In this document: positions 1-64,000 of the stretch, in pieces
Numbering within the stretch: position 1 is the first letter of the stretch
Layout: the number at the start of each line of letters is the position of its first letter
Assembly: GCA_032718475.1 (NCBI GenBank)
Contig: JAUCBJ010004224.1
Location: 62,001 to 126,000 of the forward strand
DNA length: 64,000 nucleotides
Direction: 5' to 3'
Source of the DNA: Nemertoderma westbladi
Lineage: Eukaryota; Animalia; Xenacoelomorpha
Translations under genes and position numbers: made by a program
The notes under the pieces: generated by a model
What the model was told of the DNA's origin: nothing
What the model saw: only the letters and a program-made list of their open reading frames with translations
Database searches by the model: none

Positions 1-125
1 TTTAATGAGCCGCTATCGGTAGCCGCTAATCTTCTACCACGTCTGAATTTAATAATTGCCGTTTTATCTAGGTTTACGGTGAGTCCGTTACTTGAGGCCC
101 AGGTCGATAATGCATTGAGAGCTGC

Positions 126-1397
126 TTGGATGGCTTCCTTGCTATCGTGATCGTCCGATGCGAGAGTTGTGACACATTTGTACATTTAAAATGTTACCGT
201 AGGAAAAGCAGTAATTTATTCTCCACCAGAAACAATCTTGAGCCAAGTTTTCTCTGCAATAGCTGTATTTTTACCGAACTTCCCTTTCATGATACAATTT
301 TAGAATCAGAAACCGACGATTCATTCCTCACATCGCCTCTGCAAACTCCAAGTGATGCTGAGAGTGAAACTTTTAAATTTTTTAAGAAAAAAGGTCTGCA
401 TTTTTTGCACTTAAACGCACGATCTCTGCTTCCAAAACTTTCCGAAATTCGTATTTTAATCAATAAATCCAACCCAGCAGTTTTAACAATCTCTGAAACT
501 TGGCTCGATGATAGCGTTTCTGATGGAGAAATTTATATTGATAATTACGTAGTTTTACGTAAGGATATGGACAGACACGGTGGTGGTGTCTGTACTTACA
601 TTCGATGTGATTTAGCTTTTAATCGTAGGGAAGATTTAGAGTCTTGTGACGAAGTTTTACTGGTGGAACTTTTACTTCCTAAAACTAAACCTATTTTAAT
701 CGGTACTTTATATCGGCCCCCTAAACAATCAGATTTTTTGCAAAATTTTGAAAATACAATTTTATATAATCTTAGGTCAGACTGTGAAATATATTTCTTA
801 GGTGATTTTATTATCTGTTACCATCACAAAGCATCCCCCCTCTGTAAACAGTACCAAAGTATTTTAAATTTGTTTGGTTTAAAACAAATTATTCGAGATT
901 CTACCAGAATTACCAGTAAAACTTCTACTTTACTAGATCACATCCTTTGTAATAATACCGATATTATTTCTCAATCTGGGGTTTTACCTATAGGTCTAAG
1001 CGATCATTTTATAGTTTTTTGCACAAGAAAGACACAAAAATCTTTTTTCGGGGATCATAAAACAGTAACTGTTAGGTCTATGAAAAATTACAGCAAGGAA
1101 CGCTTTTTAAGTTTGTTAGTTAATTCTGACTGGGAACCCTGTTTTAAGGCCGCTGACATTAACCTTGCGTACACTGTTTTTAAAGATATATTTCTAAAGG
1201 CACTTAATACTGTAGCACCAATTAAAGAAATTAGTCTTAAACAACGCACTGAGCCCTGGATGACCTCGGGTATTCTTAGTAATATCAGAGAAAGAGATAA
1301 CTATTTGTATAAATTTAGGAAATACCGTGTTTTAGCTGATTATAATAATTACTGCAAATATAGAAACCTTGTCCAACGGGTAAACGCTGAAATCTGA
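126..1397 (+). pseudogene. LINE A ORF2 N-terminal part: PHD-like finger + APE endonuclease
   Basis: CESC...HLKC...CNSC; HLNARSL, ISETWL, GGGV, YRPP, GDF, LDHI, SDH motifs; frameshift/stop before the RT part. Confidence 0.9.
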
Positions 1398-1401
1398 ATA
1401 T

Positions 1402-2691
1402 TTGTACAACAAAATAAGTGAGAATAAAGATAATCCAAAAAGTCTATGGTCTACCCTAAAATCTTTACGTTATAAAAACCTAAACTCTAAATCGAATATT
1501 GTTCTGCAAGATAACGGTGAGCTGATTCATGATCATACTCTAGTTAGTAATTTATTTAATAATTATTTTACTAATGTTGCCTCTAATTTAGTTAAGAAAT
1601 TACCGTTATCAAGTAATAAATATAGTATAGGGTCCGAAACTCTAAATAATTTTTATTTAGAAAAGTTACAAAATTCAGAAAAGTTATTTTTAAAACCCGT
1701 TTCTGAGGATTTCGTTTTTAAAAATCTACTTAGCCTATCAGCCTCAAAAAGTACCGGTCTAGATCTAATACCTGCCCGTTTTCTTAAGGATGGTGCTGAA
1801 GTACTTAAAGTGCCTATTACTTTTATTATTAACTCTATCGTAGATAATGTAGTACCAGACGAACTGAAATTAGCTAAGGTTGTTCCTCTGTATAAAAAGA
1901 ATAGTAAAGTAGAACCCTGTAATTACAGACCTGTTAGTATCTTAAGTATTGTATCTAAAATTCTAGAACGTTCTGTTTTTCTACAGCTGGAGGCACATCT
2001 TAGTAGGCTAAATCTGATCTATGAACTTCAGTCCGGTTTTCGTAAATCATATTCTACAGACACCTGTCTTATTAACTTAACTGATACAATTAGATGTAAT
2101 AACGCAAAGGGTTTATATACTGGTATGGTAATGTTGGACCTACAAAAGGCTTTCGGTACTGTAGATCATGAAATTCTGCTTGGTAAGTTAGGCCTGATGG
2201 GTGTAGGTTCTATAGACTGGTTCAAGTCCTACCTGTCAGACAGAGGTCAAACTGTAGTCATTAGCAAATCGCTGTCTAATGTACAAGAGATTACCTGTGG
2301 TGTACCGCAAGGTAGTTTATTAGGTCCTCTGCTTTTTGTATGCTATGTAAATGATATGATAAGTAGTATAGATCCCGATTTTAAACTCATTTTATATGCC
2401 GACGACAGTGCTCTTATTTTCTCTCATAAAGATCCTATCCATATTTCCCAAAAGTTAAGTGCAGTTCTAGAATCCTGTAATGAGTGGTTGGTTGATAATA
2501 AGCTATCCATTCACTACGGTAAGACTGAAAGTATTTTGTTTGGTTCCAAAAGAAAGTTAAAGAAGGTAACTAAGTTTGAAGTCACTAGAAATGGACATAA
2601 GATTGAAAATAAAAAGGAAGTTAAATATTTAGACGCCACATTTAGCCTAAAAACACACTCCGACCTATTATATTCGAATATAGTTAAATAA
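1402..2691 (+). pseudogene. LINE A ORF2 reverse transcriptase domain (homology ends at ~2635)
   Basis: NYRPVSIL, QSGFR, DLQKAF, GVPQGS, YADD, KTE, VKYL motifs. Confidence 0.92.
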
Positions 2692-3030
2692 CTCTGGAAG
2701 CCCTGTGTTTTCTGAGTTGTAACACTGTGTACAAATTGGGAATAGTAACCCCAATTGTCTCACACTTTCAATCAATCAATCAATCAATGGAGCTCGAACG
2801 AGCTCGTGTATTATTCGCATAATGGGATACCACAATATTTAATTATAAAACAAACTCTGGAAGCCCTGTGTATTCTGAGTTGAAACACTGTGTACAAATT
2901 GGGAATAGTAACCCCAATTGTCTCACACTTTCTCAAGTCACTGGCTCTGTCTCCTCGAAAGTTACAAGTATTTAACTGGTTCTGTAGGTAGTAACATGAA
3001 AAAACCCCGGTTATAGCCTAAAAACACGCC
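2636..3030. mobile_element. Composite insertion in LINE A containing a short minus-strand retroposed 3' end (2770-2853) flanked by 79-bp direct repeats
   Basis: Breaks the RT frame between VKYL and RLKFLYR; contains (CAAT)n, a GAGCTC-GAAC-GAGCTC hairpin, and TAGCCTAAAAACAC near both ends. Confidence 0.55.
2691..2932 (+). repeat. 79-bp direct repeat pair (2691-2769 and 2854-2932)
   Basis: ACTCTGGAAGCCCTGTG...GTCTCACACTTTC occurs twice with 2 mismatches. Confidence 0.9.
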
Positions 3031-3033
3031 TAT

Positions 3034-3280
3034 AGGCTTAAGTTTCTATACAGAAATAAAAATAGTTTAAACACCGACTCCCGCAAGTTACTTTGCTCTT
3101 CTTTAATACAGTGTCACATGGACTATGCGTGCTCTTCTTGGTATGAAGGCTTAACCAAACAGCTTAAATGTAAATTACAAGTAGCTCAGAATAAAGTAGT
3201 ACGATTTATTAAAGACTACAAACCTAGGCACCACCTAACTCCAGATGACTTTTCTGAATCTGGACTACTTAACTTAGTAA
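3034..3280 (+). pseudogene. LINE A ORF2 post-RT fragment
   Basis: RLKFLYRNKNSL...LIQCHMDYACSSWY...KLQVAQNKVVRFI, a typical L2/Crack C-terminal region. Confidence 0.8.
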
Positions 3281-3524
3281 AAATAGATGTACTCACGGGT
3301 TGTCAGAATTTATATTATTATTTGTATTGTATTTAATTAATTTCGTCAATTTTAAATATTTAAAATAATAAATCCAAAAGTATAGTATCCTACCATGCGG
3401 CCCCTAAGACTCCTATTTTATCGCAACATTCATACCATTAATAGATTAATATTTATTTTTTAAATATGATTGTATTATTTTATTATATTATTACTATAAT
3501 TATTTATTTATATATTAATATTAT

Positions 3525-4925
3525 TTAAGTCATATTGTCTTTCAGGTGTTTTTTTAATGTTTGTTTAAATATTGTTGCGGATTTTATATTTATAATATTG
3601 TTTGGTAGACTGTTCCAAAATAAAGGTCCTAACACGGAGATAGATTGGTGAGCGACATGTAGATGAGTTAGAGGAATTACTAGTTTACCTGAGGCGGACG
3701 ATCGGGTGTTGTAATGATGAAATTCAGATGATTTAGAAAATAGAGTCGATAAAGGGTGATTTGTATTTGATAAAGCATCAAAAAGTAGTTGGCCTAAGTG
3801 AAATTTAAATAGAGATTCAAGGGGGAGAATATTTAATGATCTGTAAATAGGGATAGAGGAAGCTTGGTAGTGGCTAAAAGTTATGCAGCGAATTATTTTA
3901 TTAATTTTTATTCTAAGCGGGCGTATTGTCGTTGTATGTGTGGAACCCCATGCTAATATAGAGTATGTAATATACGGATGTACGAGACAGAAGTAGAGTG
4001 TGCGAAGAATTTCAAGGGGAAATATGTGCCTTAATTTATAAAAAATGCCTGATGTTTTGCAAATTTTAGCGAGGATATAATTAATATGTGATTTCCAATT
4101 TAGTTTTCGGTCCATCAATACACCTAGAAATTTCGCACACTCCACCTGTTTAATATTATTGTTTTTTATTTTTATTTTCGGTAAGCAGTCGTGCCGTTGA
4201 TTACTGGATATGAAATATTCTGTTTTAGTTAGGTTTAGTGATAAGCGGTTGTCGACTAGCCAATCAGAGATCTTGTCTAGCTCGTAGTTAGCAGTAGTAA
4301 TTAGTAGTTCAAGATCTTTGTGGCTATGAAGAAGGGTTGTGTCATCAGCGAAGAGGGTGGTCAGAAGGTTAGAAGCGTTAGGTAGATCATTAATATATAG
4401 TAAGAAGAGTAGTGGTGATAATACCGAACCTTGGGGAGTGCCACAACTCAGATGCAAAGGCGGTGAAAGACAGTTATTTAGAGAAACAGATTGTAACCGG
4501 TTTGATAAAAAGCTTTGAAAGAAATTTTTTGGTGTTCCGCGGATTCCATATGTATCGAATGCTTTTTTCAAGTCGATATAGATAGCACAGGCTGAGTTTT
4601 TAGAGTCCAGTATAGATCGAATTTTTTCAGTAACCGTTAATATGGCATATGATGTTGATATTTTTTTCCTGAAGCCGAACTGTCGTGATGTTAAAATTGA
4701 AAAGCGTTCGAGATAGTTTTGAAGTTGGGAATATATAATTTGTTCATAAATTTTGCTAAATACCGGTAAGAGAGAAATTGGGCGATAGTTATTTGGATCG
4801 AGTGGATCACCCCCCTTATAGTTTGGTATTATTTTAGCATATTTTAGGCAATCAGGAAAGTTACCAATAGTAATAGATAGGTTAATTAAGTAAGTAAGGT
4901 GGTGGGTGAGCAAGTGGTTCAGCAA
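3525..4925 (-). pseudogene. LINE B reverse transcriptase and C-terminal domain
   Basis: NYRPISLL, QFGFR, DLKKAFD (followed by a short deletion), GTPQGS, FADDT, KFLG, WNSLP. Confidence 0.92.
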
Positions 4926-5265
4926 TGGTTCTTAGAAGTTTATTAGGAAAGTTATCATTAGTAGCGGAGTTTGTATTTAATTGTAGTATCAAGTAGTGGA
5001 TTTCCGGGACAGTAGTGGGTACTAGAGAGAATGATTTAGAATTATAGCTACGGATGTGTCGGGTAGGTGATCGTACTGGGCGGGGCATAGAACGTTCTAA
5101 TTTTGAGCCTATAGAACTGAAATGCTCATTTAATGTGGAGGCAATTTTAATAGGGTCATTTGTTGTTTTGATGCCGTCGCTCGTAATAAAATTCATCTTA
5201 GTTGGCATTGCCGATTTTTTGGATCTATGTAGAACAGAATTAATAACAGCCCAGGTTTTGCGCAT
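4882..5265 (-). pseudogene. LINE B ORF2 linker fragment
   Basis: KTWAVIN...LNEHFSSIG; homologous to the LINE E linker. Confidence 0.8.
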
Positions 5266-5293
5266 GTTGCCTCTGTTTTTATTAAATTGTGAC

Positions 5294-6361
5294 TCATAGT
5301 ACGATTTTTCTGCAGCTTTTAATATTGTATTTATATTTTTTGTAATTTGATCCGTTATATGCTGTTGGAATTTTTAAAAATTTGGAGAAAAGTCTGTTCT
5401 TTTTTTTAATACATTTTAATAAGGCTTGAGTTATCCATGGTTTGTGTGTAATCTTCCTTTTCGGTATAAATTTTTTTGGTAGGTGTTTATTACATATTTT
5501 TTCAAAATATTGGTAAAAGTGTTCGAATTTTGATTCATTTGGAATATCTTGCGATCTGTATGAGCTCATTGGAATCGATTGGAAGTCAAATAAAAAGTCT
5601 GTGGCCTTAAATTTTGAGTAGTCATAGGTTGTTATTTTTTTGGGTTGTTCAAAAAATGCTGAGAACTCCTGAAAAATTGCAAAAGTTGCTAAATGGTCCG
5701 TTGTGCCATACTCAGATAAAAAGACTCCAGAGCTGTTTATGCATGTCGAAATATTTGTAATGATATGATCCAGGGTAGAGTTTGCTCCAAAGACTATACG
5801 TGTAGGTTGTTTTATAAGCTGAGTAAATCCGTAAGAGGATATTGTCTTAAGATATTGGGAACTTTCCTTGGTTATTTTGTTAAGGTTTACGTTAAAATCG
5901 CCAGCAAGTACAATATCTACATTTAGATTAGAGATGGATAACAAAAGTTTATCGAAAATTTCATGGAATGTATTAAAATTAACAGATGGTGGTCTGTAGA
6001 TTATACCTACTAAGAGATTTTTATTGCTATTTGTTTTAATTTGAATCCACTTGTTTTCAATTCCGTCGACTTTTAATTCAGGTTTTTCCAGAAAATTTAT
6101 GTTGTCTTTGATGTAGTAGCCTACGCCCCACCCAGTACCAGTTTTTCTTCCGCTCGGCCGGGCTGAAAGGAAGGGACCGGCATATCCTTCTATTTGTAGT
6201 TTACTTAAGTCTTCATTCTCGCCTACGAGAGTTTCTGAAAAAGTTAGCATATCGAAATCATGTTCTAATGTACTTAAAATATCGGTAGTTGGTGATAGAT
6301 TTCGGTTTAAACTCCTACAGTTGAGGTGGAAAATAGAAAAGTTAGGTTTAGAATTTATCAA
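5294..6361 (-). pseudogene. LINE B APE endonuclease domain
   Basis: HLNCRSL, FSET, IYRPP, GDFN, LDHI, TDH, KPWIT. Confidence 0.9.
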
Positions 6362-6431
6362 CTGAATTTCATCATTGAACCCGTCGTCAGTATAGTATTC
6401 GCTATACCTGGCGGTGTTTAAGATATGTATA

Positions 6432-6959
6432 TCAGCGGTCTATTGAACTAAATTTTGGATTGGTAATGTCGCTGTTAAAATCGGAAATAATTGTCGAGGA
6501 TTCAAATATATCGCCGTCGTCTGAAGAAATAGTTGTAAAAGGGAAAATATCACAGTAACAATGCATACAATAATGACCAGAAAAAGGGAAAATATCATAG
6601 TAACAATGCATACAATAATGACCAGAAAAAGGGAAAATATCATAGTAACAATGCATACAATAATGACCAGAAAAAGGGAAAATATCATAGTAACAATGCA
6701 TACAATAATGACCAGAAAAAGGGAAAATATCATAGTAACAATGCATACAATAATGACCAGAAAAAGATTTGGATCCATATAATTCATTGAGTTCAGCAAT
6801 AGTCAGATGAGAACCGCATGGTAGGTGGAACCAATTTCTACATAAAATACAGTGAATGGGAATATCAGAAGGGACAAACTGTGAGTAGCAAAATGTGCAT
6901 GAGGAACAGGGGGAAGGGGGAGGGGTTTGGGACAGGATTCTTGTAATTGGGATAGACAT
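6432..6959 (-). pseudogene. LINE B ORF2 N-terminal PHD-like finger with expanded Cys/His repeat
   Basis: CTFC...CILCRNWFHLPC...YCMHC, with (FSGHYCMHCYYDIFP)x5. Confidence 0.8.
6537..6765. repeat. 45-bp tandem repeat x5
   Basis: Unit AAAAAGGGAAAATATCATAGTAACAATGCATACAATAATGACCAG, near-identical copies. Confidence 0.95.
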
Positions 6960-7230
6960 GACAGTTTAATTTATCTCGTACTGGAACGGACCATACATTA
7001 CATATTATATATAGATAATATATCTGTACTTCAATACTCAATTAAAAATAAGATTTTTTAGAATGGCAGACATTTTACAGTTGTTCTAAATTTGATTTCC
7101 TTAGTAATATCCCTCACTTGGTTCATTATTATTAAAATTCCTTACTCAGATCTTCCTTCTTAATTAAATTATTTAATTAATTAATTCGTTAATATAAAAA
7201 TACCGTGCGTCCATTAACAGCTTGCTTCCT

Positions 7231-8103
7231 TCATGGAAGTTTGTCGGACTCGAGCGACTCGAAGGAGTTACTGATTTGAATAGGTTTACCGGAGACGCGA
7301 CTGCTCGATGCATCGCGTGGATGGAGAGATCGATCAACGGATGCCTTCGCGACAGCCGTTAGATCCGAATCGGTGACCGGACGGGAATATTGGTCGTCGG
7401 TTTGTATGGGTGGGGAAGAAACTGTTGGGCAGAGAACCGCGTCGATATCTTGGATTGTTGTTACTCGGATCGGTTTATCGTTTTGAGAAACGCGAATGGT
7501 AACGACACCAGAATATGAATAGGCAGCGTGTAGGCGCCTCGACCGCTTTAGTTTCAACGCGTGATGTAGAATAGCCATTCGGCGAGGTGTTAGGTGATCT
7601 GTTGCGTAGATGCCAGTACCTTCCAGTGATTTACGGTTTCCAAAAACGACCCAGCGTGATGAATGGCCATAAAATCGGACGATAATAGGACGGGACTTTG
7701 TCTTACCTTCTTTAGCTATTGAGTTGATACCGGTAGGTGACTTTCCAAGACGGTGAAAAATGTCAACGGAGTTAAAGTTAATACCTAGGGTGGAGAGAAC
7801 ATCTTGGAGAGATTTCCGATCGTCATCTTTGGTACCTTCGGCAATTCCATGAAGCAGAACCGAGTACCGCCGCTCGTATTGGTCAAATTCATCGATATGT
7901 AGCTCTTGTGCTGCAATCTTGTCTTTTAGAGCTAGGTTCTCTCTTTTTAATGTTTCGTTTTCCTTGAGGATAACTGGGATGAGTTCTAGCTGGGTCTTTA
8001 TGAGCTTAATGTCTCCATCCAAATATTCGAACTTAACTTCAATAAGGTCATTAAGCTTTTGTATAGCGGCAGCCCAGTTCTCTTTGTCAGCCTTGCGTGC
8101 CAT
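7231..8103 (-). CDS. LINE B ORF1 (coiled coil + RRM-like RNA-binding protein)
   Basis: Heptad-rich N-half; DQYERRYSVLLHGI, HRLG, RPIIVRF, DHLT motifs. Confidence 0.85.
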   Translation of the reverse strand: MARKADKENWAAAIQKLNDLIEVKFEYLDGDIKLIKTQLELIPVILKENETLKRENLALKDKIAAQELHIDEFDQYERRYSVLLHGIAEGTKDDDRKSLQDVLSTLGINFNSVDIFHRLGKSPTGINSIAKEGKTKSRPIIVRFYGHSSRWVVFGNRKSLEGTGIYATDHLTPRRMAILHHALKLKRSRRLHAAYSYSGVVTIRVSQNDKPIRVTTIQDIDAVLCPTVSSPPIQTDDQYSRPVTDSDLTAVAKASVDRSLHPRDASSSRVSGKPIQISNSFESLESDKLP

Positions 8104-9113
8104 TGCGGAACAGGCAGATAGAGGGTATTGATTGCAGGATTGAGTATTTAAGTTCAGTATTTATTTGCAAGTATTGGTCTGAGCCAGACTTAGGTAGGCA
8201 GTCAGCAGTAGCAGTACATTACAGCCATACTACAGTACTACTGTTATACTGCGGCTATGTCACACGAATAGCAAATAACATGTAACAATATAATAATTCT
8301 AGTACTCCCAACATAAAACTTAAAAATTCAGTGTTAAAATCAACTCCAACATCCAAATATTTAGGACTCTTCATAGATAGAAATCTCAGCTGGAAGCCGC
8401 ATTGTAATTACATACTAAAAAAAATCGCTAAGACAATGGGCATCTTTTATAAAATACGGCATTATGTACCTCTACATATTTTGCGCCTTCTTTATTTTTC
8501 ATTAATTCATCCATTTATAAATTACGGGTTAATTGTATGGGGTAACGCGGCCCATTCAATAATTAATCCTATCCGCACTAAAATTAATAAATTACTGCGT
8601 GCAATCACGTTTAGTGATAGATTTTCCTCCTCTGTGCCTATTTACAAATCTTTGAATATTTTACCTATCCAAGCGCTCTACAAATATCAGGTTTTAATAT
8701 TTATGTATAATGTTCTAAAAGGTAATTGTCCAAGCGATTTAAAAAGGTTGTTTTCTAGAACTGACGCTGTCCATTCCCATAGAACACGGTCGGCTAGCCA
8801 AAAAAATTTCTATATTCCATCAACTCGTATTCTTGTAATAATAATTAAATGCTTGAGTTAATACAATTATTTTATTCTTTAATTGTCAAGCTGAAGTAAA
8901 AAACCTTACCGGTAGGTATGCCAGTACAGTACGATACAAATACTAAAATAAAAAAGCAACTGACCATTAGACGTTGCATGCAATCAGTAATCAGCTGACG
9001 GCTGTCAGCTGATCAGTAGGTTTCGCCGCCCGGTCAAAACCAAGTTTGACACCGCACTCTTCTACTCTCAGGTAGATTATTTCACCCGCGCCACTGATGC
9101 TGACAAAGTAAGT

Positions 9114-10973
9114 GTGTCACACCACTCCCAGAATTACGCCAGGTTAATGCGCTTACAGCGGCAGTCAGATGCTGTCGCTACAACCGCGCGTTACTTGAAG
9201 CAACAGGGCCTGATTGCTGTGCCTTTTGACAAGGGGAACGGCTATTGTGTTATGAGGAAGGAGTCGTATCTGACCAAGGCTGATACTCTCATCGCCGACC
9301 CCGCCAAGTTTGGTCCCCCTCCAGGCCGCCCGGGTGCTGTGAAGATCGATATTTACCGTCGTAGGGCCGAGGTTATACGGGACGAGGTCACCAGTATTGT
9401 GGGTAAGGAGAGTAAGGAACTCCTAGCCAAGTTACTACCGCGCAAGGATACTACTCCCCCGAGGTTGTATGGCCTCGCTAAGGTCCACAAGGCTGGTGTC
9501 CCCCTCCGCCCGATAACTTCAATGCCCGGCAGCATCTACCACCCTGTCGCTGAGTACCTCAGGGACATGTTGCAGGTGCTGCCAGAGGGTAGGATTGGTA
9601 CTAACAGCGCCGGGGCTGCCGATCGTCTCGCCGAGCTGGAGGTAGAACCCACGGACCGCCTCTACTCCCTGGACGTAGTGAGTTTATTCACTAATGTTCC
9701 ACTCAAGGAGGCGGTGCAGCTTGCTGCTGATCTACTGTACGAGCAACATCCTGACCAGCCTATCAACAAGGACCAATTTATTCGTCTTATGTTGGTTGCT
9801 ACACAGGATGTTGTATTCCTGGATCACCGTGGTAACTACCGTTGTCAGAGGGATGGTGTCGCCATGGGCTCCCCTTTGGGTCCCATACTCGCCAACATCT
9901 TTCTGTCACAGTTCGATGAGCAGATCGCGGCGGGTACCAAGCTTAGCGATAGGTACGTTGATGACGTGTTTAGCGTTGGTAGTAATGACCCCACTGAGAA
10001 GCTGAGAGAGGTCAATGCCCTCCACCCCAATCTTAAGTTTACACTTGAGTTGGAGGAACAGGGCCGCTTGCCTTTCCTTGATTTGGTTGTGTCCCGTACT
10101 GACCACGCGCTTGCGACGGCGTGGTACCGCAAGCCTACAGATACCGGGCTTGTTCTTAATGCTACTGCGTGTGCCCCTGAGGCATACAAATGGGGGGTAG
10201 TTCGTGGAATGTTTCATCGCATTTTCAACGTCAGTAAGGGCGGGGATGGCTCCCAGCTCCTTTCTGCAATTGGCGAAGCTAACACCATTCTTAGCAATAA
10301 CCAATATACGAATGCGATGATTCAACGCGAGCTTACCGCCGTCCGTGCCGCTAGGGGGCGTCCTGGCAATTGTAGTGAGAGCGAGGTGACTGCGGTTGCA
10401 CCCACTGAGGTCATTGACCTGGTGGATCCAGCACCCGTAGATAATCGCAGGCCTATCATCTGTAAGTTTGAGTACCGCGGTCGGGCTACCGAACTTTTCG
10501 TTCGTAGGCTACGTGGTCTAGTACCGAGATCTTGCGCACGGCCAGTGCGGTTTGTTTACACAACTGCCAAACTGCGCCAATCACTGCCATCATTGAAACA
10601 TCCGGTTCCCGATATTCTGGCTTCTAACGTCGTGTATTCATTTGCTTGTCCCTCTTGTAAGGGGGAATATGTTGGACATACCATCCAACACTTATTTGAA
10701 CGCGTTAGACAGCATCAAGACGGGTCGGCCAATGATGGTAGTGAACAAGGCAAGACAGTTCACAACCATATCATGACGCACCGCGGGGAGCCCAACACAC
10801 GTTGGTTGACTGACTGGCGAGAGTTGTTCAAACACTTCAAGGTTATTGCACGGCACCCTTTGCGTCCTGTCCTGCAAAAACTAGAAATGTTTTATATACG
10901 CACTCGCCAGCCAGCTATTAACAAGCAGAAACGTGATTGGCGCAAGTTTGAGGTGCTGCTTCCCAGTGGTTAG
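9114..10973 (+). CDS. Penelope RT + GIY-YIG endonuclease (frame open from ~9030; N-terminus truncated)
   Basis: DKG, LYGLAKVHK, PLRPI, SLDVVSLFTNVP, GVAMGSPLGP, RYVDD, LPFLD, YRKPT; NVVYSFACPSCKGEYVGHT...RVRQH...LE...PAIN. Confidence 0.95.
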   Translation: MSHHSQNYARLMRLQRQSDAVATTARYLKQQGLIAVPFDKGNGYCVMRKESYLTKADTLIADPAKFGPPPGRPGAVKIDIYRRRAEVIRDEVTSIVGKESKELLAKLLPRKDTTPPRLYGLAKVHKAGVPLRPITSMPGSIYHPVAEYLRDMLQVLPEGRIGTNSAGAADRLAELEVEPTDRLYSLDVVSLFTNVPLKEAVQLAADLLYEQHPDQPINKDQFIRLMLVATQDVVFLDHRGNYRCQRDGVAMGSPLGPILANIFLSQFDEQIAAGTKLSDRYVDDVFSVGSNDPTEKLREVNALHPNLKFTLELEEQGRLPFLDLVVSRTDHALATAWYRKPTDTGLVLNATACAPEAYKWGVVRGMFHRIFNVSKGGDGSQLLSAIGEANTILSNNQYTNAMIQRELTAVRAARGRPGNCSESEVTAVAPTEVIDLVDPAPVDNRRPIICKFEYRGRATELFVRRLRGLVPRSCARPVRFVYTTAKLRQSLPSLKHPVPDILASNVVYSFACPSCKGEYVGHTIQHLFERVRQHQDGSANDGSEQGKTVHNHIMTHRGEPNTRWLTDWRELFKHFKVIARHPLRPVLQKLEMFYIRTRQPAINKQKRDWRKFEVLLPSG

Positions 10974-11058
10974 ACGGATACACTTCTACCTTGTTTCACT
11001 TTACCGTCCCGTCTCCCTTGGGAACTTCTATCTATTGTCTCCTTTCTAGCACTAGCTA

Positions 11059-11118
11059 CTTGAGAAAGCCCCCATTGGGGGCGAAACCTACTGATCAGCT
11101 GACAGCCGTCAGCTGATT
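11059..11118 (+). ncRNA. Hammerhead-ribozyme-like motif at the pLTR boundary (variant core)
   Basis: CTTGAGAAA-GCCCCC-ATT-GGGGGC-GAAAC followed by a TGATCAGCTGAC/GTCAGCTGATTA hairpin; hammerheads are typical of Penelope pLTRs, but the core is not canonical CUGANGA. Confidence 0.5.
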
Positions 11119-11765
11119 ACTGATTGCATGCAACGTCTAATGGTCAGTTGCTTTTTTATTTTAGTATTTGTATCGTACTGTACTGGCATACCTACCGGTA
11201 AGGTTTTTTACTTCGTATTCTTGTATCTCAAAGATCACTAAAATATCAGGGTCCTTTTTTGTGGAATTTATTGCCTACTTCAATTAAAGAATGTCAATCA
11301 TTAAACATATTTTCTGCTAAACTAAAAAAATATTTAATTAATGAACTGTAACTGCGGGGTCTATGTCTGGTGCTTTGGTCAGTTCGCTAACGGCTCGTAT
11401 TATTAACGTTGTTGTCTATTCCGTTATCCACTTATAATTTGGGTTTAGTTTATTTCTAACTTTGCTCCTTGTGTGTAATTTTTAATTCAAATGTCGTGCC
11501 TACGTACAGATGGATCGTCACTTTTATGTATTCATATATTTCTACGTGCTTTAAATTTAATTATATATAATGTATACGGTAGTAATTCTAATGAACACAA
11601 TATATACTGTATTAAAATCGTCAATAACCTTCTAAACGGCGCACAGCCACGTACTAGCTTTGCTATATTGCTGTGTTGCCCTTTTCACTATTACCTAGTT
11701 AAATTTTAATTTCACATTACCTTTAAAACTTAGCGCTCCGGCACTTATTTCGAGGAAATTAACTA

Positions 11766-11935
11766 TTTGTAAATACGTAAATTTTGATTGAAATTTTTTT
11801 TTTGTTATGTATATTGTATGTACTTTATATATATGTGAAATTAGTTTATTAGTTATATTAGTTTGTAAATACGTAAATTTTGATTGGAATTTTTTTTGTT
11901 ATGTATATTGTATGTACTTTATATATATATTAGTG
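11766..11935 (+). repeat. Tandem duplication (~95-bp period) in the LINE C 3' UTR
   Basis: TTTGTAAATACGTAAATTTTGATTG...GTACTTTATATATAT occurs twice. Confidence 0.85.
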
Positions 11936-11959
11936 AAATAAATAAATAAACTGAAACTG

Positions 11960-12148
11960 AACTTCTACCTCCCGAATTGTAAATCCTTTGAATCTGATAC
12001 TTTCTTTTTTAACGGCATTACAAATTGGAACGCTCTGCCTAATGAAATTAAAAACCTAGATAATCAACATTCTCTTAAATCTGCTGTTAAATCTCACCTC
12101 CGTGTGCAATGTAAAAATAGGTACAATAGTCCTACAGTAAGTTATTAG
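11960..12148 (+). pseudogene. LINE A ORF2 C-terminal fragment
   Basis: Manual translation NFYLPNCKSFESDTFFFNGITNWNALPNEIK...VSY*. Confidence 0.75.
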
Positions 12149-12191
12149 TTTATTAATTATTTACTATTTATACTGTAATTATGTTTTATAT

Positions 12192-12378
12192 TAAATTGTT
12201 CTGTACATTACATCTTTATCGTTGAGTCGGACATTGTCACGCTCTCGGTAAAGTTGTACATGTACATAGTGTAATTACGTTTTATAATAAATTGTTCTGT
12301 ACATTACATCTTTATCGTTGAGTCGGACATTGTCACGCTCTCGGTAAAGTTGTACATGTACATAGTGTAATTACGTTT
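12192..12378 (+). repeat. Tandem duplication (96-bp period) in the LINE A 3' UTR
   Basis: TAAATTGTTCTGTACATTAC...GTAATTACGTTT occurs twice. Confidence 0.9.
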
Positions 12379-12587
12379 ATATTGGTTTTAGGTTAGCGTA
12401 GTGTAATATTGTATTTGTAACCAAGTAACATAGAGGACCCCCTTGGAAATAAGCTGCAAAGCTTTAGGGGTAATCCTATATGTTATGTTGGACAAATTGT
12501 CCAACATAGGACAATACCTTTATACCGGTACATTGTTTGGTGTATTTGTTATTGTTTTTACATAATGTATAAATAAATCTATCTATC

Positions 12588-13727
12588 TGTTCGCGCTTTT
12601 AGACCTTTAGCAGTTTAACCTGCCAATTTTAGGTGTCTTCTAGTTTATAAATCGACTTTAGCCTATAAAACTGTTTAGTACACATAAAGTAACATTAGCC
12701 GAAACCAGTCTATGCGCGACCATTCACCCGCTGGATATACCCGGGAGACTGGATTCGGATGCTTTGATCTTATTGCGGTGCAGACCTACCGTATTATTCG
12801 ATTACTCGTTACTATAATATCTCTGACAAATATTATTTACTTTCGGGAAATATTAACAGTTCCTTTAGGACGTGGCGCTCTAAGTATGTAAACAGAGTTA
12901 TGACTTACACTAAACACAACGGGATGGCTAATGATTTTCGTACAAAGCGCATTCTTTAGGAAATGCTTTGTTATCTGTCACACTCCTGCACACTACCGCA
13001 CACTGCTGCACACTGATCTGCCGACCTTCACTAAATTTGATCATATATAAGGAGAATAGCAACTGACACATGTAGAGATTATGAAATAGCATTCAATTCA
13101 CTCCAAAACCACTATAATGTAAGTCGCAGCTGCTACAGGTAACTGGTCCCTCTTACCTTCAGTATATCAAGAAGATTGGGGTTTTCTGATTATTTATCGA
13201 TAATCTCCAAATATAACAACATATCCATCAACATATATAATAATTAATAACCGACAGTAAACGGTACAGGCAGGTTGTTAAGTATGTTAACAGTGTTATG
13301 TATGAGTATGGTTTGATTTGATAACAGTTATACGTTCCTATAATCAAGCCGTCTAATGTTTGGCTAAAGTCTGAAACTCACATAATTCCAAAGCCGATGT
13401 TCTGGGCTCAGGAAAAGGTAAAACAAAGACCGTCATGCATTGCGCGATTTCCCGTAGGCTTCTGTAAAAGATAAAATGAAAATCGCCCTGATTGGTCGAG
13501 CAAGCCGAACATAGAAAGCTCCACGAGTACAGTAAATCAGCTGGTAGATGTCGTCATTTGAGTTCCAGGTTTAGAGTATATAGCGTATTGCGGAGAAAAT
13601 TGCTCGTTATGTCCGCTAAAGCACACATGCAGACATAACGGGTAAAAATGGCTTTTTATGTCCACCAAACACCTACACAGTACATTGCAGAGAAAAAGGG
13701 CCAGTTATATCCGCAAAAGCTTTTACA
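12588..13727 (-). repeat. 3' LTR of BEL copy 1 (1140 bp)
   Basis: Minus strand reads TGTAAAAGC...GCGCGAACA, preceded by the PPT-like GGGAGCGG; homologous to but clearly diverged from the copy 2 LTRs. Confidence 0.9.
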
Positions 13728-16700
13728 CCGCTCCCAGAAAATGGGATTTGAGTCTATAAAATATATACAATCACAGTTTCTAAAACATAAAAATACTCTA
13801 AACTACTAGTCTTTCTTACGAGGACGGCGTTTACGCAGTTTTTTGAGGCTAGCGAGAGTCTTTTTCTCTTTGGGGCGAGCCACTTTACTAGGAGGGCTAT
13901 AACTCCTGGGTGAGGGGTGCAATACAATTGCATCGGAAGGTTTAGGGTTACGGTCGGTGTATCCACCGGTCGAAGTACCTGGTTGATCGATATCAACCTC
14001 AGCGGAGCGAGGTCGAACGACCTTTAGAGCGCGTTTCAGGACAGCAGCTCTTACTGGTCCCTGACGGGTCGTCTGAACGAGAGCGGTAGGTGGACCATGG
14101 GTAGTGAGAAACTTCCTTGGTTTAATGGTTCTTTCCAACTCGCGTTCTCGGGCTCGATATTCGTAGGGCCGTCTATGCACTTCCTGTAACTCTGGATGCG
14201 AGTTGATGAACAAATCGCCATATTCCGGATCTTGACGAATGAAGTTGATCAAGTTATAGGAATTAAGATCGTTAGGATTAATGTTCCTGAGATATTTACG
14301 AACAAATTTGGTTGAAATACACTCGCCAACACGCTTCATTAGTTCGTAACTCGGCGTGCGTTATTTTTGTTCAACAGACGTGAATAGATAAGGATGGAAT
14401 GCATAAACTCCTTCGTAGGCGCGTCCAGGGTAATAGCGATGGCGTGACTCACAATGTAAATCCGCGTTCGCTTCCCAAGCTCGGATGTAGCATAGGGTAA
14501 TCATTTCATCTACGCTTTCCAGATCGCGGTTAAAAGGGCAATTAAAACTGATATGTCCTTTAAGTTGACAATGATGGCATTGAGTCATAAATTGGGGGCA
14601 GACTGCGAAAATATGCAAGTTATTGAGTCTGCAATACGCACAATAGATCTCCATCGCCGGTTGTTCATGGAAATAGGAGCAGGGTACGTCTGAGTCCATG
14701 GGTGTGAGATGGTCTCTCGATGCGCATAATCGGCAACGTTTTCGAGAAACATAGTTGGCATGCCGATAATCGTATGCGGTGAGACACTGTGGACCTTGAT
14801 ACCATTCCAAGACGTAGTCGTTGTCGCTGCTCCGGAGCGCGGTAGGCTGAATCGCCTTGGATTCTAAGCATATTGGTTCGTCTTCCAATTGCATAGCTGA
14901 GGTAGGTGTGACTGTTTCCTCAAGCGAACCCACTGTCTGAACTTCCACGATAGAATAGCCCGTGGGGATTCGAGGTCTTTGTATAACAGAGGAATGTAAG
15001 TTCTGTATACAAACATCCTTGAAAATGGCGAATCCAGCGCTGTCTAACTTCTCAGTAGCTGAGTCTCTTAGGCTGAGTTTGGTCAGAGCGCGGTCCTTGA
15101 ACTGACTATCAACGTTACGGAACGGAGTCAGAAAGCGCCTGAAACATTCGAAGCGGATGAATTTATTGTGTTCATCTAGCTTGGCGAGTTTGGTTCCAAG
15201 TATTAAGGGATGGGCATGTATAGTACGACTGCACACATCGGCTAGCCAACCGGCAAGTGCGGCGTTTTCAAAGATCGTGTATATAGCTAAGGAGGGACGA
15301 AGGGGAACACTCATGAAGCTATACACGACACCAGGTGCGGTCAATGGTCCATCGAAGTATAATCGAGAATAATGATCTCCATATACTTGTTGATAGTTGA
15401 TAGGATTTCCGACCTTGAAATTCCATCCGTATTCTTGAAAGGCAAGATGTCCGTGGGAGGTTCGTTGTACTTTAGTAATGCCGCTGGGTGTATTGGCATA
15501 CATAGTTCGGAAGAAACCTTGGCCTTTTGCCCAGGGAGCAATCAGCTGAGTATCTACGAAAGGATATGGAATATTCTCCATGTTCTGAAAGTCGTTTTGG
15601 AGATCTCCATAAACAGCTGAGCCGATTTTAATGATTCTTTCGTTAAACAACATCTCGAGCACGGGCTGGGGTAACATCGATCCATCGATACCCATGGCCG
15701 GTTTGCGCTCGGTGTCAGTGACGTAACACTGCGCGAGTTCGAATTGTCCATGTCGGAGTTTCTTTTGTATCTCAGTGAGAGTCTCAAAAGAATAATCGAT
15801 CACGTCGGAACACGCTCGAGTAAACACGTGGGTAGAACCAGCTAGTCTTCGTATGTGTATCATGCGCTTAGTTCCCAGTTCTCCGACCGGAACGCTACCT
15901 TCGTTATCGTAAGTGACAACTCCATACATTTCGATAACATTAAGAGTTTTGTTCCACTCTTTGGTGGCGTTCTCTAGGGTCATCCCCACCGGATGCCACA
16001 AGGTGGCGCATTCGCTAGCGCTAGGGAGATCCCTATACTTCAGATACTGTGTAGTATACGTCTTCACAACTCCATATCTTTGTATTCTCTCTTCTTCGAA
16101 TAATACGTTGAGATTCCAATGGACTAATCGAGTTTTAATAAATCCATCGAGATTATACAGAGGTGTTGTATCCTTCTCTATTCTAGAAACATTGTATGGT
16201 TTTCTGAATGAGTTTACTTTCACTAACTGATCCAGGTGTTTCTGCAATTGTTCGAGTTAGACAAGGTCAAGAGGATTTATTAGCGGTAGAAACCTTAGAT
16301 TAGGCGTCGGGTCTTCAGGTTTTACCATATAATATTGAGTTAGATTGACGTAATAAGGGTGGTCTTTGATCCCATAAAACGAGTTCGGTAAAGGTCTAGC
16401 GCGTATGTTGACCTCATGTATCATACGACGGACAAGATCCGCTCGATTGTCCGGAGGTTCAACGAGTATACCGTCGACACAAGCGGCCTCGATTGGCGGA
16501 CGCTGTAACATAGGAGTGTCAGCGATAAGATCTCGGGATCTTAGGTTGATATCAACCGGTTGGGGTTGTACCGTCGCAAAGAGTTTGTCTCCGAAATGGG
16601 GAACCATCGAGGGATGAATGATGGTTTTGGAATAGAGATCAGTCATAAGGATTTGAGCTTCGGGTTGGGCTAAAGCTGCTTCTTCTCTCTCATCCATTTC

Positions 16701-17855
16701 GATGTGTTTCTCCTCGAGCTGATTTTCCTCCGCTTGTCGTTGTAAGCATTCATCTAAAAACTCTTGTAGAGAATAGGTTTGTCCAAGTTCGATGTCTTCC
16801 TCGAGGTTTTGGATTTCTCGATCGAACTGTGGCAAGGCCAACTCTTTCACCGATTGGACTTGTTGCTGCAATTTAAGTTTCTCTAAACAATCGTACGTTC
16901 ATTTTCCAATCTTCTGCCGAATAGCGTCTAACGCGTTTCTTATAACGCTCTCCTCGACTTCGGTGACGGGTTGCATCGGGGTTAAACCGGGACGATTGTA
17001 AGGGTTGAACGGCGATATTAAATGTCCGCGTCCCAATCCGGCTAGGTAGGATGGGCGAATATCTAGAGAGCCCACTACCGGAGTGCCACCAATTAATTGT
17101 TCGGATAACACTAAATCTTTGAACAGTGAGTATAGCTCGGGAGGATCCGTGATACTATTAGGATCAAGAGTTTGAGGTCTCACTGGGGAATGAGGAGGTC
17201 TGACCAAGTAATCCGGAACTCTGATCGTGGGTTTATTTAATGATCGTTTGAGGCGAGCGATCGTAGGTGATACATCGAACAAATTTCGCTCGAAACTCCC
17301 GTAAGTATAGCGAGTAAAACTGTGTTTAGCGCAACGTCTCCGCGGATGTTTATGTCTTTCCGTTTGTTGGTTGGGTCTAGGGCATTCATCACAATAATAC
17401 CAAAGACGCACGTCCTGTAGAGGAAACGTGGGTGATCGTTCTCCAGTTTTACAATATTCCTCCATCTGTTCGAAGCTATCCGGGACAACAGGTAGCGGTC
17501 GATCGGCGGTAAGATACATCATAGTGAAATAGAGCTGTTTGAGTTCTACCATGGGGTCGTGATGTATACCTTGAGGATATCGAGTTTCTAGATTCTGTTG
17601 ACTGGCAATATTGAGATATGTTTCTCTCAAGAATTCCAGATAATCGTTGAAGTCGCTGCGTTTATCTGGCTCTTCAACATCTTCTCTTTCGAGTCGGTTT
17701 CAAATAGAGTTCTCGTGTTCGATTCTCAGTTTATCATTCCGACTCTGCTGGGTATGATATTTGAATAGAACCATTTCTCTTTCGGTGTCTACATCGTCCG
17801 TATCGTGTAAATCGATAGGATGGCCAGTAGTTAAGAAGTCCATATACGTACCATT

Positions 17856-20800
17856 GGATCAAACGACACAGAGACTGGGATTGTGATTAGCGATGGTTTG
17901 AAACAAAATAAGGAAAATATAAACGTTAAGGTTAAAGTCTCATCACATATCACTGGAACTACGCAAACGAATGACACAATTCGTAAAAACTCATATACCA
18001 TTAATGAAACACTTGTGCGCATGTGCACATTTAATAGTAAAGGCTTGAGTTCAAGTATCGATTACTTAGACTGTTTATGTACAAACATGGACATAATTTC
18101 AATCCAAGAACACTGGCTGGACATGGCAGAATTAAAATACCTAGTATTCACAAGATATGGAGACTTCCACTGTGAATCGCTCGTCAGTAATCTCATGGAC
18201 AACCCAAATAGGGTTCGTGGGGCTGGAGGAGTACTCTTAATGATACGGAAATCACTCATTAAGTCAAAAACTAAACAGTGTTCGAATGATGACATTGTGG
18301 GTTCTCTGATTGAAATGCATAACTCTAACCTGCAATTTATCTTCTTATCTGGATATGCGCCAGATACATCCAAGCCAAAGGAGCAGTATGATGACTTTCT
18401 TGGCAGAATCAAACAAATTTTGGAATGTAATAATCAAGCTATACCTTACATTCTCTTAGATGCAAATGCTGACCTTGGGAACACATGTGGTCAACGTTGG
18501 ACAAAAAAACACCCGAATCGCAATGGCAGGTTGCTATCGGAGTTCTTGGCTGCTAACAATTTAGTGGCAGTAGATACATATGGTAAATTTTCAGGACCAT
18601 CTGTTACTTTCAGGGGGCCTCAGGGCGATTCATATATAGACCATATACTCACAACCAACCCTGGTGACCAACTAATAGTGAGCGGTGAGGTAATAAACCC
18701 ACATGTCCATGCTCTCTCTGATCACAGTCCAGTAGTAGCTGAGATAGCAATTGTAAATGAACATAATACAAATAACAAGGAGAATACACAGGAATTTACC
18801 AAAAGATTACCACGAGTAGCCTGGAGTAAGGCGACTACAGCTCAACTCAACAGTTATAAGGAGTATGTAGAGAATAAGCTGGATAATCTCCACTCAAGCA
18901 GCATGAACTCTTTCGATTGGACATCTGAGGAATTGAATAGATACACCGAGGAGATGCAGAGAGCTATTACAGAGGGAGCCAACCTCTTTATACCTGTCAT
19001 TAAATTTCGAAAAAAGACGACCAATATTCGTATAAGGAACAAATTAATATCTAGTCATGCAAATACTACTAAGGAGCTGTATAAAATTTGGAAGCAAAAT
19101 GGTAAAATTAAAAGGGACTCTTTTAGCATAGCATTGAAAGAGTCAAAGAAATCACTAAGGCGCCTTAGAAACTGGCTTGCGAAACAATCAGTAAGATCCA
19201 AAACTGGCGGCATAGTACATAACAGGAATAATCCTCATGAGTTCTGGAAACACTTCTCAACTAAAGAAGGAACAGCTCCCATCAGCATGGCTAAATCACT
19301 GAGAGATAATTTAATACATGTTATGAACTCAGCTGAAACTGATGCTGAAAGTGAGTTAGACAAAGTAGTCATCGAACTGAAACTACTATCAGAAGGTAGA
19401 AGTCCTCCAACAATATCAGAGGGTACTGTTAAACATGCTATACTAGCATTAGCTAGGGGCAAATCTCCAGATTTCTTTAATCTTTCAGCAGAGCACATTC
19501 TTCATCTTGATGAAAACTATGCTGCTGTACACTTATGCAACATCTTCAATGCCTCAATCCGATTGCAGACAGTCGCTGAAGTCTATGGAAGGACACTGAT
19601 AACATACATATATAAAAGTGGAAACCGCGGAACTACACGACCAAACAGCTATCGACCAATTGCCACTGTATCTGTATTTGGTAAACTGTTCGAAGCTATC
19701 ACCCTCAAACAATTCATTCTTCCATACATATCTACAAACTCATGCCAATATGGGTACAAAAAAGGAGTTGGATCAGATCTTGTAGTAGCGTTGATACAGG
19801 AAATTATTGAGTCACATCGTCAGAGAAATCAGTCCCTTTACATATTTCTCTTACAGTGTATTATTTAAAACCCTCTCGGAGCATATTTGCCCTTTTATCT
19901 GTTTGACCCTAATTAATTATTACAGAGTTGGATTACTGTTTCTAAAGTTCGGAGATATGATATTGACCAATGGAATTCGAACAAGAATAGGTGTAAAACA
20001 AGGATCATTGTTGTCACCAACGCTATTTAATGTCTATTTAAAGGGAGCCTTAGATTCAGTTGAGAAAACAGGCCTTGGAGTATCTTTTCACAACATCTGG
20101 TCAGGTCTAGTTTGCTATGCGGATGATATAGTTTTATTGTGCAATAATAAAGAGGAGATTACTAGTATGCTAGCATTACTATCATATGAAATGGATAAAT
20201 TGAACCTAAATATGGAACCCACAAAATCAAAATGGATGAGCATTATACCCAAAAACACATACCGACCCCTATTCATCAACTCAGCAAATTGCCTATTCCC
20301 TGAATCCCAAACAATCAAATTCCTTGGCCACACCTTATATGGAAATAATAACTGTAACACTAATTACTCAGTCATAATTCAAACTCTTGCGTCTATGTCA
20401 CAAGCGTTTCACAAAAATGGCTGGACCATTCGATGGTACACCATAAACACAGTGTTCAATCTTTGGTCCAGGATGGCCATACCAGCAATTCTGTACAAAA
20501 TAAAATTCATAATAGGGAATCTAAATCAAGATGAAATGGAATCTATGAATGCATATTATAGAAAGATACTCAGGGGACTTCTTTATGTTGGATCGTACGT
20601 CAATAATGCTACATTAAGGAAACTCTCAGGATGTAGAGATCTATCACTTGAGGTATACCGTGACGTGACTAATTGCATGCTGCGTTTGGTAGTTAGTCCA
20701 CATCTCAAACTTCAGTTGCTGCTACGACTTGGTCTTATCTGGAACTATCAGTCAAAGCGGCGCTATCCTGGACTGGGAAGTACATATATGCGAGCAACTC

Positions 20801-21164
20801 GAGAATTCCCGATACCCTCACTATTTTCAATGTGTGTAAACCGGTACCACAAACGGACACTGAAATCTCACATAAACCACGGACATCCAACAGGAAAAGA
20901 TATTGTCAATGCGGACTTTATATATAACTGTTATAACTCTGGCCAATGCGGATTTGCGGCAAAACATAACCGCATACTGCAGTATTTCTTAAAATAATTA
21001 TCTTTTGCACAGATTTTTCCTCCATTTACAATTACTAACCTATGAACCTTATGACATTTTTAATTTTGTATAGTTTGTTCGGTTTTTATTCAGTATTAAT
21101 ATATACTTTTTAATTCAATATAAATACCGGCTTGACTGGTGTACCTTGTGAAATGAAATGAAAT
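17856..21164 (+). mobile_element. LINE D (RTEX-like), 5'-truncated, inserted in BEL ORF3
   Basis: APE + RT ORFs and a (TGAAA)n tail; host frame resumes exactly with a 2-bp target deletion and no TSD; clade call is tentative. Confidence 0.85.
17883..20997 (+). pseudogene. LINE D ORF2 (APE + RT), frameshifted with a deletion near 19850
   Basis: CTFNSKGL, IQEHWL, DANAD, YIDHI, SDHSP, SYRPI, QYGYK, GVKQGSLLSP, YADD, KFLG; the DxxKAFD motif is missing at the break. Confidence 0.9.
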
Positions 21165-22992
21165 GATGCGTGTAGCGAGCGGTGAATTTTCTATAGTCCA
21201 ATTCACGCGTGAGTTGCTCCTGGGACATTGGCGGTTCGATATAACGACCATCGTCCTCCGTAGTAGTTGGACCAGCGTCGCCGCGTATTAAGCTACCAAC
21301 AAACGCTTGTAACGGCAGAGTATATCGTTCTCTGATACCAAGATCATCTTCTATCAACTCAGTCATAACTGCTATATGAGTTTATCAATGTTATAATTAG
21401 TTATAATTAGGCTAGCGGGCGTCGCTGCCTACCCCTCATGGCCCCCGGACAGCGCAAGGTCCTCAGCGCCGATGTACCGTTGTCGCTGTGTTTTTCACCA
21501 ACGTAGTAGCTACACAACGACAACGATAACCAGCGCGAGTCACTCCACTGTCCGTCCCAAGGGCTTAGATTTACTACTTTCACAACTGCGACTAGCTACT
21601 GTAAACACACTTTAGTAGTATCATTCACCTATAAACGCACAAATTCCACACAACTGTCACAAATTGTATACATTCGGGCCATTTGTCCGTTAGTCAAGTG
21701 CCTTCCAGAAAGCCACGTTATTATTATGTATCCTTGGATACTAGCAGTGTGCTATGTATTCCTTATGCTATTCAATGGGGCAAGCTTTCTATTGTTCTTT
21801 TAACTCGCTTCTAATTCTAGAGTGGTTGTTGCTATGGTGACATTATGGAAAGCTAGCAGTAGAATTAGGTTAATTCTCATGCATACAGATCTGGGATGCT
21901 ATTTAATAGTAATTCTTTAATTGTCAATATCCCTCTTTATATATGATTTTACGAATTTTATCGGCTATTGACTATATATTGGAGATTCTCGCACACTAAT
22001 ACACTTAATAGGGTGAATCTCCGCTCCCATGATCTATTAATTAATGGAATTTTGGGAATGTTATAAATTGTATAAAATGACAATTTATCAAATTCATTAG
22101 AGGATATGAATTTAAATTATTCCCGTAAATTTTATTCTTTAATATTAAAATAGACATAATTTTTATTCCAGAACATGTCTGGGAACTAGGATCCTTAATT
22201 CTAGGAATTTTGTCCTTTTAAGAGTATCGGTAAGTACTACGATATCTTAATCGACTAGAATTTTAAAGGGTCTAAATTTTAACAGATTTTGATTTATAGA
22301 TTTGTATAAATATTAACTATGTAATATTTAAGATGGGCACCAATTTATTCCAGAACTTGTCTGGAGACGTTAACCACTGATTCTAAAATTTTGTCTTTCA
22401 AGTATATCGGTGGGTGCCACGATATCTTAATCGACTAGAATTACAGCTGGTCAAAGGGTTTAACAGATTTATTTTGCGTTTTTACTCTACTGTTAAAGGG
22501 ACATCACGCTACTATATGTATTATTTTAATATAAGGTATGAGAGCAATATCGCACGAAGCAATGTCAGTGAGAAGAGGCAAGTCGTTTCCAAGGTCTACC
22601 CAGAGCTTGGTTTAGCCGAGACGCGAGGATCTGAACTTTGCATTCCTAATACTCTACTTACCAATAATACTTGAATATAGTAGGAGCTTTATTGTACTTT
22701 AATAAGTACGGACATTTCATCTTACTGTAGTCACGCATTTATAATATGATACAGACAGTAAGGAAAGAGAAAAAGAATTGTTTCTCGCCGTCGCACTAAA
22801 TATATAATATAAGTGATTTAGTAATAAGACTAATATATATGGCACTAATCTACTGAATAATCGCTAAAATAACATTCTACTAGATAAAATTAAAGAAAAC
22901 GATTATAATAAAAGTACATAATAATACATACATAAATATAAAAATAATAAAATATATAAAATAATATAGTCACACACCCACTCCAGACGGCG

Positions 22993-23701
22993 TTACGTTG
23001 GGGAGTCCCTAGATGTTTGTTGGATTAGGGAGGTGGTCGTGGGAAGAGTATCTTGCCTTCCATAGTTTCCGGAGAGTTCTCTGTCTCTCTCCCGTAAATT
23101 TAAACGACCAACTGGGCGATTGAGTTGCTGTGTTTCGAACACAATTCCAGGTTTCTTAAAGTTACGTCGCATGATGACGAGTTCTACCGATCGCACTAAA
23201 CCATCACCTGAGATATGAGTCTCGATGATACGACCTGTCTGCCACCGCTCACGTGGAAGATCTGATTCCACAATAAGGACCATGTCTCCAGCGCTGATGT
23301 TTTCTTGCTGCGCAAACCACTTAGTTCGAAGTTGTAGCGTAGGCAGATAATATTTTTCGAAATGGTCAGCGAAACGACGGGATAACAACTGCATAAGTTG
23401 CCAAGTTTGCCGGCAGTATTCGTCTCCGTCCGTGATTTCCGATCGTGGGAGCATGGCTACAGGTTTCTTCAGTAGGAAGTGCGCGGGTGTTAGCGCTTCC
23501 AGGGAATCGGGACTCGATGAGACTGGCATAAGCGGTCTCTCGTTGAGATAGGCGGCGATTTCTTCCATTAATGTCCGCAAAAGTTCGTCGGTGAGATACG
23601 CGCGGCACAGCACTATAAAGTGAAATGCGGTCTTCACGCTCCTGATTAATCTCTCCCAACTTCCTCCCCACCAAGGGGTGTCGGCGGGGTTGAAGGTCCA
23701 G
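22993..23701 (-). pseudogene. BEL copy 1 integrase C-terminal part (after a 1-bp frameshift)
   Basis: PWWGGSWERL, LNERPL, LTPAHFL, YLPTLQLRTKW, GDMVLI, DGLVRSV. Confidence 0.9.
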
Positions 23702-26700
23702 CTAGACGCCTGTTACCCTTAGCTGATCGTCCACCTGTCTTTGGTTCCAATCTTTAACGTAAGCCTTGATTTCATTGTTGGCACCAATGAAGTTCGTTCC
23801 CTTATCAGATCTCATCGTGTTACTAGTTCCAAAGCGAGCGATTTGTCGATGTAAGCTCAGTATGAAGCTGTTGGTAGATAGATCATTCACCATATCGAGA
23901 TGGATAGCTCTACAAGTCATACAGACAAAGATGACACACCATCTCTTGACTATAGTCCTAGCACTATATACTTCAATAGGGCCAAATAAATCCACGCCGG
24001 TATTTGTAAAGGGTGGTTCATAGAAGCTTACTCGTTCCCTAGGTAATTCTGCCTCTCGCTGTGTTAAAGGCCTACTGAATGCTTTCCTACAAGGTATGCA
24101 GTTCCTAAGAACTTGGTTCAGAGCTCTACGGGGTTTATGAAAATAATAGCGAGTTCGAATTTCGCTAAGAACTCGTTCTCTACCATCATGGTAAAGCTTA
24201 CTGTGAACATCTACAATCATCTTGATTTGTATTTCAAGATTTCTAATGAGTATGGGAAACTTAGTGTCAAAGGATAATGGAGCATTAGTTAGTCTTCCTC
24301 CAACGCGTATTAACCCATCTATCATTGTGCTAGAGAAACGATCCCTTAAGCACATCTGTGGATTTCTCAACAACAGGAAATACTTATCAGAATCCTCATA
24401 GCATTGCAGGAGCCTCAGTATCTGTTTACTGGTTTCTTCATGCTCCTGGTAACTGATCTTCTCCTTCAGAAATCTGTCTGATATCTGGTATTTGGGAAGA
24501 TCTTTAACAACATGGACCTGCGCAGATGTCAGTGGAGCGGTATCACTAGCGATATTCTTTCTGCAATAGTGATAATGAAAACATCGCTTCAAATATGCAA
24601 CGGCCTTACAGAGCCGATTCCAGGAGCTATAGTGATGTATCGCTCTCTGCAGGAGGGGTGAGAGTCCCTGCGAGACGTCTGGTGTTCCAGATTTCCAATC
24701 TCTCTCTCTGATTTCCACAACAGACATATTTGTGGCGGGGGACTTTGGATCCAAAGCGTCGTCTCTGGAAATGTGTAGTACAGACAGATCTATCACGGGT
24801 TTAAATAACTTTGATTTACTCGCCCGGGTTTTAGGTTTAACTTTCTCCGCTCCCTTGGCTTGTCTTATCTCAGCCGTGGTAGGATGAGGAGGCCATTCAT
24901 TCTCTTCTTTACTTAGGAAGTCGGGTCCACCTAACCAGTCTGGAGTGTCTACCAGTTCTTGAGGAGTTGCTCCTCTGGAGGCGATGTCAGCTGGATTAAT
25001 CGTCCCAGGGCAATGTCTCCATTGATCTATCTTCGTGCGACTAAGTATAATGGCTACTCTGTTGGTAACAAAGACGCTGAACTGACAGACTTCATTGGTT
25101 ATATACTCCAACACGAGTAAAGCATCGGTCCAATAGACAGTTTTCTCCAGTGGATAGTCGATCTGTTCTGTTACATTCCGGCCGATGGCTGTAGCGTATA
25201 GAGCCGCTTTTAACTCCGCTCGAGGAACTTTCAGCTTGTTGTTTATCAAGGCCTTAGAAGTAACCAAGGCGACCTTAATTCCCTCTTGAGTTTCAACCCT
25301 CAAGTAGGCTACTATACCTATTCCCATGTCACTGGCGTCTCCAAACACATGGAGTTGATAGGAATATGTGGGGAGAACGTGACCAAAATATGAACGGGAA
25401 ATAATAAAGTTCTCGATGGAAGGTAGAGAATCTTCCCATTTCATCCACTTCTTTAGCAGTTCTCCCTTAAGTGGATCGTCCAATGAGTGGTTTTCAAGCC
25501 ACATTTGTTGTACTAAACTCCGAGCAACCAATATAACGGGGCTAATAAATCCCAATGGATCGAAATAAGTGCTCAGGATACTTAGACAAATCCGTTTGGT
25601 GCGAACTGGATTATCTCTCTGTTTTAGTTGGAAAAACAGGAAATCTCTCTCCGTGTCCCATTTCAAACCAAGCGTCTTAGTTTCTGGAAGATCGTCCTTG
25701 ATAAGGTCTAGATCTTTAGCTCCTCGGTCTTCTACCGGGATCGATTCCAGAAATTCCCGGGAGTTACTTGTGAATTTAGTTAATCTAAATCCACCTCTTT
25801 TCAAGCACTCTACCGTTCCCTTGGCGACATCAATGGCTTCTTCCACTGATGGGAGGGACTTTAAATTGTCGTCCATGTATATTTCCCTTTTGATGTTGTC
25901 AATAACCGCTTTAGAGAAGGCGTCCCGATTGTCTTCAGCAGTGGTACGCACTACTGAGCAGGCGTTTGAGGGGCTCGAGGTGATCCCAAAAGCCTGTATG
26001 GTCATCCAGTACTCCACTGGTTTCTGGTCGAGGTCTCCTTCAGGCCACCACAGAAATCGTAGGCTGTCGCGATCCCTATCCAGCGCCTTAACTTGTAAGA
26101 ACATGCCTTCTATATCCGAAGCAAAAGCGATCGAATATTGTCGTAATCTTAAGAGTATTCCCAACAAGGATTGGAGTAAGTTGGGTCCCGGCAACAACTC
26201 GGAGTTAAGGGATTGGCCCATGTAGAGGGCGGAGCCGTCAAATACTACCCGGACTTCGTTGGGTTTACCAGGTTTGGGAACGTAATGGTGTGTTAAATAG
26301 TACGTTCTCTCGGTTATGGGTGTTTCTTCTGGTACTCGCTCCGCATATCCCTTGTCAATGAATTTCTTCAGCTGGGTCCTGTACATCTCCTTAGCTGAAG
26401 CATTTGCCGTAAGGCGTCGATGTAGTTGCGCGATTCTCTTCTCCGCCAAAGGTCGGTTATTTATAAAATTGGGTTCTCTCCGTCGGAAAGGCAGACCAAT
26501 CTCATACCTACCTTGATCTTTAAGAAAACGTGTAGTCGTTTCCTGTATCTGCTTGGCTCTTTCCTCTTCTACCGATAGGGCCTTATCGTAGGAATTGGGC
26601 TCTACAGCCTCTTGAGTAAAGAATCGTACGGCGTGTTCATCGCGAGTCTTCGCGTTGGTACGATCTATCACTTCATTCAATTCGTCGTTGTAATCGACTT

Positions 26701-29083
26701 GTCCCGCTGGATGGATGAGGTGACACAGGTTCACTTGGTTTTGCCAAGTTTCATTTTCCGTAAGGAGGTCGATGGTATTCTCCTCGTCAAATAGTTGATG
26801 AATATCGTCATTATCTGAGGAGTATGGCGTTCCCTCAGGTGTGTCGTCTCCCTTACTGATTTCCTCTTCCCATTCACTCACCTGGTGGACTTGATCTTTA
26901 GGTAGCCTTTCCATGAGTGTCCTACGGGAAGGACCAGTAAAGTACCAACCTACTCTAGTTCTTCCCGCATAAGTTTGCAGTGGTTGCGGTTGAGTAGGCC
27001 GTTTCTCTAATGTCTCAAGCGCCTCATGCGCATTTTGGCCGATGAGTATTTGTACCCCTGGGTAGTCGGTGTTGAATCTAGGTATCTCATGCTGCTGGGT
27101 GAAATTGTCTTCATCCCAGTTATAAGGTTCCACTTGGCTGGTAGCGAAGTTCTTTATCGCTACCATTTTCACTGACCTTATACTGTGTTCTCCTAGTTTA
27201 TCCTGGGGGGTGGACAACGCGCCTACATAGTAGTCTGTAGCTACTGTAGATTTCCAAACCTGCATAATTCCTGAAAGGTTCAACTTAGTTCGGACCTTAG
27301 GTTGTCCAGCAAAGATGTCTTCGGCTAGTTTTTTGTCGATGAATGTTCCTGTGCTGCCGGAGTCAAGGAGGGCGTTCACTATATAGCTCCTTTTTAACCC
27401 GTGGACTCTCAACTGTACTACGGGAAATTCTCGGATTCCTACGTTGGAAGTTGGCGCTTTCCAAGATGGTTGTCGGTCAGGAATAGTTAAGGGGAGCTCA
27501 CTATCAGTTTCAGTCTCATACGTAAGTGCTCGATACACTGCGGTGTTTATTAGATAACAGGATTCGTTTTCGTCGGAGAATTCATTTGTGTAGAATCCTT
27601 CCATCTCCGAACTGTGATCAGTGTCGTTCACATCACTGAATTGGGCATGTAGTTCGGACTCACTTACCTGACTCGGGTTGTTTCTTTCGAATTCGGTGTG
27701 CAACAAGATATTATGTTTCGCGCCGCACTTCGCACACCTTGCGTCGGAGTAACAGGTTCGCCGTTGGTATCCTTGTCTGAGACAATTATAACACAATCGC
27801 TTATCCCACATGACTTCTCGTCTATCTTTTAGGGATTTCTTTAAGAATTCATCACACACACTTAAACGGTGGGGCCCGTCGCACAACGCGCATTTTGGTT
27901 TGATGTTACTTACTTTACCTTGGGTAGTGTTGTGCACACTTGTTCTCTCCTCGGGCTTTCTTCCCTGAATTCTCTTAGGAGACGTGGGAGGAGTTTTTGT
28001 TGTCTGTTCTCTCCTGTCACTGGTTCGAGACTTAAATTTGCTTACATCCTTTGGTGTTTTGTTGACATAATAAGATCTTTCGGTGTCTTTTCCGTTGCTC
28101 TCCTCTTGAGAGGTTTGGCTTTCGCCGTCGTCTGTATAACACACTGGTGTTACCTTTCTCCTAGAAACGGGTTTTTCACTTACCTTATTTTCCGGTGTCT
28201 TCTCTCGGGACTGCTTTAGGAGCTGTAATCTTACCTCTCCATTTAAGAATGACATGAGATCAGCCATGGTAGGGTCTCTTTGTTGCTGGTCCATCATATA
28301 GAGCACTTTCTTGTCCCAGCGATTACCTACTCCACCCTTTGGCAAAGTAGATGCTACGGCTCCAATAACCATGGAACTCTGATATTCATGAGACTTACCT
28401 AACCAATCTAATTGTCTACAGATCTCCTGAATCTCATCGGAAAACTCTATAATCCCGCTGCTAAGGAACTTTTGGGGCGCTACCAATTTTGCATACAAAT
28501 ACCTAGCTATGTTTGTCCTATTACCATACCTGATGTTTAGTGTATCCCAAACTTGTCTTAATCCATCTGGATGTCCAATAAACTTTAACGCCATTAACTT
28601 GGGAGGTCCTTCCAAACACTCGATGAGGAATCTAAGTTTCTCTCCGTTAGATAGTACAGAGTTCTGTATGTTATCTTTGTAATATTCATTAAAAGGTAAC
28701 CATTTCATCTCCTCTCCATTGAACTTGACAATCTCTCCCACTTTTACCGCTTGACGGGCTTCGGTTCTAGCCATTTGACGCGTAAAACTTTCTTGGGCCA
28801 TTGTGTTATTTAATATCGAGTTATCGGTATATAAATTTCTCGGATTATGATCAGGTCTATATGGAATATCATTGTCAACAGGTTTATAATTACCCTTAAT
28901 AGGGTTTACTATAGGAGTTTCTACTTCACTAGCAGTATAGATGCGTGTAGGCTCCACACCTTGCGCATGAAATACTTCAGACCTAACGGGTTGACACATT
29001 GTTACAGGGGGTGGTGGTATACCCCTTTGTGTATTTACTAATTTATCGCGTTCTAACGCGATACTCTGCTGCACTTCTTGCAA
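23702..29083 (-). CDS. BEL copy 1 Gag-Pol polyprotein (Gag core, Zn knuckles, aspartic protease, RT, RNase H, integrase)
   Basis: CALC..H..C / CYNC / CAKCGAKH knuckles; ALLDSGS; RVVFDGS, GPNL, DIEGMF, YMDD; FDPLG, FGDAS, PRAEL, NPAD; GVDLFGP, SDKGTNF. Confidence 0.95.
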   Translation of the reverse strand: MQEVQQSIALERDKLVNTQRGIPPPPVTMCQPVRSEVFHAQGVEPTRIYTASEVETPIVNPIKGNYKPVDNDIPYRPDHNPRNLYTDNSILNNTMAQESFTRQMARTEARQAVKVGEIVKFNGEEMKWLPFNEYYKDNIQNSVLSNGEKLRFLIECLEGPPKLMALKFIGHPDGLRQVWDTLNIRYGNRTNIARYLYAKLVAPQKFLSSGIIEFSDEIQEICRQLDWLGKSHEYQSSMVIGAVASTLPKGGVGNRWDKKVLYMMDQQQRDPTMADLMSFLNGEVRLQLLKQSREKTPENKVSEKPVSRRKVTPVCYTDDGESQTSQEESNGKDTERSYYVNKTPKDVSKFKSRTSDRREQTTKTPPTSPKRIQGRKPEERTSVHNTTQGKVSNIKPKCALCDGPHRLSVCDEFLKKSLKDRREVMWDKRLCYNCLRQGYQRRTCYSDARCAKCGAKHNILLHTEFERNNPSQVSESELHAQFSDVNDTDHSSEMEGFYTNEFSDENESCYLINTAVYRALTYETETDSELPLTIPDRQPSWKAPTSNVGIREFPVVQLRVHGLKRSYIVNALLDSGSTGTFIDKKLAEDIFAGQPKVRTKLNLSGIMQVWKSTVATDYYVGALSTPQDKLGEHSIRSVKMVAIKNFATSQVEPYNWDEDNFTQQHEIPRFNTDYPGVQILIGQNAHEALETLEKRPTQPQPLQTYAGRTRVGWYFTGPSRRTLMERLPKDQVHQVSEWEEEISKGDDTPEGTPYSSDNDDIHQLFDEENTIDLLTENETWQNQVNLCHLIHPAGQVDYNDELNEVIDRTNAKTRDEHAVRFFTQEAVEPNSYDKALSVEEERAKQIQETTTRFLKDQGRYEIGLPFRRREPNFINNRPLAEKRIAQLHRRLTANASAKEMYRTQLKKFIDKGYAERVPEETPITERTYYLTHHYVPKPGKPNEVRVVFDGSALYMGQSLNSELLPGPNLLQSLLGILLRLRQYSIAFASDIEGMFLQVKALDRDRDSLRFLWWPEGDLDQKPVEYWMTIQAFGITSSPSNACSVVRTTAEDNRDAFSKAVIDNIKREIYMDDNLKSLPSVEEAIDVAKGTVECLKRGGFRLTKFTSNSREFLESIPVEDRGAKDLDLIKDDLPETKTLGLKWDTERDFLFFQLKQRDNPVRTKRICLSILSTYFDPLGFISPVILVARSLVQQMWLENHSLDDPLKGELLKKWMKWEDSLPSIENFIISRSYFGHVLPTYSYQLHVFGDASDMGIGIVAYLRVETQEGIKVALVTSKALINNKLKVPRAELKAALYATAIGRNVTEQIDYPLEKTVYWTDALLVLEYITNEVCQFSVFVTNRVAIILSRTKIDQWRHCPGTINPADIASRGATPQELVDTPDWLGGPDFLSKEENEWPPHPTTAEIRQAKGAEKVKPKTRASKSKLFKPVIDLSVLHISRDDALDPKSPATNMSVVEIRERDWKSGTPDVSQGLSPLLQRAIHHYSSWNRLCKAVAYLKRCFHYHYCRKNIASDTAPLTSAQVHVVKDLPKYQISDRFLKEKISYQEHEETSKQILRLLQCYEDSDKYFLLLRNPQMCLRDRFSSTMIDGLIRVGGRLTNAPLSFDTKFPILIRNLEIQIKMIVDVHSKLYHDGRERVLSEIRTRYYFHKPRRALNQVLRNCIPCRKAFSRPLTQREAELPRERVSFYEPPFTNTGVDLFGPIEVYSARTIVKRWCVIFVCMTCRAIHLDMVNDLSTNSFILSLHRQIARFGTSNTMRSDKGTNFIGANNEIKAYVKDWNQRQVDDQLRVTGV

Positions 29084-29100
29084 CTCTAACCTACTTTCCC

Positions 29101-31002
29101 TTACTGTTCCCTTGAACTGTTAAACAGTCTCCTGCATCTGCCCGAGCAGGTGATCCATCCCCCGCCGTCTCTCATCCACCCACTCGACCGCCAAAGCAAG
29201 AGCCGCCAACATAGTAGCGGGTAGACGAGGGACGACCGGCGATAAATCTTTAATGTCTCGCTCGGCGTCCAGGACATGAATTGTCTCAGGGACTGTTCTA
29301 CTGGGCACAGGTAGTTTAGTACTATGCAAAGGGAATTTAGAGGTAGGTTCTGGGAGTACGGTGTCTCTATCACCGAAGGGGTGGCTTCGAGAACAGGCCT
29401 AATTATTTCAGGCTCATCTACTATAGTAGGGAGTCTTTCTACTCTAATAATTTGGTCTGTGGGTTCTGTACTACCTAAGTCTGTGCTAGCTAGTTGCCTT
29501 CTAACAGCTGGGGGCAAATTAGGCAATTTCTGACAGTGGGGCATTCTTCTATGCCTGCTTGAACGAGATCTATTTCCTCCGCCTTCGGGATCTATTGTAT
29601 CGCCTTCATCAGATGATGTAAACCCTTGTCTCTTGGGAGTAGATCGACTTTCCATCTGCCAATGACTACCTGTTCTCTGTTTATCTATGTAGTCTTGCTT
29701 CTCTTGAAGATTTTCCAACTCTAGTTGGGTGGTCTCTTCTGACGCCCTCCGTTCTGCTTCTGCCACTGCTAGCTTTCCTTCTGCTTCTGCAGCTGCCACT
29801 GCCGCTTTTCTTTCCACTTTGGCCGCTTTTCTTTCCGCTTCTGCCGCTGCCAATGCCACTTTTCTTTCCACTTCTGCCTCTGCCGCTGCCGCTGCTGCTG
29901 TCTTTCTGTCTTCTATACGTTTTTTCTTCACTTGTTCTTCTTGAATTCTAGCGATGCGGCTGCTTTCATCAAATTTAGCTTGGTTCTCAGCTAACATTTC
30001 CGCATCTAATGCGTCCAACACAAACTTGGCTCCTTCACTATTAGGGCGAAGTCCAGCTAGCTGTCTCCTCAACTCTTGGTCACCTATAAATCGTTGATAG
30101 TCTGACAGATAGATGTCAATAGCGTCCTTCTTCTGAGGTTTCTCCAATGTCGCTTCACTTTCCACTTGAGAAAAAGTAGCGTCTGTTGATTCTCTGTGGG
30201 TTGAGCGCTCAGCCAGCTGAATTTTCCACTGGGCTGTTCCTTGAACTTTGAGACCCACCCGCTGGAACCAAGTCTTTACGGCAACTTGCAACGACGTGTC
30301 TTGGCTTCTTTTCGAAGCTTCCTCAAAGGCCGATAGGATTAGTCTGATTCGTAGAATTCGTTCTCGAACTTGATAAAGCAGCTCTCCCTGCTCTTGAGGT
30401 CCGTGAGGTTGTTGAAACAGTTGTTCCTCTAATCGCTCCAAAGAGCTGAAGAATCCCTGTACATATCCTGCTGCCGACCTCTTCCACACAGCTGGATCTC
30501 TAGTGTCCTTGACCACTCCCATCCTGTACAAGTCCTCCCTGGCAGCTTCCGATAAGTTAAACGGGAGTCCGGGTCCGGGGAAGTTTCATTGCATCTCGAC
30601 AATAGACTTCAGTTCCTCCAATGTGTATCCCGCATAACTGTCCTTGGTCGATCGCTTGCTTCTCGCCCAATCGATTTGATGTTCTTCCACCGCAATCAAT
30701 ACCCTAGTGAGTACGGCTTTGGGAAGAATGAGAAGTGGATCCAAATAAACCGCCTCTGCCATCTCTATTCCGATCTCGGGTGTCAACTCCACAGTATCTG
30801 AACTACTGGAGCTATCGGTCCGCTGAGAAATAAGTTCTCGGTTCGGATGTTGCTGCTGTTTAACAGCTGCCTCTTGATCCCGCTTGACTTGAGCCCGCAT
30901 GCCTATAATAGACCTACGGTGCTTGACTAGCCTAGGGTCTGATACTACTACTGGGGGGATGACCTTTCTTACAGTAGGAGGGGATTTGAACTTTGGTCTC
31001 AA
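29101..31002 (-). pseudogene. BEL copy 1 Gag N-terminal region, frameshifted (ORFs 30586-31002, 29101-30531, 29120-29329)
   Basis: DAIDIYLSDYQRF...EGAKFVLDA and the Ala/Glu-rich coiled coil are homologous to the start of the copy 2 ORF. Confidence 0.8.
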
Positions 31003-31030
31003 ACGTTCCGCACTACTATCTAAATCACAG

Positions 31031-33231
31031 CAAATGGCTAGAACCGAAGCCCGTCAAGCGGTAAAGGTGGGAGAGATTGTCAAGTTCAATGGAGATGAGA
31101 TGAAATGGTTACCTTTTAATGAATATTATAAAGATAACATACAGAACTCTGTGCTATTTAATGGAGAGAAACTTAGATTCCTCATCGAGTGCTTGGAAGG
31201 ATCTCCCAAGTTAATGGCGTTAAAGTTTATTGGACATCCAGATGGATTAAGACAAGTTTGGAATACATTAAATATCAGGTATGGTAATAGGAATAACATA
31301 GCGCATAACATAGCAAAATTGGTAGTGCCCCGAAAGCTCATTAGCAGCGGGATTATAGAGTTTTCCGATGAGATTCAGGAGATCTGTAGACAATTAGATT
31401 GGCTAGGTAAGTCTCATGAATATCAGAGTTCTATGGTTATTGGAGCCGTAGCATCTACTTTACCAAAGGGTGGAGTAGGTACACGCTGGGACAAGAAAGT
31501 GTTATATATGATGGAACAACAACGAAGAGACCCTACCATGGCTGATCTCATGTCATTCTTAGATGGAGAGGTAAAATTACAGCTCCTAAAGCAGTCCAGA
31601 GAGAAGACACCGGAAAATAAGGTAAGTGAGAAACCCGTTTCTAGGAGAAAGGTAACACCAGTGTGTTATACAGACGACGGCAAAAGCCAGGCCTCTCAAG
31701 AGGAGGACAGCGGGAAAGACACTGAAAGATCTTACTATGTCAACAAAGCGCCTAAAGACGTAAGTAAATTCAAGTCTCGAACCAGTGCCGGCTGAGAACA
31801 GGTAAGAAAAACTCCTCCTACGTCTCCTAAGAGAATTCATGGAAGAAAGCCCGATGAAAGAACGAGTGTGCACAACGTTACCCAAGGTAAGGTAAGTAAC
31901 ATCAAACCAAAATGTGTGCTGTGCGACGGGCCCCACCGTTTAAGTGTGTGTGATGAATTCCTAAAGAAATCCCTAATAGATAGACGTGAAGTCATGTGGA
32001 ATAAGCGGTTGTGTTATAATTGCCTCAGACAAGGACACCAACGGCGAACCTGTTACTCCGATGCGAGGTGTGCTAAGTGCGGCGCGAAACATCATATCTT
32101 GTTGCACACTGAATTCGAAAGAAACTGCCCGAGTCAGGTAAGTGAGTCCGAACTACATGTCCAATTCAGTGATGTGAACGACACTGACCAAAGTTCTGAG
32201 ATGGAAGGATTCTATACGGATGAATTCTCCGACGAAAACGAATCCTGTTACCTAATAAATACCGCAGTGTATCGAGCACTTACGTATGAGAAAGAAACCG
32301 ATAGTGAGCTCCCCCCAACTACTCCTGACCGACAACCATCTTGGAAAGCACCAACTTCCAACATAGGAATCCGAGAATTTCCCGTAGTGCAGTTGAGAGT
32401 CCATGGGTCAGAAAAGAGCTATATAGTGAACGCCCTCCTTGACTCCGGCAGCACAGGAACATTCATCGACAAAGAACTAGCCGAAGACATCTTTGCTGGA
32501 CAACCCAAGTTCCGAACTAAGTTGAACATTTCAGGAATTATGCAGGTTTGGAAATCTACAGTAACTACAGATTACTATGTAGGCGCGTTGTCCACCCCCC
32601 AGGATGAACTAGGAGAACACAGTATAAGGTCAGTAAAAATGGTGGCGATAAAGAACTTCGCTACCAGCCAAGTGGAACCTTATAACTGGGATGAGGACGA
32701 TTTCACCCAGCAGTATAAGATACCTAGATTCAACACATACTATCCTGGAGTGCAAATACTCATCGGCCAAAATGCGCATGAGGCGCTTGAGACATTGGAG
32801 AAACGGCCTGCTCAACCGCAACCACTACAAACCTATGCGGGAAGAACTAGAGTAGGTTGGTACTTTACTGGCCCTTCCTGTAGAATTCTCATGGAAAGGC
32901 TACCCAAAGAACGAGTCTACCAGGTGAGTGAATGGGAAGAGGAGATCAGTGAGGGAGACGACCCACCTGAGGGAACACCATACTCCTCAGATTATGACGA
33001 TATCCACCAACTATTCGACGAGGAGAATACCATCGACCTCCTTACGGAAAATGAAACTTAGCAAAACCAAGTGAACCTATGTCACCTCATTCATGCAGCG
33101 GGACAAGTTGATTACAACGACGAACTGAATGAAGTAATAGATCGCTACAACGCGAAGACTCGCAATGAACACGCCGTACGATTCTTTACTCAAGAGGCTG
33201 TAGAGCCCAATTCCTACGATAAGGCCCTATC
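31031..33231 (+). pseudogene. BEL copy 3 gag-protease segment
   Basis: QMARTEARQAVK..., three Zn knuckles, ALLDSGS; stops at ~31795 and ~33061. Confidence 0.9.
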
Positions 33232-33694
33232 AATCAATCAATCAAAGGAACCCTTGAGGGTTCATTTATTTGTTTCGTTATCATAATACACGCTCTCAGT
33301 ATTATAAACCCATCACCAGTTTAGGTACAGTGCGTAATTGGGGTTTTATTGTTATTTAGATTATTTGGATCGGTGCTAGGTTTGGAGTTCCAATATTTGT
33401 TTACAGTATTGTAGTATTTATGAGAAACAGGAAACAGTAGCAATGCTAGTATAGTTCCCTGTTGCCGTGGCGAGCGTTTTGTTGTAAATATTACATATCA
33501 ATCAATTTAATTCGTACAATCTGCTGATTTTAATATATTTAAATTACATTTTGAGATTTTAAAAAAATTTGAAATATCCAGTTAATGCGATGTGATATAC
33601 GATTATTAATAGATACAAATTTATTTAATGAGTTTAATAGATGATCGGGCCTAATACTATTCTAGGACTTATTTATTTTAAGTTTTATTCTATT

Positions 33695-35880
33695 TTAAGT
33701 TAGATCGCTTAGCAATGACTTTTTGAGATTTTGGGTAAGTGCTTTCTTAGTTTTACTTTCTTTTATTTTCAGGGGAAGTGAATTCCATATCAAAGTACCG
33801 TGATATTTGAGTGATCTTTGTGTTAGAACCAGTCTTGTACGTGGTATGTAATAGTTCATTGATGTGACGGATCTTGTAGTGTACTTATGTATAGTAGAGG
33901 GGAGGGAGAAAAGTGACGTGATAAAAGATTGTTTTTTTGAGTTTTTTATTTCCCACATTAATTTTGATGTTTCCAATATATGTAACTTTTCTATTGGTAA
34001 TATTTCCAGAAATTTATAGATTGGGTTTGAATGAGCTTGGTAATGATTAAATGTTATTGCACGAATTATTTTATTTATTTTTACTCTGAGTGGGTATATG
34101 TATTTATGGTACGTGTTTCCCCATAATATTATACCATATTGAATATATGGGTGTATCAGTGCATAGAAAATCATTTTTAGTATATTTAATGGCAAGATAT
34201 GGCGAAGTTTAAAAAATATTCCGCAGGATTTCGAAATTTTCTTCAGTATGTAGGAGCAGTCATATTTCCAAGATAATTTATTGTCTATCCAGATGCCCAA
34301 AAATTTTGTTTCATTTGTTTGTTTGATATTAACATTATTTATTTTTATTTTTTGAGTGATAGTAGTATTTGAATTTGAAAATATGAGATATTCGGTTTTT
34401 TTAAGATTGAGGGATAGTTTGTTGTCAGTGAGCCATTGATCAATTTTCGAGAGTTCATTATTTACTTTTGTAATTAGTGTGTCCTTGTTGGTGTGACTGT
34501 ACAGTATGTTAGTATCATCGGCAAAAAGAGTAGTATGTAAATTTGTGCAGTTCGGTAAGTCATTTATATACAATAAAAATAGAGTAGCACTTAAGATAGC
34601 ACCTTGTGGGGTACCACAATGTGGGGTAAGAGGGTCGGAGTGTGTATTGTTTATAACAACTGTGTGTGAGCGATCATTAAGGAAGCTTGTGAATAGTTGG
34701 AGCGGAAGACCTCTGATACCGTAACAGTTTAATTTTTTTAAGAGTATGCTATGGTTCAGGGTATCAAAAGCCTTTTTTAAATCTATAGAAATTAGGCATG
34801 ATGATTCGTGATGGTCAAGAGATTCAAGCAGTCTTTCTGTGATTGTAAGTATAGCGTCTGTTGTAGTAGAACGTTTCCTAAAACCGTATTGGCAGTGAGA
34901 TAGAATTGAGTATTTTTCTAAGTAGGTTATGAGTTGGGTATTAATTATACGTTCGTAGAGTTGTTTTAGTACTTTTGGGAAAATTCCATTATTAATTGAT
35001 TTGTTAATTAAGTAAGTTAAGTGAGGTGCTAGGTCGTGTGCTGCAGTTTTAACTAGTTGTATGGGGAATAGGTCATTAGTAGAGCAGTTGTTGTCTAGGT
35101 CTAGTAGGTAATATAGTATTTCAGTTTGCGTTGTATCTGATAGGTAGAATGAGTTTGACTTACGGTGGTTTATGAATCTAGTTGGGTTAAGGTTACTTTT
35201 CGGAATTGTGTCTGCTAGTTCTGGACCTATATTAGCGAAGTGTTGGTTAAGTACATTGGCAATTTCTTTTGGGAGAGTTTTATTTATGGTTCCTACTGTT
35301 GTTGATATGCTAATTTTTTTTGGAGTATTCAAGTTATTTGACTTATTTAGTGCTTTGTTTATTGTTTGCCATGTTTTTTTTGTATTTGTTTTGTGTTTCT
35401 CGAATTCTGAGTGGTAGTAGTTTTTTTCAGCCTTTCTAAGAGTTGTTGTTAGTTTATTGCGGTATTGTTTATAAAACTGTTCTTTTTCGCATGTAGGGTT
35501 AGTAATTAGATTTGCATATAGGTCATTTTTCTTGATTGTTGATTGTACTAACGCGGGAGTCATCCAAGGTTTTTTAGGAATTTCTTTTTTTTCTAGGATC
35601 TTTCTTGGCAAGTGTTTATTGGTTATATTTTGAAAATCAGAGTAAAATATTTCGAATTGTTTTTCTATGGGTACTGTTGTTTTGTTATATGTCCAGTTAT
35701 TAATATCTTTTATGTCTGAAATAAATTTATTTTTGTTATATTTGGAGTAATCATATACATATTTCATTTCTTGTTGTGTAAAGTGGCAGGAATAATTTTG
35801 TATGATTGCAAAAGTGGCTAAGTGATCAGTTGATCCTTGTTGGCTTTGGAAAACTCCAGATGATACTGTTTTATTGTTAA
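33695..35880 (-). pseudogene. LINE E ORF2 linker + RT (in-frame deletion of the NYRPIS region)
   Basis: QYGFR, DLKKAFD, GTPQG, FADDT, KFLG, WNSLP. Confidence 0.92.
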
Positions 35881-36896
35881 TAACGAACCTGTCTTTAGAC
35901 TGGGTAGTTTTTGTCTAAAGCTGAGGCCGGCAAAAACACGATGGATATATATATTTACCTATATCACTATGTCACTATGTATGTTCACCAAATGGCTTGA
36001 AACCACTTGCATGCATTGTAAAATTGTAAACGCAAGTATTTATCAATTGTTGTCTAGTTGTTGAATAAAAAAGTTGGGAACGATTCGAAGTGCGATATTC
36101 GAAATATTTGCATATTTTCAACATTATTGAACGCGAAATTAAATACCCACAACTCCCTTGCTTGAAATGTTTTTCAGGTGATTGATATTTAGCAATTATT
36201 ATGAGGTTACTTACTACTGAAATCTGACAGAATGCCAAACGTATTATTATAGTTCTATCTCTATTCAGCCAGTTAGTGTAATGTCAAGCAGTACATCATT
36301 TATATATCGTATGTATCTATAGGGCCTAATTGTCATCGTTATAATACTGTCATCAACTTAGGCTAAGCTCAATTGTAATGCAAAGGCTTAGTAGGTTTTG
36401 TATATCTGGGACGTTTACAACAGCTGTCGATTAAACTAACAAAACCATAAAACTGAACCAGGGTGGCTGCCAGCCGGGTACCAACGGCTGTTGGGTAGAC
36501 TTAAGGGAACATTTCACAAACTTTCATAGGATGCTTGTACATGTACATTATATTGGTTGCTCCGATGTTTTTATTAGGCTAACTGAGAATGTATCAGGTA
36601 TAAATACTGTAATTATAGTGTTCTTTATTTTATTTATCTAATACAGAAAAGACCCCTCCGCAGAATAAACTGCTCTTTTGGGCCGTTTCTCAGGTTGCGG
36701 ATATGGATACCATTTCACACATCATCGTAGTAATTGTGATTATGATTTGTTTGCCTAGGCGAATGTGTATTACATTAGATGGGAGGCAGTTTTTTGGTTG
36801 ATGCAAGTCATTCTTGGTTTGCATCTTCCAATCCCATCTGTTTCTTGGAGTCTGTGTAAGACAGGTTCGTTTAAAGCCATCTTGATGGCGTTCTAG
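35881..36896 (+). mobile_element. Non-autonomous Helitron/Helentron-like element (1016 bp)
   Basis: Inserted at A|T within LINE E; 14-bp subterminal inverted repeats at 35882-35895 and 36858-36871; 5' hairpin; 3' hairpin GCCATC-TT-GATGGC; terminal CTAG. Confidence 0.7.
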
Positions 36897-37673
36897 TATT
36901 AGTTGATATATGGTCTATTAAAGTTCGGGAGTATGGTGTAATTCTAGTTGCTTTGTCTATTATTTGTTCAAATCCATTTGATTCTATAGTTTGTATATAG
37001 TTATTGGCTTGGTTAGAGCGTTTCAATAAATCTATATTCATGTCGCCGGTTATTATTATGTCAGTTGTATTTTGATTGATCGAAGCTAAAACCGAATTGA
37101 AATTATCTATGAAATCGTTAGTATTGCACGAGTCTGGGTGGTAAATAGTTCCAATTAATATTTGTCTTTTGGAGTGATTATTATTTGAAGATCTGTTTAT
37201 AGTAACCCAAGTAGATTCACAGTTCGGTATAGTTATGTCAGTCCGTTCAGTAAAGTCAATTCCGTTCTTAAGGTAAATGGCAGTCCCCCCTCGGTTTTTT
37301 AGCCCATATTTTCGGTTTGTAATAAGTGGGGTTGAGTAGCCGTCAATGTGTAAGTAAGATAGATCCGTCTCATCTGTAATAAATGTTTCTGTAAAAGTTA
37401 GTATGTCGAAATTTAGGGTTAGTAATGATAGGAAGTCAGAGGTAGGCGCTAGATTTTTGTTTAGGCTTCTACAGTTTACATGAAACACTGAAAAATTTGT
37501 ATTTTTAGAATCAAACTTGTTATTAAAATTTTGTTCATTATAATACTGACAATTTGTTTTTATATTATTTAAATTTTGGTCCGGGTCAATATTTTTAAAA
37601 GTGCTATTAGAGTCCATATAATTTTCGGGTAATAAAATATCAATGTCATTGCTTTCAAAAATATCATAGTCAT
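36897..37673 (-). pseudogene. LINE E APE endonuclease domain
   Basis: HVNCRSL, FTET, GGTAIY, GDMN, LIDHI. Confidence 0.9.
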
Positions 37674-37678
37674 CGGGC

Positions 37679-38927
37679 TGTAAAAGCCTTTGCTGAATTG
37701 CCCCGTTATTTTATTATCTTTTACATTAAAATACTCTGTAGTTGATTTAATAAGTGTAAGAGACCGTATTATTGCTGTATCGGTGTTTTTAGAGGATCTA
37801 AGACCTATTTCCTCCGTATGTGTACTGTGAAAGGCATATTTTTATGATTCTATGGCAATTCGTGACGCAAAAGGGTGATAGCTACTCTTGAACAGTAGTT
37901 ACTATGACTACGGTTAACAGCTGACATTCATACGTGTTGATTTCCTTTGTTCTACGGCGTCTCTCAGTTCAGTCAGCCAATGAGAGCGTTTTTGTGGCTC
38001 CTTGTACAGAAAATTTCCGAGAAATGACGCAATGCCTATGTGCAGTGTTTACATTGAGTCTTGAGCCAAAGAAAGAACGGCTTGGAAGTATTTTTGTGCT
38101 GTACTGTTTTAGTCGTACACTAGTAGGTTTAATTATAAAGGGCATATATCCTTTAACTGACTACTGCAATTTAACATACCTGATGACTGCTGACTGATCA
38201 TACATGCTGACTGCTGAAACATTGCAAACTCATAACAATCAGTGTTTTCATTGTTGTTTTATACTGCTATTTGCTGTCAGTTCTTCATAATATGGTTGAT
38301 GAATAATTATATTTGGAATAACAATAAATAACCCCGCAACCCAATATTCTTGATATACCGAAGGTAAGAGAGAAAGGTTACCAATAACGATTGTGACTTA
38401 TGTTAAAGTGGTTTGAAGTGAATCTAATGTTATTTGATAGACCCTACATGAGTCAGCCTGTGTTCCTTTTATATGTGACTAAAATCAGTGAAGATTGGCA
38501 GATTAGTGTGCAGTATTGTGCAGCATTGTGTATGAGTGAGTCTGTTAAAGAAGCAATTCCTAAAGAATGCGTCATATATGTGGATTATAATTAAGCCATA
38601 TCGTTGTGAGTAGTTTAAGTCATAACTCTGTTTATGTAGATAAAGCGCCACGTCCTAAAGGAACTGTTAATATTACCGAAGGTGAATAATATTGTCAGAG
38701 ATTATATAATACTGTCAGTCGAATAATACATTAGGCTTACATAGCAATAAAAATTAAACCGTCGAACCCAATCTCCCGGGAATTTCCAGCGGGTGAATGG
38801 TCGCGCACGGATTGGTTTCGACTAGTGTAGTGAATCAAATACTTGTCATAGACTAAAAGCAGATTTAATATCTAGAAGACATCTTAATTTGGTGGGTTAA
38901 ACTGCCAAAGGTCTGAAAGCGCGAACA
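37679..38927 (+). repeat. 5' LTR of BEL copy 2 (1249 bp)
   Basis: TGTAAAAGCC...GCGCGAACA; direct repeat of 48244-49489. Confidence 0.95.
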
Positions 38928-38939
38928 TTAAAGGATATA
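38928..38939 (+). promoter_or_regulatory. Non-canonical primer-binding site position (TTAAAGGATATA)
   Basis: Directly follows the 5' LTR, lacks TGG, and is the exact reverse complement of LTR 38145-38156. Confidence 0.55.
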
Positions 38940-39201
38940 GCTTCTTTATTGCAGTAAGCAATAAAGTCGAAAGTACCGGTCGACCGGTAACCAGTAGGCC
39001 TGACTGCCTGATCATCCGGACCGGTACCTACAGCAGTATTATTCGATTTTGATTGTTATATACCAGTAGGCCTTAATAATTTATCAGGGACTGCAGCCCT
39101 GGTTTTTTATTGAGATTTTTACTTATTTCTGTCAAGTTTTATTTGTTTGTAGGCCAGTATTGAACAGAAGGCGTGTAAACCTCATCAGATTGTACAGACA
39201 A

Positions 39202-39760
39202 TTTGTAGGCTGAGCTGTTGTCTGATTGCTGTTAAGTCCGAACGAATTGCAGTGTGTGTAGAGCACTTGTCCGATTAAGTACGGTTAGGAAGTAGGGGCA
39301 GCAACGCTGTAAGGTAAACCCCCCAACTAAAGAATAAGTCGCACTACTGGGTTAGAGCGCATACTCCCTAATCATTTCGGAGTCTGCATGTCCTGTAGTT
39401 TATTTAGGCTTGAGAGTAGTCTGCCATCGTTTAGTCTGTACTCTGTTTGTGTAAGTCTGTACAGGTAGCGTATAATTTTATTTAAATAATTTGTAGGCTG
39501 GATAGTTGTCTGGCTGTTATTAAGTCTGAACGGATTGCCGCGTGTGTAGATCATCTGTCCGATTAAGTACGATTAGGCAGTAAGGGCAGCGAATGCTGTA
39601 AGGTAAACCCCAACTAAAGAATAAGTCGCACTACTGGGTTAGAGCGCATACTCCCTAATCATTTCGGAGTCTGCATATACCGTAGTTTGTTTAGGCTTGA
39701 TAGTAGTCTGTCAGTGTTCGGTCTGTATTTTGTTTGAGTAGTTTGTACGCGTAGCGTAAT
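39202..39760 (+). repeat. ~290-bp tandem duplication in the copy 2 leader
   Basis: ...GCTGTAAGGTAAACCCC...AAGTCGCACTACTGGGTTAGAGCGCATACTCCCTAATCATTTCGGAGTCTGCAT occurs twice. Confidence 0.85.
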
Positions 39761-40704
39761 ATTTATTATTCAGAGTTTATGCGATTATTCGCAACATTCA
39801 AGTCCCTAAGTTTGTTCCTACAGTAATTGTGTTTGTTATACATACCGTTATAGTTAAATTAACCTCGGTACTACACGGGCTGCTCGGCGTAGGTAAAGAC
39901 TGGTGATTTTGTGCATCGGTCACTCCAGCAGATGCCGTGGTTCTTTTAGCTGTTCAAGTATATTTAACTACTGATTATTTGGTATACAAGTACTCGTACC
40001 TAATTTAGGGTTTAGTGTATAGTACTTTCCGAAGTAATTATTGTAGGCATTATATTTGTGTTGTAAAGTGGTTGATAGGCACATTCGATTAGCTCTATTA
40101 ACTTCTAGGTAGGAACACTCCGTGATACATAACGTAGAACCTATAGCGATACGGCTATAGGTCGTCAGGCGGTGGTATTTTCCTATCTAGACAACGCAGT
40201 GTATTTACTACTACTTATTATTTCAAATACCGTAGTACCCTGTCCGCTGTAATAATCAGTTCTCTAACCCTTTGTTAGGCTGGTTTGTAGACTTCTTGTA
40301 AAATTACCCTAAAAAATTCGTATTTGTGTTTTTGTAAAATTTTGCATTTATTTAGAGATTGTAATCTCACCCGAATTGTACGTAATTTGTAGTATTAAGT
40401 AACTTAGGTAAATTAGAATTATTTGTTTTAGTGTCCTATAAGTAACACTTCACTGAAAGCGTACCGCTTTGTGTAGTGATTACTCCCCAGAAATAATAAC
40501 ATTTATTTCAACATTGACAAAACCCATTAAAACGGGTATATATATATTATAAATCAAATCTAACGATTTATAAATAGTAGGCCTACCATACAACCATTAG
40601 GTCTCAATATCAGTTGGATTACTGCTCAAATAACGGTAATAAAGTAAGTAAAGTAACCAAGTAACCCTAAAGTATCAGAAATTCAATTATTTGAAATAAT
40701 TGAT

Positions 40705-41130
40705 ATACCGGTATTTACGATAGGCCTATTATCTTTATTTCTATAAATTTCGGCTGAAATTATACCGGTACTTGTAATTAATTCTAGTTTGTAATTATAC
40801 TTATATATATACACTATAAGTGTAAACTGCATACCGGTATTTACGATAGGCCTATTATCTTTATTTCTATAAATCTAGGCTGAAATTATACCGGTACTTG
40901 TAATTAATTCTATTTCAGAATTATATATACTACAAACTGTAAGCTGTATACCGGTATTCCGATAGGCCTATTATATATTTATATATATTTGTGTGCTAAA
41001 ATTATACCGGTATTCTGTGATAAACCTAGTCTGTAATAATACTTATATAGTTATATATACTATAAGTATACCGGTATTCTAATATATTATATATATATCA
41101 CGCTACACTGAGTAGCAGTACCGGTAATTA
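40705..41130 (+). repeat. Degenerate tandem array (~60/125-bp period) built on ATACCGGTA and TAGGCCTA
   Basis: ATACCGGTATTTACGATAGGCCTATTAT repeated upstream of the gag ATG. Confidence 0.8.
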
Positions 41131-41214
41131 ATTACTAGGCTAGCAGTTAATACTGAGTTATTAGACTTGCTCAGACTGTAATACAGCAGTAGACATTCAA
41201 CTGTACACATAAGC

Positions 41215-44200
41215 ATGTCTGACGCAAAGCAGAACCTGTCAGACAGTCTACTAGATACAACCGAGAGCGAAGTGACAGCAGAGAAACCGCATAAGAGGGA
41301 TGCCATTGACATCTATCTGTCCGACTATCAACGTTTTTTAGGTGATGACGAATTGAGGAGAAGGTTAGAGGGACTTAACCCTAATAGCGAAGGAGCCAAG
41401 TTTGTGTTGGACGCAATAGATGCGGAAATGTTGGCAGCGAATAGAGCGGAAGTTGATGAAAGAATCCGCATCGTTAGAGAATGGGAACAGCAGTTGAAGA
41501 AAAAACAGATAGAAGACAGAAAGACAGCAGCAATAGCAGCGGCAAAGGCAAAAGCAGCAGCGGCAATGGCAGTAGCAGAAGCGGAACAGAGGGCATCTGA
41601 AGAAAAGGCCCAACTAGAGTTGGAGAATCTTCAAGAGGCGCACGATTACTTAAATAAGCAGATAACGGCTAGTGATATGCAGCTGATAAGTCGGACTACT
41701 TCCAAGAGACAGGGATTTACATCCTCTGATGAAGGAGATACAACAGATCCTGAAGGCAGAAGAAATAAATCTCGTTATAACGGACGTAGAAGGGCGCTAC
41801 ATCGGCAGAAATTGCCTGATTTGCCTACAGCCGTGAGAAGGCAACTAGCTAGTGTAGATCTAAGTAATCCTGAGCCTTCAGACCCAATTAGAGTAGAAAG
41901 ACTCCCTACTATAGTAGATGAGCCTGAAATAATTGGACCTGTTCTTGAAATCACCCCTTCGGTAATAGATACACCTGTCCTCCCTGAAGCTACCTATAAA
42001 TTCCCTCTGCATAGCACTAAGCTACCTGTGCCCCGTAGAACTGCCCAGGAGACAGTTCAGGTCCTGGACCCCGAGCGAAATATTCCAAATTTGTCGCCCG
42101 TTGTCCCTCGTCTGCCCGCTACGACGTTGGCGGATCCCGTTTCGGCGGTTGATTGGGTAGACGAGAGACGGCGGGGGATGGATATTCTCCTCGGAGAGAT
42201 GAAGGAGAATCAGAGACTCTCCTCCCAACAGGTCCGAGAGTTGGAAGGGACTGTCCAACATTTAAAGGGAACAGTGAGGGAAAGTAAGTTAGAGCTGCAA
42301 GAAGTGCAGCAAAATATCGCGCTAGAGCGCGATAAATTAGTAAATTTACAAAAGGGTATAACACCACCCCCTGTAACAATGTGTCAACCTGTTAGGTCTG
42401 AAGTATTGCATGCGCAAGGTGTGGAGCCTACACGCATATACACTGCTAGCGAAGTAGAAACTCCTATAGTGAACCCTATTAAGGGTAATTATAGACCTGT
42501 TGATAATGATATTCCCTATAGAACTGATCATAATCCGAGAAATTTATATACCGATAACTCGATATTAAATAGCACGATGGCCCAAGAAAGTTTTACGCGT
42601 CAAATGGCTAGAACCGAAGCCCGTCAAGCGGTAAAGGTTGGAGAGATTGTCAAGTTCAATGGAGATGAGATGAAATGGTTACCTTTTAATGAATATTACA
42701 AAGATAACATACAGAACTCTGTACTATCTAACGGAGAGAAACTTAGATTCCTCATCGAATGTTTGGAAGGACCTCCCAAGTCAATGGCGTTAAAATTTAT
42801 TGGACATCCAGATGGATTAAGACAAGTTTGGGATACACTAAACATCAGGTATGGTAATAGGAATGACATAGCTGGGTATTTGTATGCAAAATTAATGGCG
42901 CCCCGAAAGTTTCTTAGCAGCGGGATTATAGAGTTTTCCGATGAGATTCAGGAGATCTGTAGACAATTAGATTGGCTAGGTAAGTCTCATGAATACCAGA
43001 ATTCTATGGTTGTAAGAGCCTTAGCATCTGCTTTGCCCAAGGGTGGAGTAGGTACACGCTGGGATAAGAAGGTGTTATATATGATGGAACAACAACGACG
43101 AGACCCTACCATGACTGATCTCATGTCATTCTTAGATAGAGAAGTGAAATTACAGCTCCTAAGGCAGTCCAGAGAGAAGACATTGGAAAACAAGGTAAGT
43201 GAGAAACCCGTTTCTAGGAGAAGGGTAACACCAGTATGTTATACCGACGACGGTGAAAGCCAAACCTCTCAAGGAGAGGACAGCGAGAAAGACACTGACA
43301 GGCCTTATTATGTCAATAAAATGCCTAAAGAACAGGTAAGTAAATCCAAGTCTCGACCCAATGACAGAAGGGAACCGGTACAAAAAACCCCTCCTACGTC
43401 TCCTAAAGGAATTCAGGTGAGAAAGCCCGAGGAAAGAACAAGTGTGCACCACATAGCACAGGTTAAAGTAAGTAACATCAAGCCGAAATGTGTGCTGTGC
43501 GACGGGCCCCACCGTTTAAATGCGTGTGATAAATTCCTGAGGAAATCACTCGAGGATAGACGTGAAGTCATGTGGGATAAGCGGTTGTGTTATAATTGCC
43601 TCAGACGAGGACACCAACGGCGAACCTGTAACTCCGACGCAAGGTGTGCAAAGTGCGGCGCAAAACATCATATCTTGTTGCACACGGAATTCGAACGAAA
43701 CAGCCCGAGTCAGGTAAGTGAGTCCGAACTACATGTCCAATTCAGTGATGTGAACGACACTGATCAATCTGAGATGGAAGGATTCTATACGGACGAGTTC
43801 TCCGACCAAAACGAATCCTGTTACCTAATAAACACCACCGCAGTGTATCGAGCACTCGTACATGAGAAAGACACAGACAGCGACCTTACCTTAACTACTT
43901 CCGATCAACAACCATCTTGGAAAGCGCCAACTTCCAATATAGGAATCCGAGAGTTTCCTGTGGTGCAGGTAAGGGTGCACGGACCTAAACGGAGTTATGT
44001 AGTGAACGCCCTCCTGGACTCCGGCAGCACAGGAACATTCATCGATAAAGAGCTAGCCGAAGATATATTTGCTGGACAACCCAAGTTCCAAACTAAGCTC
44101 AACATGTCAGGCATTATGCAAGTTTGGAAATCTACAATAACAGCTGATTATTATGTAGGCGCGTTGTCCACCCCACAAGACGAACTAGGAGAACATAGCA

Positions 44201-45228
44201 TAAGGTCAGTGAAAATGGTGGCTATAAAGAACTTCGCTACTACTCAAGCAGACCTTTATAATTGGGACGAGGATGAGAGCATCCAACATCTTAACATACC
44301 TCGATTCCAGACTGATTATCCTGGAGTGCAAATACTCATCGGCCAAAACGCGCATGAGGCGCTGGAGACATTAGAGAAACGGCCTGCTCAACCGCAGCCA
44401 CTACAGACCTATGCGGTAAGAACTAGAGTAGGTTGGTACCTTACTGGACCTTCCCGTAGAACGCTCAGGGAAAGACTGCTTCAAGATCGCGTCTGCCAGA
44501 TGAGTGAATGGGAAGATGATACTAGTGAGGGAGACGACCCAACTGAGGGAACACCACACTCCTCAGATAATGACAATCTTAGCTCCAATGTAGATCAATG
44601 GAGATATTGCCCCAAGAAGTTTAATCCAACGGACATCGCTTCCAGAGGAGCAACTCCTCAAGAACTGACAGATACTACAGACCGATTAGGTGAACCCGAC
44701 TTCCTGAGTAAGGAGAATGAATGGCCTCCCCATCTTACTCCGACTGAGATTATACCAGCCAAGGGAGCGGAGAAAGTCGAACCTGAAACCCGGACGTGTG
44801 GATCGGAGTTATTTGAACCCGGGATAGATCTGTCGGTATTACATGTTGCCAGGGACGACGCCGTGGATCTGGGCCTCCCCACCGCGAGTGGATCCTTCAT
44901 GAAGATCAGAGAGAGCGATTGGAGCTCTGGAACATCAGACGTCTCGCAGGGACTCTCACCTCTCCTGCAGAGAGCGACGGACCACTATAGCTCCTGGAAT
45001 CGGCTTTGTGACGCCGTCATATACTTTGAGCGATGTTTCTATCGTCACTATTCCAGGACGAAGAGGAAACCTGGAATTGTATTCAGGATGCAGCGACTCA
45101 ATCACCCAGTCGGTCGTTTGTGTTTATCGGAAGGGAATGGAGGACTCTCCGGAAACTGTGGAAGGCAAGATTCTCTTCCCACGACCACCTCCCTAATCCT
45201 TCAAACATCTAGGGACTCCATAACGTAA
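41215..45228 (+). CDS. BEL copy 2 Gag-protease fusion ORF (1337 aa) lacking RT/RNase H and integrase
   Basis: Uninterrupted ORF; aligns to copy 1 with two in-frame gaps at ~44575 and ~45063. Confidence 0.92.
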   Translation: MSDAKQNLSDSLLDTTESEVTAEKPHKRDAIDIYLSDYQRFLGDDELRRRLEGLNPNSEGAKFVLDAIDAEMLAANRAEVDERIRIVREWEQQLKKKQIEDRKTAAIAAAKAKAAAAMAVAEAEQRASEEKAQLELENLQEAHDYLNKQITASDMQLISRTTSKRQGFTSSDEGDTTDPEGRRNKSRYNGRRRALHRQKLPDLPTAVRRQLASVDLSNPEPSDPIRVERLPTIVDEPEIIGPVLEITPSVIDTPVLPEATYKFPLHSTKLPVPRRTAQETVQVLDPERNIPNLSPVVPRLPATTLADPVSAVDWVDERRRGMDILLGEMKENQRLSSQQVRELEGTVQHLKGTVRESKLELQEVQQNIALERDKLVNLQKGITPPPVTMCQPVRSEVLHAQGVEPTRIYTASEVETPIVNPIKGNYRPVDNDIPYRTDHNPRNLYTDNSILNSTMAQESFTRQMARTEARQAVKVGEIVKFNGDEMKWLPFNEYYKDNIQNSVLSNGEKLRFLIECLEGPPKSMALKFIGHPDGLRQVWDTLNIRYGNRNDIAGYLYAKLMAPRKFLSSGIIEFSDEIQEICRQLDWLGKSHEYQNSMVVRALASALPKGGVGTRWDKKVLYMMEQQRRDPTMTDLMSFLDREVKLQLLRQSREKTLENKVSEKPVSRRRVTPVCYTDDGESQTSQGEDSEKDTDRPYYVNKMPKEQVSKSKSRPNDRREPVQKTPPTSPKGIQVRKPEERTSVHHIAQVKVSNIKPKCVLCDGPHRLNACDKFLRKSLEDRREVMWDKRLCYNCLRRGHQRRTCNSDARCAKCGAKHHILLHTEFERNSPSQVSESELHVQFSDVNDTDQSEMEGFYTDEFSDQNESCYLINTTAVYRALVHEKDTDSDLTLTTSDQQPSWKAPTSNIGIREFPVVQVRVHGPKRSYVVNALLDSGSTGTFIDKELAEDIFAGQPKFQTKLNMSGIMQVWKSTITADYYVGALSTPQDELGEHSIRSVKMVAIKNFATTQADLYNWDEDESIQHLNIPRFQTDYPGVQILIGQNAHEALETLEKRPAQPQPLQTYAVRTRVGWYLTGPSRRTLRERLLQDRVCQMSEWEDDTSEGDDPTEGTPHSSDNDNLSSNVDQWRYCPKKFNPTDIASRGATPQELTDTTDRLGEPDFLSKENEWPPHLTPTEIIPAKGAEKVEPETRTCGSELFEPGIDLSVLHVARDDAVDLGLPTASGSFMKIRESDWSSGTSDVSQGLSPLLQRATDHYSSWNRLCDAVIYFERCFYRHYSRTKRKPGIVFRMQRLNHPVGRLCLSEGNGGLSGNCGRQDSLPTTTSLILQTSRDSIT

Positions 45229-46869
45229 CAACATATGGAGTGGGTGTGTGACTCTATTATTTTATATTATTTTATTATTTTTATATTTATGTATGTATTA
45301 CTATGTAATTTTATTATAATCGTTTTATTTAATTTAGTAGAATATTATTTAGCGATTATTTTGTAGAATAGTGCAATATATTCGTGTTTATTACGTACGT
45401 AATTACTTATATTATATTTAGTGCGACGGCGAGAAATAATTATTTTTCTCTTTCCTTACTGCTCCGTATTCTATTATAAATACGTAACTACAGTAAGATG
45501 AAATGTCTGTACTTATTAAAGTACAATAAAGCCACTACTATATTTAGTATTATTGGTAGGCAGAGTATTAGGAATGCAAAGTTCAGATCCTCGTGTCTCG
45601 GCTAAACCAAGCTCTGGGTAGACCTTGGAAACGACTTGCCTCTTCACACTGACATTGCTTCGTGCGATATTGCTCTCATACCGTATATTAAATAATACAT
45701 ATAGTAGCGTGATGTCCCTTTAACAGTAGCGTATAACGCAAAATAAATCTGTTAAACCCTTTGACCATCTGTAATTCTAGTCGATTAAGATATCGCGGCA
45801 CCCACCGATATACTTGAAAGACAAATTCTAGAATCAGTGGTTAACGTCCCCAGACAAGTTCTGGAATAAATCGGTGCCCATCTCAAATATTAATTATTTA
45901 ATATTTGCAAATCTAATACGTCAAAATCTGTAAAATTCAGATCCTTCAACAATTCTAGTCAATTAAGATATCGTAGCATTTACCGATATTCTTAAAAAGA
46001 CAATTGTCATAGAATTAAGGATCTTGTGTCCCCAGACATGTTCTGGAATCCAAATATGTCCATTTAATTATCAAATAATAAAATTTCAGGGAATCAATTT
46101 AAATTCATGCCTTTTAATGAATTTAATAAATTGCCATTTTTACGCAATTTATAAAGTTCCCAAAATTCCATTAATTAATAGATCAAGGGAGCGGAGATTT
46201 ATCTTATCATGCGTATGAGTGTGTGAAAGTCTCCCAAACATAGTCAATAGCCGATAAAATTCATAAAGTCATGTATAAAACAGAACATTGACTATTAAAG
46301 AATTACTATTAAATAACATCCCAGATCTGTATGCATTGGAATCACCCTAATTCTACCGCTAGCTTTGCATAATGTCACCATAGCAACAACCACGCTAGAA
46401 TTAGAATTGAGTTAAAAGAACAATAGAAAGCTTGTCCCATTGAATAGCATAGGGAATAAATAGTGCACTGATAGTATCCAAGGATACATAATAATACAGT
46501 GACATTCTGGAAGGCATTGACTAACGGACAAGTGACCCGAGTGTGTGTAATTTGTGACAAGTTGTGTGTGTGGTATTTGTGAGTTTATAGGTGAATGTTA
46601 CTGCTAAGGTGTGTTTACAGTAGCTAGTCGCAATCGTAAAAGTAACCTAACTCTCCAAGGAAACCTGAAGTACATCTAAGCCTTTGGGACGGACAGTTGA
46701 GTGACTTGTGCCGGTTGTCGTTGTCGTTGTGCGGCTACGTCGTTGGCGAAAGTACAGCGGCGACGACACATCGGCGCTGAGGATCTCGTACTGTCCGGGG
46801 GTTGATTGAAGTAGGCAGCGACGCCCGCTCGCCTAAATGTGGACTCATTATAATATGGATAAACTCATA

Positions 46870-48165
46870 TATAGCAGATATGACGGAGTTGATAGAAGAT
46901 GGTCTTGGTATCGGGGAGCGATATACTCTACTTTTACAAGCGCTTGTTGATAGCTTAATACGCGGCGACGTTAGTCCAACTGCTGCGGAGGACGATGGTC
47001 GTTATATCGAACCGCCAATGTCCCAAGAGCAGCTCACGCGTGAGTTGGACTATAGAAAATTCGCTGCTCGATATACGCGGCGTAATGGTATGTATATGGG
47101 CTTCTTAACTACTGGTCATCCTATCGATTTACACAATACGGACTATGTCGACTATATATCCTGCCCAGCGGAGTCGGAACCATAAACGGAAATTCGAATG
47201 CGAAAATTCTATTCGAAATCGACTCGAAAGAAAAGACACTTAAGAAACAAATGGACGCGGTAACTCCAACGTATATTTGGAATTCTTGATAGAAGCATTG
47301 TAACAACAAATAAATATCACCCGCGTTTACCCTACCAGACGTGCGTCTTTGGTATTATTACGATAAATGCCCTAGACCCAACTAATAAACGGAAAGACAT
47401 AAACATCCACGTAAACCGAAACTTGTTGATGTATCACCTATGCTCACTCGGCTCGAACGATCCTGGAGTAAACCTACGATCAGAGTCCCGGAATACTCGG
47501 TCAAACCTCCTCATTCCTTAGTTGGACCTCAGACCTGCGATCTTGGTGGTGTCGCGGATCATCGCGGACTGTATTCACTGTTCAAAGATCTAGTGCTACC
47601 CTAACAATTAATCGGTAACACTCCGGCAGTGATTTCTAGCTAGCCGCCCATCTTACCTAGCCAGATTGTGACGCGGACACCTAATATCACTATCCAACCG
47701 TATGGTCGTCCACGTTTAACGCGATACAACCCCTCATCACGGTGAAGGAGAGCGTTGTACGAAACGAGTTAAACGCTATTTTATAAAGATCAAAAAGGAA
47801 ACCTGCGTTTGTTCAGATAAACGTAAGTTATACCAGTGAGTCCAATCGATAAACGAATTGGCCTTATCTCAATTCGATTGGGAAATCCAGAATCTCTAAG
47901 AAGTTATCGAACTTGGACGATCCTATTTTCTGCGAGAGTTTTTGGATGAACGTATCCAGCTACGAGCGGAGGAAAATCAGCTCGAGGAGAAGCATATCGA
48001 AACGGCAGATACCTCGACCACAATCCTACACCTTCTGATGCAATCATATTGCACCCTTCATCCAGGAGTTATGGCCCTCCTAGTAAAGTGGCTTCCCCCA
48101 AAGAGAAAAAGACTCTTGCTAGCCTCAAAAAACTGCGTAAACGCCGTCTGCGTAAGAAAGACTAA
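46870..48165 (+). pseudogene. Degenerate, internally deleted ORF3 of copy 2
   Basis: MTELIEDGLGIGERY... start and ...RKKD* end are retained; many stops; jump near 48005 skips the exonuclease and knuckle region. Confidence 0.8.
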
Positions 48166-48243
48166 CTGTTTAGAGTATCTTTATGTTTTAGAAACTGTGA
48201 TTTTTATATTTTATAGACTGAAAATCCCATTTTCTGGGAGCGG

Positions 48244-49489
48244 TGTAAAAGCCTTTGCTGAATTGCCCCGTTATTTTTATTATCTTTTACATTAAAATAC
48301 TCTGTAGTTGATTTGGTGGGTGTGGGAGACCGTATTATTGCTGTATCGGTGTTTTTAGAGGATCTAAGACCTATTTCCTCCGTATGTGTACTGTGAAAGG
48401 CATATTTTATGATTCTATGGCAATTCGTGACGCAAAGGGGTGATAGCTACTCTTGAACAGTAGTTACTATGACTACGGTTAACAGCTGACATTCATACGT
48501 GTTGATTTCCTTTGTTCTACGGCGTCTCTCAGTTCAGTCAGCCAATGAGAGCGTTTTTGTGGCTCCTTGTACAGAAAATTTCCGAGAAATGACGCAATGC
48601 CTATGTGCAGTGTTTACATTCAGTCTTGAGCCAAAGAAAGAACGGCTTGGAAGCATTTTTGTGCTGTACTGCTTTTTAGTCGTACACTAGTAGGTTTAAT
48701 TATAAAGGGCATATATCCTTTAACTGCAATTTAACGCATCTAATGACTACTGATAACTTATCATACATCCTGACTGCTGAAACATTGCAAACTCATAACA
48801 ATCAGTGTTCAGTTGTTGTGTTATACTGCTATTTACTGTCATTTCTTCATAATATGGTTGATGAATTATTATATTTGGAATAACGATAAACAACCCCGAA
48901 ACCCAATGTTCTTGATATACCGAAGGTAAGAGAGAAGGGTTACAGATAAACGATTGTGACTTATGTTAAAGTGGTTTGAAGTGAATCTAATGTTATTTGA
49001 TAGACCCTACATGAGTCAGCCTGTGTTCCTTTTATATGTGACTAAAATCAGTGAAGATTGTCAGATTAGTGTGCAGTATTGTGCAGCATTGTGTATGAGT
49101 GAGTCTGTTAAAGAAGCAATTCCTAAAGAATGCGCCATATATGTGAATTATAATTAAGCCATATCGTTGTGAGTAGTTTAAGTCATAACTCTGTTTATAT
49201 AGGTAAAGCGCCACGTCCTAAGGGAACTGTTAATATTCCCGAAGGTAAATAATATTGTCAGAGATTATATAATACTGTCCGTCGAATAATACATTAGGCT
49301 TACATAGCAATAAAATTAAACCGTCGAACCCAATCTCCCGGGAATATCCAGCGGGTGAATGGTCGCGCACGGATTGGTTTCGACTAGTGTAGTGAATCAA
49401 ATACTTGTCATAGACTAAAAAGCGATTTATTATCTAAAAGACATTCTAATTTGGCGGGTTAAACTGCCAAAGGTCTGAAAGCGCGAACA
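48244..49489 (+). repeat. 3' LTR of BEL copy 2 (1246 bp)
   Basis: Preceded by the PPT-like GGGAGCGG; TG...CA ends. Confidence 0.95.
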
Positions 49490-49494
49490 CGGGC

Positions 49495-49694
49495 GGAATA
49501 GTATTAAAAGGAAAAATATCATTGTAACAGAATAAACAGTAAATATGAGATAAATTCAATAATGGAGTAGTAATATTAGAACCGCATTGCTGGTGGTAAG
49601 AATTCTTACAGATATCGCATACTATTTTCCTATCTTTTTTATTAAATTTTGAAAAGCAGAAATGGCAGGATGTACGAGGGTCATTGACTGGCAT
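49495..49694 (-). pseudogene. LINE E ORF2 N-terminal PHD-like finger
   Basis: CHFC...CDICKNSYHQQC...YCLFC; rejoins 37673 in frame (NTIPP|DDYDIFES). Confidence 0.85.
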
Positions 49695-49876
49695 AAAATA
49701 TATTTTGGAATTTAATATAAAATAATGGCAAAGGCAATGTCAAAATAAAATCCCAATAGTTCGAAGTACTGCACTGTACTACTGTGTACTAAAAAATTTC
49801 AGATAACCTACACGGAACCGGTACCGAGTTTGCATGGTAATTTGAGGTTTATTAGGCGAGCAGGCGAAGATTTAGG

Positions 49877-50662
49877 TTAGTCGCAGTTGCTGGTGGTAGA
49901 AAGAATGGACTCATTGATAAGATTTGTAGAATCATTAACTCCTACGGTGACGTTCATCTTGGTTCCGGCAACTCTCCCTCGAATATCATCAATATCAGAA
50001 GAGGATCGAATAGTGCGTGTCGAATCGTCAGGTTTTATTTTACAGAGGATAGAACCATTGCGAGAGAATGCTGAGTGAATCAACTTTGATTTCTTGAGTT
50101 GTTTTAGAGAACGTAGGAGACCGGATCGACGCGCTGTGAGATGCTCAGTTAAGTATACATTATTGGGGAGTTTTTCTTTCATCTTAATAACCGATAGACG
50201 TTTTTCTCGGGAAATGAATCTTACGATAAGGGGGCGCGATCGAGCTGCTGACGATCTGGTATCAGCAAATCTACCAACAGATCTTGGTGGCGGCATTCGG
50301 TGCATTATATCTATGTCGGAGGGGGAAATACCAGCAGATTTAAGAGCGATATCCACTGCAGCTTTATCGTTAGAAATCCCATGAAAGAGAAGGTTGTAAT
50401 TTTTCGAATATTGTTCCGAGTTCTCATTATCGTCCTGCAGCTTTTCCAGATGGTGATAGAGCGTTGTAATATCATTAGATATAGTATCACAACGTTTATT
50501 TAGAATAACAACTTTCGATGCCTCACTTTTGATTGCGGCAATATCAGATTTAATCGCAACGATGTCGGTGGATAGCATTTTGATTAATTCGTAAAGATCG
50601 TCCGTCGTTATTTGGCTATCTGCGTCAGGTGCATTTTGACTGGGTTTGCGACGAGTTGGCAT
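49877..50662 (-). CDS. LINE E ORF1 (coiled coil + RRM-like)
   Basis: EQYSKNYNLLFHGI, MHR, RPLIVRF, EHLT; homologous to LINE B ORF1. Confidence 0.85.
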   Translation of the reverse strand: MPTRRKPSQNAPDADSQITTDDLYELIKMLSTDIVAIKSDIAAIKSEASKVVILNKRCDTISNDITTLYHHLEKLQDDNENSEQYSKNYNLLFHGISNDKAAVDIALKSAGISPSDIDIMHRMPPPRSVGRFADTRSSAARSRPLIVRFISREKRLSVIKMKEKLPNNVYLTEHLTARRSGLLRSLKQLKKSKLIHSAFSRNGSILCKIKPDDSTRTIRSSSDIDDIRGRVAGTKMNVTVGVNDSTNLINESILSTTSNCD

Positions 50663-50831
50663 GATGATTATGATGTGAATGTAGATTATATAGGGGTAAA
50701 TGCCGGTTTATATTACTATGTTATAGTTATTGAATATGCCTGCATGAGTCTGATAGTTTACAGCAAGCAGTACAGCGGTACCGGTAGGTAATTAATACAG
50801 TTATCCTGACATGGTACGGTAGGTAGGCCAT

Positions 50832-53800
50832 CCTATCGGTAGAAGAAGAAAGAGCCAAGCAGATACAGGAAACAACTACGCGTTTTCTTAAAGATCAAGG
50901 TAGATATGAGATTGGTCTGCCTTTCCGACGGCGAGAACCCAATTTTATAAACAACCGACCCTTGGCGGAGAAGAGAATTGTGCAACTACATCGACGCCTT
51001 ACGGCAAAGGCTTCAGCTAAGGAGATGTACAAGACCCAGTTGAAGAAATTCATTGACAAGGGATATGCGGAGCGAGTACCGGAAGAAAGACCTATAACTG
51101 AGAGAACGTACTATCTAACACATCATTACGTTCCCAAACCCGGTAAACCCAACGAAGTCCGGGTAGTATTTGACGGCTCCGCCCTCTCCATGGGCCAATC
51201 TCTTAATTCCAAGTTGTTGCCGGGACCCAACTTACTACAATCCTTGTTGGGAATACTCTTAAGATTACGACAATATTCAATCGCTTTCGCCTCCGATATA
51301 GAAGGCATGTTCTTACAAACTAGGGCGCTGGATAGAGATCGAGACAGCCTACGATTTCTGTGGTGGCCTGAAGGAGACCTCAACCAGAAACCGGTGGAGT
51401 ACTGGATGACCATCCAGGCTTTTGGGATCATCTCGAGTCCTTCAAACGCCTGCTCAGTAGCTGCTGATGACAACCGGGACGCCTTCTCCAAAGAGGTTAT
51501 CGACAACATCAAACGGGATATATACATGGACGACAATTTAAAGTCCCTCCCATCGGTGGAAGAAGCCATTGATGTCGCCAAAGGAACGGTAGAGTGCTTG
51601 AAAAGAGGTGGATTTCGATTAACTAAATTCACCAGCAACTCCCGTGAATTTCTGGAATCGATCCCGGTAGGAGACCGAGGAGTTAAAGATCTAGACTTAA
51701 TCAAGGACGATCTTCCAGAAACCAAGACGCTTGGTTTGAAATGGGACACAGAGAGAGATATCCTGTTTTTCCAGCTAAAACAGCGAGATAATCCAATTCG
51801 GACTAAACGGATTTGTCTAAGTATCCTGAGCACTTATTTCGATCCATTGGGATTTATTAGCCCAGTTATATTGATTGCTCGGAATTTAGTACAACAAATG
51901 TGGCTTGAAAACCACTCATGGGATGATCCACTTAAGGGAGAACTATTAAAGAAATGGATGAAATGGGAAGATTCTCTACCATCCATCGAGAACTTTATAA
52001 TTTCCCGTTCATATTTTGGTCATGTTCTCCCCACGTATTCCTATCAACTCCACGTGTTTGGAGACGCCAGCGATATGGGAATAGGTATAGTAGCCTACCT
52101 GAGAGTTGAAACTCCGGATGGAATTAAGGTCGCCTTGGTTACCTCTAAGGCCTTGATTAACAACAAGTTGAAAGTTCCTTGAGTGGAGTTAAAAGCGGCT
52201 CTATACGCTACAGCCATCGGCCGGAATGTAACAGAACAGATCAACTATCCACTGGAGAAAACTGTCTATTGGACCGATGCTTTACTCGTGTTGGAGTATC
52301 TAACTAATGAAGTCTGTCAGTTCAGCGTCTTCGTTACCAACAGAGTAGCCATTATACTTAGTCGCACGAAGATAGATCAATGGACACATTGCCCCGGGAC
52401 GATTAATCCAGCCGACATCGCCTCCAGGGGAGCAACTCCACAAGAACTGATAGATACTCCAGACTGGTTAGGTGGACCCGACTTCCTAAGCAAGGAAGAG
52501 GATGAATGGCCTCCTCATCTTACTACGGCGGAGATTAGACAAGCCAAGGGAGCGGAGAAAGTCAAACCTAAAACCCGAGCGAGTAAATCGAAGTTATTTA
52601 AACCCGTGATAGATCTGTCTGTACTATACATTTCCGGAGACGACGCTTTGGATCCACAATCCCCGGCCACAAATAAGTCTGTTGTGGAAATCAGAGAGAG
52701 AGATTGGAAATCTGGAACACTTCACCTCTCCAAGGACTTTCACCTCTCCTGCAGAGAGCGATATATCACTATAGTTCCTGGAATCGGCTCTGTAAGGCCG
52801 TTACATATTTAAAGCGATGTATTCATCATCACTACTCCAGGACGAAGACCACTAGTGATACCGCTCCACTGACATCTGCGCAGGTCCATGTTGTTAAAGA
52901 TCTTCCCAAATACAAAATATCGGACAGATTTCTGAAGGAGAGAATCAGTTACCAGGAGCATGAAGAAACCAATAAGCAGATACTGAGACTCCTGCAATGC
53001 TATGAGGATTCCGATAAGTATTTCCTGTTGTTGAGAAATCCACAGATACGCTTAAGGGATCGTTTCTCTAGCACAATGATAGATGGGTTAATACGTGTTG
53101 GAGGAAGACTAACTAATGCTCCATTATCCTTTGACACTAAGTTTCCCATACTCATTAGAAATCTTGAAATACAAATCAAGATGATTGTAGATGTTCACAG
53201 TAAGCTTTATCATGCTGGTAGAGAACGAGTTCTTAGCGAAATTCGAACTCGTTATTATTTTCATAAACCCCGTAGAGCTCTGAACCAAGTTCTTAGGAAC
53301 TGCATACCCTGTAGGAAAGCATTCAGTAGGCCTTTAACACAGCGAGAGGCAGAATTACCTAGGGAACGAGTAAGCTTCTATGAACCACCCTTTACTAATA
53401 CCGGTGTGGATTTATTTGGCCCTATTGAAGTATACCGTGCTAGGACTATAGTCAAGAGATGGTGTGTCATCTTTGTCTGTATGACTTGTAGAGCTATCCA
53501 TCTCGATATGGTGAACGATTTATCTACCAATAGCTTCATATTGAGCTAGTAACACGATGAGATCTGATAAGGGAACGAACTTCATTGGTGCCAACAACGA
53601 AATCAGGGCTTACGTCAAAGATTGGAACCAAAGACAGGTGGACGATCAGCTAAAAGTAACAGCGTCTAGCTGGACCTTCAATGCCGCCGACGCCCCTTGG
53701 TGGGAAGGAAGTTGGGAGAGATTAATCAGGAGCGTGAAGACCGCATTTCACTTTATAGTGCCGTGCCGCGCGTATCTCACCGACGAACTTTTGCAGACGT

Positions 53801-54376
53801 TAATGGGGAAATCGCCGCCTATCTCAACGAGAGACCGCTTATGCCAGTCTCATCGAGTCCCGATTCCCTGGAAGCGCTAACACCCGCGCACTTCCTACTG
53901 AAGAAACCTGTAGCCATGCTCCCACGATCGGAAATCACGGACGGGGACGAATACTGCCGACAAACTTGGCAACTTATGCAGTTGTTATCCCGTCGTTTCG
54001 CTGACCATTTCGAAAAACATTATCTGCCTACGTTACAACTTTGAACCAAGTGGTTTGCGCAGCAAGGAAACGTCAGCGCCGGAGACATGGTCCTTATTGT
54101 GGATTCAGATCTTCCACGTAGCGGTGGCAGACAGGTCATATCATCGAGACTCATATCTCAGATGACGGTTTAGTGAGATCGGTAGAACTCGTCGTCATGC
54201 GACGTAACTTTAAGAAACCGGGAATTGTCTTCGAGATGCAGCAGCTCAATCGCCCAGTCGGTCGTTTATGTTTACTGGAAAGAGACAGAGAACTCTCCAG
54301 AAACTATGGAAGGCAAGATACTCTTCCCACGACCACCTCCCTAATCCAACAAACATCTAGGGACTCCCCAACGTAA
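50832..54376 (+). pseudogene. BEL copy 3 RT-RNase H-integrase segment
   Basis: ORFs 50962-52182, 52183-52812, 52704-53549, 53557-53880, 53697-54044 and 54173-54376 match copy 1 pol. Confidence 0.92.
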
Positions 54377-56084
54377 CAGCGTCTGGAGTGGGTGTGTGAC
54401 TATATTATTTTATATTTGTTTTTATTATTTTATATTTAGGTATGTATTATTATGTACTCTTATTATAATCGTTTTCTTTAATTTTATTTAGTAGAGTGTT
54501 ATTTTAGCGATTATTTAGAAGATTAGTGCAATATATATTAGTGTTTATTACTTACTTACTTATATTATATTATATATTTAGTGCGACGGCGAGAAATAAT
54601 TCTTTTTCTCTTTCCTTACTGTCCGTATCATATTATAAATACGTGACTACAGTAAGATGAAATATCCGTACTTATTAAAGTACAATAAAGCTCCTACTAT
54701 ATTCAAGTATTATTGGTAAGTAGAGTATTAGGAATGCAAAATTCAGATCCTCGTGTCTCGGCTAAACCAAGCCCTGGGTAGACCTTGGAAATGACTTGCC
54801 TCTTCTCACTGACATTGCTTCTTGCAATATTGCTCTCATACCGTATATTAAATAATACATATAGTAGCGTGATGTCCCTTTAACAGTAGCGTACAACGCA
54901 AATAAATCTGTTAAACCCTTTGACCATCTGCAATTCTAGTCGATTAAGATATTGTGGCACCCACCGATATACTTGAAAGACAAAATTCTAGAATCAGTGG
55001 TTAACGTCCCCAGACATGTTCTGGAATAAACCGGTGCCCATCTTAAATATTAACTATTAATATTTATAAAATTTGTCAAACAAATACAATAGAGTAAATA
55101 CTTACAAGTTAACTCTAGAAAATCTATAAATTAAAATCTGTTAAAATTCAGATCCTTTAAAATTCTAGTCGATTAAGATATCGTAGCACTTACCGATACT
55201 TTTAAAAGGACAAATTTCCTAGAATTCAGGATCCTAGTTCCCAGACATGCTCTGGAATAAAATTATGTCTGTTTTAATGATAAATAATAAAATTTACGGG
55301 AATAAATTTAAATTCATCTCTTTTAATGAATTTGATAAATTGTCATTTTTATACAATTTATAACATTCCCAAAATTCCATTAATTAATAGATCATGGGAG
55401 CGGAGATTCACCCTATTAAGTATATTAGTGTGCGAGAATCTCCAATATATAGTCAATAGCCGATAAAATTCATGGAATCATGTATAAAGGGGATGTTGAC
55501 AATTAAAGAATTACTATTAAATAGCATCCCAGATCTGTATGCATGGGAATTACCCTAATTCTACCGCTAGCTTTCCATAATGTCACCATAGCAACAACCA
55601 CGCTAGAATTAGAAGCGAGTTAAATGAACAATAGAAAGCTTGCCCCATTGAATAGCATAGGGAATAAATAGCACACTGATAGTATCCAAGGATACATAAT
55701 AATAACGTGGCATTCTGGAAGGCACTTGACTAACGGACAAATGGCCCGAATGTGTACAATTTGTGACAGTTGTGTGGAATTTGTGCGTTTATAGGTGAAT
55801 GTTACTGCTAAAGTGTGTTTACAGTAGCGAGTCGCAGTTGTGAAAGTAGCCCTAACTCTGCAGTAAGAACCTGAAGTAAATCTAAGCCTTTGGGACGGAC
55901 AGTGGAGTGACTCGTGCTGGTTATCGTTGTCGTTGCGTAGCTACTACGTTGGCGAAAAACACAGCGACGACGGTACATCGGCACTGAGGATCTTGCACTG
56001 TCCGGGGGCCGTGAGGGGTAGGCAGCGACGCCCGCTAGCCTAATTATAAACTCATTATAATATTGATAAACTCATATAGCAGCT

Positions 56085-56455
56085 ATGACTGAGTTGATAG
56101 AAGATGATCTTGGTATCAGGGAGCGATATACTCTACCTTTACAAGCGTTTGTTGATAGCTTGATATGCGGCGACGCTAGTCCAACTACTACGGAGGATGA
56201 TGGTCGTTATATCGAACCGCCGATATCCCAGGAGCAACTTACGCATGAATTGGACTATAGAAAATTCACCGCTCGCTATACGCATCGTAATGGTACGTAT
56301 ATGGACTTCTTAACTACTGGCCATCCTATCGATTTACACGATACGGACGATGTGCAGACACCGAAAGGGAAATGGTTTTATTTAAATGTCATACCCAGCG
56401 GAGTCGGAACGATAAACCGAGAATAGAACACGAGAATTCTATTCGAAACCGACTC
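56085..56455 (+). pseudogene. 5' part of BEL copy 3 ORF3 (truncated)
   Basis: MTELIEDDLGIRERY...FTARYTHRNGTYMDFLTTGHPIDLHD; spans the empty LINE D site. Confidence 0.85.
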
Positions 56456-57960
56456 TGTTCTTCGACTTTGTTGGTCTGTATAACTTTAGCAACGCAGTCC
56501 TTGATCTTGTCCTCGAGATTGCAGGATCGATTTGCGGGAGCGCCATGGCGACTGGGGTTTACCCATTGGTCATGGCGGCGTTTAGTGGGACCGAGTGGTC
56601 TTCTAGCATCGCGGGGTTCTGGAGAAGGTGAGCGAATGTCGCTATTTCCATCCGACTCCAAGGTCTTCCCAACTAAGAAATCGCGCAACTCGTTCATCTG
56701 AGAAGTTAGCGACTCGAGCTTGTCAGCAACAGAAACTTGATTATTGTCGCTGTCCGGTACCGGTGTGCCGGTACAACCAGATCCGGCAGCAACATGTTCA
56801 GACATGGACTGGTCCCGGCATTTAACACATAGGAAAACTAAGCTAGGATACTTGCCGAGGGCGTCGTATACTGCGGCCGGAATACGCGAGTGGTTGCTGT
56901 GTTCCCATCGGTCACACCCATAACATTGTAACCCATTGTGAATAACTCGTTTGGCACACACAGTGCAAACTTCGTCGTCACCCTGAGTGGCGTTATTAAG
57001 TTTCTCAAATGGGTTGTTCAATCTAGATGTTGGACTTTTGGTACTCGAAACTTTGCTGCTAGCAGGAAGTCGACTGCCGGTGCCGGACGTTGGAAGTTGT
57101 GATTTACCAGCAACAGATAAATTACCCTTATCTGTTACCGGCACCTTTGTCGTATCGGTTGCCTTCTTATTCGACCTTTTCTTCGGAGATTTGGGTTTAC
57201 GATTTCCTGTACCAGTAGGCCTACCCTTCAGGATTTCAACCGGGGACTGACTGCCCGAAACGGCAGTCAGTTGGCTCGATCTAACTTCCTGTTTATCTCG
57301 ATCCAGTTTATCCTGACACTCCATGATATGGAGTTGGAGGTCGTCGACGTCGTCGAACACGGCCTCACAGTTGCAACATGAAACAGTTATGGACCGCCTT
57401 CCCCGGATGGGAGAGGGCGGCATAATGTACCGTTGGTCGAAGCACCGGCACCGAGTTATGCAGTAGGATGATGAGTCGTCGTAATATTTAAAATTATATA
57501 AATTAAAATAAGCAAGTGCAGGATGAGATAACCACCATTACATTTTTGGTGTAATAGACTCGTTATCCGTCTCGATCGCTTCGCTATGCACATCTTACTG
57601 TGTTTAATAAACTCAGAAACTCCATCGCCTTCCTGTCGTTCTCTGTTTTGTAGATTACTTCGCCATCATCTGATCGCTTTGGGTGCGTGTTTAATACTGT
57701 AATAGACTCCGCCGCCATCGTATCGTTCTGGATACATTGAACAGTTGAATAGACTCTATCAGTCCATTGTCCATCGCGATCGTTTCATTGTTACGTTTAA
57801 TTGACTCCGTCGCCTCCTCGGATTAGGAATCCGGCCGGGTTTCGTAGATTCCGCCATCGTTCAGCAGTTCAGTGTTTTTAATCAAAGCTAGAATTCCGGC
57901 ACCGGCACCATGATCAACGATTTCGGAAGTAACAGACTCCGTCAACAACACTCGGGGTTT
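56456..57960 (-). mobile_element. LINE F 5' fragment: repeat-rich leader and ORF1-like gene (57423 down to ~56456) with Zn finger + PHD finger
   Basis: CCNC...LQLHIMEC; CTVC...LQCYGCDRWEH...FLCVKC; following coiled coil; typical of CR1-group ORF1; no ORF2 present. Confidence 0.65.
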
Positions 57961-59059
57961 AAAAAATACAACTATTGGCTGATCGGGCAACTTGTAACTG
58001 GGCGATCATCTATCTGATAGTAGAAAAAGACTGTCTGACAGTTGGTATCAGACTATCTGATAGTTAGCGCCCCATGGGTAAATCCTTACCCCATGGGCTG
58101 TTACCTCTCTGACTGACAGCGCAACAGCCCCTATAGGACAGGGCGGGGCGTGTATCATCTCTAATGCAGATGCGTATCAAGCCTTTGCCTTCAATGGTGC
58201 CCTAGGCGCTATAGCCCTCAATGACTTATTTAGTTGACGGGGCTGAACCAACCCACTCTTGATCAACTAAATAATGAATAGGCTATGCTTATCGGGCCTG
58301 CCCTACCGGGCTACCGATCTAATTTATTTTATTCATATTTTTAAAAAATACTTACTTACATACAGTATATTATTTTTTACATAGATATTAATAATTAGTG
58401 CAGTTCTTAAGACTCGTAATTACCGGTATCAATATTTAATCATTACCCATAAACAGTTTTAGGTACTTATTGTAACTTCATCTATGTAGTATTTGTAAAT
58501 TGTCTACTGTATATCAAAGTTTTTAGTTAAATTGTTAATTTACTTAAGTAAGGTACAACAAGCATTTGATTTCTATACCTTAAACATTGGAATTGGAATT
58601 TTTTATTTGACATTAAATCAGTTAAAAAACAAGCACTAAAGATAGCATTAAAGCAGTGTAAGGAAAAGGTAAAGGCAACAAACCAATGTACAGTATGGTA
58701 TGGACGGGAGACGGGAAATTTTAAACACCATTTACAACATAATTATGGTAAGACATTTCTATTTCAGGATTTAGGACCAACAAACTTAGTGGATACGAGA
58801 TGAAAGGTGTAAGTGCAGCAACTATAAAAATTATTGAAATTTTACTAAAAATTATTGTAATTATGATAAGGAATTTAGGACCATACGAAGACAGTGGATA
58901 CGAGGTGCAAGGTATAAATAAAAGAAACAACAACAGAATAATTATAAAAACGTTCGACACCAATAAAATCTATATTTTATGAACTGTATTTATTTCTATT
59001 GTCTTACTAAAAATATTATTTACTGTAGTTATTTATAATAAGTTTACCGCGGTAAGTTA

Positions 59060-61030
59060 GAATTTATAAATACACAATGCATATATTATATATACTGAGA
59101 CTTAATTACAGAATTAAGCAGTGATTTGCCGTCGAGGATAACCCCATGAGACTATGTCTCGTTTTCATGAGGGTCCTCACTATATCAGGAAATATTAAAA
59201 TCGATAAAGGTTCTATGAAGTTGATACATATAGTATTATAGTATGTTACATATGTACATTATTGCAAATAAGTTTAAGTCGAATTGCAACAATTTAGGAA
59301 GAGCTTGAGTGTGATAAAATAAATAATATAAAACACAATTAGGCGAATAAATATAAATATTACTAATAACCATGACTAGTATCCGTTAAGTTAAAATATT
59401 CTGGGCATAGGAGTTTCACTCATAACTTTTAACAAGGAGTTTTCCTCCCTTCGGTTATCCCCTCCTCGTAAAATAAAATAAGAACATAAATAAAATAAAA
59501 ACATAAAATAAAATAAAAACGTACTGTATATACATGAAATAGGTATTATCTTAAAAACAATCTTAAAGCATAAGAGTTTATGTCATAACCTTTAGGCACA
59601 TAGAGTTTTCCTCCTCGATCAGTTTGTTAAGCAAGTACGATTTAACTTTGTGTTTAAAGGTCTCAATTGTTGGGGCGTTTTTTTATGTCCGATGGCAACG
59701 CATTCCATAGAACTGGTCCCTGATGAGCGAAAGATTCACAACCAACTGTTGTGCGGTGGAAGGGGACAACAGCCTGAGAAACCCCACTACGTAAACGAGC
59801 AGAGCTGTCCGAGAAGGTAACCAAGTCCTGCAGGTAGGCTGAGGATTGGTGGTAACGAATACGAAACATATGTGTTAGTATTATTTGCTGAACACGTTCC
59901 CGTATTGGTAACCAGTTTATCAAAACTAGATCCTCTATACCGATGTGGCTACGAGGTCGATGAGACAGACAATACCGTATGCATTTCCGCAATAACGCAT
60001 CTGCCTGCCTTTTTAGTTGCGATGGGGCACTTATGTACCAGCAAGGGGAGGCAAAGTCAAGGTGAGGTTGAATCAAAGTATTGACAAGAGGCCGCCGGAG
60101 CGATTGAGGGATAGATGCTGAGTTCCGATAGAGGAAGCGGAGTGTTGCATTTCCTTTACGAATAGCCTTACGAGCGGCCATTTCACCTGACAATGATGGA
60201 TCAAGAGGACATCCAAGGAAGTTAACAGTTTTTCCTGCTGGGAGACTTTTACCTTGGTAGATTACATTAAAGTTGTCAACATCTGAAAGTCGCTGATGAG
60301 TTCCAAAAAGCATAACCTCGAACTTTTCTGGGTGTATGCTTAAACGGTTGTTTATTGCCCATGTTGACACTTTCGATAGCTTATTTGCTAATGACTTAGC
60401 TATTTCTGCAGGATTTGTGCCAGAAGTAAGTAGGTTAGTGTCATCAACATACTTTGGCGATGGGTCTGCTTGTGTATCGACAGCTGTGTTAAAGTCTACC
60501 AGAGGATGTGTAAGCAGTTCCATGTTACTTTCTTCTCTAGGATTGGCTAGCATTACCTTGTTGCTATCTACCACTGGTCCTATTGCTAGGTTGTGCTTGT
60601 TGCCCAAGGTCTTCTTGGAATTCGAAGGAGTATGGGTTGTGGCATCCAGTGTTTGGGTTAGAGAAGTACCTTCGATGGCGAGGTTAAAGTCGTTAATGTA
60701 GTCGAGAAACATTAGCACACCAAGAAGGGACCCTTGTGGAACACCTATATCAGTTGATAATACCTGTGATTTAGAGTTTGCAATTTGGACAAATTGACAG
60801 CGACCAGTCAAATATGAGCGGAACCATAAAACAGTAGATTGTGAAAAGCCAATACATTTAAGTTTATGAAGCAGAAGGTTATGGTCAACTGTATCAAAAG
60901 CACGCTGGGGATCTATGGCTACCATTCCGACGAGTTTACCAGAATCCATTGCATTCTTTATATAGTTATCTAGAAATAGCAGGGAGATCTGGACAGAGTG
61001 TCCAGGCCTCGAACCCGATTGGAATTTATC
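59060..61030 (-). mobile_element. LINE G (L2/Crack-like), 5'-truncated; RT ORF 59663-61078
   Basis: AFDTVDH, GVPQGS, YVDDT, LRFLYR, WNALP; 3' UTR stem-loop at 59134-59178 resembles that of LINE A; boundaries approximate. Confidence 0.85.
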
Positions 61031-61399
61031 AATAATTTTTGAAGAGTGGAAGATTTGAAGATTTGGAACATTAAACATATAGCCTAATCTGCTACCATGC
61101 CTTGCAGCCCTGACCAGACCAGCTGATTATTTAAATGTTGGCTTGTGTTGGTTGAATTTATATTTTGTTTAATTAATTCGATATTCCTTGACTGTCAGAC
61201 TGTAAGGGTACCGGTACCAGGTACTTTTGTCTTGCAGCTGTACATGGATCTTAGCTCAGTAGCTGTACCCGTACGGTAGGCTATTGAATTGGCGTAACTA
61301 AATCTTGCAATACCCCCAATAAAATAACCTAACACTACATTCAGACATTCTGACTTGGTACTGTGGTACCGGTATGCGGTATGGTAATAATGTCAATTT

Positions 61400-61551
61400 T
61401 TCAATATCGCGCTAGACTCCAAATTAGTAAATTTCGTTTTAGTAACCGAGTTGTTTCAATTTGGAATAATTTATCGGATGACATAGTGAACTCTTCCAAC
61501 AAAGATATTTTTACGTCTAGATTGAAGGAGGCAAATCTACTAGCTGACTAA
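61400..61551 (+). mobile_element. CR1-like LINE 3' coding fragment
   Basis: RARLQISKFRFSNRVVSIWNNLSDDIV, the CR1 ORF2 C-terminal motif. Confidence 0.7.
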
Positions 61552-62123
61552 CCTAGGCCTAGGCCTATTGTAAATTTAATCGATTGTTATAATTTTTATT
61601 TCAATATTTTTAGACAATGCTATTGAATTAGGGCCTACCCTGTATTTTGATACTGTATGTATTTTATTTTTTACACTGGACAAGTTTTACTGGACTGCCA
61701 AGATGATTTTATTTTAATGTATGTTGTCTTACTACCGGTAGATATATTTTACTGGACTGCATAGACGTTGGAAATCAAATTTTCTTACTGTAGGCTAATT
61801 TTATTATGTCAAATTCATTTCTTAATGTACTGATGTATGTTTTTATGTCACACTAATGTTTTACTGTACCGGTACCGGTATATTTTTAGACTGGACTATT
61901 CATCAGTTCATGCAATATTGTTAGTTGTCGGTATTGCAGTATTGTACATGGATTAATATTAAGTTGTAGATATTTAGTGTTGTCTTTCACCTATTAGTGT
62001 TAATTTTTAACCTTGGTGATTTTCTCCCTCTATTAATAATTTTATAATATATGAGGTGTTAATAATAGTAATAATAATAATAGTAATGGTACCACCGCCA
62101 CCGTCTGACCGGTCCAACGAATC

Positions 62124-62223
62124 TGTACAAAAAAGTACAAAATAGTACAATATAGTACAAAAGAGTACAATAAAGTGCAAAAATAGTACAAAAGAGTGCA
62201 AAAATAGTACAAAAGAGTACAAA
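62124..62223. repeat. 10-11 bp minisatellite (AAAATAGTACA-like)
   Basis: About 10 imperfect tandem units. Confidence 0.85.
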
Positions 62224-62649
62224 CGAGTGAGAAACGCATACAAAACGTGTATACCAGTGTAGTCTACACTACACTACTGCACTACACTTGTATATATAAA
62301 TATAATGAATTCTGTAATTGTAAGCAAATGCAACGGGACCGAAATATGCTGATATGCGCCGCTACAGTGTCAATCACTAGCGCTAGCGGCCTTGGTTCTG
62401 TGGTCAGTACGAAATGATTGACAGAACTTTGATTCATGTAGATTTTGACTGGCTTACAAGTAGAAATAGGCTACAGTTCGTATAATACAATATAATGCAA
62501 TACTATGCAGTGGGTAGATAAAACTCCTATAACTGAGACTCAAAAATTAGGCCAAGTCTTAAAGTAGCCCATATACTGAAGGATAGACTGTCTGCTACTG
62601 TACATTATGTAGGCTATGTATGTCTGTATGTACGACTTGGGATTCAGAC

Positions 62650-64000
62650 TGTCTGACTGTTACCACGGAGTCTGAAATGTCGGAAGTTCTAAGTGACACA
62701 TTTTCTGCTGCGTTTATTTCTGACGACGGCATCAGTGACCCATTACCTGACCCCCCAACCTTTGAGCGTGATATTCCCCTTCTTGAGAATGTTGACGTTT
62801 CTATTGAAAATGTGATGAAGTTGTTATCTGATTTGAATCCTACCAAGTCTGCTGGCCCCGACAAACTACATAGTCGAATACTGAAAGAGTTAACCGAGGT
62901 CATTGCAGTCCCATGTCAGTTTATATTCCAGTTGTCTTTTGATTCAGGTGTTGTTCCAGACGACTGGCGTACTGCAACTATCAGTCCCTTGTTAAAGAAA
63001 CCTCCTAAACATAACCCGGATAACTATCGTCCCATATCCCTTACTTGTATCTTGGCTAAGGTCTGTGAGAAGTTTATTCGTGATGCACTTATTTGTCATT
63101 TTGAAGGAAATAATATTTTCACTGATGCCCAGCACGGTGCTCATGCTCACCGTTCTACAGTTACACAGTTACTAGAAGTAGTGGAAGACTTCTGCAACTT
63201 TGGAGCTGATGTTGTGTATCTCGATCTAAGATGAGCCTTTGACACTGTCTCACACACCCTGCTACTGCATAAATTAGAGAGTTATGGTGTAAAGGGCAAC
63301 GTTTTAGTTTGGATAGGTAACTTTCTTACTGGGCGTACCCAAACTGTTAGGGTTAATGGAGTATTAAGTGGGACTCGAATGGTGACCAGTGGCGTTCCTC
63401 AAGGGACTGTTACTGCGCCAATATTATTCTTGATCTTCGTTAACGATGTTCCTGATATGATCACATCTTGTTGTAAGATATTTGTAGATGATACGAAAAT
63501 ATACAGACAAATTTATAGTACAGACGACACCAACTTCTTGCAAGCAGACTTAAACCGGCTTGTTGAATGGGCAAACAAATGGCACTTACAGTTTAATTTT
63601 TCAAAGTGTAAAATACTTCACCTTGGTCGTAGAAATCCATCAACGCCATACTACATGTCTAACACAGTTCTGGATGCAGTATGCGAAGAGAAAGACCTCG
63701 GTGTTACTTTTAGTTCCAATATGTCATTCTCCGCTCATTGTTCTAATATTGCTGCTCGTGCGACACGTATTCTTAACTTATTAAAACACACATTCACGTT
63801 TATGGAACCGATAATGTTTACCAAGTTATATAAGTCTATAATTCGTCTGCTACTCGAATATGGTACAGTTGTATGGTCACCGTATCTTCAAAAGGATATC
63901 GAGCACATAGAACAAGTGCAACGCCGCGCAACCCGTATGGTACCTTCACTACACCATCTGTCATATGAGGAGCGTCTTCGTTCACTTAAAATACCGACAC
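62650..64000 (+). mobile_element. CR1-like LINE RT region, 5'-truncated, runs off the window end; stop at 63232-63234
   Basis: KSAGPD, PDDWRTA, NYRPISLT, QHG, YLD..AFD, SGVPQG, FVDDTK, EKDLGV, QVQRRATR. Confidence 0.9.

Follow-up and report, generated by a model that had tools for sequence, protein, structure and literature searches.

Third genes with DEDDy exonuclease domains

Some LTR retroelements carry a gene after pol that is not env. Among bdelloid rotifers, PMC5408684 reports a DEDDy-exonuclease ORF3 in the Juno and Vesta LTR retrotransposons and in Athena/Terminon elements, with a D-to-E change that yields the motif reported as DEED. In that paper (2017), catalytic activity of the rotifer ORFs is left undemonstrated, and copy number bore no clear relation to the presence of a DEDDy ORF3. 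Cellular relatives described there include mut-7, which acts in silencing, and the inactive DEDD derivatives EXD1 and Maelstrom, which retain RNA binding.

For the Belpaoviridae, the ICTV profile (PMC8742986) lists three genes only: gag, pol, and env. The elements it describes are 4.2-10 kb long and have a primer site of 18 nt for tRNA-Arg or tRNA-Gly. The initial annotation of the locus considered here, which held that DEDDy ORFs are known from bdelloid retroelements and are not a standard BEL component, agrees with both sources. The word "exonuclease" occurs nowhere in PMC3118150, PMC9094657, or PMC554778. More broadly, no report of an exonuclease in BEL/Pao was found in the literature searched. 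For the nematode Cer elements an earlier mention is possible, since older work has perhaps reported extra domains in them.

The window analyzed is a 64,000-nucleotide stretch of a Nemertoderma westbladi contig. It holds three copies of a BEL/Pao element with a long third gene, ORF3, between pol and the 3' LTR.

Element architecture

Copy 1 lies on the minus strand. Its gag-pol region (22993..31053), interrupted by a single stop and two shifts of frame, matches the Pfam models DUF1759, Peptidase_A17 (E 6e-34), Integrase_H2C2, and DUF5641, and its pol contains the motifs DSG, YMDD, DAS, and HHCC. An inverted fragment at 31031-33231 has removed the 5' LTR; even so, the copy is at least 15.2 kb long. 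The 3' LTR (12588..13727, minus strand) has TG...CA ends and 75% identity to the copy 2 LTR. A polypurine tract (13728..13735, minus strand) abuts the LTR, as a purine run does in copy 2.

Copies 2 and 3 lie on the plus strand. Copy 2 (37680..49489) has two LTRs, 37680-38927 and 48245-49489, with 45 mismatches over 1237 aligned sites, and is flanked by a 5-bp target duplication. It has lost several internal segments, among them the part of ORF3 that holds the nuclease and the knuckles (13963-16694 of copy 1). Copy 3 (50832..56455) is truncated at both ends: it retains the 3' half of pol, the spacer, and the start of ORF3, ending at copy 1 position 17691. Among the three window copies, only copy 1 has the nuclease part of ORF3.

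Gag and the order PR-RT-RH-IN with Pao-type Pfam domains place the element in BEL/Pao, as do the features of copy 2: a TG...CA LTR pair, the target duplication, and the polypurine tract. (Copy 1 has the 3' LTR alone.) Likeness to the Belpaoviridae of PMC8742986 extends to LTRs of about 1.2 kb. The differences are equally plain: a length of at least 15.2 kb, versus a published range of 4.2-10 kb that is descriptive and not a strict criterion; a third gene that is not env; and, in copy 2, a primer position complementary to the element's own LTR. Locus scans found no related RT loci in viral contigs or metagenome contigs. The notion that the post-pol sequence is itself an LTR was rejected, because the copy 2 LTR pair encloses both pol and ORF3.

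A long third reading frame

ORF3 spans about 1,417 codons, split in copy 1 by a LINE and four stops. The 5' piece (21165..21366, minus strand) begins with the ATG at 21366 and has 67 full codons; the main part (13806..17855, minus strand) has 1349 codons in a single frame, with four stops against 62-101 in each of the other five frames. The initial annotation had recognized this as four same-frame minus-strand ORFs (16899-17699, 16257-16898, 14361-16256, and 13806-14360), a reading that is borne out. It was also right that the frame starts at the same place after pol in all three copies, 1.62-1.71 kb downstream (46880 in copy 2, 56085 in copy 3), and that it ends close to the 3' LTR (13727-12588): the distance is 79 bp, where about 80 had been given.

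Three of the four copy 1 stops are not common to other copies. Those at 17700-17702 and 16899-16901 are non-stop codons in copies 2 and 3 and in copy 2, respectively, just as first annotated; at 16257-16259, another letter accounts for 99.9-100% of contig depth in all four runs. No sister copy covers the stop at 14361-14363, and it does not figure among the 40 contig differences listed of 1022; the final 184 codons could therefore constitute a frame end of their own.

The LINE (17856..21164, plus strand) encodes an endonuclease and RT. Its tail is a short tandem repeat, and it lacks a target duplication. It is private to this locus; contigs in all four runs bridge the empty site. The proposal that its removal joins 68+1349 codons holds insofar as the frame continues across the empty site in copies 2 and 3. 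It does not hold for copy 1 as it stands, where the LINE flanks are not in one frame.

The N-terminal region of the main part (16260..17855, minus strand) contains proline-rich and acidic stretches and one Cys/His cluster (~17330-17393), and gave no Pfam or PHROG match of note. At the other end, a basic tail (13809..13880, minus strand), NLS-like in our reading, is kept in copy 2. ORF3 has no transmembrane or other hydrophobic segment (best 19-residue hydropathy mean, 1.19). This supports the view that ORF3, despite its position, is not env. A gag duplicate was considered and rejected (best E 0.55).

ORF3 as part of the element

Membership of ORF3 in the BEL/Pao element is supported by three observations: the same start after pol in three copies; an end, in copy 2, before the LTR of the pair with the 5-bp target duplication; and purifying selection. 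Against copy 3, the ORF3 start has a dN/dS of 0.11-0.14 (pol, 0.13), and 15 of 24 differences are synonymous where 7.9 are expected (p 0.002). Against copy 2 the count is 84 of 218, with 64 expected (p 0.0014), and the N-terminal stretch 16692-17438 is significant by itself (p 0.004). The null was matched for base and CpG context. These tests cover the ORF3 parts common to the copies, with the nuclease domain itself outside them. The C-terminal 51 codons gave no significant signal (p 0.22).

Contigs of four runs from three studies cover all 30 bins. Among the 12 indels listed of 20, one is inside ORF3. Derivatives that lack the nuclease domain are common, and deleted forms have been amplified.

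A DEDDy-like domain and zinc knuckles

The likely DEDDy 3'-5' exonuclease domain (15203..16010, minus strand) contains two insertions. In all 15 alignments, the two acids of ExoI (15897..15920; D117 and E119) fall on the invariant D and E of the family. ExoII (15597..15617; D218) is followed by DTQ at 15546-15560. For ExoIII, the preferred candidate is Y326-x3-E330 (15267..15287), which rests on a pairwise match to the related protein P0001; in the alternative register, Y312 (15321-15323) begins a Y-x3-S with no acidic residue. All are on the minus strand. The motifs originally quoted were found in place, and the residues named D114/E116/D215/Y323/E327 are correct, with numbers three too low when counted from 16256.

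Several comparisons point to the same family. From NCBIfam just two models matched ORF3, both of them for RNase D (best E 0.0017, sub-threshold). In the ESM Atlas, 25 of 30 matches were PF01612 clusters, both for the window domain (0.91) and for P0001 (0.94). A profile of 72 bacterial DEDDy domains ranked P0001 and ORF3 first and second among 585 segments. Alignment of the ORF3 domain to the DEDDy profile by hhalign gave a probability of 90 and a score of 45.3 (20 shuffles scored at most 21.6), over 53 columns around ExoII. In 56 bacterial domains, as in P0001 and the window protein, the ExoI D and E and the ExoII D are invariant.

Other searches returned little. PF01612, named in the initial annotation as a check, does not match the window protein, and no model reached a curated cut-off. 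Global hhalign gave no sensible alignment, and PHROG matches were weak. Word-index protein searches gave nothing, scans of viral and metagenome contigs turned up no usable relative, and tblastn of phages and plasmids was empty. In the PDB sequence search the window ORF gave chance matches only; A1 and P0001 gave knuckle matches. Within the window protein, the ungapped motif scan left the ExoI site outside its top three and scored the acid-free Y312 register above Y326. ExoIII was aligned automatically in none of 15 alignments. The geometry check by AlphaFold also failed: the unbiased model, at pLDDT 31, is unusable. A fitted model built with bacterial DEDDy rows, in which ExoIII was misaligned, falls below pLDDT 50 at residues 225-249, which hold both ExoIII candidates; it and its Foldseek matches are circular and therefore do not count as support.

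The CCHC knuckles first annotated form an array (14538..14735, minus strand): one canonical CCHC (14538-14579), one near-canonical (14598-14642), and one degenerate. It matches zf-CCHC_3 below the cut-off (E 0.0007), with weak matches to retroviral nucleocapsid and Air2.

The one relative found, a distant one, is P0001, an unnamed protein of 648 residues encoded on a 9.4-kb contig of an ENA assembly. Its match has an E of 2e-6 in a set of 1.84 billion proteins, counted as cluster representatives. At about 28% identity to ORF3 it keeps the D, E, D, Y, and E and the knuckles. Its canonical-looking PL-x3-Q-x2-Y block ends in E, the same E as in the window protein. The two share the divergent nuclease with Y-x3-E, a linker, the knuckle array, and a short motif thereafter, although P0001 is much shorter than ORF3 and is a single record.

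Cellular DEDDy enzymes (RNase D, the EXD2/WRN group of PF01612, and Rrp6) align at ExoI D-x-E, the ExoII K-x7-D block, and DTQ, and the knuckles weakly resemble those of the Rrp6 partner Air2, as they do retroviral nucleocapsid. Yet identity is only about 11-19%, no subfamily can be assigned, and the spacing is wide: 101 residues between ExoI and ExoII versus a median of 59, and 94-108 between ExoII and ExoIII versus a range of 65-79. In place of the ExoIII Y-x3-D stands Y-x3-E, as preferred, or Y-x3-S. On this evidence, sub-threshold throughout, ORF3 very probably encodes an RNase D/EXD-like DEDDy domain, with CCHC knuckles after it. The motif layout originally proposed is firm for ExoI and ExoII; ExoIII lacks the aspartate and is ambiguous in register, so catalysis stays a candidate function.

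As in the rotifer elements, the putative DEDDy ORF lies between pol and the 3' LTR. The host element differs: it is BEL/Pao here, whereas Juno and Vesta are Ty3/gypsy-like. By the description in PMC5408684, the rotifer ORF3s likewise are non-env genes after pol that encode an RNase D-like DEDDy protein with an altered acidic motif and no transmembrane segment. The alteration differs, however: DEED there, and here D-E-D-E or D-E-D without a fourth acid. Here, moreover, the domain is embedded, along with a knuckle array, in a frame about 1,400 codons long.

Spacer, hairpins, and primer site

Pol and ORF3 are separated by an AT-rich spacer (21367..22992, minus strand; 1.6 kb, GC ~34%) whose divergence between copies 1 and 3 is on a par with that of pol (5.1% versus 5.8%). 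A 49-bp RNA hairpin is predicted at 21441..21564 (minus strand), 75-198 nt upstream of the ORF3 start. Its z of -6.4 is the lowest in a set of 24 windows that spans the spacer and the start of ORF3, and the hairpin is kept in all three copies, with 12 one-side changes, three both-side changes, and two broken pairs; a shuffle control (30/500) makes this suggestive only. A predicted 9-bp hairpin (21408..21431, minus strand), which precedes an AT-rich stretch and the ATG, is invariant in the three copies and so offers no covariation. Screening the spacer with a simple pattern for splice-acceptor tracts was negative, and Rfam had no match within 12000-24000.

The copy 2 primer-site position (38928..38939, plus strand) is a 12-nt exact complement of the element's own LTR at 38145-38156, a match equaled by 7 of 5000 random positions. 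The site does not begin with TGG, and a deletion there is possible. The predicted, conserved hairpin before ORF3 and the copy 2 primer site that can pair with its own LTR are new here.

What might the third gene do?

The best explanation, offered tentatively and at somewhat less than even odds, is a BEL/Pao non-env third gene kept by selection, whose product likely is an RNase D/EXD-type 3'-5' exonuclease with knuckles that trims element RNA in trans. Its observed part comprises the position inside the LTRs, the long frame, selection on the shared parts, absence of a transmembrane segment, the ExoI and ExoII acids, the knuckles, and the deleted derivatives. The protein would adopt a DEDDy fold, with E330 in place of the ExoIII aspartate. 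Expression may come from a separate or internally initiated message via the conserved spacer and hairpin. The basic tail would carry the enzyme to the nucleus, and the knuckles would hold it on single-stranded RNA, where it would shorten unpaired 3' ends as far as a paired region. Intact copies would serve, in trans, those without the domain.

Alternatively, the DEDDy fold might bind RNA ends without cutting, as scaffold or decoy. This rather doubtful reading draws on the aspartate missing from ExoIII in either register, one of them wholly acid-free, and on the precedent of EXD1 and Maelstrom (PMC5408684). Invariance of the other three acids from bacteria to the window protein speaks for an active enzyme, however, as do the E that ends the P0001 block and is kept here and the D-to-E change of the rotifer proteins as PMC5408684 gives it. 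A nuclease part that was inserted separately, or that is a passenger with no role for the element, is very improbable, even though one of three window copies has it and deleted forms are amplified. The frame runs unbroken through both of its ends; no terminal repeat longer than 5 nt was found around it, in keeping with the original view of ORF3 as an element component and not a nested insertion; deletion breakpoints vary among derivatives, at least four of which span the domain; contig cover resembles that of the flanks and far exceeds that of the LINE; and the flanking ORF3 parts are under selection.

An active nuclease might instead counter host defence by degrading or mis-trimming antisense transcripts or the piRNA/siRNA precursors of the host, so that the family could expand. 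Silencing is where the cellular relative mut-7 acts (PMC5408684). Family copies are very many (24,034 contigs match in run X1, which is not a copy number), and the long element hairpin might serve as a silencing trigger. Such a role is nonetheless unlikely: the domain showed no specific closeness to Mut-7, EXD, or Rrp6, and the 3' methyl on mature piRNAs makes them resistant to trimming. The absence of a clear link to copy number for the rotifer ORF3 in PMC5408684 likewise counts against it. Quite unlikely, too, is a more specific scheme in which this giant (>15 kb) lineage self-primes, and a knuckle-tethered D-E-D-E exonuclease from a hairpin-led internal message trims the self-primer to the 12-nt duplex. 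If true, self-primer trimming would tie the third gene to tRNA-free priming.

Significance

The ORF3 nuclease is nearly an orphan, with one relative among 1.84 billion cluster representatives, and has what appears from its sequence to be an unusual fourth catalytic residue. Although copy 1 is broken as an element, its nuclease domain, within the piece 14364-16256, is unbroken and therefore assayable as it stands.

DEDDy third genes have been published for other LTR elements; the BEL/Pao case adds one more LTR superfamily to those with nuclease third genes. Retroelements thus seem to have recruited 3'-end trimming enzymes repeatedly and independently of one another.

ORF3 belongs to the element

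Copy 1, the LINE-interrupted BEL/Pao element on the minus strand, has the anatomy that the initial annotation described: a gag-pol frame (31053-22993) with Pao-type domains by Pfam and DSG, YMDD, DAS, and HHCC motifs; a 1.6-kb spacer; a third frame, ORF3, beginning at ATG 21366; a polypurine run; and the 3' LTR (13727-12588). A LINE occupies 17856-21164, and the 1349 codons below it lie in a single frame with four stops, versus 62-101 in the other five frames. The gag frame reaches about 300 codons further upstream (window 29101-31053) than the start in copy 2 (37680..49489, plus strand); either a 5' deletion in copy 2 or a Gag that is shorter there may explain the difference.

ORF3 belongs to the BEL/Pao element, as first proposed. 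An identical start lies 1.62-1.71 kb after pol in all three copies, and copy 2, which has both LTRs and a 5-bp target duplication, encloses both the start and the end of ORF3 within its LTR pair. (The middle of its ORF3 is missing, through a deletion that does not keep the frame.) The nuclease part is unlikely to have entered copy 1 on its own, as the nested insertion with its own termini that was named at the outset as a refuting outcome: the frame runs unbroken across it, no terminal repeats surround it, and other deletion derivatives, seen in contigs from four sequencing runs, have breakpoints at different places. The family is abundant, since thousands of contigs, mostly at 90-99% identity, cover every bin in the four runs, contig number not being copy number. 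Contig joints 14155-16699 and 14885-17690 mark amplified derivatives that lack the nuclease; by letter count, these may keep the frame.

As the initial annotation stated, sister copies carry sense codons in place of the stops at 17700-17702 and 16899-16901; at the 16257-16259 stop, another letter accounts for almost the whole contig depth of each of the four runs. Likeness to P0001, an unnamed 648-aa protein from an ENA assembly and the single distant relative, ends just before the stop at 14361-14363, which no sister copy covers; the estimate of 1417 residues may therefore overstate the real length of the protein. Contigs in all four runs bridge the empty site, so the LINE insertion is confined to this locus; its junction has no target duplication.

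Against copy 3 (50832..56455, plus strand, truncated at both ends), the first 120 ORF3 codons give a dN/dS of 0.11-0.14, similar to the 0.13 of pol. A low dN/dS can also arise from transitions and CpG decay, and the test was therefore repeated under a context-matched null. Purifying selection held for the parts common to the copies (p 0.002 versus copy 3; p 0.0014 versus copy 2) but not for the last 51 codons alone (p 0.22); within the window, neither sister copy retains the nuclease domain.

A divergent DEDDy-like domain

Pfam does not call the proposed DEDDy domain in ORF3, but four weaker lines agree with it. NCBIfam matched it to RNase D models only, the best at E 0.0017, well short of the cut-off. 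In the ESM Atlas, PF01612 clusters make up 25 of the domain's 30 neighbours (score 0.91, about 164 features in common); shuffled proteins attain this score at a rate of 4-10 in 100. P0001 scores 0.94, with 174 features. A profile of 72 bacterial DEDDy domains places P0001 (E 0.0004) and ORF3 (E 0.02) top among 585 segments, and hhalign against it gives a probability of 90 across 53 columns. The NCBIfam, Atlas, profile, and hhalign support all comes mostly from the ExoII block. Very probably, the middle of ORF3 has the DEDDy fold.

Of the annotated active-site motifs, ExoI and ExoII stand: D117, E119, and D218 (counted from 16256) line up with the invariant positions of the family in all 15 alignments. 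ExoIII aligned in none, and two candidates with equal PL-x6-Y spacing compete, Y312-x3-S and Y326-x3-E330. A motif scan of the window protein favours the former. The latter, probably the better candidate, lines up with a block of canonical appearance in P0001 whose end is Y-x3-E. Unbiased structure prediction gave pLDDT 31. In a fitted model the core blocks reach 79-93 and both ExoIII candidates fall below 50; Foldseek with this model returned RNase D, NrnC, EXD2, and WRN, a circular result since the model was fitted.

The annotated CCHC knuckles follow the nuclease (two good, one degenerate), likewise in P0001, and ORF3 ends in a basic tail. Pfam and PHROG searches gave no notable match over its first ~580 residues. 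Judged by its sequence, ORF3 is not env, because it contains no hydrophobic segment. A stable fold inside ORF3, at 16501-16650 (z -4.2, lowest of 34 windows), is close to the breakpoints of several deletion derivatives.

Spacer, leader, and flanking repeats

Spacer conservation equals that of pol. At its end, upstream of ORF3, a predicted 49-bp hairpin (21441-21564; z -6.4) is kept in all three copies; its covariation across three sequences, reached by 30 of 500 shuffles, is no more than suggestive, and the hairpin is possibly a translation or packaging signal. The spacer also contains a duplication of ~130 nt (22162-22289 and 22344-22470), found in copies 2 and 3 too, over which a window folds at z -4.8.

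Directly behind the 5' LTR of copy 2 lie 12 nt (38928-38939) that are an exact complement of this copy's own LTR at 38145-38156 (also 48712-48723), as in Tf1-type self-priming; of 5000 random positions, 7 match as well. The LTR site lies ~10 nt after a TATA-like word, a misfit with a simple transcript start, and differs in copy 1, which lacks a primer site. The copy 2 leader is 2.2 kb (38940-41180), with internal repeats at 39321-39740 and 40705-41041. Elsewhere the window consists mostly of LINE pieces by Pfam (111-2691, 3525-6439, 33695-37710, and 59663-63234), one with a PHD finger ahead of the endonuclease, and includes a 45-bp tandem repeat (6492-6811).

What ORF3 may do

ORF3 is a genuine accessory gene that has been under selection, and its DEDDy-like domain is divergent. 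Its position, selection, and motifs are observed; from here we infer fold, activity, expression route, and substrate. The product would be an element-encoded trimming exonuclease working in trans on element RNA, a reading we hold tentatively. That it is instead a pseudo-nuclease seems unlikely, that it is a counter-silencing nuclease somewhat more so, and that ORF3 is a passenger very improbable.

The ICTV profile gives BEL/Pao elements gag, pol, and env only (PMC8742986), whereas this one has an extra third gene that is not env. In the openly readable literature that we searched, no report of a BEL/Pao exonuclease was listed; PMC2628886 and PMC3601003 contributed nothing decisive. DEDDy third genes are already known from the rotifer elements Juno and Vesta, their activity undemonstrated (PMC5408684; PMC5718144, PMC6431247, PMC6338049); here the element that carries such a gene is BEL/Pao.
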